A DNA stretch of 63,887 nt, counting the filler, from Dimargaris cristalligena (taxonomy: Eukaryota), in assembly GCA_003614675.1 (NCBI GenBank). It is 11 parts of 11 records of this genome, joined end to end, with 100 filler letters (N's around TTAATTAATTAA, not from the genome) between each part and the next. Parts side by side here need not be neighbours in the genome. Positions count along the whole stretch, not along the records: positions 53,577 to 59,372 come from ML003579.1; 10 more parts are not named here. One strand, 5' to 3'. How positions within the stretch are numbered: position 1 is the stretch's first letter; each line of letters opens with the position of its first letter. Below are positions 1 to 63,887 of this stretch, piece by piece. A program made the translations under genes and the position numbers. The notes under the pieces are model-generated. The model did not search any database. It was not told where the DNA came from and saw only the letters and a list, made by a program, of their open reading frames with translations.

Positions 1-30
1 TACTGTAAGAGCCATGATGCTAAGAAATAG
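1..30 (+). CDS. 3' end (YCKSHDAKK*) of a second, convergent copy of the small secreted peptide gene; cut by the window start
   Basis: 1-55 is the exact reverse complement of 970-1024, covering the last 9 codons, the TAG and 25 nt of 3' flank. Confidence 0.6.
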   Translation, partial: YCKSHDAKK

Positions 31-994
31 GTAGCCAACCCTTCCACCCCCCACAAATTCAAACTAAGTAAATGAAAGTAAAACAAATAGGAATAGTGGT
101 AATAAAATAATTAATAATAAAACTGGGTAAAAGGTTAATTGTCAGTATTATCTGGTGAAGTTAAAACATATATTTATTTATTTATCTTGAAACTAACTTG
201 TCCCTTCAACTGAGGGGATACTACTAAGATATATATAAGAAATCGACCAAACTAAATAACTATAGCTAAGAGCAAAGCTGCAATAATTGTGGGTCATAAA
301 AAACCTAAAAATAGGGGGAAAATTGACCTACTGGCTATACTATGGTTATGAATAAGTTAAAGGGAAGTAAAATATAGAAATTGGAAGGTTGGAAGACACA
401 GTCTTTCCAGTCCTCCTTCATATTGGATATTGATAAAACCAAGAAAAGGAATTCATGCTAAGAAGTTGTATGGCGTGATTCCAAGAAGGAATCCACCGGA
501 GGCTAGTTATTTCCAAGCCCTACTCATAAAGGATCATCAATAGCATAAAAGTAGTGATATGAGGTGGTCAATTGTCATGGTTTTAAAGTCATTATTGATT
601 TCAATGACCTATAACTTTGTCAATAATAGATGGAAAGGCAAATGGAAATATGATTTGGAAAGCTGAAGGAAAAGAGAATCAGCTAAAATAAAGAAATAAA
701 ATAACACTCTTAGCTCTGGACTGTTCCCATGGAAATAACTTGTCAATCATCTGGGGACCTTGAATCCATCCAAAGTATGACTACTTCTTGGATTAATAAT
801 GTGTACTGGGGCTTACATGGCCTCTGCCCAACTGTCCATGGCAGCACAGTAGCATATATATATATACTAAAACTATACATAAAGAAATTGTGTATAACTA
901 GAGATGCAGGTAACTTTAACCTCCAAGATGTGGCAATAGGTATATTCACGCCAACTGAAGAGTAGGAAGTGTGGGGGGTGGAAGGGTTGGCTAC

Positions 995-1207
995 CTATTT
1001 CTTAGCATCATGGCTCTTACAGTAGGCCCCAATACCCTTTTTGGTAACATACCAACTAGCCCCCGCAGCAGCAGCCTTGGTTGAAAATGAACAGAAACCA
1101 TGCTTGGTGAGCTGCTGGGAAGTAGTGGATTCAGCAGGGTTAGCTTGAGCCATGCCAGCAGTAGTAATGATGGCCAGGATGAGAGCAGTGGCAGACAAAA
1201 CCTTCAT
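995..1207 (-). CDS. Small secreted prepro-peptide (70 aa) with a Lys-rich C-terminal segment
   Basis: MKVLSATALILAIITTAGMAQA is a classical signal peptide ending AQA. It is followed by a short pro-like region and a 34-aa segment with 6 Lys and 2 Cys. Confidence 0.7.
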   Translation of the reverse strand: MKVLSATALILAIITTAGMAQANPAESTTSQQLTKHGFCSFSTKAAAAGASWYVTKKGIGAYCKSHDAKK

Positions 1208-1228
1208 GGTATACAGTGGTATTAGGAT

Positions 1229-1452
1229 TGTTGAAGAATATGTTCCTACATGTTCTTTATCCTATCCTATTTTCATCCAATTACATTAGTTTATTCTACT
1301 ATCATGAGATCATTCATATTAGCCACTTACATTTCACCCCACAGAAAATTACAGTTCAATAAAACTAACCACCTAGAGGCACCTACTGTCCTCTAGCTGC
1401 TTTCTTCCCTTCCTTCCAGTTTTATTTCCTTTAAGTCCTTAGTATTTCAACA
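1229..1452 (+). mobile_element. Solo LTR, family A (Ty1/copia-like ends), copy 1
   Basis: TGTTGAA...TTCAACA termini, internal AATAAA, 5-bp TSD AGGAT (1224-1228 and 1453-1457). Three further copies in the window. Confidence 0.9.
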
Positions 1453-3629
1453 AGGATGTGGGTGGGTTGGGAAGTGATGGAAAAGGATAATATTCAGTTG
1501 CTAAAGACAAACTGTTTGGGAAAGCGAGTAGGAGGGGATGATTATGTAGATAAGTGGACTTATTTGACAAAAGTAGGGAGCAGCTAGTGTAGTATTTATA
1601 CACAGGGGAATAGAAGTAAATGACTTCTGATGGCCACTCATTTTATAAGGAAGGACTTTATTTCTGCAGATATAGTAGTCGGAATACCAACTTATTGAAC
1701 AGCACTGGCCAGCCCAGTATATCTGGCAGCAAGTTTTGGTCCAATCTATTGAAGAATGCATCAACCACTTATCACAAATGTGGTGCAGGTTGATTAAATG
1801 GACACCCTTGGCCTCGTATCTATTTTTGGGATATTATTATTCCCTCTAAGTAGCACAGCTTGTAATTTTAGTGGTGGACCTTAACCGTGGCTAGTTCATA
1901 AACCCTGTATTTATTTGTGAAGTACGCCACTCAAATCTGAGATCTTAGCCAGCATCAGCCTCGTTTCTAGCACCCCTGCCTAGTGTACTGCTTTGCCACT
2001 TCCCCTTTCATTTGGTGCCATAAGTTTGACATTAGCCAATACTAAACTCCGAGCCCACTAAAAGGAAAGGTTCTATAGACAGGCCTGTTTAGCTATTAAT
2101 GAGTATTTTGCCTAATATGCTGTTGTGCTTGTCCAAACCAACTGTCCCCCTTAGTATTCATCAAATTGGTGTGAATTCTTGATTTTTCAAAAATATATCA
2201 AGGACAAGGGGGCGTGCAAGGAAAGAGGAGCAATTCGGCTAAAATTCGATCCCAACAACTCGTGAAGGGCCTTCGCTGGTGGCATTGGAACCAAAATTTA
2301 AAGAGGAAGAGCCGGAGGGGTTCTAGGGTTGTCGGAAACTAGCCACAGCGCCTGTGTCTCTAACACAATATGGGTGGTGCTCACCATGGATTGGGGGCAC
2401 AGTACCCTTGCAAACCTACTTTTGGATGACTCGAACTCATTGCCGCCTCCTATGGCGTACTTTAATTTTTTTACCACCTGATATCTGGCTTTACAGTTGG
2501 ATTTTCCTGCCGATATTATAAACGTGAAACATTTTTCTGAGTGAAGTTAATAATAGTGAGGACTCAAAAAACTCAATAGTAATTGCTTGACCACTAGAAA
2601 TCCCTTGGTGGCCGGGTCAACTAGGTCCATATGGTCAGTATCACAATTGTAGACGGCTTAAATGACCCCCTGAGGCTATTAAATACCGTGTCTACTAATA
2701 ACAGGGTGACCAGCCAGCTAGTACTTATTGGCAATGGGGGAGGGGGAGATACTTAATGGCAATGGGCGTAAAAGGGGGTGAGTAAATGAAGTATCGTTAG
2801 GGATACCATTATTGATTATAAACTCCTACCAACGATCAATCCAACAAAACTAATGTTTTGCTTGCTTTTATCCTGCCAATGTCTATTCTGGCATTTTCCA
2901 TCCTATCGATACTATGATATACTCTTGCAATTATTTATTTATTGATATATTTCCAACGAGTCCATTCACCATAGCTTTAGTTGGCAACCCTTTTGTACCT
3001 CATTTCATAGAACGATTGGCGTTTCTATACTACTCAAATTTGCTCATAAAATATGCTGGAGTTCTATGAGGGAAATATAGTAGTAGTCTACCCATTGAAT
3101 TTTGTATTTGGCGAATATTATTTTCTACTGGTAATTCCCAAGTGCTTCAAAAACTGTTATTATTTGTTTCCTATGGTCATACCCATTGTCTACCATGAGC
3201 TCCGGCACCTCCAAATCCAGAGTGTCTGTGTCCTTGGCCATTCCCGTACCAGTTGGCTGGGGACCCTCCATTGTGGTTTCTAAACATCCTGAGAAGGAAG
3301 CCAAGATCATTTCGCAGATTCATAAGACTAGTATATTGAGAGTAGAGCCACCCAGAACTGCATATACAAGGGACATACATGACTTTAAACCCATATACCA
3401 CAGGCATTGTAGATAATGCTTAGTGGACTACAATATATTTTCAGACTGCCTATTCATCCTGTACAATTCCTCATTGATGGAGGAGCAGTTGCCACAGGTC
3501 TTAAGCTACTACAATAGTTACTGATATTTGGCCGAAATTTGGGGTTTTATTGGGGATAATGAGTAAGATTGGTATACCATGTGCAAGGTCTTTTACTCTC
3601 TTCAAATAGTCAGAGGGTAACCACAGCAA

Positions 3630-4758
3630 TCACAAATGAATAGTCTTTCCATTACATTTTCGCATATGTATCTTGAAAGAGTTGGCTGATGATAATGTCT
3701 TCCCGCAATTACCACATGTATAAGGGTTCTTCTCGGTGTGTAATCGTGTATATGTCTTGAGATAGCTAGCCGATAAAAATGCCTCTCCGCAATTATCACA
3801 TGTATAAGGATTATCCTCAAAATGTACTACCATGTGTTTCTTAAGATACGTAGGTAGTGAAAATGAGCCTCCGCAATGCACACAGGTATAGGGCTTCCCA
3901 TCGGTGTGAACATGCATGTGTCTCTTGAGATATCTAGTTGCCAAAAATGTCCTCCCACAAATTTCGCAGGCATATGGCTTCTCCCCAGTGTGTGATAGCA
4001 TATGCCTATTAAGATGACATTGCGTTGGAAATGGCTTTCCACAAACCTCGCAAGTGTGAGACTTCGCTTGTAAATGTGGTCCTAAATGAGATTCAAAACC
4101 TCTCTGGGCCGTGTGAGTTTGCAAAATGCCCATGGGTGTAAGGCATCTTATTGTTGTGCATTACCATGTCCTTGCCATTAAAAATGGAATCGGTAGGCCT
4201 GGGTAGTCCACGACAATGACTACTAGAATCCGATTCCAGTAATTGCCTTACCTGCCACCAGAGCGGACTGCCACCCAATGCCAACACACTTGCAACAGCA
4301 GGGTCCCAATCCATACCGGGTAGATTGTTGGCAAGCCTTGAGTCTAAAGGGACATTCTCCCCCTCGCTACCAGTGGCTACTATACCAAGTAGATCACCCT
4401 CTGAATAGGGATAAGAATCGGCTGGCGCAAGTTGATTGCCGACCTTATCTAAATCATGCCACTGTTCAGGACTTAGGTGCTCCAGGGTATCATTGCCACC
4501 CATGGTCTGTTCGAGTTGGTTAATAAATTGGCCTAGTCCATTGTTGTCTAATTGATTTATACAATGTAATATCTCCGATAAAGGCAGGTTATTGGCAGGG
4601 GGTCCTGGAATTGTGTTAGTGGCTACGCCATCAATGTTAAACTGGGGATCATGGGCATAGAGAATTGATTTTTTCTGTTCAGGTTCCGAATCATTTGCTT
4701 CAGAGGTACGGGCGAGGGAGAGCAAAGCCAGAAGTCCAGCGGTTTTGATTGCACTCAT
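3630..4758 (-). CDS. Signal-peptide protein joined to a C2H2 zinc-finger array (5 fingers, 4th degenerate); probable exons 4758-4165 and 4103-3630
   Basis: ORF 4093-4758 starts MSAIKTAGLLALLSLARTSEA. ORF 3630-4133 has CxxC...HxxxH fingers with HTGEKPY-type linkers. A 61-nt GTAATG...CTCAC...CCCAG intron (4164-4104) would join them in frame (355 aa); a frameshift is the alternative. Confidence 0.65.
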
Positions 4759-5165
4759 TCTAGGATAGCTGTATAAAAGTAGGCAGGTATAGCAAAGGAC
4801 AAGGGAGTGTCAGCTAAGACAAAAATGAGAATAGACCAGCACACAGCTTTAATTAGCAATGGAGTTACAAATTTGCTGGTTTGACTTTTTTTTTTGCTTT
4901 TATATTAAATAGTAAGGTGGATAATGAAACCTTGAAAATACTCAACAAAAAGTTCATAGGAGGAGATGGTAGCTGATTGTAGGGAGACTAACATTTATAA
5001 ATATGGTTTGTATGTGGATACAGATGAAACTCACCATATTGACATATAAAGGCTACTTCTAGGTGCCACATTGGTATACTGTGTACCATAAAGTACACCC
5101 CTGACTTAGTAATAGGGTGTATATACCAGCTACATTGTAGAACAAAGCTTAAGCAGTTGCATTTC

Positions 5166-5716
5166 TGTTGGAATATTAAGGACATAAAGAAAATAAAACT
5201 GGAAGTAAGGGAAAAAAGCAGCTAGAGGACAGTAGGTATCTCTAGGTGGTAAGTTTTATTGAACTGTAATTTTAATGGGGTGAAACATAAGTGGCTAACA
5301 TAAATAATCTCATGATAGTGCAACCAAGGGGAAATTCCAACCTGAATAATCAGGAGGATGGCCAACCCAATCATACCCTTCTTCAGGAGGATAACCCACT
5401 GATGTACATGGGGGTCCAATCTACCCCCCTAATGGAGGAGGACAACCCTCTCCCATTGACATAAGAACTACACCCTGCCCCAGAGGGATAAAACCAGCCA
5501 CCCACCCAGCAGACTAGGATTTTGTGTCTTTAAATAAAATACTATTATTCACTAATATACCTGCAGTTATTTTGCATTAACCCTGCTCCACTTGGCTCCA
5601 TTTTCCTCACCCTTCATCCTGCCCTACTTGGCACTAGGTTACAATAGCAGAATAAACTAACATAATTAGGTGAAATAGGATAGGATAAAGAACATGTAGG
5701 AACATATTCTTCAGCA
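5166..5716 (-). mobile_element. Solo LTR, family A, copy 2, interrupted by a family B solo LTR
   Basis: Reverse-complement match to 1229-1452 in two pieces (5166-5318, 5644-5716); TSD ATTTC at 5161-5165 and 5717-5721. Confidence 0.9.
5319..5643 (+). mobile_element. Solo LTR, family B (diverged relative of the Gypsy LTR at 53664)
   Basis: TGCAACC...GGTTACA ends. Shares the ...CCAGAGG(G/A)ATAAAACC and TGTGTCTTT(A/C)AATAAAATACT blocks with the full-length LTR. 4-bp TSD ATAG (5315-5318 and 5644-5647). Confidence 0.9.
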
Positions 5717-5826
5717 ATTTCCACCACCAGTTGAATACAGGCAAACCCCTTTATCAATTAGCACTTCTTCACTAATGGCTAAAACTGACCATGGTCAGAC
5801 AGAATTTAGCATCAATATTGGGGAGG

Positions 5827-5929
5827 TGTAAAGAACTGAACTTAAATCCTTGAAAACTGAACTTTATTTGAAAAGATAGAGGATAAAAGGGAAAGGTAAT
5901 GATAGACTTGCTGTTCCAAGAGGTGGCAG
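5827..5929. repeat. Dispersed repeat family D (TG-starting, LTR-like), truncated by contig end
   Basis: TGTAAAGAACTGAAC...CAAGAGGTGGCAG is nearly identical to 29669-29771. Both contigs terminate inside this repeat. Confidence 0.8.
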
Positions 5930-6029
5930 NNNNNNNNNNNNNNNNNNNNNNNNNNNNNNNNNNNNNNNNNNNNTTAATTAATTAANNNNNNNNNNNNNNN
6001 NNNNNNNNNNNNNNNNNNNNNNNNNNNNN
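5930..6029. other. Artificial contig linker (44 N + TTAATTAATTAA + 44 N); also at 11956-12055, 17908-18007, 23849-23948, 29784-29883, 35719-35818, 41646-41745, 47561-47660, 53477-53576, 59373-59472
   Basis: Identical 100-nt structure occurs ten times; the core has stop codons in all six frames. Confidence 0.99.
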
Positions 6030-7408
6030 CAAGAATCACAGCTCTTAATAAAACATCTCTTTTTTCATTCTTATGAACTGTACCAGTAGTTTTTCCTACA
6101 GTTGTCTTAGTTATTTTAAAGGTTTGACCTTACTGTCTCTTTAAGTTCAATTATAAGGCATTCACACCTATTATTTCTATTATAGTCATTCTGCCACACC
6201 ACAACAAAATTGTTGTGACGGGTGCTAAATACCCTTAAGCTTTGGTAATGTCACTAATGATGTACCTTATGACCATTAATCAAATTACCTTTTTACTATA
6301 TTTAGTTTAGTTTATCAATTTCAATACTATATCATATTCATATTCATATATCTCTTTATATATCTTTTATGCCATCTATTTCTCTTTTATCTTAAGTATA
6401 CAATAGCAGAACCAGCATAGATATAATAATCCATTATGTCTACCACACAATATTTCTAGGGTATAAATACCCCTTCAAATCGCAACTTGAATAAAACATC
6501 TTGATTTTGTACTTGTTTACTTAGTATAGAATTGTATCGACTTATAGTCTACAGTTCTCCGCCTATTTCCAACTATTGATTATTATTTACTAGTGTCTAG
6601 GTATTTTTTGCTACTCTACAGCTATTGGGACTTTTTATTTATTTTACTTTGTCAAGTTTTTCCCATTACTGCACAACAGTGGCCAGACTAACATGACCTT
6701 AGTAACCCTATTAATCCATACATTTAGCTTTCTTTGGTCTCAGACCTTCCCTCCAAAAGAGGATGGACTCCAAGAGCTTTTCAATTTCTCTAGGAATTAA
6801 ATCATTATTTTCAGTATACTTCTTCAATTCTTTATATTCTATCAGAGTGGTAGACTTTCTGACCACATACCTTGGTGACACAATGACCTTTCATTGAGAA
6901 GCTATATAGTTATAGCAGTAATAATCAGTAGTAATTGATATATATAATATGGCTACTCCCCACAGGGTGAACAGGGATTCCTCTCCTAACTCTGATTTTT
7001 CTATTCTTTTTGAGTAATTATTATAACCAGGGTCATACTGGAAACTACCTGTTACTATATTATTTATAAACCAATACTTATCTATATTTTCTACCTGTAA
7101 TTCAATTTATTTCCTTTTTTGGATGCCTTTGGCACAACATTCTTTTGTTATGATATTGGACAATGTAAATAGTAATAAAATAAAATTTTAAACAAAAATA
7201 ATACCCTCAGGTACTCAGAAATAACTAAAGCATAATCAAACTTCTGCAGAAGTGCTACTAGGTGAATTCTTCAGCCTTGACTAAAAAGTTATTTTTATTA
7301 ATAAGATATTCCACTAAGTATTTATACTAAGACTTGGGGATTATAAATTGATTAATACTAAGGACTAGAGAACTGAATTCAGACTGATGGTAAAAGATAA
7401 TGAAAGGG

Positions 7409-7720
7409 TTAGACCTATTTGTATAACCAAAACAAAAGTAAAGACAAGGGTCTTCGAATTATATCATTGGTTATATATAGTAAACCATTCATTAGTATTA
7501 CCAAAACAATGGTGAAGAAAGGGAACCTCAAATTAATAATTGGATAAATAAAATGATTATACCCATTGGTATAACAAAAACAACAGCATTTAAAAAGGTA
7601 CTTGAACTAATAATTGGCTAAGGCTAAAGTTATACCCATTGGTATAATAAAAACAAAAGAATAAAAGGTATAGATGAACTTATAATAGGTTAAAGGAATG
7701 GCTGATACTCAGAATAATAA
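7409..7720. repeat. Degenerate tandem array, 73-74 bp unit, ~4.5 copies, with palindromic core TTATACC-CATT-GGTATAA
   Basis: Core is exact at 7557-7574 and 7630-7647 and degenerate at 7409, 7483 and 7703. A second motif (GAA(C/T)T..TA.TTGG.TA-like) recurs at the same period. Confidence 0.65.
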
Positions 7721-9290
7721 TCCAATCAAAAATAAATATATAATCATTGTATAACAATAATAACTTCTAAAAGGGAAAACTTAGGCTAGCAGCATCAATT
7801 CTTTGACTAATCACCTAAATATGGATGGTAGTTTCAATAAAAGAGGTAAAATAAATAGGATAATGCCAATTACTAACTATGGCCATTTGGCTATATCATA
7901 ACATTTTTTATAGTCCTAAAGTAAAATATATCCACTAACTAATTTGCCCTCAGTGTAATAAACTGGTATTGGAATTGGATGGGGTGGGGGAGGTATTCTA
8001 CCTAGAATGAAACACATATATATATACCAGAATTTGTACCAGGAAATATAAAAATAGGTATTGCATGGCCCATATTAGTATTGTTATCTTTCCAATCCTA
8101 TTGTGTTTGTTTAAATAATTGCCTGTTGATAATTTCACTATAAGGTTTAAAGTGTATCAATATATATGGTAGTACTTGCAAAAATGTACAGCTTCAATGC
8201 AGGAGCCCTACACTCTTTTTGAATTGACAATATGGTTGAAATTTGAACCAACTGTATAAGGTTTTACATAATATGTGTATGGGTGAGTGAACATGTGAGA
8301 ATAGCTTTTAACCACTAGTACTATACTGGCCTTATCCAATGGATTTTTCATTAGACAGCCTGAATGAACTTCTCCCATATCAATTATAGAAGTGACTGAT
8401 CATCCCCCCATTCCCATATTCTATCATTACTGGTGACTCTTTAGAACAATTTAGTTGGCTTAGAATATTGAGCAGAGCAACAATATACAGGGATTAGTCT
8501 AAGTGTACTGGTCATAGTATTGAGAGATGGACACACTGCCCATTTAGACATGGTGAAATATTGCATGGTATGCTCACCTATGGGGTTGCAGCCAGACTCT
8601 GCTGAATCCTCCAACCCCATATGTTTGAGCTTGTATCAAATCTTTGGTATACCTACTATATCTTAGGGGTAAGCTCACTAGACTAAGCATTTTACTTCCT
8701 AATGCAAAGGATAGCGTGGCTGAGCAAGTTGTTGGAGATCTCACTAATGTGATTTTCCTCCAAAGATTGTGGAAGTTAGAACTGCAAACTACACCGATAG
8801 GAGAATACTAGCAGATTCCACTGCTTGATTATGGCAAATGGGAAATGTATGCCACTTTATATTGGGTAAAAAGCTACGTGCTATCCTTGCGGACGCCAAA
8901 CGACGGTGGCGTGTCTTCCTGAATACCATTACCGTTCATGGTGTTTTTCGAATTAATCCCATTGCTGCCCTATTTTACTAGTTTCCCCTTAGGCATATCG
9001 GCGTAACTACGGATGGGCTATATCACTGTAAGCCAGCCTCCCACATAGTGAATGTGGCTTGGCCCTTATTCCGGTGTAGTTATTACTGGGGAAGACTCTC
9101 TCTCCTATATACCTTCATATATGTGCATTCCTTTTTCTTTTTTCAGTCACTGAAGGGCCTTCTGTTTTGGACATTCCACCTATTCTACCAGTTTACTTTC
9201 CCTAATAATTTCCTACCGATTATTTGATTCGCCCCATTGCTCCTTCATCTACATCGTATCATATCCCTACATTCATACATTGATACCACC

Positions 9291-10196
9291 ATGACGGATC
9301 GCCTACCCCCTAATCTAAAGATGCTCTTCGCAGCGCGTCCGGCCCTGAAACATCTCCGCCCCCTCGATCGGGATCCCGAACAACGCCGGGGTCCCGCACT
9401 CACGGGCATCGGGGCCTACGTTGACCAGTTCAGTTCCGAGCCGTCCCCACCCGTACCGGAATCGCAAACCGATAAACGCAAGCGGCTGGCGGGGGCGCAA
9501 CGCGAGGCGCACACGGCGCGACTGGAAGCGCAGCGGGCGGCGTGGGCCCCGGAGAAGGATCCCAATATTAGCGGCGACGCCTACCATACCCTCATCGTGG
9601 GCCGCCTTAATTATGAGCTGACCGAAAAGGACATTCGGCGGGAATTCGAAACCTACGGTCGCGTGATCCGCGTGCGGTTGGTCAAGGATACCCAGACGGG
9701 TCAATCCCGCGGCTACGCCTTTGTGGAATTCGAACGCGAGGGGGATATGCGCGCCGCGTACCGTGACGCTGATGGTATGAGTATCCTCGGTCGGCGGATC
9801 GTCGTGGACGTTGAACGGGGGCGTACCGTCAAGGGCTGGCGACCGAGGCGTCTCGGTGGAGGGTTGGGCAAAACGCGAGCCGGGGGGCCCGACGAAAATC
9901 AACGGCACAGTGGCCGGGAAACTACCGAACCGGCGGCGTCGAGCGGTGGGTACAGTGGCAATGGGGGCAGCCAGTACCGGGACTCGGGTGACCGGTACGG
10001 CGGCAGTGGGAGTCGAGGTGGAGGCGGGAGTAGTAGTAGTAGTAGCTGGGGTGGTGACCGAGGACGGCGTCGGGAGCGCGAATACGATAGTGATCGCCGT
10101 GATTACGGGTATAGTCGGGATCGCGATAGCTACCAATATGACTCGGATCGTAAACGGAGACGGTCCCGCTCACCACGAAGCAGTTATCGTTATTGA
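9291..10196 (+). CDS. SNP1: U1 snRNP 70 kDa protein
   Basis: N-terminal MTDRLPPNLKMLFAARP, RRM with RNP1 RGYAFVEF, VDVERGRTVKGWRPRRLGGGLG signature, R/D/S-rich tail. Confidence 0.96.
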   Translation: MTDRLPPNLKMLFAARPALKHLRPLDRDPEQRRGPALTGIGAYVDQFSSEPSPPVPESQTDKRKRLAGAQREAHTARLEAQRAAWAPEKDPNISGDAYHTLIVGRLNYELTEKDIRREFETYGRVIRVRLVKDTQTGQSRGYAFVEFEREGDMRAAYRDADGMSILGRRIVVDVERGRTVKGWRPRRLGGGLGKTRAGGPDENQRHSGRETTEPAASSGGYSGNGGSQYRDSGDRYGGSGSRGGGGSSSSSSWGGDRGRRREREYDSDRRDYGYSRDRDSYQYDSDRKRRRSRSPRSSYRY

Positions 10197-10641
10197 TGGA
10201 ACTTTAGTGGCTGGCTTACTGCGCCTCGCCCGGGTAGTATAGGGACAGTAGGTCCGTGTCGCTTTGCTGTAAGGTTAATTCTAACTGTACCATCTCAACA
10301 TACACACCCTCCCTTTTGTAAGGTTCTTCTTTTTGTTGAAGATGTTTGTGACTAGAATATGGTGTCCTTAAGTTTTTTTATATATACATTACTTCTCCGT
10401 CTAGCGGTTGCCAATTGTTATATTGATGCAGGAACTTCTAATCATTTATTTTTTTAGTATGTATCTGTCGTCCAACCATAAATTCATTAAAACCAAACAA
10501 AAGGTTGAACGGCCATATCCAAACGCGTATTGTACAAGGAGGAGGTCGCGGAAATCACAGTAAAGGTTAGTCACAGCCCAGGATTAACGGTAACTTGGAC
10601 TGCGAAACAACACTATATTGGATACCGGCGAATGGTTGTTA

Positions 10642-11900
10642 CTAACTGACACAGCAATTAAAGCAAAAGATCTTTCGGCACTTTCCAGGCCCGACGCATT
10701 CCATCGTGTTAATCGCCATTGAATCGTCGTTATCTTCATTGTCGGTGATCAGGTATATTGGGGTGGCATTGGGCGCCGGGTTGGAAGGTGTAGATCGGGC
10801 CTCTTGGAGCTCGTGCAAACATTTTTGAAACGGGGTATTTACTCGCCCATTATTATTGGTGCGATGTTCCGTATCATCCGAAGCACCAGCAGTTGTTTTT
10901 GGCCATCCCCGCCGGCGGGTTGTTGTCAGGTGGGTTGCATTGGGTCGTTTCTGTAGGCGGTGGTCCGTGAGACATTCCCGGTATATGCTTTGCCGCAGAG
11001 GAGATAGTATGAGTTGTGCACTAGGGGTGCGGGCCAGGCGAGTGACGGCAGGGGACCGGGGTGGTGATATGGATCTTAGTTTACGTCGCTTGGGTTTGGG
11101 CGTCATGGGCCCTGGTGGTGCATTCGACGGAGGTCGACGAAGAAGGCTGGTTTTCAGAGCCGGTGGAGACGTCCATAATGGCGGGGATAGTGCCAGCGGT
11201 GGCGAAGGTTTCCGGTCGTCCACCGGCCCTTGGTCATGCCAAAGAACTGCTTGGGCCTTCATAAGCCGCTGGCGCGTAGAGGCAATGGCAGTGGTTAGAT
11301 TACGTGTGAACCCGTCGTCGAGGTACAGCATTTCCTCGGACGCATCGCTATCGCTGTTGCTGGCCCGCGACTCGTCCGTTGACGACAGGGCGCCCCCATC
11401 CACGTCCCCGTCGTTCCCTGCCTCCGTTTCGTTTCCATTCCGGGCGACAATTCGCGACGCGGAGTGGTGTTGGTGGTGGTGATGGTGAATGTGGTGGCGG
11501 CGGGGCCCAGACGCCGTGGAGACCATTGGAGCCGCTTGGGATGGTGGGGGAGATTGGCCCGGGGAGAGGGGAGGGGAGGGGGTTTTGATGACCCGTTGGG
11601 TACGCTGCTGACTACTAGCGGGGGAGTGGGAGTGGTGGTTGACTGGTGAGTTGGCCAAGGAGCTCCGGCGGAATTGATTGGTCAATTGACGGAGGCTATG
11701 GGGTGGGGGTAGGACATACATGTCCGAGTCACTATCACTTTGGATATGCCGCGTGTCGCCTCGGCGTAGAAGGCCGTTGGTCGTGGAGGGCCGCTTGGCC
11801 AGGGTGGGCGAATCGAACAAGTCGTCGTCTGCACTGCTGTCACTGTCCTCCGCACCACCACCACCACCACCACTACTACTACTAATGCTGCTACTACTAT

Positions 11901-11955
<55 letters not shown>
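10642..11955 (-). CDS. Hypothetical low-complexity S/P/R/H-rich protein with a C-terminal Cys cluster; 5' partial
   Basis: The 392-aa ORF stays open upstream through a poly-Ser tract to the contig end; GC-rich coding-like composition; ends CVGPGKCRKIFCFNCCVS. Confidence 0.7.
11872..11955. repeat. (ACT)n trinucleotide microsatellite (poly-Ser on the minus strand)
   Basis: Seen directly; runs into the contig break. Confidence 0.95.
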
Positions 11956-12055
11956 NNNNNNNNNNNNNNNNNNNNNNNNNNNNNNNNNNNNNNNNNNNNT
12001 TAATTAATTAANNNNNNNNNNNNNNNNNNNNNNNNNNNNNNNNNNNNNNNNNNNN

Positions 12056-12260
12056 GAAGCAGGTCCCGATAGGCCCACAACAGCGCCCGCAGTCTACGAA
12101 TGGCGACTCTGAGGCGATGACCGATCTCGGGGTCGTTGCTCCATAGATACTCTGGTGCCCAGTGCTCGACGATTGCGATCTCAGGCGTGGCCAGCCGAGA
12201 GAGCATCGACAGGGCCGGTGCCTCGGCGTGCAAAGGAGATGATGCGGCGGAGTTGACCAT
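12056..12260 (-). CDS. CHAD-domain protein, N-terminal part (bacterial; truncated by contig end)
   Basis: DPEIGHRLRVAIRRLRALL matches the CHAD HxxRVxxRRLR motif. Confidence 0.75.
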
Positions 12261-12562
12261 CAGAATTGCCCGTTGAGATCAGAGCACCGTTCGCAGCGAC
12301 CAGCCCAATCTCCCAATTGAATCGATGCGCGGCTTGCTGACACACACATGCAGTCTCATCACTCCATTGAGAGGTAGGAGCCAAGCCGGGGACGTTGGCC
12401 ACCAGACTATCAGCCCACTGTAGACGAGTCTTCGACATTGGCCTTGACACCTATCAACCGTGAATATAGAGGACTCGGCGTTAGCGCGTCGCGCTTCAAC
12501 CGCGGCGAGGTGGTAGAGGGCGCACATATTTTCGCTGCAATAGTGCACTGCAAGAATTCACC

Positions 12563-12589
12563 TTAAGTGGCACGCAGATTGGCCGATAA
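12563..12589 (+). promoter_or_regulatory. Sigma-28 (FliA) promoter of the MCP gene
   Basis: TTAAGTGG-N11-GCCGATAA versus consensus TAAAGTTT-N11-GCCGATAA, directly upstream of a chemoreceptor gene. Confidence 0.8.
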
Positions 12590-12641
12590 GAAGACGTCCA
12601 GGCGAGGACCAGGTCTCGCCGAACTCGTCTTACCCGTCATC

Positions 12642-14186
12642 ATGAAACTGTCGATCAAACTGCCCCTCGCCTTTGGTATTGCGCTGCTGCTGATGTTCTC
12701 CGGAGCAATCTACGGAATCGCTTCGCTCAACGACTCCATCGTTGAATACAACACCACCGTGCAGGCCCGCGTCGCCGATGAGCGGGCGGTGACGAAAATG
12801 CTCGTTACCTTCAAAACGCAAGTGCAGGAGTGGAAGGACACGCTTCTGCGTGGTGAAGACCCAGTCAAGCTGGACAAATATTGGGCGGCCTTCCTGAAAG
12901 GTGAGCAGGCTGTTTCTGATCAGGCAAAGGCGCTGCAGGATTCGCTTCCACCTGGCAAGAGTCGAGACCTGATCAAGCAATTTGCCGCAGCGCATGTCGC
13001 CATGGGCGTCGGCTACCGAAAGGGCCACGATATGTTCGTCGCCGCCTCGTTCGACCCTACCGTTGGCGACAAGGTCGTAGCCGGAGTCGATCGCGAGCCA
13101 GCACGCCTGCTGGATGAAGCAGCTCAAGAGATCGCGAAGGAAAGCATCGCCGTATCAGCCAAAACGGCTGAAGCCGCGCGCACCGCATTGGTCGTCAGCT
13201 CCGCACTGATGCTCGTGGCATTCGGGCTGGGGCTGGCCGGCGCTTTCATATTCAGCCGCACCATTACGAAGCCACTTGCCCGCGCGGCGGATGTGGCCAG
13301 CGCGGTTTCGCATGGCGATCTAGCCAAGCCGTTTGACTCACGCGGCTCTGACGAGATCGGTCAATTGCTCCACGCCCTCAAGCAGATGCAAACCAACCTT
13401 GCCAACGTGGTGAGCGAAGTGCGTCGGAATGCCGAAGGCGTTGCCGCTGCCAGTTCACAGATTGCTGCGGGCAACTTGAACTTTTCGTCGCGTACGGAAG
13501 AACAGGCGGCGTCGCTGGAAGAGACCGCCGCGAACATTGGGGAGCTGACGTCAACCGTCCGACGCAATTCGGAAAGCGCCGTGCAGGCCTCGTCGCTCGC
13601 GGGTCACGCTTCCGACACCGCAGTACGCGGCGGCAAGGTCATGAACGAAGTTGTGCAGACCATGCAAGGCATCTCAGAAAGCTCTGCGAAGGTGGGCGAG
13701 ATCATTGGTGTCATCGACAGCATTGCCTTCCAGACCAATATCCTGGCCCTCAACGCTGCGGTTGAAGCGGCCCGTGCCGGCGAGCAGGGCCGGGGCTTTG
13801 CCGTCGTGGCAGGCGAGGTGCGCACGCTCGCGCAGCGTAGCGCCTCGGCAGCCAAGGAAATCAAGGGCTTGATCAGTCAATCCACGGAGCGTGTGGAAGC
13901 GGGGGCGCGTTTGGTGCACGAAGCCGGCACCATCATCGACGACATCGTCACCTCGGTGCATCGCGTGACGCAGATCGTTGGTGAGATTTCCGCTGCATCG
14001 GCCGAGCAAAGCACCGGTATCGATCAAGTGAACGTTGCCGTGGGCCAGATTGAAGAAGTCACCCAGCAGAATGCGGCATTGGTGGAAGAGGCGTCGGCTG
14101 CCGCGCATGCCATGGCCGAGCAGGCCGATTCACTGCGCCGCGCGGTTGCAGTCTTTAAGCTCAGGGACAGCGCGGTGGGCGCCTGA
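12642..14186 (+). CDS. Methyl-accepting chemotaxis protein (TM-periplasmic-TM-HAMP-signalling)
   Basis: IAFQTNILALNAAVEAARAGEQGRGFAVVAGEVRTLAQRS hairpin tip, two TM segments, HAMP (DEIGQL). Start taken at ATG 12642. Confidence 0.97.
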   Translation: MKLSIKLPLAFGIALLLMFSGAIYGIASLNDSIVEYNTTVQARVADERAVTKMLVTFKTQVQEWKDTLLRGEDPVKLDKYWAAFLKGEQAVSDQAKALQDSLPPGKSRDLIKQFAAAHVAMGVGYRKGHDMFVAASFDPTVGDKVVAGVDREPARLLDEAAQEIAKESIAVSAKTAEAARTALVVSSALMLVAFGLGLAGAFIFSRTITKPLARAADVASAVSHGDLAKPFDSRGSDEIGQLLHALKQMQTNLANVVSEVRRNAEGVAAASSQIAAGNLNFSSRTEEQAASLEETAANIGELTSTVRRNSESAVQASSLAGHASDTAVRGGKVMNEVVQTMQGISESSAKVGEIIGVIDSIAFQTNILALNAAVEAARAGEQGRGFAVVAGEVRTLAQRSASAAKEIKGLISQSTERVEAGARLVHEAGTIIDDIVTSVHRVTQIVGEISAASAEQSTGIDQVNVAVGQIEEVTQQNAALVEEASAAAHAMAEQADSLRRAVAVFKLRDSAVGA

Positions 14187-14483
14187 CGAACAGGCCACGC
14201 GGTATGCAGGAATCTGCGGATGGCATGACCTGGCCATCAAGTTGATGAGCACAGGGCTTGATGCTGGCAAGCGCACTGCAGCCTGTCTTTCGAGTGGCGC
14301 AATACTCGGATCAATTGTTTCTCAAAAAGAAATATTTAAGAGCTATTTGCCTGGATTGTTTACTTATTGCTGTCACATAACTGACGCATTATCTCGCGTC
14401 AGCGTTCGGGGTCGCGTTCATTAGGCGGGTCACGACAGGCCCCATCGCAGATTCCTTCGGTCAAACAGCAATTGAGGCTAACA

Positions 14484-15548
14484 GTGAAAAAAACTCTCCT
14501 CGCAGTGACAATCGCGGCCGGCACCGTCCCTGCCGCCGCATTTGCGCAGTCGTCGAATGTCACGCTTTACGGCATTGTTGACGCGGGCGTCAGCTATCAA
14601 AGCCACGTGAACGGCGGCGCCAACGGCAACGGCTCGGTCACCGCGCTCACCTCTGGTGGACTATCTGGGTCGCGCTGGGGCATCCGTGGCGCTGAAGATC
14701 TAGGGAATAACCTGAAGGGCATTTTCGTATTGGAAAGCGGCTTTGACATCGACACCGGCAAATCTGCGCAGGGTAGTCGGTTGTTTGGTCGCCAAGCCTA
14801 CGTTGGCTTGCAGGGCGATTTCGGCGCCGTCACGCTGGGGCGTCAGCAAAACGCACTGTACGACCTGTTCGCGGCTTACGATCCGATGGCCGTTGGACCA
14901 AACTACTCGCTGAATTCGGTGGACAACCAATTCAATGGCCGCGCCGACAATGCTGTCAAATACACGGGTAAGTTCGGCGGGTTGACTGCGACGGGTTTCT
15001 ATAGCTTCGGGCGCGACAGCAATTCCGGACTCGGCGGTGAAGTCCCTGGCAGCTTCAAGGTCGGCAAGAACTATGGCGCAGGCGTAGCTTACGCAAATGG
15101 TCCGCTTTCGGTGGGTGTCGCCTATGACCAGTACCAGGGCAGCACCATTGCTACCTCAGCACTCGATGCCAAACGCGCTGCCATTGGCGCGTCTTATGCA
15201 GTAGGCGATGCCAAGGTGTTTGCTGGTTATCGCTGGTTGCGCGATGAAGTCACGACCGGCAGTGCACGCCACGACAATCTTTACTGGCTCGGCGCGCTCT
15301 ACAAACTTACCCCTGCGTTCACTCTGACGGGCGCTGCCTACTATACGAACGCACGTACCGACAGCAACAGCTCCTGGATGTTCGTGCTGAACGCGGACTA
15401 CGCGCTGTCTAAGCGTACCGACGCCTACGCGCTGATCGGCTATGTGAACAACAAGGGAAACGCAACTTATGGCGTGACTGGCACGGCTAACACGCTGCCG
15501 GGTCAGAACCAGACTGGCGCGATGGTTGGCGTGCGACACCGCTTCTAA
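14484..15548 (+). CDS. Gram-negative trimeric porin, Burkholderiales type
   Basis: GTG start after GAGG; signal peptide ending AFA; VTLYGIVD, SRWGIRGAEDLG, LFGRQAYVGL, YALSKRT motifs; terminal Phe. Confidence 0.95.
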   Translation: MKKTLLAVTIAAGTVPAAAFAQSSNVTLYGIVDAGVSYQSHVNGGANGNGSVTALTSGGLSGSRWGIRGAEDLGNNLKGIFVLESGFDIDTGKSAQGSRLFGRQAYVGLQGDFGAVTLGRQQNALYDLFAAYDPMAVGPNYSLNSVDNQFNGRADNAVKYTGKFGGLTATGFYSFGRDSNSGLGGEVPGSFKVGKNYGAGVAYANGPLSVGVAYDQYQGSTIATSALDAKRAAIGASYAVGDAKVFAGYRWLRDEVTTGSARHDNLYWLGALYKLTPAFTLTGAAYYTNARTDSNSSWMFVLNADYALSKRTDAYALIGYVNNKGNATYGVTGTANTLPGQNQTGAMVGVRHRF

Positions 15549-15637
15549 TTCGGCCCAATAAGGCAGGTCGACGCGTCCGGGGACGTGTCGCCGCTAGATC
15601 ATATCGACCTTGACTTGTCACCAGGTTCAAGGACGTT

Positions 15638-15667
15638 TGGCCGGCGCTTTCGCCGGCCATTTTTTTT
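15638..15667 (+). terminator. Rho-independent terminator after the porin gene
   Basis: TGGCCGGCG-CTTT-CGCCGGCCA 9-bp stem followed by T8. Confidence 0.9.
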
Positions 15668-16020
15668 GGAACGCGGCGGGCGCCACACTCTTAACGAGAT
15701 GCGCTGCGAGACTGCTGCTCCACACCTATCCCGGCAGGGCTGCCGTCGTTTCGAGCGGTCAAGACGTGACGACGGAAGATTCCCAGCTCAATGGGGGCGA
15801 GGATCGTCCGCTCGGTCTGGAGCGTGGGTGTCTCGTGAACATTACTTTCAGGCCGGGACGAAACCTCTCTGTGCCAACCCCGGCCAACCGTTAACACAAG
15901 GCATACGCCATCGACCCACGACGCTCCACCCAATGCCGTAGCAACGTATTAAACCGACACGCTGATAGACGGCGCTCTTTTCTTGGTCCGTCATGGCGCT
16001 TTGCATTGCTGAAAACAGTA

Positions 16021-16269
16021 TTAAGTGGCACGCAAATTGGTCGATAAGAGGACGTAGAGGCCAAGACCCTGCCCGGCTGTCATCGCCTTACCCAACACCA
16101 TGCCATGTACCTGTCGAGCAAGTCAGCACGGCCGTCGGTCCGATTGAGGAGGTCACAGAGCGGAATGCAGAACTGGTAGAAGAGCGTTAGGCCGCCGCTC
16201 ATACAATGGCCGAGCAGGCCGATGCACTGTGTCGCGCGGGCAATCTTCAGGCTCGGGAACAGCACGGTG
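16021..16269 (+). pseudogene. Internally deleted MCP paralog: sigma-28 promoter, leader, ATG and last ~50 codons
   Basis: 16021-16047 TTAAGTGG-cacgcaaattg-GTCGATAA copies 12563-12589. 16113-16269 aligns with the MCP 3' end (VEQVSTAVGPIEEVTERNAELVEE vs IDQVNVAVGQIEEVTQQNAALVEE) with frameshifts. Confidence 0.85.
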
Positions 16270-16416
16270 CGATGGCCGCTTGAGAGCCACGCAACTGCTA
16301 TTCGCAAAATCCAGCAACAGAATCGCGTGCCAGCGGATTCGTTCGTTCTGCGCTCAGTTGTCGAATCCGGTTTCGCTCCTCTTGTTTCGCCAATTTTTTG
16401 TCACCACCCCGATCTC

Positions 16417-17580
16417 ATGCTCAGCCCCCTCATTCTGGTAGGTATTGTGATCATGTCTTGCCTGATGAGCGTGGCCATCCTTGGTTCGCTGCTTCGGACT
16501 GGGGTGATGGGTATAGGTCGCTGGTGCTTAGCTCACGCACTATTGGCCGCTGCTTTGGTGTGGATGTTGGTCGCCGGTACTCAGCCAGGACAGTTCACGA
16601 CCATTGGGGCTGCGTTGATTGCGGTGACGGCCATGCTGTTGCTCGTGCAGGGGATGCGGCAGTTCTTCGGCATGAGTTACGTACGGCACGACGAAACTGC
16701 GGCATTCGCCATCGCCTTCGCAGCGTTGGTGTACTTTACTTACGCGTCGCCGAACTTCGGTGCGAAGATCGCGCTCGTCTCCATTTTGCTCGCTTATTCA
16801 CGAATCGCTGTGGGTACGTTGGCGCTGCGTCACGCGCCGCGTGACGGTGCGCGCTACCCATATCGATTCGTTGCGGCGGCCGCCTATCTGGGCGCGTTAT
16901 TCCATATCGCGCGGGCCGTCGCCGGAGGCTTCGGTGTGCCGCAAATGGCTCTTCTGGATCCCTCGCCCTGGAACGTTCTGTTTCTCGGACTCGCAATTGT
17001 CACATTGCCTTGCCTGTCAACCGGGATGGTGATGCTTGCACATGATCAGCTCGCGCGAAGAATGGAACAGCTCGCAAGTATCGACGAACTGACCGGTGCA
17101 CTCATGCGACGTGCCTTCATCGAAAAGGCGAACGCCGTGCTTCGCGAAACGGTTGCAAAGGGCAAGCCGGTATCGATCGCCATTCTGGACATCGACGAAT
17201 TCAAAGCCGTCAACGACGCTTTTGGCCATGCGGTCGGAGATCGGACCCTTAGACACGTCGCATCTGTTGTGACCGCACGACTGCGGTCGAGCGACCTTTT
17301 CGGGCGTCTAGGCGGGGAGGAATTCGCGATTATTTGCGTGGAAGCACAAAAGGCAGACGCAGCGGTGTTGATAGACGAACTGCGGCTTGCCGTCGAAGGA
17401 TCGCCAATAGAAGGCGTCCGCTGCACCTTCAGCGCAGGGGTCGAATGCGTCATGCCCGGAGATACGCTGGAGGTTGCCTTGGCGCGGGCGGACGCGGCAC
17501 TGTATCTGGCAAAAGCCACAGGGCGCAATCGAGTCGTCACGGCGCCAGAAGTCGAAGAGCGCGACGTTGAAACGCATTGA
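16417..17580 (+). CDS. Membrane-bound diguanylate cyclase (multi-TM N-terminus + GGDEF domain)
   Basis: DELTG, LDIDEFKAVNDAFGHAVGD, RSSD I-site, GRLGGEEF, ADAALYLAKATGRNRV. Confidence 0.95.
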   Translation: MLSPLILVGIVIMSCLMSVAILGSLLRTGVMGIGRWCLAHALLAAALVWMLVAGTQPGQFTTIGAALIAVTAMLLLVQGMRQFFGMSYVRHDETAAFAIAFAALVYFTYASPNFGAKIALVSILLAYSRIAVGTLALRHAPRDGARYPYRFVAAAAYLGALFHIARAVAGGFGVPQMALLDPSPWNVLFLGLAIVTLPCLSTGMVMLAHDQLARRMEQLASIDELTGALMRRAFIEKANAVLRETVAKGKPVSIAILDIDEFKAVNDAFGHAVGDRTLRHVASVVTARLRSSDLFGRLGGEEFAIICVEAQKADAAVLIDELRLAVEGSPIEGVRCTFSAGVECVMPGDTLEVALARADAALYLAKATGRNRVVTAPEVEERDVETH

Positions 17581-18402
17581 ACCGCAGCCACTTTGAAATC
17601 CAATCTACTGAATCCACGATGGCCGGACTGTGGTTTTACGATGACCATCGCATAACTTCCCGACTCGAAACCAGTTCAGCTAGGTGGCTTTCAACGGAGA
17701 GTACGCTTCTCCCCTCTAATGGGTGGTTAAGTTTCTTTTCAATCCACTGATAATGAAAAAATGCAGAATATCCAACGGTCCCTACTGTTGCGTGCTCTGC
17801 GTTTTCTGACGCTCTTCCGGAGGGATAAAGGCGTCCGCGCCCGAGTCGTGTGCAGGGGCGCTTTTTTTCTATCAGAAGCAAACGTTTGACCCATATGACA
17901 CGCTCACNNNNNNNNNNNNNNNNNNNNNNNNNNNNNNNNNNNNNNNNNNNNTTAATTAATTAANNNNNNNNNNNNNNNNNNNNNNNNNNNNNNNNNNNNN
18001 NNNNNNNAAAGAGAAAACAACAACTCCAGTTGAGTTGTTTCATTGAATAGAGGATGCACCCATAATAATGAAGGGGACACAGCCATAATAAAGTGAATAA
18101 AATAGTGCTCACAAGAGCTAAATGAGAATCACTATACATTACACAATTTCTAACAGCCTATCCACATGGATAAATGAAAACCCATTGTTTTGTTAGCAGT
18201 TTAAATGCAAGGTTAAGGATTCTGACTATTTCAGTTGCAAATTACCATGGCCAAGAGTAATAATAAAATGAACATCAGCTTTGGGATGAATTAGGTGGCA
18301 GGAGCAGAGAGGACCAGTGTATTTCGGGAAGTGAATAGGATGTATATAGTGGCAAAAACTGACTAACCGGCTTAATTCTTATCTGAGGCTAGAAGGAGTA
18401 TC

Positions 18403-18625
18403 TGTTGAAGAATATGTTCCTACATGTTCTTTATCCTATCCTATTTTATCCAATTATGTTAGTTTATTCTACTATCATAAGATCATTTATATTAGCCACT
18501 TATATTTCACCCCATCAAAAATTACAGTTCAATAAAACTAACCACCTAGAGGCACCTACCATCCTCTAGCTGCTTTCTTCCCTTACTTCCAGTTTTATTT
18601 CCTTTTCATCCTTAGTATTCCAACA
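18403..18625 (+). mobile_element. Solo LTR, family A, copy 3
   Basis: TGTTGAAG...TCCAACA, colinear with 1229-1452; TSD GTATC (18398-18402 and 18626-18630). Confidence 0.9.
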
Positions 18626-19805
18626 GTATCCCCACCCCATCATACCTAATAAAACATAATAGCTGTATTAGCCATAGGGTGAAGGCAAATAGTCAAGTGC
18701 ACCATGAACAATGAGCTGAAGTGGACCAGATACAAGGGAAATCACTTGATTCTGCCTTGTAGATTGGTATTCAAGTAGGTCCACAAGTACATGGTTCCTT
18801 TGTTACATAGAATCAAACTGGGTGGGGTTTTTTAGTCATCCTTCAGCCCCCTCCTCCCTCTCTCTATTGTTATTACATAGGTTAGTACTGAATAAAACAT
18901 TGAAATCACACCCTTTAGAGCTTTCTTACTGACTAATTTAACATGACATTGACCATACATAGTCTATACAGTAAACACCCTAGCTGTAGGACCCTGTTAG
19001 AAGCACGGGCAAGGCCAACGTGAATATACCTCTAGATTTATATACCCCAGGGGTTAAAGTAGCTAATATCTATGTATTTTTGTCAATGGGCTTGTGTAGT
19101 TACATCCCACCTTGTGGCCCAAGGGATCCGCATCATCCACAACTGTTTTAATGGCCAGTCCTGCTTCCTCACTATGTCATTTAATTTGCATAATTCAAGG
19201 CGCAGGTTTGGCTTACACAGCTTGCTGTCCTTTGATATAGTCAATACTAACCATGGATGATCAATAACAGGGAGTAATCCAGCTGACGAAGAGAAAGAGA
19301 GTGATTAACAGTCAACAAAAAACCATAGAAGCTGGGCTGTTTGAACTAGGTGGCAGGGTTGCTGTAAAGGGCATGAGGTGGACAAGATGAACCAGCCTGA
19401 CATAATTAATTTAAATGATTTACATTCCAAATCTGGATCATAAAGCTATATTAGTCTGTTTAGGCAGTAGGGAGGGCAATATAAGTGGATTTGAAATTAG
19501 CAGAATGAGAGAGGGGGGAGGGGTGACAGCCCATTCAGCCCAGATACTGTTTTTGAACCAACACCATATAGACCAAGTCAATAATGATGTCCACTTCAGT
19601 TAAAGGTACTACAGTCAGGCCCACTCATTACCACATATCAACACCCCTTCCAATGTGTATAAAAACACCCTACTTGCCCTCCCTTCTGATACTAATCATC
19701 TCCCATATTTACTTCTATTTGACAGCACTCATTCATCAGTAATAACTCTTACCAAATAGCCTTTGACCTACCCCTATCCCTTGAATGCCCCAGTCACAGT
19801 CAACT

Positions 19806-20093
19806 ATGCAGCTGCCCTTTTACACCAATGCCCTCCTTATTGTGGCAGCCACTTTCGGTGCAATGGACTGGGCCAGTCCAGTGAATGACTATTCCGGTTC
19901 TGCCAACTTATCCTCAGCTCCATCTCCTCTGGTACACCACACTACTTCCAACCCCCCAATTCTTTTCTGGCATGTTTCTAAAGTAGGAAGAGGTAGTGGA
20001 TTTGGTGGAGGTGGTGGATCCAGTTCTTTGTGCCCTTGGTTGTGGCTGTTTCTTTGGGGCAGCCATGACAATACCAAAACTACAGCCCCTTAG
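19806..20093 (+). CDS. Putative small secreted prepro-protein, possibly decayed
   Basis: MQLPFYTNALLIVAATFGAMDWASP signal-like N-terminus, TATAAAA ~150 nt upstream, Gly-rich C-terminal half. Confidence 0.4.
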   Translation: MQLPFYTNALLIVAATFGAMDWASPVNDYSGSANLSSAPSPLVHHTTSNPPILFWHVSKVGRGSGFGGGGGSSSLCPWLWLFLWGSHDNTKTTAP

Positions 20094-20684
20094 GATACTG
20101 AGTCAGTTGTCAAGTTCTTTCCCAATCCTGGAACTAGCTGATTATTTTTCAACCCTTCCTTCATATCATTTCACATTCCCTCTCACGGACTATCTAAGTA
20201 CTCAATATTCTGAATCTCGATGTTATAACATTCCATTGACTGTGACATTTACACTGAATTAGGCCCAGCATATTGGACAATTAACTCAGTAAACACGTTA
20301 TGTCTGATCTATATTTCACATGGCACTAGTGGCTAGTGGGTGGAAAGGTTCACCATTGACATATGGGATTGAGTAAGAGAAAAGTATTTAACATGGTGTC
20401 TATTTATTGGTTACTTGGCATGTAAGTAATGGCCAAATAATGAATTAAATGGCTTGACTAGTTCATAAACCATATTATAGATATTGAAAGATTTGAATTC
20501 ATATAATTACCAGTATGACTATTAGATTTATATTCTTAAGCTAATGGTTGAAGCAGTAAAACAAGTAAATAATCGGACTATAACTCGTGTCCATGCTGTG
20601 GGTGGACAATGGCCTACATGAAAAAAACTAATTGTTGATAAAATTTATGGACATTGGAAAATGATGTCTGGTCCTTAGAAAATT

Positions 20685-20830
20685 AATGTGGGAGAGGTTC
20701 AACCAGGGTGTATAGTGAAGAATCTGTTGGATGAAGCAAATACTACTGGTTGCAAATGAATCCCCCACCTGCTTTCCTATACAGGTATCATATAAAACCT
20801 TACACAGCTGGGCCAAATTTCACCCATGTA
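20685..20830. repeat. Dispersed repeat family E, copy 1
   Basis: Colinear 146-nt match to 35915-36060 (shared GCAAATACTACTGGTTG, TAAAACCTTA, TTCACCCAT); short match at ~59528-59556. Confidence 0.7.
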
Positions 20831-21854
20831 TTACTTGATCAACCCTTTAGCTCGGTATATGTAGTACCACTTAGTGGTTGGCCAATTCCCCTGAGCTGTA
20901 AGTGGCCTGTCTGTGTCAGTGAAGGGTGGATAATGTCGTGATATACAATACCCACCTCATCCCTGCTTGTTTCTGCTGCCTTTACTGCAGCAACACAATT
21001 ACTGACAAATCAATTATTATATGTTTGCCCTACTGGCTAGCATTAAATAGCCCAGCTAACATTATTTGCATCTGAAGGTCTGACTTTACATCAAGTGCCT
21101 TATGGATATCTCTACTTTTCATTGTTTTTTTTTAAAAAAAATATGATCATCATTTCAAGCAGCTAGGTAGGCCATCTTAAGATTACATAGGCAATTGGTG
21201 GAATTACCACCACTCTTGAGGGGTTTTCATCACCTACTCATTTGAACTTTACCATTTTATACTATTGCCCCTCCCCCATTTTGACCATTAGCCATCTCTT
21301 TTTCTAGTGCTTGTCTGTTCTATTATTATTATTTTTTGCAATAAATGGCTATTATCCCTTTTATATCTATTCCATCTTTTATTAGGTGCTTGCTCCCATC
21401 CACTGCCATGACTACAGCCACCTCCATCCCTGTCTCATCCAACACAACATGCCCCCCCTCTTTTACAGCTAGGGAGCCATCCTCCAAGTCACTGGGCTGT
21501 GCCAATAGAGAGGCTACACCCTCTTCCCAAATCTTGATTTCCAACAGTGCAAGGTCATAGTCCAACAGCAGCACACATTCCCCCCCCTCTCTCTCTCTCT
21601 CCCTCCCTCTCTTTTTTTTTGGCAACACAGGATGAGTATCAAGGCAAAGGACTGGGAAGTCAAGCCTCTGCTTACTATTGTATGATATTATTGGCTGGGA
21701 TCTATTCAAAGTAGGGGACCTAGCCAGCCCTTCCACCTCCCATTATGGCTAACAGTGGCTAATAATTATACTGCTCCAGCCTCTACACTTTTTTAATATG
21801 TACCTGTTCTCATTGTGAAGGAGAGTGTCAGTTAGCTACAACTTACACAGCATA

Positions 21855-22076
21855 TGTTGAAATACTAAGGATATAAAGAAAATAAAACTGGAAGTAAGGG
21901 AAGAAAGCAGCCAGAGGACAGTAGTTGCCTCTAGGTAGTTAGTTTTATTGAATTGTAATTTCAGTGGGGTAAAACATAAGTGACTAACATAAATGATCTC
22001 ATGATAGCAGAATAAAATAACATAATTAGGTAAAACAGAATAGGATAAAGAATATGTAGGAACATATTCTTTAATA
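21855..22076 (-). mobile_element. Family A LTR, copy 4, decayed end, no TSD
   Basis: Reverse-complement match to 1229-1452; terminal TCAACA changed to TTAATA. Confidence 0.85.
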
Positions 22077-22483
22077 AAAACAGTGTCTGCGGTGCTGTTA
22101 CACTCACATGCAGCAATATACAAGATCCAGTACCTTGACTGTGAAAGAATATTAGTGGGACAGTCACTGGCACAAGATGAAGAACATGGTCCATTTATGG
22201 CTGTTAGCTTTGATATGGGCAAATGATGCTGTCACTGCATAATCAAGTGTCCCTTTCCTGGGCCGGATTTTCTCTTCGAACATTAATCACCACCTTCACC
22301 CATTTTTATTTTGCATTTCACCTAAGAAATATAATCAGCTGAATCGCGCTTTACCCATATCAACATATAATAGGGGCACCCAACAGGTAGCTGCTTTAAT
22401 TAAGGAGTGGGAAATGGATTTTTACATTAGTCCTTGGAAGGGCTTATTAAATATATAAACATGACAAATATATACAGACAGCC

Positions 22484-23848
22484 TCACCAACCGGGTGAAT
22501 CCAGAAGTTCGTGTAGCACATCATTCTCCCCGACCAATGACTTGACCAAGATGACTATATTTTCCAGTTCTTCGATCACTTCCTCCAGGGCCGCGGAGTA
22601 GGCGTACCAGTAGAACGTGCTTAACATGTACTTGCGCGGGGGGCGCTGTGACTTACCCGGCGGCTTTCCCGATGCTGGAGTCACTTCCTTCAGGGGTGGG
22701 GGAAAATGCTGGGATGGCTCAGGGCCGCTGCCGAGTGGCCCCTGGGAAACATGCGCCGAAGTCTCAAAGGATTGTTCCTCCCCCCCTCCTTCATCGCCCG
22801 GGTAGCGGTGGGTGAGGGTCTGGTCTAATGTGCGCGAGGTTCGCCGAGTGTGCATGGAAAGCCACTCGTCTTCGTCTTCACTTTCGTTACCTTCGTCAAA
22901 ACTAGCGAGCGGAGAGCGTACCCGCCCAGCACCATCCACCTGATGATGATCGGGGGGTACTAAATGGGAATGTTGGGTCGGCACGTATTGGTTATACTTG
23001 CGGTGGGGATCGTGGTGAATCCCTCCTCCCAGATGATACTGGTTATCAGTGGGGGCTAACGTAGAGCGTCGGCGCCGGTGGTGGTGGCGGGATTGGGTCT
23101 GGGACTGGGGTTGGGAAGTGGAACTCTGATCCAATGATTGGTTGGAGTCGTTGTGATTACCGGTCCGCTCCCCTGAGTCTTGGAGGTGGGAACTCGGGAT
23201 AATCTCGTCACCACCACTAACCGCAGCCTTCTCCGGCTCATTCACAGTAGATAACCGGGTCTCGAATGAACGCCGTGATGTTGGGGGCGCCAGGGTGTCC
23301 TGCGTGGAGGAATTCCAGCTGGAGTTCCGGGGCACCCCCGAAGGGCGTGCGCGTAGTAGTGAACGCTGGGGGGACGCTACATCCGTAGCCTCGCTATCCC
23401 GTTCCAAACGGTGGGACAGGGTCGACGGAGAGCCATTCACCGATGGGGTCGTAGGAGCTGCTCTTGGTCTGGGTGATTTCCGAGGTTTGGCCTGGGCAAA
23501 GAGGTTCGCGGGCTGAGACCGGGGATTTTGGAATGACCATTCGCTCGCACCCGATGGCAGAGTAGAAGCGGTTTCCCGTTCCCGACGGCCATGACGGCCC
23601 ATGGCACTGTCTTCGTCGTCACTGTCACTTCCACTACTGCTACTATCGTCATCCGGAAGCGGGTATGTTGAACTATCGTCCAAGTGGGGCCGGGCATGGG
23701 CCAAATGACTTCTAATCTGACTGATCAGTCGGATCCGAGCGGCCCGCCCACTCGGTAAATAAGGGGGGAGCGGGGTTTTGCTGCGAAGCGCCCCGGCAAG
23801 GGCGTAAAAATTGATCAAGATGGCGGCGGTCATGTCCCGCCGGCCGTG
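22484..23848 (-). CDS. C-terminal part of a fungal ArAE_2/FUSC-like membrane protein; 5' partial
   Basis: RRDMTAAILINFYALAGALRSKTPLPPYLPSGRAAR and terminal YWYAYSAALEEVIEELE...VGE flank a long disordered insert. Confidence 0.7.
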   Translation of the reverse strand, partial: HGRRDMTAAILINFYALAGALRSKTPLPPYLPSGRAARIRLISQIRSHLAHARPHLDDSSTYPLPDDDSSSSGSDSDDEDSAMGRHGRRERETASTLPSGASEWSFQNPRSQPANLFAQAKPRKSPRPRAAPTTPSVNGSPSTLSHRLERDSEATDVASPQRSLLRARPSGVPRNSSWNSSTQDTLAPPTSRRSFETRLSTVNEPEKAAVSGGDEIIPSSHLQDSGERTGNHNDSNQSLDQSSTSQPQSQTQSRHHHRRRRSTLAPTDNQYHLGGGIHHDPHRKYNQYVPTQHSHLVPPDHHQVDGAGRVRSPLASFDEGNESEDEDEWLSMHTRRTSRTLDQTLTHRYPGDEGGGEEQSFETSAHVSQGPLGSGPEPSQHFPPPLKEVTPASGKPPGKSQRPPRKYMLSTFYWYAYSAALEEVIEELENIVILVKSLVGENDVLHELLDSPGW

Positions 23849-25079
23849 NNNNNNNNNNNNNNNNNNNNNNNNNNNNNNNNNNNNNNNNNNNNTTAATTAA
23901 TTAANNNNNNNNNNNNNNNNNNNNNNNNNNNNNNNNNNNNNNNNNNNNTATCATAGTCTTGCAATTCGGGTATAAAAACCCGCCTATTTTTCTCCCTAAT
24001 TCGAGGAGAAAATCCAGCAGAAAAAACCTATCTATATCGTTATAAAATCCATAAAAACCATCCTTATTATAAAATAAAAACTTCTACAAAATCCAATCTA
24101 TTAACTTATTAATTTTACAAGGCCGTCGAAGAGCGAAGGAAAAGTAGCCACGGTCCTTAAGTTCGATTTACATATATATATAAATATTATTTCATTTAAA
24201 ATATGTTCCGCTCGAAGCGTCAGTTCACTGAGAGCCCAGAGGCGTCTCCTCCGCCCTCTCCATCCCGTCCCCGCTCTCCACTTGAATGGTTGTTTCCGGC
24301 CTCCTCCTCACGGTCCGGTGCCCTTCAACCCGATAGGGCCACGCTGAACCCTCCCGGATCCCCGGGCCGTGTTACTACATTTGTATATGCAAATTCGCTT
24401 TTAAACTACCCACTAATGGGAAGAATTTACATCTTAACTCCTATGTTTCCTCTACACGGAGCATGCATGGCATAGTATTGATGGACTATTTACCATGCCG
24501 CCAATAGGTTTATGGAGGAATTTGTAATTTTTGATAAGTCGGTGGCTGGCAATACAAGACTAGTGTTTTGTGAGCTGGTCAGGATAGCGATATGGATTTT
24601 TGACTATATTGAGCAAGAGTTACTAAACGGGGGGTCTAGTCTCTTCATATTACCATGCAAAATATTATTATCTACAAAAGCGGAACTCTAACCTTCCTAA
24701 TTGATTACAGGCACACTCATCTGGAAATTGTTCACCCCAACTAAATGGAATACGTGGGGGAGGGGTTATCTACACCTTGCTGTAGGTCAAACTAGGTTGG
24801 CCAATCGTCATTTATGCAACTAGATATCATTTTCTATATCCAACTATTGATGAGGTGATCACCATTATGACTAGGATTCTGTTTTTTAAAAATAAGAATC
24901 CTATTTACGAAGGTTTTGATCAGCTATACTAAATAAAGAAAAGAGTTGCCTGCTCTTCGATCCAAAACCACAAAACACATACATTCATTACCAGGCCAAG
25001 TCTCCCTAACCTAATAACCGGCTGAACAATGTGACATTGGATCGGTTGAACGCCATGGTGTACGATATATACACATATA

Positions 25080-28000
25080 CTACTCGGGCTTCAATTTATC
25101 CACAGCCTCATCAATTTTGCGGAACTGCCAATTCCAGCCCGCATTGTATAAAAACGGTCGGAGGTCAAATCGATTATCGTCCGGACTATAGTTTTCCGCG
25201 TGGTAGGATGGGGTGAGGGTGGTCATCTTATGCCGGTTGATCGAGTAATAGTAAAAGAAGCGCTTGACCTTGCTAGCAATAACGCTAGGGGCCAACGCCG
25301 ATAGACCACTGCCACCACTACCCCATTCGTGGTAGAGTTTGTGGAACATAGCCACTGGGCCACAGCGGGCCACCTTGCGTAAACGGCCGAACACGGAAAG
25401 TTCATCATAGGTCATACCCATTTCGGCCTCATCGGACTGAACATAGGTGGCCGAGAAGGGAACTAATTCAGCGGACGGGGTGGCTTCCAAGAATCTGAGG
25501 AGAGGGAGGGGGAGAGAGAACCATTGCCATATAAAGTACGGTGAGTATCGATAATTAACCAGTAATGAGAGAAGGAAGGTAGGGAGGTGGAGTAAAGAGT
25601 ATTGTATTCTATAACCCCAGACCATACAAGCCGTATTCTAGTATCTGATATCAATCAGTATGGTGCACTTACTGGTCATAGAGGGGCAGTTGGTACTTAT
25701 CGCGGTAGAAGGCTAAGAAAGTCCGAAGGTCTTGTTTACTGATGCCTCCAATGGGGTTAATATCGGCACTTGAGCAGTCATACTTGGTCATATAGCCTCG
25801 GAGGCATTCGTCGACATTGGAACTGCCCAGGACTAGCAACGAACCCCGCTGGGATCGCGTCCAAGGTAGTAGCTGGGCGAACAGGTAGGCAAGTACCATG
25901 CGAAGGCGGGCCTAAATATTATCGGTTCGGGGTTGGGCATCCAAGTATATAGTCAATGACCAGTACAGAAAGTTAATACCCCAGCGCCATAGAATAGCAT
26001 GATAGGAATCCATATAATAATATGCCAGCTTGTATTGTTCATGCATTTCCAGCATGGCACCGCTGAAACCCAGTCAAGTGCTATCAAAAATAGCCTCCGC
26101 AGTAGATATAGACATACCTGAATGTTTTGTAAGGCCAGATTCTCGGTAGTGGTACCGCCATTAGCCTCGTACTGGGGGGTCTTTCCAGTGATAGTGGTGA
26201 ACAAGGTAACGACTGCCGACACCATACTATCCATATTTAGGTCTACATGATAGCTGCCAATCTGGGCGGCCAGGTCTTTAGCCCGCTGGCGGGTTTCGCG
26301 ACCTGAGTTGGCCGTCCCCATATAACAGGTATGAAAGATACACTGGGCTAGGTCCTGGGGCGACTGGGGTAGTCGTAGCGGGTCTTCGGGGGTAGCACAA
26401 AGACGTTGGGCATCCGCAATCACCTGCTCATTACCCTCCGCAATGGCCAGGAGAACCAGACGACACATGGAATCCACAATCGTAGCCGTGGAGCAACTGT
26501 CTAAACCACCGCTTAGAGGCAGGAGAAACCCACTCATGCGGGAACGACGGAGGTAGTCCCAGAGCCAGCAGGCAGGCCCGAGACTGATTTCCTCCGCTGT
26601 GGAGTGGTATTTAGGTGATATGGGTCGAGTGGGTCGCAGGGGCGTCGATAAAGCGAGGGAGGGTTTGGAGAGGGAAATCAACGCTTCAACACGTGGATAG
26701 GGAGGCGTTTGGACGGCCTGCATACAGCGACTGCTGTTGGACCCCCGCAGGGACCGAATATCGTCTAGATCAATCGTGGCGGTAACGACTTCCTAGAAAC
26801 GGGGCGTCGGAAAGGGGGTTGGGGAATGGTCCGAATAAAAAATCAATCAGACAGGGTATCGCGTTAGTAATTTGTCAAAGGGATCAGTTAGAACGACTCT
26901 ATATATATATGGTCCATTGAACATAATGAGGGCCTGCTGCTGGCCACACTTTAAAAGAAGGTGGCACGTTCACTACAGTGGTTATGGAACCTCGACGAAA
27001 AACACATTGGTATATCGGTTGACCATAGGACCTTTGCGCCAGTGTTTCGTTAATCCAGTGTAACTAGATCGTGTACTGCTGGACAGGCAAAACAAATGCC
27101 CTACTTACCACATCGTTTAGTGAGAATTGCGAGCCTTGAGCCACCACCTCGCCGTTTACGGACACGAGGGCACACCCGTCATAATACAGCCGGTCCCCGT
27201 CACACCCCTGCTGGTTGGCATAGGCGTACGCCCCTCCATTTCTTAACGTGGCCTCCTTAATCAACTCAATCCGACGGTGAAGTTTGCGTAGCTCGTGGTG
27301 GCTTCCGCTGCTATTGGTAACGATTTCCACCCCGTCCAAAAACATGTCAATGTGGGGGCTGCGTGGGGTGAAGAGCTCCTCGCATAATTCAATACCCACA
27401 CACGTATCAAGTGTGGCTACCACTGCGTCACCGAAAGGCACCTTGGTTTGGCCCGTGGTCTCCTGAACCACCGGGGGCAGCCAATACTCGTCAAGTGTCC
27501 GCCGCTGGGTCCAGGGGGAAAACCAGCGGAGTTCACGGTAGTTGCCATCGTTGGCCAGGTGCATTTTGGGGCGGATCAAAAGAATACGGCCGTCCAAAGC
27601 GACAATCCGACAGTTGTAGTGAACCCCTTTGTGGCTCACGGGCCTATAAAAATTCAATATACATATTGACCGTATGGTGAAGCAATGTGCTTGCCCCATA
27701 GCAAAACATTAAGTGAGTACAATTGTCCATTCGGGCGAGATAAAACTGCAGATAAAAGGGATGTTAAAAGATAAGTACAATATAGGACTGGGATTATACT
27801 GCCCCGCTCGGTTTACAGGGTTGGTGGAATGGCGGCCTAATAAGAACTTACATGCCAATATCTAACAAAATACCATGGCATTTTTCATCCTGTAAAAGTT
27901 CAGCCAGCACTTCCCAGGCATGGCGGTACGTGTCACCTAGGAGGTAAAATAATATTTGGTGGGCGGATTGGATACATGGGTAGGTCATGAAAGATTCGGG

Positions 28001-28524
28001 TTAATTACAACAGTTCTAAAAGGAGGCCATGACTTCCAGGGCCGCACACCCTTGGGAAGGACCCTGGTTCCAGGGAGACCAACCTCTATTTCAGTACCCG
28101 AGAGTAGCACAATACCAGACGGGAAGGCACTTACTCTCATAGAAATGGTCCTGGCAGCCGTAACCTCTACGAAAGCAAACAAGACGTTTACAGATATAAC
28201 AAAAGGGAATATACTAAGGGGTTGAGGGGCCATAGAGCGTATGTGCAAACACTTGGGTATACTATTCGACGACTCGGTTATTCGAGTCGGCCTCAGGCCA
28301 GAGAAGAAGGGCAATGTATAAGTAGACGGTAGGGAATGGTTAAACCATTTGGTACCGGAAATACTGAAGCTGACGTACGTAATTTCGAGTTCGGGGCCGG
28401 TACGTATAGTGGCCCCAGCAGCTTTGGCTAATTGAATGCTCTTCCTAATGCGCTCCAGGTTCCCGTCAAAGTCGAGGGCCCATTGGTTCAGGGAGCAGGT
28501 TGCAAGGGTTACAATGAGAGTCAT
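25080..28524 (-). CDS. QNS1: Glutamine-dependent NAD+ synthetase; exons 28524-28379, 28166-28135, 27936-27852, 27643-27109, 26792-26118, 25911-25673, 25494-25080
   Basis: Nitrilase-like domain ([30 protein letters not shown]) and synthetase motifs ([50 protein letters not shown]). All six introns are GT-AG and phase-consistent. Confidence 0.96.
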
Positions 28525-29178
28525 GAGGAGCTAAGTAAGAACTTCGAAAAAACAAAGGGCGAATGGGGGAATGGGAGTAATCTGTGGTAATTAAACGAAC
28601 CAGTAGCTGGTTGGGTTTATAGACCACACCCCCAACCAAGTAGACGGCAGCACCCAATACCAACAACCCCACTTGCCCCCCTCCACACCTTTAGTGGCCC
28701 ACTTTGGCCGTCTTAAGGGTTGTACAACCCAAACACTTGGCCCTTAATTTATCATATATTATTTCCGTATCTATGCATGTGTATATATAGGTGGAATTCA
28801 GCATGCTCGTAAACTATTTGGAATAAAATATTGCTGGTATAATACTGAATTTGATTTCAATAACCCTAGGAGAACAAATGTTACCAAATGCCTTTCAAAT
28901 ATACAGTGGAAATGAAATTATCCCTGACACCAAAAGGCAAAGTATGGCCACTGAGTGATTTTACATTACCACAATCAGATAACATGCCTAGGAAAAAGCA
29001 GCCACTAGTTAGGGTAGCTATAGACAGCTTGCTATATATTTCATTGCAAACCAGTTGGCAGAGGAAGTGATCTGAGAAGCAGCCATGTTGCATATTCAAA
29101 ATTCATTGGAAAATTAGTAAACATCCATGAATTACACTTTTTACAATGAATTCATTTGTTAAAACCTTTAAATAATAG

Positions 29179-29668
29179 CATCACCCAGGTTAACCACTCT
29201 TAGTCTGTCAAGAGTCCCAAGGATAGGCTTCTAGTGGTAGGCGGGGCTTAGACTTGGCCAAGCAGGCTACTAGCATTAGGATAGGGGTGTAGTACTAACC
29301 AGTAAAGGACAAATGTAGGTAAATGTCAGGGATATGCAGTGGGCATACTTACTAGATAGTGCAAGGAGGGTGAGTGTATATAGAGTTTATTGAGGTAAAC
29401 TGGGGGATATGAATAAGTTGAGGGATCAGACTGGTCCCAGTGGGGCCCAGTTATATATATGCAGGAACAGCTCCAGCAGGAGGTCCCAAGGTGAACACTA
29501 CTAAGACTAAGGTATAGGTAGATAAAGAATCTGACCAGATGGCTTTATATCTGGAAGACTCTCATGGGAACTGGAAGTCTTGGATCAGCAGGTTGAGTGT
29601 TTTTGTACAAAGTGTTGGGGCCAGAAGGGGAAGAGTTATATAATAAAGGATGACCCCATAGTACTGGG
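29179..29668 (-). mobile_element. LTR-like repeat family C, copy 1 (end interrupted by family D)
   Basis: ~490-nt colinear match to 42103-42588; AATAAA on the minus strand. Confidence 0.75.
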
Positions 29669-29783
29669 TATAAAGAACTGAACTCAAATCCTTAAAAACT
29701 GAACTTTATTTGAAAAGATAGGTAATAAAAGGGAAAGGTGATGATAGACTTGCTGTTCCAAGAGGTGGCAGTAAGGGGGAGTA
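29669..29783. repeat. Repeat family D, copy 2, truncated by contig end
   Basis: Matches 5827-5929; starts TATAAAG instead of TGTAAAG. Confidence 0.8.
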
Positions 29784-30142
29784 NNNNNNNNNNNNNNNNN
29801 NNNNNNNNNNNNNNNNNNNNNNNNNNNTTAATTAATTAANNNNNNNNNNNNNNNNNNNNNNNNNNNNNNNNNNNNNNNNNNNNAAAATGGTTAGTGGGTA
29901 TTATACTCGCGGGGAGGGGAAGGAGAGGAGAGGTGGAATCAGCGAAGAGGGTATTGTGAGTCCTCGAGTTTCTTCCTTTCCTTTTTTTTCTTTAAAAAAA
30001 TACAGTCTTCGACTGCCGGAAACAATGCCACTTCCCAGACTGTGCATACGCATAATAGATTGGCCTAGCGATATGATAGTGTCCTATTAGCAATCATGAC
30101 ATCGGCTGAACTGAATATAGTAAAGGGATGGGTTTGACATAC

Positions 30143-31455
30143 CTGTTTCCTCCCAGCGAGTCCTGCAGCAGACGAGTGAGTTTCGAGTCGCGATAGGGAA
30201 TGTGGGTGGCCTTCTTGGAAGAATCGCCGAGGGCACTGATCACATTACCCAGGGCTAATAAGCCGGCATTGATGGAGATCCCTTCCCTCACCCGCTCGCC
30301 GACGGAGTGGGTGCGCTTGAGGCGCTCCGAACCGGCCAAGTCCACAAAATGAAATTTGGAATGAACAACTATCTTCTCGCAGGTGGGGTCGGGGGCAGTA
30401 TGGCCACGCGAATTGGGGGATAGAAACCCGGCGGGGGAAGCGGGGCGCTGAGGGTCGCCGCTTACACCCCGAGCGGGGCTGCCGGAGTACCGCTCCTGGC
30501 GCAGACTGACGGAGAAAATGGCGTGGGACCGGGATGACTTTTCGTTCATGTCCGTGGTGTTCGTTTGCCGGATGCGGGAGCCGGCCTCAAGAATTTGGAA
30601 AACCTGGTCGGCGGAATATACCGGTTCTTCCCGCACGCCGGACCAGTAAATCCGGCCGCGTGGGTCCTCTCGGATGGTAATGGGTGGTCGTGCCACACCT
30701 TCGTAGGCCGCAAGAAGATCGATTAGGTCTTCGTTGTAGACCTCCAAGTAAGAGACGGTGACCTGGTAGGAGGACCATTCGGGCGGCTGGAGAGACAGGA
30801 ATTGGAAGAGGGTGTGGATAGCACGGGGGATAATACCCAGCGTATTGGGGAGGGAGATGTGGGCATCCCCCATACCAGTACCCATGGTGTAAGTCTTACC
30901 CGACGAGGTCTGGCCGTAGGCTAAGATGGTGACATTATAACCGTCGACGAATTTATCCAACAACGGCACCACGCTGGACTCGTAAATCTCGGACTGGGTG
31001 GACTGCTGGCCAAACACATAGTCGAAGGTGAAGTGCTTGAGGCCACTGCCTACACCGGTACCAGGCACATTAATAGAAACGGACGAGGCGACGGGGGAGA
31101 TGTCAATAATGTCGGTAGTTTGGCGGGTAGTGAGGGGCGCCCTGGGGAGGGAGGCGCTCGAACCAGAGCCATTGGGGGCGGGGGACTGCTCGGCGTTCTG
31201 CAACGGCCGGACCCGCAGGGCCACCTGGACGGGGAGCTCGCCGGCGGGCGAGGGTGTATTTTGACGGGTCGAGGCAGTATTAGAAGGGGAAAGTAGGGCA
31301 CCGGCAATGGACGAGGCAGAAGCGGGGGATAAAGCCTGGGAAACGCCGCTCGCTCTGCCGAGACTTTGGGTGTATGGAGAGCCAGGGTGGCGGCGAGTTG
31401 GCGACGGTATCCGGGGTATGGACGAACCCGAGAAGCTGGAATTCGGACTAAACAT
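30143..31455 (-). CDS. Kinesin-4 family (KIF4/KIF21-like) motor, first exon; 3' partial
   Basis: P-loop GQTSSGKT, NEKSSRSH, FHFVDLAGSERLKRT, EGISINAGLLALGNVISALG, HIPYRDSKLTRLLQDSLGGN. GTATGT donor at 30142; the intron runs to the contig end. Confidence 0.92.
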
Positions 31456-34400
31456 GAGGACCAGGCGGTAAGGGTCAGTGAGGGTGGCAGCAGATGGTAG
31501 AGTATGGTGGGGAATGGAGCAGCTGTCTGTGGAGGTATGTAAAGGTGTTGCGGGGGAAGGGGTAACCCGACCGGGCCGCCAGGGTCAGCGACGAAGCGCG
31601 AAACGAGAGAAATAAGTAGGAATAGTCGGAAAGGCCAGCAGGAATACAGCAGCGAATCTTCAAAGACGAATAAAATAAAGTGGGCGGCTACGGATATATA
31701 ATTTAAGCAGCGAACACGCCGATACACAGACGAGGAGAGGCGAGTTGGAAAGGAACTTGGCATATAAAACAGGTCTAGAAAAAGAAGAGGGAAAACACAA
31801 GAGAAGGGCAACAAAGGGTTAAAGTAGCGGGGTTTTGTGGGGGAAGCGATGGTATTTAGACTGTATGCGGCAATGTAACTGGGTGGGTGGGTAGGGTATA
31901 TGCTGGGATGGGGCAATCCATTTAGGCCCTAGCGAGGGCATGTTGCACCAAACTGCAATGGTAAACAAGCTCTACCACGCCCTTCCTTGGGTGTGTGGAT
32001 ACTTGATAAAGTATTCCATACAAATGTAGTTTAATCCTATCATGCCAGGTACCGCTGTGTTTGCGTGTCTATAACAATGCCACTCAGGCAGAATAACCGT
32101 GGTGAAGGAGTGCGGGTGTTTTGCATGGCACCGACCACTTGCCCACACCCACTGATCCCTCGCAAAAACACTGGTGAATCCCCGTTTATTCCCGGATTGA
32201 ATGGGGTTCTTGGCCCCACTTGCGCAGGCAGAATAGGCTCAGGGCCTTCTAATTTACTTTGCTAGTATAACTCCGCCAGACAACAAGTAGGACCATCCCA
32301 TTCATTACCAGGGATTGGAAAAGGCCCGCACTTTAGAGTATCACATAGGCGACCCTACCCAGCAGGCTGTATCAGAGTCACCCGATAGCACCGACCGCCT
32401 CCCTACATCTGGGCCGTCTCCTGTCGCATCCTGGCCGCGTCGCTGCACACGAACCTACCGCCCTATTCGACCTCGCATTAATTAATTCGGCCTCTATCAC
32501 CTGCTGGTCCTCTAGTCTCTGTTGTTCTTTCCCCCTCCCGCTCGCATTAGCCTACATTCCCTTCCGCCGCCCCCATGGGATTGTTGTCCTTGTCACCCCA
32601 ATGCGTTGGATGTGTCATTATGGCGCACTAGACTGGAAATGGCCCATGCGGAAGCTCGCCGATGTTTGGGCCTAGATGGTCTAATCAGGGTGTTCGGGAT
32701 GGCTGGCTTAAAGATGCGACTCCCGCTCTATGCTGGTATGGGGCCAACCCCCCCCCCTTCAGCATCCCATAGAGTCACCGGCCATTCGTTAAAGTAAAGC
32801 GATAAGGAGGCGGTGAACCGTGGGGAGTGCGGAAAAACGTAAGCACAGAGAAAAAGGAGAGGGGGAGAGTGTCTGAGTGATTCAGTTCAATAAGCCCGAC
32901 ATGAATCCCTCCTCCTCCCCCCCTGCCATTAGTATCCAACATTTGCCGATAGTTTGGCTCGCATTCCGCTTCTACTGCATCAAAACGTAATAATTGAACA
33001 GTGTCGCTCCCACTATCCAGTGCTCCCACCCTAACAGTTTCATCCGAAAAGCCTCTATCCCCTGCTCTCTCTCTCGTATGCACATGTTATTTTTTTACGT
33101 TGCTCCGTTTTCCAAATGACTATATTATGGGCCTCTGTGAGAACACACAGCAAACGCCACTGCATGCTTATTTCGTCCATTCTACCAACTCGGAAACGTC
33201 CTCATTACACCCCCCCGGTCTTTGGAACGGGTGTACACAGGTTAAGCCATTAATATATGGAATGGACCGATCAGAACCATTGGGGACGAGGCTTGCTGTC
33301 CATCGGTAAGTTGACTGAGCCAGTTCAGCGAATAAATGAAGTGGTGTCATCCATAGACAGTCATACTCACATATTGGCAATGGCATTGGTACTCCCCGTC
33401 AGCATCCATCCATAAAGCCACCGACCCCAAGTTTGAGAGCATTCGAATGCTGTCCCATTCGACTGTAGGCGTGAGACCACCTCAAGGTGCGGTCGTATCG
33501 GCTTCTTCCCGCCCCACTTCCTATAGTTCGCTACCTGCCCTGGCGATTGGATTAATCGAATTAAGACTGTAGAATAGAGGATATCAACCAATTTACCGGC
33601 GATGACCCCATGTTAATAAATATCAATTTTTACGACACACTCTACCCGTGGATATACCTTCTTGTACATCAACCTTAAATACTGATCCGTAGAGTAAGGG
33701 GGTGTCCAATGAAGACGTGGGTATAGTCAAAGATGTCACAGCGGTGGGCTTTGACATGGGCTAATTGATAAGGTAAGAAGAAGGTACACTCTAGAATCGT
33801 ACTTTCCCCTCTTCTGAAACCCCCTCACTACGCGTTTCCAAGTTGAATTATTTCCAAGCTGAGCCGATGTCCCCGGGGTCGGCCAAACCTACCTACCCCT
33901 CCTCCCTCCCTCCTTTCACCCCAAAGGCTCATTGGGACTGATTAAGTGTAGTCGAGCGGCTAATGGTGGAAGGTACTGGCGCGCATCTTCAGAGGGCTAT
34001 GAAGGACATACTGGAGACGAGGGGATTCAGCAGCGATCCGCCACGGTTCTACTGCAGATCATTACCATAGTAGTATTTGTAACTAGTGGATTCCCGCTCC
34101 CCGACTCTCCAGCCAGGGGTAAAAGTCTCGTTCTCTCATTTGACTGTACCTGAATCCGCCTACAATGCGCGTCATTCAATTCTACCCCAGTGAGATGGTT
34201 CCCAAAATAGGTCACTCTGCATTCTCAATCCCAAAATTAGTACGGGAATAGCATCAATATACCTTACGAGTAGCCCACCTGGGCTTAATTTATTGAATAC
34301 ATAATACTTGGAAGCGGGGCATAGGCAATCCCCCAAAAAGGGTAAATGTTAGAAGTATAGGCCATAAAATATAAAGATGGGTACATATTTAGAAAAACTG

Positions 34401-34558
34401 CAATGTAAATTATAGCATTGATATTTAAATAGTAACAATAGTAAATGAAAACAATGAAACGCCTGTATCATAAAACTTTAATTTAAAGATAAAACCCAGA
34501 TTAAATGTGATTTAATGGCAAGGGTACCCTCCTTTCCCCTAGTTGATGCGCCGGTTAA

Positions 34559-35718
34559 TCATTTTTTACCAGTGGGGTAGTGGCTACCAAACAACAGTCG
34601 GGCTTTTTCCTCCTCTTTCTTCTTGCGCTGGGCACTGGTCAATTCTCGAGTAGATGGGTCCAGTAGCCCACCAAACCGCCCCTTGCCGGAACTCCGGCTG
34701 GATAATGATGGCCGGCCTGCCGACACCGACGCAGTGACTGAGCTGGATTCGGCGGCATACCCTGGGTGATCAACCATCACAGTGTCATCCTGGCCCTGGT
34801 CACTAACCGAGTAGGTATCGAATTCGCGCCCGTTAAAGTCCGTGTAAACCGGCGGCTGGGAAGGGTGGTTCTTACTCAGTTTGCGGGCAAAATTGGACAT
34901 GGCCGTTAGAGGATTCACTAAGCGGTTCTTGGGCTTCCCGACCGAGCCGCTGTCACCATCGCCAAGGGCTTCCTCTTCGGGTCCGGTTATTTCACCATCG
35001 GTATGGGGGTGTTGGCCTGAATGTAGGGAACGCGCGCGTCGCCGTTCCTCGTCCAAGCCCACGGTCGTCGACTTGCCTTGCGGAGACTTCCCGACCGTAA
35101 ACCGGTCGAAAAAGGTGTTGGCGGTGGATGTGGCTGTGGTGCCAGTGCGACTAACACTCCGTTGGTCGGGTCGCCGGGAAACATCGCCGGCCTGGGGTGT
35201 GGGGGTGCCAGGCCGGTCGGATACCGACTCGGCGTAACTAGTCAAGTGATGGCGCGGTGCCCGGATTTGTCGAATCTTTTCACGCACCAGCGATCCGGTG
35301 TGGGCTAGCGCGACACGAATCACATCCTTCCTGATTTGCGTTACCAGTTCCAGCCAGGACCAAGTCTCGTTATGGTACTCAAACGTTGGCAGCGTAAAGA
35401 CGAACCCATGCAAATCTTCCAAATTCTTGCCCTTGGGTCCCTGGTAGCTCAAACAGTGACGCGCCCCAGGTAACTTAAGGTAGACAAATGTCTTGTTCTT
35501 GGAAGCGCGCGATTTCATTTCAAGGACGGATTTATCATCCGGCACGGTGTTCGAACTATGGATAGAAAGGGGTTTGCCAGACTGGCTTCGGCGACCGGTG
35601 CTATTACCACTGGCCGTTGTATGAACACTGCGCGGTCGCGAAGTAATCGACCCCGCGGTTGAACGGTTTTGCGTGTGGCTCCGGTAACTACTGGCGGTTT
35701 CCCGTTCGGCGGCCGGGC
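34559..35718 (-). CDS. FMP27: C-terminus of FMP27/Hobbit (BLTP2; Apt1 domain) bridge-like lipid transfer protein; 5' partial
   Basis: EMKSRASKNKTFVYLKLPG..HCLSYQG..KNLEDL..FVFTLPTFEYHNETWSWLEL...RKDVI resembles the Apt1 C-terminal block. Confidence 0.8.
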
Positions 35719-35914
35719 NNNNNNNNNNNNNNNNNNNNNNNNNNNNNNNNNNNNNNNNNNNNTTAATTAATTAANNNNNNNNNNNNNNNNNNNNNNNNNN
35801 NNNNNNNNNNNNNNNNNNCGGAAAATTGGATGAATAATGGAGAAGGGGCGAAGGGGGAGTGTGATAAGGAGGAGAGGGAGGACAGCTCCACATTACAGGG
35901 ATTGGCTCCAGGAC

Positions 35915-36060
35915 AATATGGGAGTAGTTCAGCAAGGCTGTATAACGAAAAATCCATTTGATGAGGCAAATACTACTGGTTGAAAATAAACATCCCGCCG
36001 ATTTTCCCATACACATATCGGTTAAAACCTTATATAACCAAGCTGAACTTCACCCATATA
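35915..36060. repeat. Dispersed repeat family E, copy 2
   Basis: Colinear with 20685-20830. Confidence 0.7.
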
Positions 36061-36119
36061 AACCCAAATTCTTAAGGAGCCGCCTAGTTAAGCCAAATAG
36101 ATATGCCCAGGGACGTTCA

Positions 36120-36833
36120 TTACACTAGGTAGTAGACAAAAGATAGTGTACCCACTATACCAGTGGTGGCCACGGCCAGGCCACTGGAAGTGAATTGCAA
36201 GTGCGAACCTCCGGAGAGATCCCCACCCAGCAATGTTGACGAATAGGGCCGGGCGGAACTCGAAGTTCGGGAAGCGCTGGATGAGGCTGACGAGAATGCC
36301 GAGTAGGTGGACGAAGCGGACATGGTGGTCGAAGTCATTGTAGAGGTAGTATCAGCGGTAGTAGCAGTGGCGGTGGCGGTGGAAGAGGAGGTGGTATCCG
36401 TGGTTTTAATGTCTGTACTGCTGGTGGTGCTGGCGGTAGTATTGGACGTGGCCGGGTCCCCTTTCGGGGTGGCCATGGCCTTATTATCCTTGTCAGCCAG
36501 GTAGCCACTAGCGTTGAACGGCAGGTCCTTACGGTTATTGTCGACGCACGCGAAGAAACAGTTGCCCTGCAGAATGTAGGTGTTGGTAGTGAGCTGGTTT
36601 AGCGGGGTGGTCATGCAGTTGTTGTAGCAGTCGGTGTACTGGGGCATGGTGATTTTGAGGCAATCCTTGGCACATGTGGGGAGTGATTTGGAACAGGCTT
36701 CCTCGAAGTAGCATTGGAGCTCAGCGGGTACTGATATGTCACTAGCGCTGACGCCCTGAGCCTCCACCGCTTGGGGAAGCTGGAAAAGGGCCAGCTGGGC
36801 GGCGACTAATAGCACAAATGTGGAGCGAACCAT
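36120..36833 (-). CDS. Secreted 8-Cys domain protein with S/T-rich stalk and hydrophobic C-terminus (probably GPI-anchored)
   Basis: Signal peptide, C-x5-C-x6-C-x3-C-x10-C-x3-C-x18-C-x3-C, long S/T tract, SGG omega-like site, hydrophobic tail. Confidence 0.85.
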   Translation of the reverse strand: MVRSTFVLLVAAQLALFQLPQAVEAQGVSASDISVPAELQCYFEEACSKSLPTCAKDCLKITMPQYTDCYNNCMTTPLNQLTTNTYILQGNCFFACVDNNRKDLPFNASGYLADKDNKAMATPKGDPATSNTTASTTSSTDIKTTDTTSSSTATATATTADTTSTMTSTTMSASSTYSAFSSASSSASRTSSSARPYSSTLLGGDLSGGSHLQFTSSGLAVATTGIVGTLSFVYYLV

Positions 36834-39740
36834 ATTAGATATGTAGGTATGAGTATATAGAAAAGGTAAGTTGTGGGCGGGGGAGGTGAGAGGAGATGCA
36901 GAACGGGAAAGGAAATGGCCCTGGATTTAAATGCTAATGTGGGCCTAAAGGAAATTATTAGTAGGGCGCTGGTTTTGGTGCGGGTAGTAAGAGTCGGGCG
37001 AGGTCGGTTTTGTGGCTGCTGGGAGAAAGTCGGGCCCTAGACTACTTATATAGATGGACCCAGGGCAAAGCAGTGGAAGGGGTACGGGCATCGGCCACTT
37101 GGCCCAAGTACGAATGCCGCTGCAACAAGGTATATGAGCAATGCGTAGAGAATGAGGACGGATTTACGTGGGTTTACATTTATTCTGTAAAACGGCTGAC
37201 AATGGCTTTGATGTGCCAATTTCCATTGTACTTGTTCCCCGCCAATGAATAAGTAGATAATGGACATTTGCACTCAAGCACAAGGTGGTGGATATTAGAG
37301 GAATCGGAGGTTTAACAATATAAAAAATAACCAAACATCTGTATAGTGAAGCTAAGCAGTGGTCCCTATTAGCTCGCATCCCCCCAATTGCAACTAATAC
37401 AAGGAAAACACGGTGGTCTTTTCGATTTGCCTTCACTTTACTGCTCTTTTAGCGACTATTTCGCTATGTCGCAGAGAGGGCAAGAGTGCGAAAATCGGGA
37501 CGATCCCCGGCTTGCCAATCGAGCCGGGCACTTGTAGAGGAACCCGAAAATGGATTATTCACGAATCTAAGCAATGCAATGGAAGAGTGGGATAATTTTT
37601 CATTTAACGGGAGGGAGGGGGAGTTGACGAAGGAAAGAGCAATCGGAGACGAACCAAGCCACCCTCTACCAAATCCCCGCTCATCCAAAACCCTGGCTGT
37701 AGATTTTCACAAATTCCTTCCCCTCGTCCCTCTCGTTCCTTCCTCCAGCTCGAATCGATTATTCAATCGAACTAAAGTAGGATCGGCCCAGTCGGATCTG
37801 CGGCTATTTTTATGCAATAGGGAGAGGGGGGTGTTATTGGCCCCGATGGATTATCATCATCCCTCATCCCTCTCCCCTAGTATCTTTCTTCCACCCTCCT
37901 TAGCCTGCACAGGTTTTCCAAAATGACATTGACGATGTGCCAGCTCGTTTGGCGAATGACAGAGCGAATCCCACCCATCTCTCCCCACCGAAATCCTCCA
38001 TCGACAATGACGTACAGTGAAGAGGGTAGTGTACAAATGCCTATCTGAAACCTGTAGTATTTTTAGCCAACCAGTGACCGTGCGTAGGAGTCGTCGTCTA
38101 CTTTAACCATTTTTGTTCAAATCTCTGGTACGGAATATTTACGATTTGATTGCCATAGCGGGATAATCTACCTCGCTGAAGGCTGCTAATTGGTTGGGTA
38201 AACTCAAATTTGTAAATAGAGGATACATTAATGTTGGGCGGATAGGGTCATCTGTAAACTATTTTGGTCATTTCAGTTGTGTCGGCTAAGAATAGAATAT
38301 ATTCCGCAGGGGTAGGGAGGGGTGGAGGTATTCGTAGGAGGTCGACACTAGACCCATGTATAGTCCGTTCCAATAATAGCTTGGGTGGAGAATCGCAAGG
38401 AATCGCCAATTGACAGCACAGTAGCAGCGTTGGAAGACTAGGGCCCTATTATCGCCCAGTCGGTGGTAATCGGGATGAAGGGCATCAAACGGAGAGGTTC
38501 GGTGAAACTTGTGATCTGTTCTCCCACACTGCAAATGCTCACTCGTCGATTTTCGAAACCCTTTTGGCTATCATTACTAATAGTCGACTTTATCCCTAGA
38601 AAGAGTTATCATAACTTTATTTCAAAAACGAGTAGAGGATTGGTGACTAATGGAGTGTTGCATATAGCTGGGCAATTGGCAATTCCTTCTGTAGAACGCT
38701 CATTCCACGCACCAGCGATAATTAAATGGTCGCTATTTCTACCGCCCATTAGCATCGGAGAAGTGTATTATTGAAGGCCCCTTGGTTTAATCGGAAAGGA
38801 CGAAGTCACTGTATTCAATAATATAAACACGAATTCTCAATTTGGCCTTGAATAAAGAGCACTTAAGCCCCCTGTCCTTGTATTCGTTTTTCTTTACTCC
38901 CCTCCCTCCCCCTACACATATACAAACTCCCGCGGTCTCTCCGTTCGTATACATCCATATTTATCTGTCCATTTCATTATTATTATTTTTATTTTAATGC
39001 AATTGCCCTTCCATATTATATGAAGAACCAGCTAGTATTTATAGCGTCGTCCCACTATAATCCCACAAAAAAAGGCTGGTCACAGAGCCTGAATACCGTC
39101 CAAATAAGACGCCCACTTTCTTAATTTAAACATAGATACATTAGCTGGGACTCTTAAGTGAATAAACTATTAGTAATAGGAGCCCCATAGCTAAGTAACT
39201 CGCCTTTATTTAAAATGCATGCACTTCAAAAATTGAATTAAAACTTGATGTTTTAACGACGGTGGGGTTAACACCAGTCGTTTTTTAGTCGTCTGAATGG
39301 GATAGTTCAACACCAACCCCAAAATGTCACTTCGAAAAGTTCCCCTGGAAAAACACAGCCAACCACAGGCCTCCAGACTTTTCTACTAGACCGACCTACT
39401 AAACCTCAAATTATCATTATTATTCGACAGGTGTCTATGCTTCGTTCTATTTAAAGGTTTTATTCTAAGTGTGGAAAATTAGTGGGTATAATCACCATCT
39501 TTTTGTACATTTGGATATTTTTCTAAAATCTAATAATGAAACACTATAAACACCACCCAGCAGCATATACTAAGCGATAGGGTAGTGGGTGCGAAAAGAT
39601 TTAGGTTGAAGTAATAAGACAGCAGTGCGACTAAAAAAAAACAAACTATTGGGAATAATTAAATGGGGTGCTTTGTGTATCACGCTCGATGTAAATACAC
39701 ATGGCAAAAGCTCTAGGGTGGGCAAGATGGGGTTACCCAA

Positions 39741-40229
39741 TTAAATGAAGGCAAATGTGGTGATGATAATCGAACCGACGGCCGCTAACGACACGACTGC
39801 GAAACTATAGCGCTGGGTAGCTTCGGCACCCGACCGTGCCACAATCGTTGGAGTAGTACTGTCATCAGCGTCATTAATGTCAAAGGTATCGCCAATGTAA
39901 AACGACGAGTCGGGTAGCTTAGTGGCCAGCCGGTAAACCTGTACACATGGAAAAAAACACTCGCTATTTTTGACGTAGTCGGGGTCCGTCACATTGGTGG
40001 CCGAAAACTTGCACTTGTTGGAACATAACTCAAACTCGGAGTAGGGAATTTGGAGACAGTTTTGCACGCACATTTTAGGGTCCTGGCTTTGGCAGGCGTG
40101 CTTGAAGAAACATTGCATCTGTTTGGGAACTTCGGTGCCGACGGGAACTAAAATGTCGGAGCCCTCGGCGTGGGATAAGCCTAGGAGAGTGAGGGCCAAG
40201 AGGGCGGAGAGATAGAAACGCGCTGACAT
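39741..40229 (-). CDS. Paralogous secreted 8-Cys protein with short stalk (probably GPI-anchored)
   Basis: Signal peptide, C-x5-C-x7-C-x3-C-x10-C-x3-C-x17-C-x3-C, SGA omega-like site, hydrophobic tail. Confidence 0.85.
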   Translation of the reverse strand: MSARFYLSALLALTLLGLSHAEGSDILVPVGTEVPKQMQCFFKHACQSQDPKMCVQNCLQIPYSEFELCSNKCKFSATNVTDPDYVKNSECFFPCVQVYRLATKLPDSSFYIGDTFDINDADDSTTPTIVARSGAEATQRYSFAVVSLAAVGSIIITTFAFI

Positions 40230-42102
40230 GCTGGCAGTGGGTGTGGGTGCGGGTGGAGGGGGATAGTAAAGAAAAACGAAATAGCTCGGCTATGGACTAA
40301 AGGAGACTCAGAGGGAGGAGATAGTGGGTGGGCGGGAGGTAATGTGGCTCTATAGGCTATAATACTTGGTGCTTCCTATGGCTGGTTTGAGAAAAGGGTA
40401 CTGGCTCGGAGGGACGTTAAGGTAGAGAACTATCCGCAGTATTTGGTACGTAGCTGTTGGTAAATAGGCGATAAATTTCAAGGGGGGTGAATACTGGGTG
40501 TAATTTTCTGGAATAAAGGTCAATGAAAGCCACCAAGAGCAAGGGTGCTGAGCATTTAAAAATTGATATCGAGATGTAAGGCTGATGTTGAATGAAAAGT
40601 TTAGGTGGCTAACCCACTAGTTATATATTTACCTAGCTATAAAGGGACATCAAAATTGGGTTTGGGGAAACGTTAATACAATACTAGTGTACAATACAAT
40701 CGGCGGTTTGGGATATGTCCTGTATCTCGAACACCAATGCATTCGAGCTCTGGAGAAGCGGCACCATTAAAGAGAAGGGAGCGGAGGAGGGGAGGGGGGG
40801 ACGAGAAAGGGATAGGGGGAGGGGCAACTAAGAATAAGCGACCCGAAATATCGTTCGCTGCACAACTCCCTACCGTTTGCATTCCCAGATTGCATGGGCC
40901 CCATTCATTGGGTGGTTGGTAAAGAGAGGCACTACCATTATACCCCCTTTTCCTCGTGCGATCATCTTCCCTCGCAATCTCCTCCCCTCCCGTCTCGTCC
41001 CTCTCGCCTCGTCCTTACTTTTTCAATGCGGGAGAAATAGTATAATGCCCGTTCTAGCAGGGGACAAGGACGAGGAGGACCGCCCTAGTTGAGAAGGACA
41101 ATCAAACAGCATAAAGACCGTTCCATCTAGACGATTACCGCTATTATAATGTCAGGGAATTCTCTCTGTAGTGTTGTTAGCCGCATTATCGGGCGAGATT
41201 GGAGAGTGGGAGAACCATGGAGAGGAAGAATTAATTTACATTCGTCTTTATCCACAGTTCTATATAACCCCCGACTATAAAGACAACAATGGAAAGGGGA
41301 GGGGTGTGAGGAAAAGGAGGGGGTGGGGAGGGATAAGCGGGGAGGGAAAAGCTGGAGACGAGGAGGGGTCATTGTCGTTGTTTTTGAAGCGCAATGAACT
41401 GCTCGTTGAATAAATCGCGATTCGCGTCGTCTCCAGCCTTGGGCATGAGAAAGAGTAAGGGGAATAACGAATACCCTCCCCTTAAGCCCTGAATATCGCA
41501 AAAATGAGGGGACCAGTGGTGTAGGGATCTTATCATTATATAGGTTAGACTATCATTTCGTCCTAATTACCCACCTGTAGGTGGACCATACATAAAAGTG
41601 ACTTTGGTATCGGTCTTATTAAGTTACCACATGTATTATAAATAGNNNNNNNNNNNNNNNNNNNNNNNNNNNNNNNNNNNNNNNNNNNNTTAATTAATTA
41701 ANNNNNNNNNNNNNNNNNNNNNNNNNNNNNNNNNNNNNNNNNNNNACTGATAAAATATAGGATATTGTTTGATGAATAATTGGTTTTACAGGATGAATTG
41801 ATAGAGTATGATTCAAGGAGCTGTGCTTTATGTTAATAAATGTGTTCTAATTAATAAAGGAATCAGGTAATTAAATATGCTTTCAGTTACCTGCACTCTG
41901 CAGCATCACATATGTTGCTATGGGAAAGCTAATATAATATAATAAGGCCTAATATAGTTGCAAGCCTAAACTAGTCAGATTAAGGTTAGTTAGGTAGTAT
42001 TATAACTAATTTATTTATACTATAAGATTAACTAACTATATAGGCAAAATCCATACCAACAGATGGGTAATTTAGTAACTCATAATAAGAAAATATATCC
42101 TT

Positions 42103-42588
42103 TGTCACCCAGGTTAACCACTCTTAGTCCATCAAGAGTCCCAAGGATAGGCTTCTAATGGTAGGTAGGGCTTAGACTTGGCTAAGTAAGCTACTAGTAT
42201 TAGGATAGGGACATGGTACTAACTAATAAAGGACAGATGCAGGTATAGGTAAGGGATATGCAGTGTGCACACTTACTAGTTAGTATGAGGGGGTAAGCAT
42301 ATGTAGAGTTTATTGAGGTAAACAGGGGGTATGAATAAGCTAAGGAATCGAACTAGTCCATGATGGGGCCAAGTTATATATATGCAGGGATAGCTCCAGA
42401 GGGAGGTCCCAAGGGGAGATCCTACTAAACTATAGTATAGACCGACTGGATGGCTTTGTATCAGGAAGACTCTCATGGGAACTGAAAGAGTCATTAGATC
42501 AGCAGGTTGAGTGTTTTGTGTGAAGTGCAGGGGCCAGAAGGAGAAGGGTTATATGATAACTGATGAGCCCATAGTACCAGGGGTGACT
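42103..42588 (-). mobile_element. LTR-like repeat family C, copy 2
   Basis: TGTCACCC...GGGTGACT near-perfect terminal inverted repeat; match to 29179-29668; no TSD seen. Confidence 0.7.
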
Positions 42589-43906
42589 ATGGGGGGGTTA
42601 ATATGGCACTATAAGGCCTAATAAGGGCAGATGGTTGTTAGGTCCAGATTTAGGTCAGATTAGGAGGGCTGATATCCCTATTATTTTACTATATTTTTAT
42701 TATTATTACTATACTCTCCCTCTTTTCTAGTTACTAATATATATTAGTTAATCGTTACCTTTCTTTCCCCTACCCCCTATGTTTAAATATAATCCTACCC
42801 TTCCCCAATAGCTTGCTCTTCAGCTAACAACTTTCCTTTTATTTTATCTATTATGATTATTTATTTAAGGATCTTATTATTTCTCACTTTGATCTTAGCA
42901 GTCCTACAGTTCCTAGCCTCACTACCAGCCTGTCATAACAATATTATATACTGTAATATATGTGAGGAATTTTTGGGTAGGGCTATATAATTTGGGAAGT
43001 TGAACTAAAATGTGTATATATACCCTCCCTCCCTTGCCTAGTTTAGAGAGAAATTAACAGTGTTTGGGCCATTGTATTATGGTAACATCTGGTTGTTCCA
43101 CCAAAGGGGTAACATGGGTAGGGCAGAGGTTAGTTTGTCAGCAAGCCACTGCTTAGACTATAGTATTGAAGCAAAACCCCATTTTTTCAATTAATGGCAA
43201 CAGGACAAATATAGGAATTGAGTTGGCTAGCAAACCTGCCAGACTCAATCAGTAAATTTGGCAACCATTAAAACTAGGGAAATTATGAGGTTTGTTATCA
43301 AGAACCTCATTCCAGTGCTTTTAATGTGGACCTCAACATTTATTGGCATCAATAGTTTGACAGCAAGTATTAAAGGAGGTAGACCTGGAGGTTTAAACTG
43401 GACTTGCTACTATTTCTAAAATTATTCTTGTATTAATTCTAAAGGGAGCCAGGTGTATATGGAATATTAACTGAGTAACCATACACTGTTTAATCCTGGG
43501 AAAGTAGCCTAAATGATCGCCAATAGTTAATGTTTTTAATGTTTTAAAAACTTTATAGGGTCCACAAAGTTGTAATCAAGGACAATGGGAGTTGGTTTAC
43601 ATTACTGAGGGATACAATTATAATAAGTCACGAAAGGACATGGTGGAATAAAGTAGGAATGTGGTGAATATAAGAGAAAGAAAAAACACATACAGCAACA
43701 TACGAATGAGCAAAATATTTATAGAGAAATTTTATAGGGGGGATACCACAAGTGAATAAGTAAAATAAAAAATACGTCAAGATGAACAAGTGAGGAGAGT
43801 ATATCGTTACTCTATAGATGAGAAGCTTAGGTTACGGCTGGATTGATGTTCGAGCAACTTTGATGAAAATTCAGGGACAGGGATATATATACGTCTAATA
43901 TGGTGC

Positions 43907-44733
43907 TTAAACTCGACGGTAGTTCTTCTTGCCCAGGTCGAAGGGCAGATACTTATGGCGAATCATGTGCTCAATCTGGCGGCGCATGGTTAGAACGAAT
44001 AGGATGATGAAGTAGATCACCAGGATGGGCCAGAAGACGGGAATGTCGAGGAACTTGAAGAAGGTACAGCCGATGGAGATGAGTACGGCCCGGGTGGCCG
44101 ACAACCAGAACTTGAATTCGGGGAGGCGACGAATGAAGGGACGGAACTCCTCGTTGTTGGACGTGGGGAGCAGTCCGGGGCCATTGGAGCTTTCGCCTTC
44201 GTCCTCAGCATCATCTTCGAGGCCGGGCATGGACGAAGTATCCCATTTGGGGGTCAGAAAGGCCAGGAACAAGTTCAACATGTAAATGCCTAGGGCGTAG
44301 GTCACAATGTACCAGCCGTGGGTACTGAAAATCCGGGCCAAGAAGCCTACGAGGGCGACCACAGTAAAGATCCATCGGTAAGTAGTATACGAAATGGTCG
44401 AGTCAAGGAAATATTGGATTCTCTGGATTGGGGGAAACAGGATAGCATATAGATGTATGTGATATAATAGAGAGATTCATTCGAACAGGCAGGGGTTAGA
44501 TAAATGGGGAAATACGTATGAAAAACTAGGTAGTATGAGATTGGAGATTGTCGAGGGCAGATCAGGAACCGACATTGGCCTGCGACGGCATCGTGGGTGG
44601 AGCGGGGTGCTTAGTTATAGGGAGCGGAACTTACCCGCTCAAAGAAGAGGCGCTGATTACTGATATTGGTGGCGACGGATGCCTCATTATTGTGTAGGCT
44701 GGAGGAGCCGGTGGGGGGCTTAGGCATAGACAT
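43907..44733 (-). CDS. RER1: ER retrieval receptor Rer1; exons 44733-44635 and 44422-43907
   Basis: GWYIVTYALGIYMLNLFLAFLTPK, EFRPFIRRLPEFKFW, DIPVFWPIL, RQIEHMI; phase-0 GTAAGT...CAG intron. Confidence 0.96.
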
Positions 44734-45950
44734 TCTAGTGAAGGGAGCGGAGTTTAAAAACGAGGGAGGGGGTCTTCTAATGGGGAGAGGTGAGATGGAA
44801 CAGCTTCCAGATGGAAAAGGGAAATGGGGTTGAAACGAAATGAAGTGAATTGGTCAGGGAGGGTTGGAGTTGGAGGTGGTGTGAATGTATTGAGGGGTCT
44901 ACGAAAGGAAATGCTAAACGCGAGCGACGTAGCAAGGATAAAATGAACAATGCAGCTGGCCAAACGAAAAGAGAACAATTCAGGGAATATAAAAGAATAC
45001 AACACAAAACGAAGTCAATTGTAGAGCAGGGCAAGGTTGTAGTTCATATGGGAAGGGGAGGTGGGGCTCTCTCTTCAACAGCTGCACAGAAGTTTCGAAT
45101 AATAACAGCCGCGCTTTCTTCCATTGGCAGTGGGTTGTAATACACCTGGCGTATGGGGGGGGAAGCCACCCCTCTCCACTAATTGCCAAGAGGGAACTGC
45201 TTTTGAGCAAGAGTGTGTGTACGCTCTCCATCTGAATACAACAACTATAATGGCTAAGTTGCCTGTGGTTTCAGCTGAGATAGAGGGCTTCCCCAATTAC
45301 CAAAGTAGCCTGTTGTTGTACGGGGAGGAGACGGAAAGGGGTGTTTCTACTATAGGTATCACAGCGAATCAAACCTCCTCCTCATTGAACACTGGCCATA
45401 AGAATAGTCACGTGCATTAAAAAGGGGCTCAGCTGATTCGCCCAGTCGCATTTCTGAAGTCAAGGTGGCGAATAGCAGCAGCCACAGGTCAACAGCATAG
45501 GTTCCCCCCAGCCTTTCTGCCACGTCAGGATGGGAATAGGCGACTATAAATTGCAATAGAACGTCGCCGAATATCTGTCCCACCCCCTTCGTTGGTCGAT
45601 GGGTTGCCTATAGATCCAGAAAATCAGTAACCGAAAATCCCCTTCAAACCAATCTAGATTCATTCTTATCCAGCCTACGATAAATGATGGATAAGCCCAT
45701 CCGTATCCCCAAGTCCAGTGGATACTACATGGCATGAAGCGATTCCGCCTGAATACACCGGCTCTTTGGGGGCATTATTATATCATTTTATTAAGGCCGA
45801 TCATCAGCCGGTAGATCGACGGATATCCCCGCCCACATAAGAAATAAATACGGGAAATTGAGCGGAATGGCTGTCCTTGGGGTTTAAAGAGATAGAGGGG
45901 AGAGGGAGGATCATTTCACTTCATTTGATTTGATTGTTCTACAACGAGGC

Positions 45951-46946
45951 CTATTTGCTAGCAGCCACGAAATCCACACCCTTTTGGATGTTACCCTTGA
46001 GATCCTGGATGGCAATGGCCAGGAGCTCCTTCTCAAAGGCGTTGATGGATCCGATGGGGTGGATACGCTCCACACCGTGGGGGCCCAGTTCGACGGGCAG
46101 GGCAAAGTGATCCAGGCCGTCCACGGAAGCCTGGAGGGCAGCGGCATTGGCGGAGTCGGCTTCGAGGGCAACGAAGGTGGGTTCGACGACCCCCTTTTCG
46201 CCACGAAGGGTGGCGGCGATAACGGCCTGGGCGAAGCGGGCGCCGGCGTGGGCCATGCTCAGAGTGGCCGAGCCGGCGCCGTTCTTGGCCTGGACGACCT
46301 CGTCACCACCGTACTGGATGCGCTTGGTCAGGGCCTCGGCCTCTTCACGGGTGAAGTCCTGGGCGGGTTCGATTTGGGAGAGCAGCGGCACGATAGTGGG
46401 GCCGCTGTGGCCTCCCACAATGGGGATACGGACGGCCACGGGGTCGATCCAGTTCTTGATATCGCTCACGAACCGGGAGGAGCGAACGACGTCCAGGGTG
46501 GTGACGCCAAAAATGCGCTTCGGGTTGTAAACGCCCTTGGACTTGAAGACTTCGGCCACGATGGGCACGGTGGAGTTGACGGGGTTGGAAATGATGAGCA
46601 TAAAGGCGTTGGGGCAGTAGGTGGCAGCGGCGGTGGCCAGGTCGCGGATGATGCCGGCGTTGATTTTGAACAGGTCGTCACGGGTCATGCCGGGCTTGCG
46701 GGGCACCCCCGCGGGAATAATGACCAGCTGGGCGTCGGCCAGGGCGTTCTTCAGGCCATGGTTGTCGGGCAAAAAGGCGGTGACCTTGGCGGGGGTGTTG
46801 ATGTGGGACAGGTCCGCGGCCACGCCGGGTACGTTGACGATATCGTAGAGGGCCAGGTCGGTGATGTCGGTGTTGAGCTTAAGCAGTAGCGACAAGGGCT
46901 GGCCGATACCACCGGCAGCACCGCAGACGGTCACTTTGTAAGGCAT
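45951..46946 (-). CDS. MDH: NAD-dependent malate dehydrogenase without mitochondrial presequence (cytosolic/peroxisomal type)
   Basis: [52 protein letters not shown]. Confidence 0.97.
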
Positions 46947-48590
46947 GTTGGAAAGAATGGGAGGTGAGAGAAGCGAAGAGTAGTACAAAGGAGAAGGAAG
47001 AGTTGGTGGGCTGACCAGAAAGGCAGAGGGGCAGAAGATATAGCAGGTAAGGTAAGGGTATAGAGGTTGGGGGAAGGAGGTGGTGTATATGGAAGAATCC
47101 CCCCTCCCAAGTTGCGTGGTATGGAGTGCCTCCTAGTTGTGTTTCAGCTATCTACCGCAGAACATATAATAAGCTCCCTCTGATTCGCCGATAAGGGAGC
47201 AGCGGCGCGTGAAGGGAGATGATACTAGCCATTTCCATATGTGGCGATATTCACAGTCCTACTAAACCCTCCTGCTGAAAAAGAACTGTAGAGCCCCGCT
47301 AATGAAATACGTGTGCATGGGAATAAATTGGATCCAATCAGCTGACCCATGTGCCTTCCCGTAACCTCCCGCCCAGACCCCGCCAGCTCTCCTCCCGACC
47401 CGGCGTGCACATTTTAGATAGCTCCCCTATTTCTCGGCCAGCAAAACGAAGTCACGGCCGGGGTTCTATTTACCAATGGAATGGCACCAATACACCACCG
47501 CCCATATCCCTTACTTTCCCTGTCCAATAAACACGCGAATGAATGGGCACACACACATCTNNNNNNNNNNNNNNNNNNNNNNNNNNNNNNNNNNNNNNNN
47601 NNNNTTAATTAATTAANNNNNNNNNNNNNNNNNNNNNNNNNNNNNNNNNNNNNNNNNNNNTGTTCCTACAGCCTTCTTAGTTTTCAGTATTAGGAGCATG
47701 TAACTACTCGTTATTCATCTACGCGCTAAAGCTTGCACCCTTTAACCCAAACTATTACTTCGGAATACCCCTATATATCTAGACCGGCAACCATCCGTAG
47801 GCCCCTTGTTTTTTACTTTGAACAAGATTTATTCATATTTGAACATTGTTACTTGATTATATGAAGCGTGTGCCGCGCATTGAGTGTTGCTACCTCACCA
47901 TTAGCTATTGATCAGCTTGCTGTTCTTAACATGGTATTGTGTATCTGTTTTTGCGATATAAAGTAGTTGCATGGCTGCTCTTTTCTCTTTTGCCGTATAA
48001 TGCTCTGATTTATTCGTGAAGCGATATGCGGGACTTTATCATTTAGCCAAACTCATTGCCCCGTTTTCTGCCTTCCATATACCATCTACCCTTGCCCGCT
48101 AATGTATTGTAGATGATAATTACACTGGTAAGACCACAATTCAGAGTTAATCGGTGGGGCTGTAGACCAAGGTGGCTTATATTCTGGCTTTACGAAGTCC
48201 TTGCAATTATCTTGCCTCTTTCCAAGTATACATATTTTTAACAATCCCACACAGGTGTGGTGAATTGCCCCATAACTAGATACTCCCCCACCGATAATAA
48301 GTATTAGTTGAAGAACACTCTGTATTTAGTAAAACCCATACACCGGAATATCGTATGGTCAATCACTGCGACAATTCTAATCTTGCCTGTGGATATTAAA
48401 TCAACGAACGAATAAATAGTAGTTCACAGCGACCTGAATTAAGAAGCATACCTTTTAAAGTCGTAAAGATGTCATTTTATTATCGTTCATCTTGGGAAAA
48501 CTCCGACAATATTGTCAGCAAAAATGGGGAATGAAATGGCGAGGAAAGAAGCGAGACAATACACGGGAAAGACGACCCCAAAACGAAAAA

Positions 48591-50118
48591 TTACTTGCGT
48601 TTGGGGGCTTCGCGGACGTAGGGGACGAATTCCACACCACCCATATAGGGCTGCAGAACCTTGGGGATATTAAGGCCCTCGGGGGTCTGGTAGTTCTCCA
48701 ACAGGCAGCACATGGTACGCTCGGTGGCACACAGCGTCGAGTTCAGGCAGTGGACGTAACGCTTCTCCCGGTCACCCATTTTCTTGGTACCACAGCGGAT
48801 CTCGAGCCGGCGGCTCTGGTAGTCGGTACAGTTGGAGCAGCTAACCAGCTCCTTGTATTCGCCCTGGAAGGGGAACCAGGCCTCTAAATCGTACTTCTTG
48901 GCGGCGGCGTTGTTGAGGGCCCCTGACACAATGGACACGACGCGGTAGGAGAAGCCCAGGGACTTGAAGAATTCCTCGCTGGTGGCGATCATTTCGTCGA
49001 ACATTTCCCAACTCTTCTCGGGCTCGGTAAGGACAAACTGTTCAATCTTTTCGAACTGGTGGACCCGGAAGATTCCCCAGGTGTCTTTGCCGTGGGCACC
49101 GGCCTCCTTACGGAAACAGGTGGAGTAACCAGCGTAACTAATGAAGTGGGGGGAAAGGCAGCCGATGTTGCAGTACCAGGGCATAAAAATATGTGGTGGA
49201 GAAGGTGGGTTAGTACGATGATCAAAATAATGTCCGCGGTTCCAATACCAGAATGGCTGACATCAGAATCCTTTATCAGCGTTTTCCCAACATGCTTAAC
49301 TGTTCGATAGAGTAAAGTGGCAGGGCTTACCGGAGGGGCAGTTGCTTCTCGGGTTGTTCGAACCACTCGTTGGAGTGGAAGGCGGAGATGGGTTGTTCGG
49401 AAGTGGCGATCAGGTACTTGTCGTCGCTATCACCGGTCACCTTGTAGAGCTCCTCGTCGAACTGATCCAGCTGGGCGGTCTTAGCCATGACCTCCTTGCG
49501 CATAAAGAAGGGGGTCTGGAGCTTCTTATAGCCCTTGGCGCCCAAGAAGTTGAGGCCGTACATAATCAAGGCCAGGTTCAGGTCCACCCCGACGTTGGTG
49601 AGGAAATAACCGCGGTGGCCGGCGATGTTGGCACCGCGCTCGGCATCGAAACCATCCAGGCGGTGGAGCACCTCGTGGTGGGACAGAATATCGGTGCGCT
49701 TCTGGGGGGCCTCACCGGTGGGGGACCATTGGCGCATGATTTCGTTGTTGGCTTCGTCCATGCTCACGGGCACGGACTCGTGAACCAAGTTACCGATCTG
49801 GGACACCAGCTGCTTGAGGACCTCCTCCTTGTCCTTCTCCTCGCCACCCAGGGCCGTCTTCCGGTCCTGCACGGTCGTTTTTTCGGCGATGAGTTCGGCG
49901 GGATCCTCCTTCTTCTTCATACGCATGCCGATCTCCTTTTGGATTTTGTTGATGGCCTTGTTGAGCTGGTCCAGGTCGAAGCGGGAGGTCTTCCACTCTT
50001 CGTACTTGGCGATGACCTCGTCGACGGCCTCGACGGAGGCGCCGCGACGACGCTGGGATTCGCGAATCAGCTCGGGGTTACCACCCTTTTCGGATTGAAA
50101 TAGGTTAAGGTCCAACAT
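48591..50118 (-). CDS. SES1: Cytosolic seryl-tRNA synthetase; exons 50118-49331 and 49137-48591
   Basis: [56 protein letters not shown]...TAG intron keeps the frame. Confidence 0.97.
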
Positions 50119-52260
50119 GGCGCACTGGAGGGTCGTAAGAGAGATAATGGATAGAGGCAAGGGGAAATGGGAGGGTTAAGATGGAAGCAAAACCAAGTAT
50201 AATTGACGAACGGTAATAGGTAAGCGCAAGGGGGAAGCCGAGCCAGCAAGAACTGATATTATGGAAAACTCGACACTGATATTTTTTGCCCAAAGAATGT
50301 GTGTCCGTTTCTTTACCCAGCACAGCGGTTTGTGTATCAAATCAAGGCTAGGTGTGGTTTATACAGCTACAACACACTGGAGGAGCAACCTCTCTCAACG
50401 CCTTGGGATGCTTTAAAATTGGTGTGTCACTACTACTACTACTACTGGCCAACCACACAAGAAAAAGTCGCAGGTGGGTAAATAATTACTGGGTGGGACA
50501 TCCAAAATAGTCGGACTCCCTGGCTGACAGCAGCTACCCAGACTGTGCAATTCCCCTCTCCCCTAGTCACTCAATCCAGCAGCCTGAGCGGAATGGGAGG
50601 GCACTTCCCAAATGAACTAGTCTTGTGCTTGGCTATTCCTTCATTGTCCCCTCCTCTCCATCCCAACTGTTGTATATCTATATAATATCCCCGCGTTGTC
50701 CTGTCCAGTATGGCCACTCCCGAAACCAGCTCACTCCCCACCCGGTGGGCCTTCCACACCGCCACCCAGTCCTTCATGAGCACCCCGTACCATTTCCTAG
50801 TTGGTCGGTTAAGGGCCACCGAAGCCGGGAAAGAAGGTCCTCTCTGGGTATGGGTCGGGTCTTCCGAAGCCGCCTTACATAACCTGGCCTTATCGTTTCC
50901 GAGTCGCCTACCTTCGCAGACACCCAGTGCCACCCAGCTGCTCGGCAACCCCGATAATGACCGTGGCTACCTGATTTCTGTCCGTCTTGGTAAGTTCTCC
51001 GTAATGATGATATTATACCAGGCTGGGCATGGAGCTAATTTAGCTGAACAACTGCCATTTACCGTATGATTAAACATACTCGCTTATACTGAATCCTTTG
51101 CCCTCTTTTATATAATCATTTATGGGAACCCATCCTCCCTAGCCAAACGATTCAATAGGCCTTGTTTCGTCAGCTTCCACGGCTCCCCAGGCAACCAACC
51201 CGATCTTGACTTTTTCTTAGAAAAGACCCTTATTGAAGTGCTGCGACAATTTATTGCCTAATTATATAACCTTATCATTAAAGTGGTGTGGTGGTACTGG
51301 ATGGTTTCTTGGAGTAGGGAGGGATCGAATTCAGCCGACTTTTAATTTTATTTTGCGAATTGGAGGGTTTGTTATCCTCATGGCCACCATTTCCCCCCAA
51401 GTAATACTCACCCAGTGGATATGGGGGGAAGTCGCCTAGAATATATGGAATGTACATATTTGGACCCATTGGATTTGTGTTCCATCTTTTGTTCCGCACT
51501 GTCGTAGGGTTGGCCAAGGTCTATGGATGTATCATGTGACTGCGGCATATTAACCAAGGTAAATATCATAAATAAGTCTTAAAGAAGGAGGAGCCCTAAG
51601 AAGGGAAATGGAGCAAGGCCCCCTTACAATGCTATTACTGTGGCATGCCAGAGCCCGCCTAGGAGTGTTGCTTATAGTGATCCAGGTTGTAGACCTAACG
51701 AGAGACTCCCAAACCCACATTGAGGGTGCTAAAGAGCTCCAAAGATTTAGAGTCAAACAATATACCCATCCCACCTTGAGTGTCACTTTGGGATACCATC
51801 GGGAGGCAAACCCGCTGATATTCACCGTAGGTCATCATAATGTTAGTTTCTGGTTTTGCTCTTCTAGAGCTGCGGTGTTTAAACAATCCGCTATAATGCG
51901 ACCTTTGGTCGTTTATTTATTGTAGTTCCGAAGCAATCAAACTACCAACCTTATCGGCAAATCCACCTCGGGTTAAACAGACCAGCCTTCACAATGTGCC
52001 TATTGTGGCTCTATAACAACGGCCAACCAATCAGAGAAGGACCTACTGCATTATTTTATTCTAGTGACCCGTCTCAATAATTACAATATATACCCAGAGA
52101 CTCCGCTTCTTACAATTTGGCACTACTAAATAGCCCATGGTCAATTGGTAATACGCGGCTTGGCCTCTTCACTAACACAAGCTCCATATACCCCCCTCGA
52201 ATTATTTACCACTATATTTCCACCACAAAGCACTTTAAAACCGTACGCGAACTGCAACAC

Positions 52261-53346
52261 ATGGCGGACTCTACGAACGATTCTGGTTCGGCGCCACTCT
52301 CCAACTTGTCCGGGGAGGAATTCCTGGCCTGGATTCTTCACCCCTCTCAGCAACACATCGGCAAGTTGGTCATTCAGCGCCTCGACAACCAGGACCAGTT
52401 CAACCTGGCCAGTACATGTCACGCTCTCCGCCCCCTTGTCGCGGCGACTTACGAACTTTCCTTTGAAATCCCCACTGATATTTCAAAATACGACTGTATG
52501 GAGCGGTTTATCGAGCGTCACCGCCCTAAAGTTCGGCACCTTCATATTCAGACCCCGCCGGAGATCCCGTTGCTCTGGATAGTTGGCACCCGATTCCTAT
52601 TTAAATCAATTGTTGCTTCGACCCACCTTACGCTATCCCTTGAGCACGTTACCCACTGGCCTATCCTCGCCGACTGTTTAACCAGCTTCGGCTCTCCACT
52701 TCAGGAACTGTCGGTCCATTTTAACGGATCTAGTTCGTGGCGAAATGACTATCACCAATTCCAAACTCCTCTCATATCGCCTGAGACCACTGCTGCCTTA
52801 AGTCAAATCAAATCGCTTGGTATTCACACACATGCTGTAGTATTTGATATTATATACATGGATTGGTTATTGGAGCCATTTACTGGTATTCAGCGACTTG
52901 GTTTGGACTTGCCGCGGTCCGACTATAATATTCCGCAAATAAGTCTCGATTACTTTCGGCATTTAACTCATGTGTCCATTACCTCTGCGACCTGCAATAT
53001 TCCCCGCATGATTTCCGATAGCCAGGATAATCTAAGCCGATTGATATCTCTTACATTCAGTTGTAATTTGGGCATGAATAACAATGGTATAACCACAATA
53101 CCCGCAGTCAACTTTCCAAACTTGAAAAACTTGACCATGTGCTTGGATTATGGGCATTCTAGGTTAAGTTACGACCAGCAATTTGCTTTGTTGATGTTTT
53201 TTGGCCAATATTGGCCTTCTGTTACCACACTAACTATAACTGGTGGTGGCCTACCGGGCCAAATTGCAACAGCTATTATTTGTAATTTTCCGAATCTCCG
53301 GGATTCGTCATCAATGGAAATAACCAGGATCGCCGCGCGTGACTAA
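52261..53346 (+). CDS. Divergent F-box-like/leucine-rich-repeat protein; 3' end uncertain
   Basis: IGKLVIQRLDNQDQFNLASTCHALRPL resembles an F-box. Repeated LxxLxL units follow (LQELSV, IKSLGI, LTHVSI, FPNLKNLTM, FPNLR). Confidence 0.6.
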   Translation: MADSTNDSGSAPLSNLSGEEFLAWILHPSQQHIGKLVIQRLDNQDQFNLASTCHALRPLVAATYELSFEIPTDISKYDCMERFIERHRPKVRHLHIQTPPEIPLLWIVGTRFLFKSIVASTHLTLSLEHVTHWPILADCLTSFGSPLQELSVHFNGSSSWRNDYHQFQTPLISPETTAALSQIKSLGIHTHAVVFDIIYMDWLLEPFTGIQRLGLDLPRSDYNIPQISLDYFRHLTHVSITSATCNIPRMISDSQDNLSRLISLTFSCNLGMNNNGITTIPAVNFPNLKNLTMCLDYGHSRLSYDQQFALLMFFGQYWPSVTTLTITGGGLPGQIATAIICNFPNLRDSSSMEITRIAARD

Positions 53347-53663
53347 ACGTATGTATGTGTACTGACATGGGTCGGGATGGATTATCCTCTCCACAAGACA
53401 AACTAGTCGCGACCTTCGTCATGTGATCCCTGCGCATCCTACAGTTACACCCTTGCAGGAGTATTCGGAAGACCTANNNNNNNNNNNNNNNNNNNNNNNN
53501 NNNNNNNNNNNNNNNNNNNNTTAATTAATTAANNNNNNNNNNNNNNNNNNNNNNNNNNNNNNNNNNNNNNNNNNNNGGGAAGGGAGTTCCCAGATAATAG
53601 TATTAGTCATCACAAAGGATAGGTAATACTCGGGTAACCGATAAATTCAATGTGAAACAATAG

Positions 53664-54009
53664 TGCAACCGGGGGAGGCCACCCCCACTCAAAGACAAGA
53701 GGTCGATCCTCCTCACAGTACCCCCCGACTAAGCGAGGAAGACCACATGAGTCATGACATGGATCATTCGACCCCCCCACAGGAAGAGAATGGCCTTCCC
53801 CTAACGGCACAAGAACAACACCTCATCCCAGAGGAATAAAACCCATTGCCTGAGCAGCCCACCATTATTCTGTGTCTTTCAATAAAATACTTATAATTAT
53901 ATTATGCCTACGAGCTCTATTTTACCTGTTTGGTTATTTATGCCCTACTCAGTGATTGTTAGTTATTTTATCATCTTATTTCCGGCCCCACTCGGCCTGC
54001 TCGGTTACA
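53664..54009 (+). repeat. 5' LTR
   Basis: Direct repeat of 58949-59294; AATAAA at 53835 and 53881. Confidence 0.97.
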
Positions 54010-54013
54010 AACT

Positions 54014-54027
54014 TTTTATTGAAAGAC
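54014..54027 (+). promoter_or_regulatory. Putative self-priming primer-binding site
   Basis: TTTTATTGAAAGAC is the exact reverse complement of LTR 53874-53887 (GTCTTTCAATAAAA). No TGG tRNA-type PBS follows the LTR. Confidence 0.7.
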
Positions 54028-54031
54028 CTAA

Positions 54032-54886
54032 ATGTCTACCCAACAACACCTAAGCAGCCCCCCTCAGGCCATCCAGCATGGGCTACCATCAGGTGCCCTA
54101 GACACCCTCCTCAAGAACGTCAAACCCTTTACAGGAAAACCACCGGGTCCCACTTGGGAATCATGGACGACTTCCCTCACAGCCACCATTGAGGACTACT
54201 ACCCTCAGATGAGCACTGGAGCCCGGTTCCGACTGAAGATTGCACTCCTTCAGGATGATATACGTGACCTCATCATCAAGTCCGGTAAGGACACCACAGA
54301 ACACTTCGAGCCATTCATGACAACCACCTACCTGACTTCTCTGTGGGCAGATTACTACGACACTGCGCTACACTCGGGGACCCTCTTTAAGGGCAAGAAC
54401 ATTCATGTCGCCTGTTCCATTGCTTCGGATGCCGCCTGGCAACTGGGGGGCACCAGCCACTGGTGTACCCAGGTTACAAAGGCACTGCTGGCCGAGTTCC
54501 ACATGGACCTAGAACAAGCCCCCCACGAACTCTGGAACTTTATGGAGTATACTGCAGGGGAGATGGATGAGCACTTCAAATCTATTACCCAAGCAGTTTT
54601 GGCTAGCCAAGCCCGTCAGGCCGCCTTACGTACTGCACCAGGCCAAGGCCCACTAGGCCAAGAAAGTCGAGGGCAGCCAGCTAGTGGCACTAGGGACACC
54701 GGACCTACAACCATAGAATCAATCGTGGCCGCAGTTCTCGCCACCATGAAAGAAGAAACTCCCAACCCCAGTAATCGTGGTAAAGCACGTCGCCGAAAGG
54801 ATCGTCAGGCCAAGATTATGGCAGATCTTCAGGCCGAGGTCAAGCACCTACACCAGCAAGTCAATGATAAGCCGGGAAAAGCATAG
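54032..54886 (+). CDS. gag: Retrotransposon Gag-like protein (284 aa)
   Basis: First ORF after the 5' LTR; VKPFTG...WESW capsid-like start; basic C-terminal patch; no CCHC knuckle seen. Confidence 0.8.
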   Translation: MSTQQHLSSPPQAIQHGLPSGALDTLLKNVKPFTGKPPGPTWESWTTSLTATIEDYYPQMSTGARFRLKIALLQDDIRDLIIKSGKDTTEHFEPFMTTTYLTSLWADYYDTALHSGTLFKGKNIHVACSIASDAAWQLGGTSHWCTQVTKALLAEFHMDLEQAPHELWNFMEYTAGEMDEHFKSITQAVLASQARQAALRTAPGQGPLGQESRGQPASGTRDTGPTTIESIVAAVLATMKEETPNPSNRGKARRRKDRQAKIMADLQAEVKHLHQQVNDKPGKA

Positions 54887-57800
54887 AGGTGGTGAGGGAT
54901 CCCTCTGTACTAGCCGCAATTGTCACTAATAAAACTAGTACTCATACCCTTACCACCAAAGACACACAATCTCATTGGAGACTACTACGGGATGCCACCC
55001 TGGGTGGAGTTCAACTCAAAGCAGCAGCAGATCAAGGCGCAGCAACTAGTGTGATCACCCGAGAGGCAGCCAGCCGCCTACACCTTAAGATCGATCAGCG
55101 GCTAAGACCCCACCTACGAGCCTTCGGGGGACATAGTTATGCCCCAACCCTAGGGACCACCCGGGCCCGATTTGCAACAACTGAATCCCCTAAGAAACGA
55201 TGGATTAGATTCACCGTAATTGAAGCCCACACTGATATTGATGCCCTAATCGGCCGTCATGACCTAGATTCCTTGGACCTCGACCTTATCACCTCATGGG
55301 GTCAGGCAGTTACCCGACAAGCCTCCCCTCTGTCAGCCCCACTAGAAACACCTCAAGTTACCCAAAGGGAAACCCTGGAGCTGAGAGGACTCCCATCTGA
55401 CACCTTTCAGCGGATTGACCCAGCATCCGACCGGGAATTCCAAGCGGCAAATAACCAGTACCCATTACCCACTCGTCAGAGCATTCAATCCCGAGTAGTG
55501 GAGCAACTGGAAGACCAACAAACCAAAACTCAACTACTTGATGAGCTTATGACAGGGCTCCTGGCACTTCGGGAATACCCACCAAGTTGCCCACCACCTT
55601 GCCTACTCACCCCAATATCCCCACCCCTAAGGCATAATGCAAAACTCCTTTTTATCCCACAGGCCCCCCGGAGTCGGGCAGACCGGGAGTTCATGGACAA
55701 GTATATCAAAACCCGTCTCCAGTATGGGGTAGATGAGCCCGGATTTGCCCACGCCAATCTACCTGTGTACAGCCTACCAAAGCCAAATACTGATGCTCGA
55801 CTGGTCATTCTAGATGATAGCTAAGGGAGTACTATCAATATGCACTCCCTCGGAATGCAACTCCCTAGGCTCCATGAGGTACGGGGATTTGTCAATGATG
55901 CTAAGATCATCACCAGCGTTGATCTAGCCTCCTACTTCACACAAATTAGGTTAGCTCCCGAAGTCCGAGATTTCTGGACCTTTGAGGGTGGATCCAATGG
56001 TCGAGTACGTGCAGCACGGCTAGTCCAAGGCAACAGTCAGAGCCCAGCTATTGTGCATGCCCTTCTACTACATGTATTCAATGATATCCCTAGTCTCCGG
56101 GGTCGCCTCTTAGGGTATATCGATAATATATACTTAAAAAGTACTAGTGGTGATGTCCAAAGTCATATTCATGATATTGGTGCACTCATCCGGGGACTTG
56201 CCTCTTGGGGCCTCACTGTAAACCTATCTAAAAGTGAGTTTGCTGGTACCAGAAATGTAGAGATTCTGGGCTATCGTTGGTCACAGAAAAATACCTGGAC
56301 AATTCCAGATCACCGGATTGCAGACCTCCAACAGCTACCTATGCTTAGGACTGTCAAGGACATCCAGCGACTAACTGGTGGTGTCAATGCCATCTCAGCA
56401 CACCTCCCATGGGCAGCTGCACTATTAGCCCCATTTTATGCCCTCACTGGGCTTCGTCGTTTAAACAACACCCATCTGGTGGACCTCAAACCACATTGGG
56501 ATGATCTCAAGGAAGCCCTCCTAGATACGAAGCACCTGTATGAACCACGGCTGGGTGAACCTCTTACACTATGGGTAGATGCTGCTGAGGCAGGAGTAGG
56601 AGCAGTGCTACTTGCCCATCCTAAGGATCAGGGAGACAGGGTAGTCGCATACTTTAGCAAGGCCTTTGATGGACAACAAGGCCAGCGGCATCCCGGGTTC
56701 CGTGAAGCCTGGGGACTAGTGAGGGCAGCTCGGCATTTTTATACATATCTGGATGGTACCATTAACCTCCGGATTGAAGTCGATGCTACTACAGCACTGG
56801 GTATTTTCAACCACAAAGATACATGCCAGGCTGATGAATTAGCAGGCTTCCGTGCTGAACTCGCAAAGCTAGGAATTCATTCCAACATGATATACCATCG
56901 TCCTGGTGAGACTCACCTCACTGCTGACTGGCTATCCCAGGCCCTTCATCGCCAGAGACTATGCAAGCCTACCAAACGTACAGTAGCCACATTAGCAGCC
57001 ATGGAACTTGCCAGCAATGATCCAACCAGTAGCAGTGACGGGGGAGAGGCAGTACACATCTCTCTTACCTCCGATGATGAAGATGATGATGATCCAGAAT
57101 CAGGTACCACCCAACACCTGGGTGAGTCTACAATCATAGCATCCCTGCCCAACACCTGGCACTGGTCAATAACCCCAGAGGACCAAAAAGGCGACACCCA
57201 ACTTGCAAATTGGCACCAGCTCTGCCAGCGACGTGATGTGGAGATTGGTAATGACGATCCATTATTCACCGAGGTTAATGGGATGTCTATTCACAACGGA
57301 CTCCTCTGTCAAATAACCCCAGGTGTATTGGCCGGTACAATGGGGAGTTGGGTCCCCTTAATTCCAACGGCTATGCTGAAGGACACAATCATAAACTGGC
57401 ATAAAGAGCTTTGCCATCCTGGCCAGGAACGGCTACTAGCTTTTGCCCAAACCCGCCTTGCTCACTCGGCCCTGCGAGAGACCATCGATCGGTGTACTAG
57501 GACCTGTCACACTTGTCAGATAAATGCAATAGCCACCATTCGGAACACCCCGCGGTCAACTACATATGGCAACCGAAAACCAGGTGAGCACCTTTACCTT
57601 GATCTTGGTTACATCGGTCAAGTAGGGTCTGATGAGGAGACCCAATTTCTCATTATTGCCGATGCCACTAGCCGGTTTTACCAAGCCATACCACTGGTAC
57701 AATCAACAGCTGCAGATATCATAGAAGGCCTACGTGATGGCTGGATCGGGACCTATGGGAAACTACGTATGATCACTACTGACAATGGCCCACAATTCAC

Positions 57801-59124
57801 TGCCGAAACTCTTCAAACCTATCTTGAGGGCCAAGGGATCCGGCATATATTCTCCTCCCGTAGTCACCCTATCTCAGAATTGGCTGAGCGATATGTCGGG
57901 CTACTAAAGAACTCCCTCCGGAAGTGTTGGAGCCAACATGGTACTGATGACAGCTGGATTCAGTATCTTCCCAGAATCACAGCAGCACACGCAATTATCC
58001 CAGACCCACATACAGGTATCTCACCATGGATGGCCCTCAAAGGCATCGAATCAACCGTAAATACATCCCAACTGGTACTCCACCCGGATACTGATCAGGG
58101 AGTAGAGGGAGTTGCACAATGGGCTATAAACCAAGCCAAGGAACGACGGTCACGAATGCGAAAACTAGCCATGGAAAGGCATAACCAGCATGTTACCCGG
58201 AGGTGTTACATCACCGGAGAACTAGTCACCATTAAGGTGATACCAAAGCCGGCTAACCTGGCCAGTCGACCAGAGCGCAGGATGGGCCCATTCCGAGTCT
58301 TGGAGAGAGCCGGTCTGTCCTACTGATTAGCTAACCTCGATGGAAGTCCCCGGCCCCGAAACGTTCATGGTGACCTCCTCCTCCCATATTACATTAATGA
58401 TGATGAACATGATACTCATTTAGAGGAGACGGTGGCTAATTCAATTGAGCCAATACTGATATCTATACCTAATATCCAAGGAGAAGTTCAGAGTCAAGCC
58501 ACGGGGAATGAAGAAGGCCAAGTACAAACCAGGGCGGACACAAGCGGCGAAGATCAGGACCAGGAGACTACTGGATTAAACACCTCGCCTATAGGTGCAC
58601 AACTCCCGGTAGATAACTCACAGGAGGATTATGATAGTGACTATGGTAGCGATTATGACGACTCTGAAGATGAGGAGGACCAGGAATTAACATCCGAGTC
58701 GGACTCGGGAATACTATCAGATGCTCAACCAGAATGGCCACCACTACACATATATAGCCATGGCACCAAGAGACAAGCTTCTCGGTCACCCCCGCAGGCC
58801 AAAGCATCCCGAACAGACCATAAAAGGCTACGCGAACCATCTAGCCCCACTCTGCGAGCATTCCCCCACCTCCGGGAGAAACTAGACTGGGACACCCGAG
58901 AAACGGATGCCACAAACTCCGAGGACGAGCAGTTGCCCTGGAGTATTGTGCAACCGGGGGAGGCCACCCCCACTCAAAGACAAGAGGTTGATCCTCCTCA
59001 CAGTACCCCCCGACTAAGCGAGGAAGACCACATGAGTCATGACATGGATCATTCGACCCCCCCACAGGAAGAGAATGGCCTTCCCCTAATGGCACAAGAA
59101 CAACACCTCATCCCAGAGGAATAA
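54874..59124 (+). pseudogene. pol: pol (protease-RT-RNase H-integrase-acidic tail): one frame broken by TAA 55822-55824 and TGA 58324-58326
   Basis: ORFs 54889, 55840 and 58432 share a frame. Motifs: ADQGA...LIG (PR), VDLASYFTQ/QG/YIDN (RT), VDAAEAGVGAVL...ADWLS (RH), H-H-C-C, D-D(TDNGPQF)-E and GPF (IN). Confidence 0.92.
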
Positions 59125-59294
59125 AACCCATTGCCTGAGCAGCCCACCATTATTCTGTGTCTTTCAATAAAATACTTATAATTATATTATGCCTATGAGC
59201 TCTATTTTACCTGTTTGGTTATTTACGCCCTACTCGGTGATTGTTAGTTATTTTATCATCTTATTTCCGGCCCCACTCGGCCTGCTCGGTTACA
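58949..59294 (+). repeat. 3' LTR (first 176 nt overlap the pol frame)
   Basis: Direct repeat of 53664-54009. Confidence 0.97.
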
Positions 59295-59968
59295 ATAGAA
59301 GGGATAAAAAGAAAGGGAGAAAGCTATTGTTAGCTATTCTTTGAACAGGGGTGCAGTCGGGCCAGGGGCAGTNNNNNNNNNNNNNNNNNNNNNNNNNNNN
59401 NNNNNNNNNNNNNNNNTTAATTAATTAANNNNNNNNNNNNNNNNNNNNNNNNNNNNNNNNNNNNNNNNNNNNGTGTGGACTGCTTTCTCGATTGGTAGAA
59501 CTTGTCTTAATAAAATGTCTTTTCGCTTTACAGCTGGGCCGAGTTTCACACACATGATTTTTATTTATAAGGTCGTTTTCTTGCTATACAAGCCAGTAGA
59601 GCCTCCTCAACCTTTGGCTTTTAATTTGTAATCTCATTTCTCGATTATCACCCGTCGTTCCACCTAAAGCAGGACTTTGTGTATGCAATGTCCGTAATTC
59701 CGAAACATGCTCACTATCTATTGCAGAAACGGCTCGGAAACACCCTATTAACTACAATATTAAAAATAATTTACTAATACGCCAAGTACGCCCATCAAAT
59801 GACGGTAAGATATTGCTAGCAACGAAAATCACATAGACCATAATGCTGGTATTGTTGGCACTATCACCCCAAATATAGCCACCGGAATTAATATATATAT
59901 ACATATATATATATAGCTAAAAATAACACCGTCAGTTGGGATGAAGCAGTCCTAACTAAAGTGGTGAC

Positions 59969-62698
59969 CTATAACCTACTCAGCTTGGGGGGTGTCTCCT
60001 CATCAGGCTCGGTAGCCACCGGCATGTATTCGCCCCGAGTGTCTTTGGCCGACAATTTCTTAGAGCGCCGCCAGCTCCAACCCAAGGCCACCACGGACAA
60101 CACCGCCCCGACTCCCAGGACCACTAGGAGCCAATGGGGGTTCGTTGAACGCAGCAGATCGTTACCGTCGTCGTTGTCGTTGGGTCCCTGGCTGTTGTCT
60201 TCACCCTCGTCCCCTTCGTAGGGCTGATGCACTCGGGCCACTAGGGCCACTTTTTGGGGCTCTCCACTGATTTCCTCGAATAGCACAACATCGTTCGTCT
60301 GGCCCGGTGGGCTGAGCCAGTCTTTCGGTACGTGGTAGTAGCGCTGGGAAGGTAAGCCGCAATCCTTGCGGCATTTGCGATCGGGGTTGAACCACCCGGC
60401 GTAGTCGCACGATTGGCAGCGGCCCGAGTCGGGGGATTCTCCGGGGATAAGCCAATAGCGGCCAATATGGTGCCCGTTCACCAGGGCAAACCCTTTGGTC
60501 ATGGAGTTGAGGTCGAGGGCCAGAGGGGGTAAGTGTGCCCAGTCCGTCGTTTCCGCAAAAGTGAATTCCAGTCGGTGCCACGCGAGACTGGCCCCCGTGT
60601 ACTGGGCCACGAGGGTGGGATCGCTGGTGCGGGCGTTCCAGCGGTAGCTGTGGCCCATCCGGTCCGGCTGGGGGTGGGGTGAGGAAGGGGACTGTCGTAC
60701 ATCCACCACCGTGGCTGGATCATTGGTGCCCACCACTGGGTTTTTCTTTTCCCCGCGTAACCCCACCGAGTGGCCCCAGCCCGAATTGGTAATGTCGCGG
60801 TTATCCAGCTGTACGGTACCTAGTATACCCCGGTGGTATTCCTCCATACGTTTCTCCCCGTTGGTCCAGCCCATGGTGACAAGCAAAATCTGGAGGGAGT
60901 GGGTGCCGGGGGTGTCGGCAAGCGGCGCCCGACCCAGATCAAAGCGGGTCCATTCCGACCCGCGTTCCAAACCCACAAGGTTTCCATCGACGAACACCAC
61001 AACCATCTCGTACACTTTAGTCAGGACGAGTTGGCGCGGGGCCGGGTGTTTGTCATCCACCTCAAAGTCTGTAACGTACCACAGGTAGTCGGTGTCGTCG
61101 TTGGTCAGAGAGAGTTGTTCTAGCGGCCGGATGTTTTGGTGTGGGCAGGCGTCCCGATTGGCCGGAATGGATTCCAAGGCAGTAACAACATCTGGGTGGT
61201 CGAGATAGGGCCGGTTAGTTTGAGGGTAGGTAAGCACCTTGAAACCCAGTTGGGAAGTCGGGTAATTCGGGTCGATACGCGACGACGTGTACAGCCAGCG
61301 CGGATGAGGGTGACCCCCCGATAAAATAACCACCGACCAACGGGGCACCGTGACGTCCAAGCCCAGGAAATTGAGTCGGGCCCGCTGGGTTTCATCTTCG
61401 TTAGTGAGGAAGATGATACTGCGGGAGTCTTGGGGGTCCCCATACACATAAGCCTCCTGTTTGGGGCCCAGTCTTAAAGGCCGGGCCACTTCATGACGGA
61501 GGAGGGCATCCTGGTACTTGAACATCAGCTCATGGAGGCGCTGGAGGTGGTGGTACTTGGGGTACCGTTCCAGACCGTACTCGTCCAGCATGACGTCGTA
61601 GTCGTAGGTGGTGGTCACCATTGGCCCGGACGTGCGGCCGAAATTGGTCCCGCCGTGCCACATGTAGTAGGCGTGGTAACTGCCCCCGGACGCGAACCAA
61701 CGGGCCACAGAATAAGCAATGTCCTGGACGGGGCGGGTGGGGCGGGCCTCGCCCCAGCGCTGGAACCACCCGGGCCAGTTTTCGGTCCACATGCCCGGGT
61801 AGTCGGGGAACTTGTGGAAGAAGTCCTTCAGGTAGTGGTGGCAGTAGAAATCATTGTGGGTAGGAATGACGTGGGGCACGTCCGACCACTGGCGGCACAT
61901 GATCCACGGTACCGTTGAGTTCATGCGGTGGGCCAATTCGCCGCACCAGGTGGCGAACCTATTGCCATCCTCGCCGTACATCCACTGGTAGTTACCGTAC
62001 TCGTTCTCGATTTGCATCATAATGACGGGCCCGCCCCGCTCGGGCATATACGGAGCCGCCACCTCCACGAGTTTACGTACGTAACGTTCCATTTCCCGCT
62101 TGAATGGTTCGTTCCAGGTCCGGAATTGGATCCCCGGAATGAGCCGTAGCCAATCAGGGAATCCCCCGTACTGCCATTCCGAGCACACATAAGGGCCCAG
62201 GCGCAGATTGACGTACAAGCCATGTTCCCGGGCCAACCGGAGAAAGAGGGGCAAGTTGCGGCTCCCGGTACTGAAATCCCATTCGCCGCGGACGGGTTCA
62301 TGCTGGTTCCAGAACACGTACGTTTCGATAATATTGATGCCCGCGGCCTTGCTCTTGCGCATGAGCGCCGGCCACATGCTGGGCGTGCTGCGGGGGTAAT
62401 GGATACAGCCGGCCATGAGGATGGTCGGCTGGTCGTTGATGAGAATGGCTCGGTGGGCCACCCCCACTTTATAGGGGCCGGTGGGATAGGCAGGCATGAA
62501 CCCCGCGGGAATGCCAACGGCCACCGGCGGGGGAGTAGTGCTGAAGCCCTGCGGGCCGCCGTTATTCACCAAGTATAGTGCCGCGCCGGCGAATAGGAGC
62601 AAGGTGGCACCCACAGCTATGGGGAGGGTCCGGGGAGAGGTCCGGTCTGGCTTAGGGGTACCCCGGTCACCGTGGGCGCGCCAGAGGGTGAACATCAT
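59969..62698 (-). CDS. Glycoside hydrolase family 35 beta-galactosidase (909 aa, intronless) with N- and C-terminal hydrophobic segments
   Basis: IHYPRS, IETYVFWNQHEP, QIENEYG (acid/base), WTENWPGWF (nucleophile), YYMWHGGTNFG, YDYD..LDEYG, GRYW, SQRYYHVP. Confidence 0.95.
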   Translation of the reverse strand: MMFTLWRAHGDRGTPKPDRTSPRTLPIAVGATLLLFAGAALYLVNNGGPQGFSTTPPPVAVGIPAGFMPAYPTGPYKVGVAHRAILINDQPTILMAGCIHYPRSTPSMWPALMRKSKAAGINIIETYVFWNQHEPVRGEWDFSTGSRNLPLFLRLAREHGLYVNLRLGPYVCSEWQYGGFPDWLRLIPGIQFRTWNEPFKREMERYVRKLVEVAAPYMPERGGPVIMMQIENEYGNYQWMYGEDGNRFATWCGELAHRMNSTVPWIMCRQWSDVPHVIPTHNDFYCHHYLKDFFHKFPDYPGMWTENWPGWFQRWGEARPTRPVQDIAYSVARWFASGGSYHAYYMWHGGTNFGRTSGPMVTTTYDYDVMLDEYGLERYPKYHHLQRLHELMFKYQDALLRHEVARPLRLGPKQEAYVYGDPQDSRSIIFLTNEDETQRARLNFLGLDVTVPRWSVVILSGGHPHPRWLYTSSRIDPNYPTSQLGFKVLTYPQTNRPYLDHPDVVTALESIPANRDACPHQNIRPLEQLSLTNDDTDYLWYVTDFEVDDKHPAPRQLVLTKVYEMVVVFVDGNLVGLERGSEWTRFDLGRAPLADTPGTHSLQILLVTMGWTNGEKRMEEYHRGILGTVQLDNRDITNSGWGHSVGLRGEKKNPVVGTNDPATVVDVRQSPSSPHPQPDRMGHSYRWNARTSDPTLVAQYTGASLAWHRLEFTFAETTDWAHLPPLALDLNSMTKGFALVNGHHIGRYWLIPGESPDSGRCQSCDYAGWFNPDRKCRKDCGLPSQRYYHVPKDWLSPPGQTNDVVLFEEISGEPQKVALVARVHQPYEGDEGEDNSQGPNDNDDGNDLLRSTNPHWLLVVLGVGAVLSVVALGWSWRRSKKLSAKDTRGEYMPVATEPDEETPPKLSRL

Positions 62699-63887
62699 AT
62701 CGCACAGAGGAGAGGGTACTTAAAAAATAGCAAATGATGTTGGTTTATAGCTTCTGGCTAACCCAGACTATCAAAAACTATTTCAGTTACTTGTAAAATA
62801 GACAAAACGAAGACAACTGGTGATACGTTTAGAAGTATTAAAGGTGTGTCGGAGTATCATGCCCCAATGGTAAACATACGGGGCTATGTGTGGGTGTTAC
62901 TGGGTGGTTTTAACTGAGAATCAAATAACCCAGGGAAAAAGTGCAGAAATGAAACATGGAATAATTATAGGGGCGATGGCCGGCTATGCACTATATACAA
63001 GAAACCTGCTATATCACGATATTCTTGTAGACACAACTTCCGTGTCTCTGGAAGATCAGAAAGGGTGAGTGATATACACAAGTCACACGACGTCGAACCC
63101 CAGAACAAGCCCTCTAATAGGAAACATGCAATATACCATTTAGGGCGGGGCGTGAGATTAATGTTGTCAAGGAGGTAGGCAAGGAACACGTCGACAAGCG
63201 ATTGTCCACCATAGCCAGGGGGGCCGGTTTTTAATATCGCCGTTAGCGGCTGTCATGCCCATTATATGAAACCGCCGCTGACTCCTGCTAATTTCCCCTG
63301 CCGGGCATACTGAAGTAGGGCTGGGCAATGGTGAGCTGGCAATAGGCTTGGTGCATTGTGTTTAAGTGTCGTATTGAATGGCCAACCCGGGGCCGCATCC
63401 AGATGTGCACTAACCAATACACAATCTTACTCATCCCACCTCGTATTTCTTGTATATGATGTGTTCAGCTTTAAACTTGGCCTGCAAAATTAGCAACGTT
63501 TATGAGGGGTTGAAATATAGTACCGGAGCCGGTACTATGCCACTGGTCCGGGACTGATACACCCGGAAGTGTTTGGTTAAACTTAATCAGCGTGGTTGTT
63601 TACTTATTATCATAGGCCAATACCGCAGATATTACTGAATTCCCCGTATAACGCGCGGATGATACTATATCGCTGGACTTATAGTTGGAAATGTAAATCA
63701 TTCAGCAAATGACTTACTAATCCCTGCTTGCAGGTGATATGTGGGAAATCGACCAGGTCATTTTATAGTGGCTGAGGCCATTCCCATTCGACGTGCATCC
63801 GTGTGGGGCGGCCCATGTGATAGGTAAGGGTAGTTAGTCACACCACCACCCCGCTCACTACTCGTTCTAGAATCATAATGAGGTCTA

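Follow-up and report, generated by a model that had tools for sequence, protein, structure and literature searches.

The genome of Dimargaris cristalligena contains a gene family, real, large and apparently undescribed, in which a signal-peptide-like start is combined with C-terminal C2H2 fingers, and the copy found in the DNA analysed here is itself probably dead. Members of the family have a common architecture and a shared start codon, are subject to purifying selection and die frequently, and in one subgroup the DNA-contact residues have been kept. The intact members appear to be transcription-factor-like effectors that would leave the parasite through the haustorium and act on promoters in host nuclei, a reading to which we assign a probability of roughly 0.57. 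An earlier note on this DNA had proposed an effector of this kind; the architecture it described is strongly supported, by intact paralogs, and secretion, delivery and activity are steps that we infer.

Structure and decay of the window copy

The window, by which we mean the whole stretch of DNA analysed (63,887 nucleotides), is composed of 11 joined contigs, and the locus lies on the first of them, C1363 (1-5929). Its features are as follows.

4759..5000, minus strand: upstream non-coding region, homologous across the family and indel-rich (family DNA alignment)
4696..4758, minus strand: signal-peptide-like leader, residues 1-21 (own heuristic, best 8-mer hydropathy 2.73)
4141..4695, minus strand: acidic family-specific middle region (no Pfam match; 26 own-genome matches of ORF1)
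4104..4164, minus strand: candidate 61-nt intron, unsupported (coding in paralogs; donor GTAATG without G at +5)
4074..4140, minus strand: degenerate first finger, both Cys lost, split across two frames (paralog alignments C113, C831, C1128)
3990..4052, minus strand: C2H2 finger 1, canonical (Pfam and ligand inspection)
3906..3968, minus strand: C2H2 finger 2, canonical (Pfam and ligand inspection)
3822..3884, minus strand: C2H2 finger 3, canonical (Pfam and ligand inspection)
3738..3800, minus strand: finger 4, with Tyr in place of the first His and thus one zinc ligand short (ligand inspection)
3654..3716, minus strand: finger 5, C2HC ending (ligand inspection)
3602..3653, minus strand: sixth-finger remnant, out of frame (shift common to paralog C113)

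ORF1 (4758-4093, minus strand; 221 aa) begins with MSAIKTAGLLALLSLARTSEA, in which one Lys is followed by a hydrophobic core, small residues and then an acidic stretch. The signal-peptide-like start described in the earlier note is a real feature that passes our own hydropathy heuristic, with a small residue ahead of the acidic mature start; a cleavage site near residue 21 is our guess for this copy. The acidic D/N/L-rich part, described as about 175 aa, is equally real and corresponds to residues 21-206 (186 aa; D+E 13.5%, K+R 4.9%, N 9.1%, L 11.8%). ORF1 has no Pfam match and no KRAB, SET or other known domain. ORF2 (4160-3630, minus strand) encodes a Kruppel-type C2H2 array, the class defined by C-x2-C-x12-H-x3-H units on TGEKP-like linkers, and is matched by Pfam zf-C2H2 and zf-H2C2_2 (E = 1.6e-26 for the latter). 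The array of five finger units stands as first described, but only three of the five are canonical, one having Tyr for the first His and another ending in Cys; similarly, TGEKP-like linkers are present at two of the four junctions and missing from the other two. Upstream of ORF1, a possible 5' UTR intron at 4769-4868 (minus strand) has a branch-like CTGAC, a pyrimidine tract and a CAG, and a similar AG near 4769 is seen in several paralogs.

The break between ORF1 and ORF2 had been attributed to a 61-nt intron, whose excision (4164-4104) indeed yields a 355-aa open frame, with the caveat that it could instead be a frameshift in a decaying gene. It was the caveat that was borne out. The end of ORF1 and the start of ORF2 align, codon for codon, with the first and second halves of one paralog finger, which C113, C831 and C1128 read in a single frame, and in the DNA alignment 2 nt are missing near 4114 from the window copy alone, against all three paralogs aligned. 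This degenerate finger (4074..4140) overlaps most of the proposed intron. A second 2-nt shift after finger 5 (3654), common to C113, puts a sixth finger into another frame; an 11-nt gap following this shift is found only in the window copy, and the ORF2 stop ends at 3630. The window copy is thus very probably a frameshifted and decaying pseudogene.

That it is instead a working spliced gene, with an intron at 4164-4104 or, from the better donor GTAAGG, at 4251-4104, seems highly unlikely. Such an intron would excise the degenerate finger and restore the frame, the two donor choices leave open frames of 355 and 326 aa, respectively, neither ORF has a stop outside the break, and the frames are the same in the DNA of a second study. 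However, restoration of the frame is not diagnostic of an intron, because 69 GT..AG pairs in the tested range achieve it. Moreover, the stretch is coding in all three paralogs, the 2-nt gap is unique to the window copy, the intact long-array members have no need of an intron, donor 4251 is absent from the three paralogs compared, and zinc ligands are lost in fingers 4 and 5. The 4164 donor lacks the +5 G that is present at five housekeeping-gene donors in the window, each located where a conserved frame breaks off, but this comparison is weak because the search pattern itself demanded that G. A genuine intron would be expected to fall outside the coding alignment and to have consensus donor and branch-site sequences, which is not the case here, and the 61-nt intron was rejected as the best reading on the coding match in paralogs, the 2-nt gap, the weak donor and the 69 alternative pairs. 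An assembly error was likewise rejected, since contigs of all four sequencing runs compared span the break with no gaps; one run, from the second study, has the same break and frames with 15 substitutions over 1424-5194, and the remaining three may be the source of the window DNA.

A family of leader and finger genes

The earlier note had suggested looking for other proteins with a signal peptide and zf-C2H2 fingers, and we found at least 24 intact single-ORF genes with a signal-peptide-like start and C-terminal C2H2 fingers (5 long-array, 10 short and 9 with unrelated middles) and at least 22 broken copies. Both counts are lower bounds, with 150 of 270 candidate loci scored, and some copies scored as broken could conceal real introns. 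Among 26 long-array loci, 5 are intact, 16 are broken and 3 have no anchor; the remaining two are open, one being cut by the contig end and the other lacking an ATG. The intact long-array paralogs (401-456 aa, 4-8 fingers) have the same leader and acidic region. Of the 17 loci of the short group, 10 are intact, 5 are broken and 2 have no anchor, and the proteins of this group, 223-292 aa long, mostly have two fingers; the N-terminal 120 residues are common to the long and short groups (hhalign 98.9%). Other C2H2 loci added nine intact genes that have a leader and fingers but unrelated middles, together with one further broken copy. Overall, the intact proteins measure 223-590 aa and have 1-8 fingers, and 22 of them form 11 groups without a mutual BLAST match ahead of the fingers. 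A public gene model with the same start exists for one member (P0133, an NCBI hypothetical protein of Dimargaris cristalligena; 238 aa, 100% identity).

In an AlphaFold2 model of the paralog L007, built from a 7-sequence alignment (mean pLDDT 54), seven fingers are folded (pLDDT about 70-90) and most of the remainder is disordered (pLDDT <50 at residues 1-76 and 101-232); within the middle region a short stretch, at about residues 61-108, is helical.

Several loci deserve separate description. L037 (C644) has an open 436-codon family frame with 7 fingers, but ATA at the shared start, representing either a recent loss or a non-AUG start. The paralogs L015 (C14) and L016 (C474) are 91% identical before the fingers as against 58% in the finger region, which suggests gene conversion of the front or an exchange of the array; the fingers of L015 resemble another pair of the same genome, L099 and L110. 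In L045, L049, L100, L105, L115, L133 and L139 a leader is combined with C2HC-type fingers that are closely spaced and not joined by TGEKP linkers, and these groups may have a ligand other than DNA.

Relatives and prior descriptions

A word search with the N-terminal 205 residues of L007 gave none among 2236 candidates. The N-terminal profile, searched against 1.84 billion representatives, returned 12 matches, ten of which are the family's own members or close variants, as judged by sequence identity alone; the other two, P0009 and P0012, are repetitive proteins and were rejected as relatives and taken as chance matches. No protein of another named lineage was matched by this profile among the 1.84 billion representatives. 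The short-group profile had 37 matches, one being a member itself and 36 finger-only, while the ESM Atlas gave no usable match for P0002 and only generic C2H2 clusters for P0133, and exact look-up found none of eight proteins. Proteins of three other Dimargaritales species are present in at least one of the collections searched.

We found no description of the family in the literature surveyed, supplements (with possible secretome tables) and subscription papers lying outside its scope. The word 'zinc' does not occur in the main text of PMC9866270, neither 'zinc' nor 'Dimargaris' occurs in that of PMC9391592, and the accessible portion of PMC10406608 does not describe the family.

The leader as a putative secretion signal

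Our leader rule required an uncharged hydrophobic 8-mer near the start, a non-negative charge before it and a small residue at a cleavage-like site. The strict rule is passed by 18 of the 22 intact proteins and the relaxed rule by all 22, the relaxation having been made after the sequences were known; because the 22-protein set was picked by eye, the weight of the test is carried by the controls. None of 21 housekeeping C2H2 factors passed (0 of 22 before L133, a frameshifted paralog of L100, was rejected as a housekeeping control), nor did any of 35 outside zinc-finger proteins or 288 internal Met, and 4 of 119 malate dehydrogenases did so. Leaders beyond background were likewise not found on Zn2Cys6 (2 of 30), GATA (0 of 8 loci, after 5 cut loci were dropped) or homeodomain factors (0 of 10). 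One protein of the window that is likely to be secreted, of GPI type, was not picked up by the rule.

Pooled dN/dS over seven paralog pairs (one gene being used in two of them) was 0.46 for the leader (Fisher p = 0.0006), 0.70 for the middle and 0.49 for the fingers, which points to purifying selection on leader and fingers, with values near 0.5 indicating weak constraint. As judged from our own heuristic, its low background and this conservation, the leader is a putative secretion signal. It has no backing from cross-species conservation, because the searches described above turned up no relative of the N-terminal region in any other species.

Alternatively, the hydrophobic start could serve as an ER tether, or be by-passed, with the proteins acting as transcription factors of the parasite itself, either latent and membrane-held or translated from a later start. 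We consider this unlikely. C2H2 arrays usually work in the nucleus of their own cell, the finger codes match those of the parasite's own factors, and the conserved upstream region could permit other transcript starts. However, the hydrophobic core is short (about 8-12 residues) and followed by small and then acidic residues, resembling cleaved signals, and no transmembrane-like stretch was detected past residue 35 in the 22 proteins (19-mer hydropathy at most 1.07). The position of the ATG is conserved in 11 of the 12 family copies that were aligned, with many indels in the DNA upstream, and such a leader occurs on several unrelated middles. If the intact members are secreted, as we favour, their Cys-rich fingers would have to survive the oxidising ER.

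Fingers and predicted DNA recognition

Helix positions -1, 2, 3 and 6 are the base-contacting positions of C2H2 fingers. In the two-finger group (n = 11), several members of which have unrelated N-termini, finger 1 has R(-1) in 11, D(3) in 8 and R(6) in 11 proteins and finger 2 has R(-1) in 10 and D(2) in 10, whereas agreement at the non-contact positions 1 and 5 is limited to 3-5 of 11. The nearest own transcription factor is L101 for 10 of these 11 proteins. L101, L141, L144 and L127, all C2H2 factors of the same genome, have the contact residues of the two-finger subgroup but no leader, and the last three share its base-contact pair, R..D..R then R.D. We label L141, L144 and L127 'Crz1-like'; Crz1 orthologues are marked by a calcineurin docking motif and a serine-rich region, and these factors are not called Crz1 here, because a pattern search found no calcineurin-docking-like motif in L101, L127, L141 or L144. 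Applied to the two-finger pair, the Zif268-type code would predict 5'-GNGGCG-3'. This predicted target fits the Crz1 consensus 5'-GNGGCK-3' given in PMC9604740. The long arrays, including that of the window copy, have varied codes without the conserved recognition code of the two-finger group. As a separate observation, L143 (C73:13000-18500) consists of two nearly identical ORFs for a housekeeping factor with four fingers, arranged in tandem at a distance of about 1.1 kb, which reflect either a duplication or an assembly repeat.

Improbable, in our judgement, is a second alternative, that the secreted proteins have no part in regulating host promoters, their ligands being zinc, RNA or proteins of the host, either at the interface or in the cytosol of the host cell. 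Abundant Cys/His sites and the degeneration of several fingers are in line with it, as is the finding that basic NLS-like patches are clear (by a simple pattern) in only 11 of the 22 intact proteins. Scavenging of zinc, however, needs no Arg or Asp at helix positions -1, 2, 3 and 6, and these residues are kept, even across proteins with unrelated N-termini; moreover, many members have the TGEKP-type linkers of DNA-binding arrays.

Genomic setting

AT-rich and repeat compartments are where effector families turn over. Upstream DNA is AT-richer in the family genes than in housekeeping factors (median GC 0.42 versus 0.49, p = 1e-6), and the window copy sits between high-copy repeats with a CpG-free 5' flank. 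There is no CpG at 4801-5929 and few at 1-1584, both of which contain high-copy repeats, as expected of methylation-driven decay.

The repeats and CpG-free flank around the window copy, the 22 or more broken copies (16 of the 26 long-array loci among them) and a dN/dS well above that expected of housekeeping factors could also be explained by mostly neutral amplification, in which a once-secreted or chimeric gene was copied in repeat-rich DNA and the intact copies are merely young, but we find this very improbable: the age of the intact pairs is considerable, most segments having a dS of 0.3-1.5, yet their frames are open and dN/dS is <1, recognition residues have been selectively kept, and the 11 mutually unmatched groups among 22 intact proteins are more than a single copying event explains.

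Other parts of the window yielded further observations. A small secreted-type ORF at 995-1207 (minus strand; 70 aa, two Cys) passes the leader rule and has 13 own-genome matches at E up to 1, four of them below 1e-4; it represents a candidate second effector family on the contig of the window copy. A malate dehydrogenase on another window contig has its three best outside matches in the corresponding enzymes of Tieghemiomyces, Dimargaris and Dispira, at 77-78% identity. The contig at 12056-17907 (58% GC, CpG o/e 1.21), with ORFs that by eye are chemoreceptor-, porin- and GGDEF-like, is a probable bacterial contamination or belongs to an associated bacterium, and gag- and pol-like ORFs of an LTR retrotransposon were recognised by eye at 54032-58326 (plus strand).

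Proposed mechanism

According to PMC9866270, Dimargaritales parasitise Mucoromycota and Ascomycota by means of an appressorium and a biotrophic haustorium. Intact members of the family would enter the secretory pathway, leave through the haustorium and reach the nucleus of the host fungus, where they would bind promoters; Dimargaris cristalligena being a haustorial mycoparasite, the target would therefore be a fungal nucleus. The acidic disordered region may serve in activation or partner binding and would recruit or block host machinery. Parasite and host both being fungi, fingers derived from the transcription factors of the former could directly recognise regulatory elements of the latter. 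A more tentative proposal, which we would put at somewhat less than even odds as a whole, is that secretion signals were repeatedly joined to finger pairs from several own transcription-factor classes, giving dozens of factor mimics that read conserved host promoter elements (e.g. GNGGCG stress elements), while the long arrays are fast-evolving and acquire new specificities.

Comparison with known systems

MoHTR1 and MoHTR2 of Magnaporthe oryzae, secreted C2H2 proteins with a single finger, were shown to reach the nuclei of rice cells and to bind specific DNA elements there (PMC7672089), and MoHTR3 has a signal peptide, an NLS and a C-terminal finger (PMC10189765). PMC10189765 also reports that MoHTR-like candidates were detected only in M. 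oryzae among the fungi compared. MoHTR1-3 resemble the Dimargaris family in having an N-terminal signal (putative in our case), C-terminal C2H2 fingers, here also with DNA-contact residues, and a fungus with a biotrophic interface. However, the MoHTRs are small (<300 aa), single-fingered and directed at a plant, whereas the Dimargaris family, which belongs to a fungus-parasitic member of the Zoopagomycota, counts at least 24 intact members of 223-590 aa with 1-8 fingers (401-456 aa and 4-8 fingers in the long group; mostly two in the short). We do not file the family with the MoHTRs, because size and finger number differ and homology is shown in the fingers at most; it is known from genes alone and is likened to them by architecture.

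The fingers also recall animal Kruppel-type arrays, in which the fingers are likewise TGEKP-linked and are rapidly gained, lost and reshuffled from paralog to paralog, and the top solved-structure matches of the L109 finger pair are ZNF568, PRDM9, EGR1 and WT1. In contrast to those arrays, ORF1 of the window copy has no KRAB or SET domain and has a secretion-type leader, and the structure matches are limited to the fingers. TAL effectors of Xanthomonas and TashAT of Theileria are further parasite families acting as DNA-binding regulators in host nuclei, but their DNA-binding folds, delivery routes and hosts differ from those of the Dimargaris family.

Significance

The single window gene is of little import, because it is most likely dead; the significance lies in the family, which supplies some two dozen candidates that can be tested, together with a predicted DNA target. 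To our knowledge, the molecular control of a living fungal host by haustorial mycoparasites is close to unstudied. If the effector reading is true, secreted C2H2 effectors would have arisen again independently, on a larger scale and with multi-finger arrays; the more tentative proposal of factor mimics, if true, would provide a first molecular model of host reprogramming in biotrophic fungus-on-fungus parasitism.

Follow-up and report, generated by a model that had tools for sequence, protein, structure and literature searches.

Predicted Tf1-like self-priming in a deep-branching, apparently undescribed Gypsy clade represented in Dimargaris cristalligena

We propose, with high confidence, that a deep-branching clade of Gypsy retrotransposons primes reverse transcription as Tf1 does, with the 5' end of its own RNA in place of a tRNA. 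The window, i.e., the whole stretch of DNA that was analysed (63,887 nucleotides of Dimargaris cristalligena, assembly GCA_003614675.1), is a chain of 11 short contigs with N linkers between them. One of these contigs, 53577-59372 (ML003579.1; our label G000:C1372), holds one whole LTR element (Table 1). The original prediction described a perfect 14-bp pairing of a block of the LTR with the primer binding site (PBS); we find that 53874-53887 and 54014-54027 are indeed exact reverse complements over 14 bp. The accompanying details also hold. There is no TGG near the LTR end, AACT separates that end from the duplex, the AATAAA at 53881-53886 lies within the primer arm, and the AATAAAA of GAATAAAA, the TATA-like box placed about 40 nt upstream, starts 39 nt before 53874.

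From this arrangement we infer a start site, a cleavage, a priming step, primer copying and poly(A) masking, as follows. Transcription would start at or next to 53874, and the first 14 nt of the RNA would fold back and pair with the PBS, closing a loop of ~126 nt that holds R, U5 and the 4-nt spacer. Cleavage behind nt 14 (RNase H is the probable agent, as in Tf1) would release a 3' end from which minus-strand DNA is primed, first across the spacer and then into U5. The retained primer would later be copied into a new PBS during plus-strand synthesis, so that the two arms stay exactly complementary. With a 4-nt spacer, the end of the cDNA would need a 4-nt trim, by integrase. The same helix may hide the 5' copy of the AATAAA. 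In Tf1, the primer is reported as 11 nt and cut by RNase H (PMC7175516), and the cDNA is reported to carry the copied PBS at its 3' end (PMC11042837). The Tf1-like geometry that had been claimed is borne out, since the primer 3' end points into U5 and the orientation of primer and PBS is that described for Tf1 and Tf2 (PMC7175516, PMC5341516).

Table 1. Features of the window element and of a related solo LTR (window coordinates)
Feature	Position	Strand	Remark
Left target-site duplication (TSD), ATAG	53660..53663	+	right copy 59295-59298
5' LTR, 346 bp, TG...CA (TGCAACC...GGTTACA)	53664..54009	+	
TATA-like box GAATAAAA	53834..53841	+	~39-40 nt 5' of the predicted start; putative function
Predicted self-primer GTCTTTCAATAAAA, the first 14 nt of the RNA and start of R	53874..53887	+	start site predicted
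AATAAA inside the predicted primer	53881-53886	+	
First small R/U5 hairpin, 6-nt loop CTACTC	53942..53953	+	weakened in the window LTR copy
Second U5 hairpin, GGCC-CCACTC-GGCC	53984..53997	+	12 nt before the LTR end; conserved, some covariation
Spacer from LTR end to PBS, 4 nt	54010..54013	+	AACT here
Predicted PBS TTTTATTGAAAGAC	54014..54027	+	exact complement of 53874-53887
gag-like ORF, 284 aa	54032..54886	+	
Slippery heptamer G GGA AAA at the gag/pol overlap	54874..54880	+	sequence seen; putative -1 frameshift
pol frame with PR-RT-RH-IN in Gypsy order, YIDN at the RT site, and an acidic tail reaching into U3 of the 3' LTR	54871..59124	+	
Expected polypurine-tract position, CCCTGGAGTATTG there	58930..58948	+	CCCTGGAGTATTG kept in 6/6 close families
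3' LTR	58949..59294	+	differs from the 5' LTR at 5 positions
Solo LTR of a sister family, on another contig	5319..5643	+	TSD ATAG; primer block 5526-5539

The window element has the Gypsy hallmarks, namely TG...CA LTRs, a TSD and, by Pfam, the PR-RT-RH-IN order. The best PDB match is Ty3 Gag-Pol (E 1e-28). The closest named protein (96%) is labelled D. cristalligena, an early-diverging zoopagomycete fungus, and the next ones are from Coemansia (44-48%) and D. verticillata. The gag-like ORF at 54032..54886 matches no Pfam family and no CCHC motif was found in it. The G GGA AAA at 54874..54880 is what we take, from its general pattern, to be the slippery heptamer. In this copy the pol frame is broken by stops at 55822-55824 and 58324-58326. 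The part of pol from 58327 to 59124 is an acidic low-complexity tail that runs through U3 and ends at the TATA-like box, as it does in the related family C45, so that in both elements roughly half of the 3' LTR is coding. In the 3' LTR, the TAA of the box also terminates pol (59122-59124), and this role could explain part of the conservation of the box. All five differences between 53664-54009 and 58949-59294 are transitions at CpG, a pattern that suggests methylation-linked decay of repeats.

Relatives were gathered from this genome by LTR, protein and pattern searches, which gave seven junctions between LTR and internal sequence at the 5' end (the window element, C45, C1110, C1391, C251, C504 and C1419). 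An exact 14-bp duplex placed 4 nt behind the LTR is present in all seven, though the seven families carry six different primer sequences; the spacer is AACT in six of them and AAAT in one. In the alignment of the seven families (A5), 6 of the 14 pairs change on both sides and 8 never vary. These families are related, and the counts of covariation are not counts of independent events. Every one of the 98 duplex cells is Watson-Crick, with zero G-U pairs and zero one-sided changes. The two nearby U5 hairpins in the same alignment tolerate G-U pairs and mismatches, and the long helix does not. An exact helix free of G-U pairs beside tolerant hairpins is the pattern to be expected if the primer is copied into the PBS. 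The helix also ends sharply on both sides in the seven families and in a distant relative, L121 (8/8 elements), and in the seven families no Watson-Crick pair could extend it at either end.

The solo LTR on another contig, ~70% identical to the element LTR over the aligned part, had been noted for its conserved block, and it does keep 13/14 primer bases at 5526-5539. The one differing base has its counterpart in full-length kin, C504 (L039), where the PBS carries the matching change. The compensatory changes between PBS and R that the original prediction asked for are thus present, with complementarity kept in 7/7 families and in the 1/1 distant relative.

Folding agrees with this picture. When the RNA is folded from 53874, the pairs of the helix have probabilities of 0.74-1.0, and RNAalifold recovers only the same helix and, within the predicted RNA, two small hairpins. 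In percent paired and in covariation score, the complete 21-pair structure exceeds 500/500 shuffles. The AGTT in U5 can pair with the AACT spacer over 4 bp only. Because the folding energy of the whole region is unremarkable (z -1.68), the case is built on position and covariation.

Position and covariation also settle whether the duplex could be a chance A/T-rich inverted repeat. Though the block is A/T-rich and the pairing has a window-wide BLAST E-value of 0.26 when taken alone, a complement reaching 14 nt at this position arose in 0/5000 block shuffles of the window LTR (maximum 12) and, likewise, in 0/5000 for each of the six elements tested. In addition, the duplex is kept in 8/8 elements with compensatory changes, and controls in which the arms are slid pair at 35-52% against 98%. 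Chance is therefore ruled out for practical purposes.

A host primer would be the conventional alternative. The tRNA set used for comparison comprises 53 distinct tRNAs from 50 loci (63 of 1145 first-look candidates were scored) and holds no Asp or Trp tRNA. Against this incomplete set, the longest complement of any PBS region was 6-9 nt anywhere in a tRNA and 1 nt at any tRNA 3' end, and the window PBS gave a match of at most 7 nt. No tRNA among the 53 thus matches the PBS by its 3' end. Alternatively, half of a tRNA or some other small RNA of the host could happen to resemble the LTR block and serve as primer; half-tRNA primers are described for Copia lineages (PMC6317226), and the incompleteness of the tRNA set leaves such a reading some room. 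However, seven families in one genome have six PBS sequences and each PBS tracks its own LTR, so a fixed host primer cannot explain them, and Rfam gave no match in 53577-54300 at E<=1. We consider this reading very improbable and, judging from the covariation, largely refuted. With neither a match among the 53 host tRNAs nor a loss of complementarity found, the Tf1-like self-priming reading is supported.

The placement of the predicted RNA start is regular. In 7/7 families a T precedes the helix, the helix begins with G or A, and 39-40 nt upstream there is an A/T box, which reads TATAAAA in C1419. With L121 included, a pyrimidine precedes the helix, a purine is the first base and a TATA-like box lies 36-40 nt upstream in 8/8 elements. 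Transcription starts commonly obey a pyrimidine/purine initiator rule. A small G/C-rich inverted repeat is found between the TATA-like box and the start at 53845-53853, with equivalents in most families; it would fall just 5' of the poly(A) signal at the 3' end of the RNA. We also considered the upstream GAATAAAA as the poly(A) signal and rejected it, as its AATAAA is not conserved and the AATAAA of the primer is.

The AATAAA lies within the 5' arm in 7/7 families and overlaps the end of the arm in L121. In HIV-1, a poly(A) hairpin masks the poly(A) signal of the 5' LTR. Since 8/8 elements have the AATAAA within the primer or at its end, the helix here may, as a second role, mask the 5' poly(A) signal and leave the 3' copy free. 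One could go further and hold that the helix mainly masks this signal or controls gag translation, with priming left to something else. The position of the gag ATG would fit, being 4-15 nt behind the helix in six of the seven families, further away in C1419 and inside the helix in L121. However, nothing requires a masking stem to keep a fixed 4-nt distance from the LTR end, to measure exactly 14 bp or to avoid G-U pairs, and the perfect helix of L121 spans only 4/6 of the AATAAA bases. In addition, the 53 tRNAs of the incomplete set offered no other primer. We regard masking or translational control as the main function as improbable, and favor self-priming with masking as a possible addition.

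The helices that flank the primer helix in the Tf1 pretzel, and that Tf1 needs, were sought in 8/8 elements, and the best candidates were 3-8 bp, no better than in shuffles. This counts against the Tf1-like reading, as does the 4-nt spacer. The PBS is followed by CT in 8/8 elements. Reverse transcriptase (RT) can copy an RNA cap, and a C after the PBS is what cap copying or cap pairing would give. The T that follows is just as conserved, so we treat the C as no more than a lead.

A profile search found further RTs with YIDN or YVDN, and these distant proteins come from JGI metagenome contigs. A scan of 596 metagenome stretches yielded at least one relative locus as a whole element, L121, which is the only distant relative whose PBS was tested. 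In a scan of viral contigs with alignment A3, none of the 24 pattern hits was a relative. The LTRs of L121 lie at ~39-221 and 4848-5028, no matching TSD was seen in its flanks, and its pol ends before the LTR. The PBS of L121, at 224-235, pairs perfectly over 12 bp with LTR positions 163-174 and sits 2 nt behind the LTR; a TATAAAG lies 36 nt upstream, the predicted start is C/A, and the AATAAA occupies primer positions 9-14. The primer letters are unrelated to those of the Dimargaris primers, though the layout is alike, and the two subgroups share only ~32% identity in RT. A published criterion for self-priming asks for a complement of at least 10 bp that starts 0-5 bp after the LTR (PMC6317226). 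Here the complement is 14 bp at 4 nt in 7/7 families and 12 bp at 2 nt in L121.

The RT of the clade is unusual at its active site. YXDD is absent, YIDN is invariant in 8/8 rows of alignment A2, and Y-D-N is invariant in 10/10 rows of alignment A3; the remaining catalytic residues seem intact. Across the clade, Asn thus replaces the third catalytic aspartate. In Ty1, the same change is reported to keep slow in vitro activity, to abolish transposition and to make polymerisation ~223-fold slower (PMC2148107). In this genome some copies have LTRs that are 99-100% identical and open frames 1413-1450 aa long, and such young copies show that the YxDN enzyme is functional in vivo. Our literature search found no paper on Gypsy elements with a YIDN or YVDN RT, and an ESM Atlas search gave generic RT/RNase H clusters only. 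We rejected the idea that YxDN is unique to the clade, as it is known in nematode Bel/Pao elements and occurs in the unrelated rows P0184 and P0186. These two are Gypsy-like proteins with YVDN, one of them with a chromodomain, that do not group with the clade.

The clade also appears to have no clear polypurine tract, and a short or degenerate one is possible. In 8/8 elements the purine runs in the last 20 nt before the 3' LTR reach 4-5 nt at most, and in the window element 58930..58948 contains no purine run longer than 4 nt.

To place the clade, we built an RT-RH tree of 67 rows, after removal of 39 of 106 rows (partial or redundant proteins and multi-copy chimeras); it contains no Tf1, no named Tf1/sushi reference and no Bel/Pao reference. 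The ten clade rows, eight of which show YxDN (P0035 has HIDN), form a 100/100 group. They lie outside a 100/100 group of 11 rows, which we read as the chromovirus core from its plant and Penicillium labels and its chromodomain hits. The stem of the clade is long (0.65) and the tree backbone is unresolved. RT-RH identity to all outside Gypsy hits, chromoviruses included, is 22-30%. The claimed absence of a chromodomain holds, since Pfam finds none in the window ORFs. PF00385 was also absent at E<=0.05 from 5/5 long Pol proteins of the clade, in a scan that did score P0141, and from the long Pol frames of two relatives (E<=0.05; one of the two frames is cut short by the end of its contig). As for Bel/Pao, there is no Peptidase_A17 hit and the Gypsy-type RT/RH models match.

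The clade could nevertheless be a fast-evolving Tf1/sushi chromovirus that has lost the chromodomain and the pretzel and has inherited self-priming, with no separate origin. This question does not compete with the self-priming mechanism itself. The fungal host, self-priming and the -1 gag/pol frameshift, given as typical of Tf1/sushi elements outside fission yeast (10.1101/2022.12.06.519325), would all fit. A branch as long as 0.65 can be misplaced, five chromodomain-bearing proteins also fall outside the core, and Tf1 itself is absent from the tree. In AU tests on 30 rows with no named Tf1/sushi element (fast searches, LG+G4; 5000 replicates, flagged by the program as few), a position as sister to the chromovirus core is only weakly rejected (AU 0.04, SH 0.06). 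However, nesting among the fungal-type chromoviruses is rejected in the same tests (AU 0.008, SH 0.01), and the core is recovered at 100/100 without the clade. The low RT-RH identity to every outside hit and the lack of a chromodomain in 5/5 long Pol proteins argue in the same direction. So does the 4-bp TSD, against 5 bp in the fission-yeast elements, though TSD length is a weak classifier. Membership of Tf1/sushi is a serious alternative but a rather unlikely one, and we favor a clade that works like Tf1 and is probably not a Tf1/sushi member.

The 4-bp TSDs were seen in the window element, C45, C251 and in 9 of the 22 listed LTR rows, those classed as solo LTRs with matching flanks. They are ATAG, CTAG, ATAT, GAAA, AGAT, GAAT, CCAT, ATAC, CGAT and CTAT, nearly all with A at the third position and mostly with T at the second, and this bias reads as a target-site preference.

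The clade appears to be an undescribed deep Gypsy lineage. Our literature search, which covered sources other than subscription journals, Repbase, GyDB and bioRxiv supplements, found no paper describing it. Tentatively, and with somewhat less than even confidence in the whole, we put forward a fuller reading in which this clade (Dimargaris, Coemansia and eukaryotes known from metagenomes) would have self-priming independent of Tf1/sushi, by one helix without a pretzel. The primer would double as a poly(A) mask and be copied back into the PBS, possibly with the cap, and the elements would use a YxDN RT and no canonical polypurine tract.

Other parts of the window and the genome gave several observations of their own. 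The contig at 12056-17907 carries bacterial-type genes in intronless frames (a chemotaxis receptor, a Gram-negative porin and GGDEF) and is probably assembly contamination. An intronless GH35 beta-galactosidase lies on a GC-rich contig at 59969-62719, and a C2H2 zinc-finger array with 84-nt repeats at 3630-4160. Another dispersed repeat, with inverted ends, is found at 1229-1452, 5166-5318, 5644-5711, 18403-18625 and 21855-22081, and the solo LTR at 5319-5643 sits inside one of its copies. A different LTR-like repeat (TG...CA, ~318 bp) adjoins a solo LTR of the family described above, on the minus strand of L002 (369-686). The same genome also has a second very long-branched Gypsy family (L043 and L044; G000:C1325 and C1390), with FVDD and frames of 1851-1918 aa.

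Among known systems, the closest in layout are Tf1/Tf2 of Schizosaccharomyces pombe, Tj1, Tosmo1-3 and Tcry1. In these, as here, the PBS complements a stretch of the LTR that takes the position of the RNA 5' end, there is no tRNA site, the primer 3' end points into U5 and the domain order is that of Gypsy. Self-priming is described as a common feature of Tf1/sushi chromoviruses, with Tf1 needing a pretzel of three duplexes (10.1101/2022.12.06.519325). The same work gives a 5-bp TSD for Tosmo, and the -1 frameshift of other Tf1/sushi elements has a predicted counterpart here. The differences from Tf1 are several. The predicted primer is 14 nt (12 in L121) whereas that of Tf1 is 11 nt, and the spacer is 4 nt (2 in L121) whereas the PBS of Tf1 would lie directly at the LTR end, as we read PMC11042837. 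Unlike the Tf1 group, the clade shows no pretzel helices, no chromodomain and no clear polypurine tract, has its AATAAA in the primer, a 4-bp TSD, a YxDN RT and, in the window element and C45, a pol that runs into U3, and in our tree falls outside the chromovirus core by RT-RH. Self-priming has likewise been predicted from sequence for the clade of MAGGY, skippy, sushi and Tcn1 (PMC6317226); those are chromoviruses, whereas the RT-RH and the chromodomain-free Pol described above set the present clade apart.

In Gypsy elements, self-priming is treated as a hallmark of Tf1/sushi in PMC6317226 and 10.1101/2022.12.06.519325. If our placement is true, a self-primed clade outside Tf1/sushi would mean a second origin or an older one. 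A separate origin has precedent, since the plant Ty1/copia TAR lineage (Houba, Osr-1) is predicted to be self-primed outside Tf1/sushi (PMC6317226), though that lineage has the Copia domain order and plant hosts whereas the domain order here is the Gypsy PR-RT-RH-IN. The family is in effect a natural series of compensatory mutations, with six primers in one genome that are always exactly matched, and supports the mechanism from sequence in an unusually direct way.

At the active site, the nearest parallel is with the nematode Bel/Pao elements Cer7-12 and Atlas virus, for which a natural YVDN in place of YXDD is reported (PMC554778, PMC9094657). Those belong to another superfamily, and because the search here gave no hit to a Pao-type peptidase and the domains fit Gypsy-type models, the shared YxDN is probably convergent. 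The clade could be used to ask how an RT copes once the third aspartate is gone, and how priming of both DNA strands is achieved with neither a tRNA nor a clear purine tract. The mechanism itself is already known from Tf1; what appears to be new is a deep Gypsy clade, apparently undescribed, that departs from Tf1 in several ways.

Follow-up and report, generated by a model that had tools for sequence, protein, structure and literature searches.

A low-copy Ty3/Gypsy-like family of the fungus Dimargaris cristalligena was found to extend its Pol reading frame across the polypurine tract (PPT) position and into the U3 region of the 3' LTR. The overlap is a trait of the family, being present in the full-length relatives L002, L003 and L005 and in subfamilies B and C, with the full-length evidence coming from one genome. 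The family represents a recently active, Gypsy-like lineage that has probably remained unnamed. The copy on which the analysis centers lies in a stretch of 63,887 nucleotides (hereafter, the window), a string of ~5.9-kb contigs with N/TTAATTAATTAA spacers, in which contigs on either side of a spacer are not genomic neighbors. The element fills one of them (G000:C1372), leaving a flank of <90 nt per side, and is organized as follows.

53660..53663, +: left target-site duplication (TSD) ATAG, with a second ATAG copy at 59295-59298
53664..54009, +: 5' LTR, TGCAACC...GGTTACA, 346 bp
53874..53887, +: predicted 14-nt self-primer (RNA 5' end), with AATAAA inside; 14/14 complementary to the PBS
54010..54027, +: 4-nt spacer AACT and 14-nt self-PBS (54014-54027), from the LTR-PBS pairing
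54032..54886, +: ORF of 284 aa in gag position; open frame, no Pfam match
54871..59124, +: pol frame, PR-RT-RH-IN-tail, broken in the window copy by stops at 55822 and 58324
54874..54880, +: -1 slippery heptamer GGGAAAA directly upstream of the gag stop; conserved junction
55030..55038, +: protease motif DQG, replacing DTG/DSG (Pfam Asp_protease_2, E 2.6e-4)
56116..56127, +: RT motif YIDN, replacing YxDD, lineage-wide
56575..56937, +: RNase H domain (VDAA, REAWG, EVDAT, ADWLS), from Pfam and motifs
57400..58392, +: integrase with HHCC, DDE core and GPF/SH3-like domain, the GPF itself lying at 58282-58293; the window copy is cut here by the stop at 58324
58393..58761, +: acidic, disordered, variable tail (pN/pS 0.64-0.69; pLDDT under 50)
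58762..58884, +: conserved block KR-x16-basic cluster-SPTLxAFPHLR, a candidate bipartite NLS with a short helix (omega 0.10-0.11)
58916..58948, +: PPT position, with a candidate hairpin (58916-58944) and the invariant 13-mer CCCTGGAGTATTG (58936-58948), from the junction comparison
58949..59124, +: U3 segment in the Pol frame, 176 nt with the TAA, from frame and alignment
58949..59294, +: 3' LTR, whose ends (left TGCAACC, right TGTAACC) form an inverted repeat that is imperfect
59119..59126, +: A/T box at the TATA position, containing the Pol stop; the self-primer copy at 59159 is 37 nt past the stop

The two LTRs of the window copy, 346 bp each, differ by 5 mismatches and are flanked by ATAG on both sides. 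The element displays the Ty3/Gypsy pol order PR-RT-RH-IN and TG...CA LTRs with a TSD, and its pol matches the Gypsy-type Pfam profiles PF17917, PF17919 and PF17921. It is best explained as a recent insertion, already decayed, of a low-copy Ty3/Gypsy-like family in a kickxellomycotine-type fungus. A second acidic insert (SDDEDDDD) occupies the RH-IN linker at 57030-57110 and is longer in subfamily B. Elsewhere in the window, positions 5417-5543 hold an old fragment of the same LTR family (~70% identical). A 421-codon ORF at 52081-53346, which has a weak LRR_4 match (E 0.014), is presumably F-box/LRR-like, and judging by their motifs we take 48591-50175 to be a seryl-tRNA synthetase host gene and 59969-62719 a GH35 beta-galactosidase host gene. 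Four repeats of 84 nt span 3660-3995, a period which we assume to be that of a C2H2 zinc-finger array.

The Pol frame in the 3' LTR

The first-pass annotation of this DNA described a D/E/S-rich frame of ~265 codons (58327-59124) continuing from Pol, beyond the GPF module, into the 3' LTR. The size and phase of this frame were borne out, as were its acidic character (E, D and S making up 32% of the 265 codons), its passage across the LTR boundary at 58949 with 176 nt inside the 3' LTR, and its end at a TAA (59122-59124) within GAATAAAA. Its continuity with Pol in the window copy was not: a TGA (58324-58326) precedes the frame and a TAA (55822-55824) interrupts RT, and because of these two stops the window copy is unable to make the tail as part of Pol. 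Nor does the frame lie wholly beyond the GPF module, since its first 22 codons (58327-58392) still belong to the GPF/SH3-like domain, forming strands with pLDDT 70-78 in an alignment-based model and matching PF22938 in 3/9 members of the tail alignment; the remaining 244 aa make up a low-complexity tail.

That a stop codon precedes the frame might suggest that it is a small ORF in its own right, or that it is open merely by chance in an element that is dead, a reading to which we attach next to no weight and which the open Pol of the relatives refutes. In all four relatives in which an open frame spans the region starting from the IN core (L002, L003, L005 and L007), it is continuous with Pol; its first ATG comes only late, and the stop at 58324 falls inside the SH3-like domain. 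A search of the genome DNA for the element yielded 46 matches. Among them, the full-length copies L002, L003 and L005, ~70-72% identical to the window copy at the DNA level, have Pol frames open over 1450, 1419 and 1413 codons and LTR pairs that are 100%, 99.7% and 99.3% identical, respectively. None of these intact relatives stops at 58324 or ahead of the LTR; all three are open into U3. The tail is also open in the partial copies L007 and L019, and all five copies stop at a TAA in the same U3 position. The distant subfamilies B (L115; 51-72% identity in Pol segments) and C (L114; 58%) read 42 and 37 codons into the LTR, respectively. Several other loci are worth recording. L133 and L114, a 5' and a 3' end located on separate contigs, have the flank GGGG in common and are probably one subfamily C element split by assembly. 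Other Gypsy-like families of the genome (L118, L119 and L120) have single ORFs of 1851-1963 codons, the stop of L120 abutting a TGT that may be an LTR start, and the public gene model P0071 consists of a fragment of the element family fused to an unrelated long host protein.

In six diverged group-A copies, the U3 segment is free of stops in the Pol frame (0/6), while each of the other five frames contains a stop in 6/6; the open Pol frame across U3 thus exceeds chance. Among solo LTRs, which are near-copies of one another and not independent, 34/39 were open for at least 30 codons in the Pol frame, against 21/39 and 4/39 in the other frames. Selection was assessed from pS and pN/pS, both obtained by pairwise counts, in four copies (six for the tail), copies with stops (L004, L006, L016, L116 and L117) being excluded. 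Compared to RT, RH and IN, in which pS was 0.73-0.80 and pN/pS 0.07-0.13, the U3 segment had a pS of 0.50 and a pN/pS of 0.52 (0.38-0.74) or 0.65 (0.51-0.83). In an alignment built in the Pol frame, pN/pS was 0.65 in that frame vs 0.77 in the +1 frame. Differences were distributed over the three codon positions with little periodicity (0.36/0.33/0.40). U3 is thus constrained as nucleotide sequence and as an open frame, its residues being little constrained. The dual use of U3 proposed in the first-pass annotation holds in this sense: the frame is conserved in 6/6 diverged copies, but selection on the amino acids is weak.

The two ends of the LTR differ in a fixed manner. Right ends read TGT in 59/60 cases (TGTAA in 42) and left ends TGC in 65/66 and TGT in 0/66. 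This asymmetry keeps Pol open, because a perfect inverted repeat would place TAA as the first whole codon of the LTR. An integrase preference could be an alternative cause of the asymmetry, and the missing TGT left ends of solo LTRs are weak evidence when taken alone because CpA decay is slow (4/221 sites). In the deep relative L184, Pol terminates at the very first LTR codon, and this one locus suggests that Pol ended ancestrally at the LTR edge and that the read-through into U3 is derived.

Priming of the minus and plus strands

The 14-nt PBS pairs perfectly with an LTR 14-mer in 7/7 copies bearing six different primer sequences. Self-priming, another trait noted in the first pass, is thereby backed by a covarying 14-bp duplex. 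The spacer between LTR and PBS is AACT, or AAACT in subfamily C. In predicted folds of the leader the central duplex was recovered in 5/5 cases, the flanking duplexes being variable (cf. the three-duplex 'pretzel' of Tf1/sushi). The Pol stop lies 37-39 nt ahead of the 14-mer in 5/6 LTR types, and subfamily B has TATAAAA at the position of the A/T box, with the Pol stop inside it; both the distance and this TATAAAA support reading the box as a promoter. The group-A box is a poor TATA (GAGTAAAA, GGATAAAA, GACTAATA). AATAAA, a conserved LTR motif by the account in PMC3601003, lies inside the self-primer in 7/7 copies, and the self-primer of L184 runs into AATAAA; the 5' poly(A) signal could thereby be masked when self-primer and PBS pair. 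The other two replication traits singled out in the first pass likewise recur, CCG GGA AAA being identical in 6/6 copies with the same -1 frameshift junction and the DQG protease motif being conserved in the family. L184, a complete deep relative (1-5223; ~60% GC) with 186-bp LTRs and a low-complexity tail, has a 12-bp self-PBS, a 2-nt spacer and CCCTTTT before its gag stop (a -1-type junction); neither a PPT nor a matching TSD was found in it, and its 3' LTR opens with the three nucleotides of the Pol stop TGA.

The same annotation had reported the lack of a PPT before the 3' LTR, and we concur. The last 17 nt read GTTGCCCTGGAGTATTG, and within the final 45 nt purine runs reach a length of 5 at most in the window copy and only 5-7 across 9/9 junctions. 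What occupies the PPT position is nonetheless constrained at the nucleotide level. Eight group-A junctions carry CCCTGGAGTATTG without any difference, and the 20 nt that straddle the boundary between PPT position and LTR form the sole identical run of at least 12 nt in the Pol of five copies, in which just 18/299 invariant degenerate residues use the same codon. Furthermore, four subfamilies have GRGT(A/T)TTN|TG in common, where it encodes PWSI, PEGF, RAGI and PESI; because the encoded amino acids differ among the four, the signal resides in the nucleotides. In the 6/6 group-A copies that are not grossly decayed, every pair of a 10-bp hairpin whose end lies 4-5 nt short of the LTR is kept, through G-U wobbles and one two-sided change; the pairing is broken in two decayed copies. 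The hairpin's z-scores are modest, ranging from -2.1 to +0.6 in these six copies, and subfamilies B, C and D fold differently. Three other leads were discarded: a displaced PPT, the longest internal purine runs occurring at differing places among copies; pairing of U5 with the 40 nt before the LTR, which ranked 50-179 of ~500 windows; and three one-mismatch matches to the 15-nt junction pattern, which proved to be unrelated DNA.

Of the earlier claim that plus-strand priming is non-canonical, the missing PPT and the constrained junction stand, but a minimal PPT would also fit. On this reading, priming would be conventional and the short GGAG/GAGGG/GGG core would be a minimal PPT limited by the coding overlap, with no new mechanism involved. 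The PPT of Ty1 also includes pyrimidines. A G-rich core of 3-5 purines is found in all four subfamilies (GGCGGGA in L184), and the PPTs described for CRM elements in PMC3059260 measure 4-13 bp. Against it, five mostly pyrimidine nucleotides separate the core from the LTR, the last 15 nt before the LTR contain only 6-7 purines, and the invariance extends to the pyrimidines CCCT and TATT. We regard this conventional reading as possible but doubtful. We consider priming at the GRGT core itself quite likely, and a role of the hairpin possible, though somewhat less likely than not.

The integrase tail and the choice of insertion sites

Conservation along the tail is uneven. Its variable acidic part has a pN/pS of 0.64-0.69. 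The block at 58762-58884, in contrast, has a pN/pS of 0.22-0.29 and an omega of 0.10-0.11 at a pS of 0.65-0.72, and these 41 codons upstream of the LTR are under protein-level selection. The spacing from KR to FPHL is 30 aa in the 7/7 copies of subfamilies A, B and C with a match to each of the two motifs; in subfamily D, KR and SPTLEAFPHL are retained but the linker between them is shorter, and KRPAS (KRxAS) is kept in protein P0030 of Dimargaris xerosporica. Deep relatives (L184, P0057 and P0059) lack the block. In an alignment-based model, it forms one helix (pLDDT ~60) within an otherwise disordered tail; a single-sequence model of the tail was unusable (pLDDT 36). Pfam yielded no Chromo match in 9/9 tails and no match of any kind for the tail of the window copy, Foldseek found no match to the tail structure at E 0.001, and Atlas gave no usable match. 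The first-pass proposal of a targeting module in place of a chromodomain is upheld as to the missing chromodomain but is not supported in the form given: the acidic and U3-coded parts are poorly conserved (pN/pS 0.5-0.7), and the conserved module is the basic/helical 41-codon block ahead of the LTR. The most direct reading of the block from its sequence is a bipartite NLS, which we deem likely; a targeting role is only plausible.

As to where the elements insert, 46 LTRs were taken as solo on the basis of motifs only; a 4-bp TSD is exact in 35 of them, has one mismatch in six and is missing in five; TSDs of 5 or 6 bp occur in 0. The ATAG listed earlier among the traits of the element is not a fixed target, family TSDs being 4 bp of variable sequence. 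Integration yields these 4-bp TSDs with a weak preference for the form NTAN (26/42). Targeting of tRNA genes was rejected, ARAGORN detecting a tRNA gene in 1/60 loci, as was targeting of promoters, the nearest ORF end being 5' in five and 3' in eight of the 13 insertions with an ORF in range. Flanks without a gene-like ORF were found for 28/41 insertions vs 241/573 intergenic controls (Fisher p 0.002), in a comparison in which controls overlap and were taken beside insertions, some flanks are short and introns are ignored. Other repeats were shared by the flanks of 14/39 insertions vs 14/141 control windows. CpG observed/expected is 0.48-0.53 in the elements, 0.62 in the CpG-poor insertion flanks and 0.88-0.91 in two host genes, and in a set of four near-identical LTRs, 7/8 of the positions that vary show C/T or G/A differences. 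The ORF-poor, repeat-sharing flanks fit either tethering to silenced DNA or post-insertion selection.

The tail may alternatively serve only nuclear import and cis-interactions between RT and IN, insertion being untargeted, the ORF-poor distribution a product of selection, and the read-through into U3 a tolerated by-product in which a stop at the att site is avoided but the U3 peptide has no function. The weak triplet periodicity of U3, the lack of a U3 peptide common to the subfamilies, the resemblance of the block to a bipartite NLS, the absence of a bias toward tRNA genes or toward either gene end (5 vs 8 of 13) and the stop of L184 at the LTR edge all agree with this proposal. It accounts less readily for a frame that is open to the same stop in 6/6 diverged copies, for U3 pN/pS intervals that lie below 1 (0.38-0.74 and 0.51-0.83), and for the SPTLxAFPHLR helix, which is situated outside the basic clusters and yet is the best-kept motif, subfamily D included. 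On balance, we consider a tail confined to import and cis-interactions unlikely.

Lineage, working model and comparison with known elements

YIDN or YVDN is found in all relatives that cover the site, including the family itself, proteins of Coemansia, the metagenomic P0057, P0059 and P0196, and L184. The closest named relatives are the Coemansia proteins (41-50% identity) and one D. xerosporica protein (49%), all others reaching at most 31%; from a representative library came full Pols at 29% identity and dozens of fragments, most of them short, at 34-79%, and scans of IMG/VR returned no relatives. The best match to a solved structure is Ty3 Gag-Pol (E 6.7e-21). In maximum-likelihood RT-RH trees of 141, 62 and 36 rows, unrooted and built without an outgroup, curated references or short fragments and with few named anchors, 11-16 YxDN rows form one clade (SH-aLRT 99-100), the longest branch of the trees, which falls outside the chromovirus clade (SH-aLRT 96-100) under both LG+G4 and LG+C20. 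P0175 also carries YVDN and sits outside the YxDN clade; the change thus arose more than once. Because the YxDD consensus of RT is lacking, the family is filed as Gypsy-like in no named clade. The identical LTRs and open frames of L002 make YIDN, DQG and the missing PPT compatible with recent activity. The literature covered, mainly the main texts of open papers, yielded no description of the lineage for Gypsy elements of Kickxellomycotina, Coemansia, Dimargaris or Zoopagomycota, nor in work on missing PPTs or on Ylt1 and novel clades, and no association of YIDN with Gypsy, YVDN being mentioned only for Bel/Pao. As far as searched, the combination of a missing PPT, a YxDN RT, a 14-nt self-primer, the att asymmetry and the 41-codon block appears undescribed.

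The family could instead be a fast-evolving Tf1/sushi chromovirus that lost its chromodomain, acquired a tail in its place as CRM did, and underwent erosion of its PPT, in which case there would be no separate lineage. Self-priming is a hallmark of Tf1/sushi in the accounts of PMC10085805 and PMC6317226, the branches are long, and an AU test did not reject a single clade of the YxDN family and chromoviruses (p 0.237). The trees nevertheless keep the YxDN rows (SH-aLRT 99-100) outside the chromovirus clade; the 4-bp TSD, YxDN, -1 frameshift and 14-nt primer also speak against such an origin, and self-priming arose in the Copia TAR lineage as well, according to PMC6317226. A Tf1/sushi descent thus strikes us as improbable.

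We propose a working model for the YxDN family in which, as a whole, we place moderate confidence. Transcription would start ~37-39 nt past the U3 A/T box, and the first 14 nt of the RNA would pair with the PBS, as their covariation indicates, and prime the minus strand without a tRNA. Pol would be made through a -1 shift at GGGAAAA and would read the plus-strand priming region and 110-175 nt of the 3' U3, with its stop in the TATA-position box or shortly ahead of it; translation of the open frame would provide integrase with a disordered tail of 170-260 aa. The working part of this tail would be the selected 41-codon block, in which a short helix beside the NLS may bind a host protein; that the helix acts as a chromatin tether, by analogy with the Ty1 tail, is a tentative suggestion. 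The acidic and U3-coded parts would chiefly act as a spacer, needed only as an uninterrupted frame. Rather than at a purine tract, the plus strand would be primed at the short GRGT-core element, which ends ~4 nt short of the LTR and so matches the 4-nt AACT spacer at the opposite end. A more ambitious joint reading, which we consider speculative and rather unlikely in its entirety, would posit a deep, unnamed YxDN-RT lineage of Kickxellomycotina and unidentified eukaryotes that uses neither a tRNA nor a purine tract. In it, the poly(A) signal would be masked by a 12-14 nt self-primer, and the plus-strand primer, defined by structure, would lie within the integrase coding sequence, yielding cDNA ends with 4-nt extensions; in the window family, one asymmetric base of the left att would keep Pol open over U3, and a helical tail motif would take over from a chromodomain in tethering integration to chromatin that is silenced and poor in genes.

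To our knowledge, LTR retroelements are taken to have, almost without exception, a purine-rich plus-strand primer and YxDD, both of which are scored by LTR-finding tools. A recently active family devoid of a PPT and of YxDD is a natural system in which to study primer choice by RNase H and the role of the second aspartate. Any tail function is narrowed down to a 41-codon block that is testable on its own, and the CRM-type overlap of integrase and U3 arose independently in fungi. Each trait has a precedent, and what is new is their combination in a probably unnamed lineage rather than a new kind of element.

The U3 overlap and non-chromodomain tail are already known from CRM group A, and a disordered NLS tail from Ty1. 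In CRM group A as described in PMC3059260, Pol extends into the 3' LTR and includes a putative targeting region other than a chromodomain; Pol of Reina Bingo1-4 and 7 likewise extends into the 3' LTR and ends in such a region by the account in PMC3605345. As in CRM group A, Pol of the present family passes the PPT position into the 3' LTR and its integrase ends in a non-chromodomain tail. CRM elements, however, are described with a tRNA-Met PBS, a conserved PPT and a 5-bp TSD, whereas the family is self-primed and has no PPT and a 4-bp TSD; their CR motif is LTR-encoded, whereas the conserved motif of the family lies upstream of the LTR; and in RT-RH trees the family RT is placed apart from plant chromoviruses. 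Tf1/sushi, Tcn1 and TAR elements are known to be self-primed (described in PMC6317226, PMC7175516, PMC4600332 and PMC10085805). Like Tf1/Tf2, Tj1 and other Tf1/sushi elements, the family inhabits a fungal host and pairs the 5' end of its RNA with the PBS, but its primer comprises 14 nt with a 4-nt spacer, compared to the 11 nt given for Tf1 in PMC7175516. The chromodomain, PPT and 5-bp TSD attributed to Tf1/sushi in PMC10085805 and PMC4600332 are absent in the family, which has YIDN and a -1 frameshift unlike Tf1/sushi. The Ty1 (Copia) integrase tail is described as disordered, with a bipartite NLS and a targeting motif in the NLS linker (PMC7459421, PMC9673352). The family tail resembles it in being long and disordered, with a candidate bipartite NLS and a short motif, a likeness of architecture only; Ty1 belongs to another superfamily and targets tRNA genes, which were found at only 1/60 loci of the family. 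YxDN is reported in intact nematode Bel/Pao elements (Cer7-12, Atlas) in PMC554778 and bioRxiv 10.1101/2021.11.23.469668, the former leaving open the catalytic competence of YVDN. Although Bel/Pao shares YxDN, the best Pfam and PDB matches of the family are Gypsy-type and no Bel/Pao-specific Pfam family matched at E 0.1; the shared YxDN is likely convergence. Finally, Ylt1 and SN_1006 represent non-chromoviral fungal Gypsy clades without a chromodomain (PMC2864245, PMC3248453); compared by description, in which the distinctive traits of the family find no mention, they share with it a fungal host and the lack of a chromodomain.
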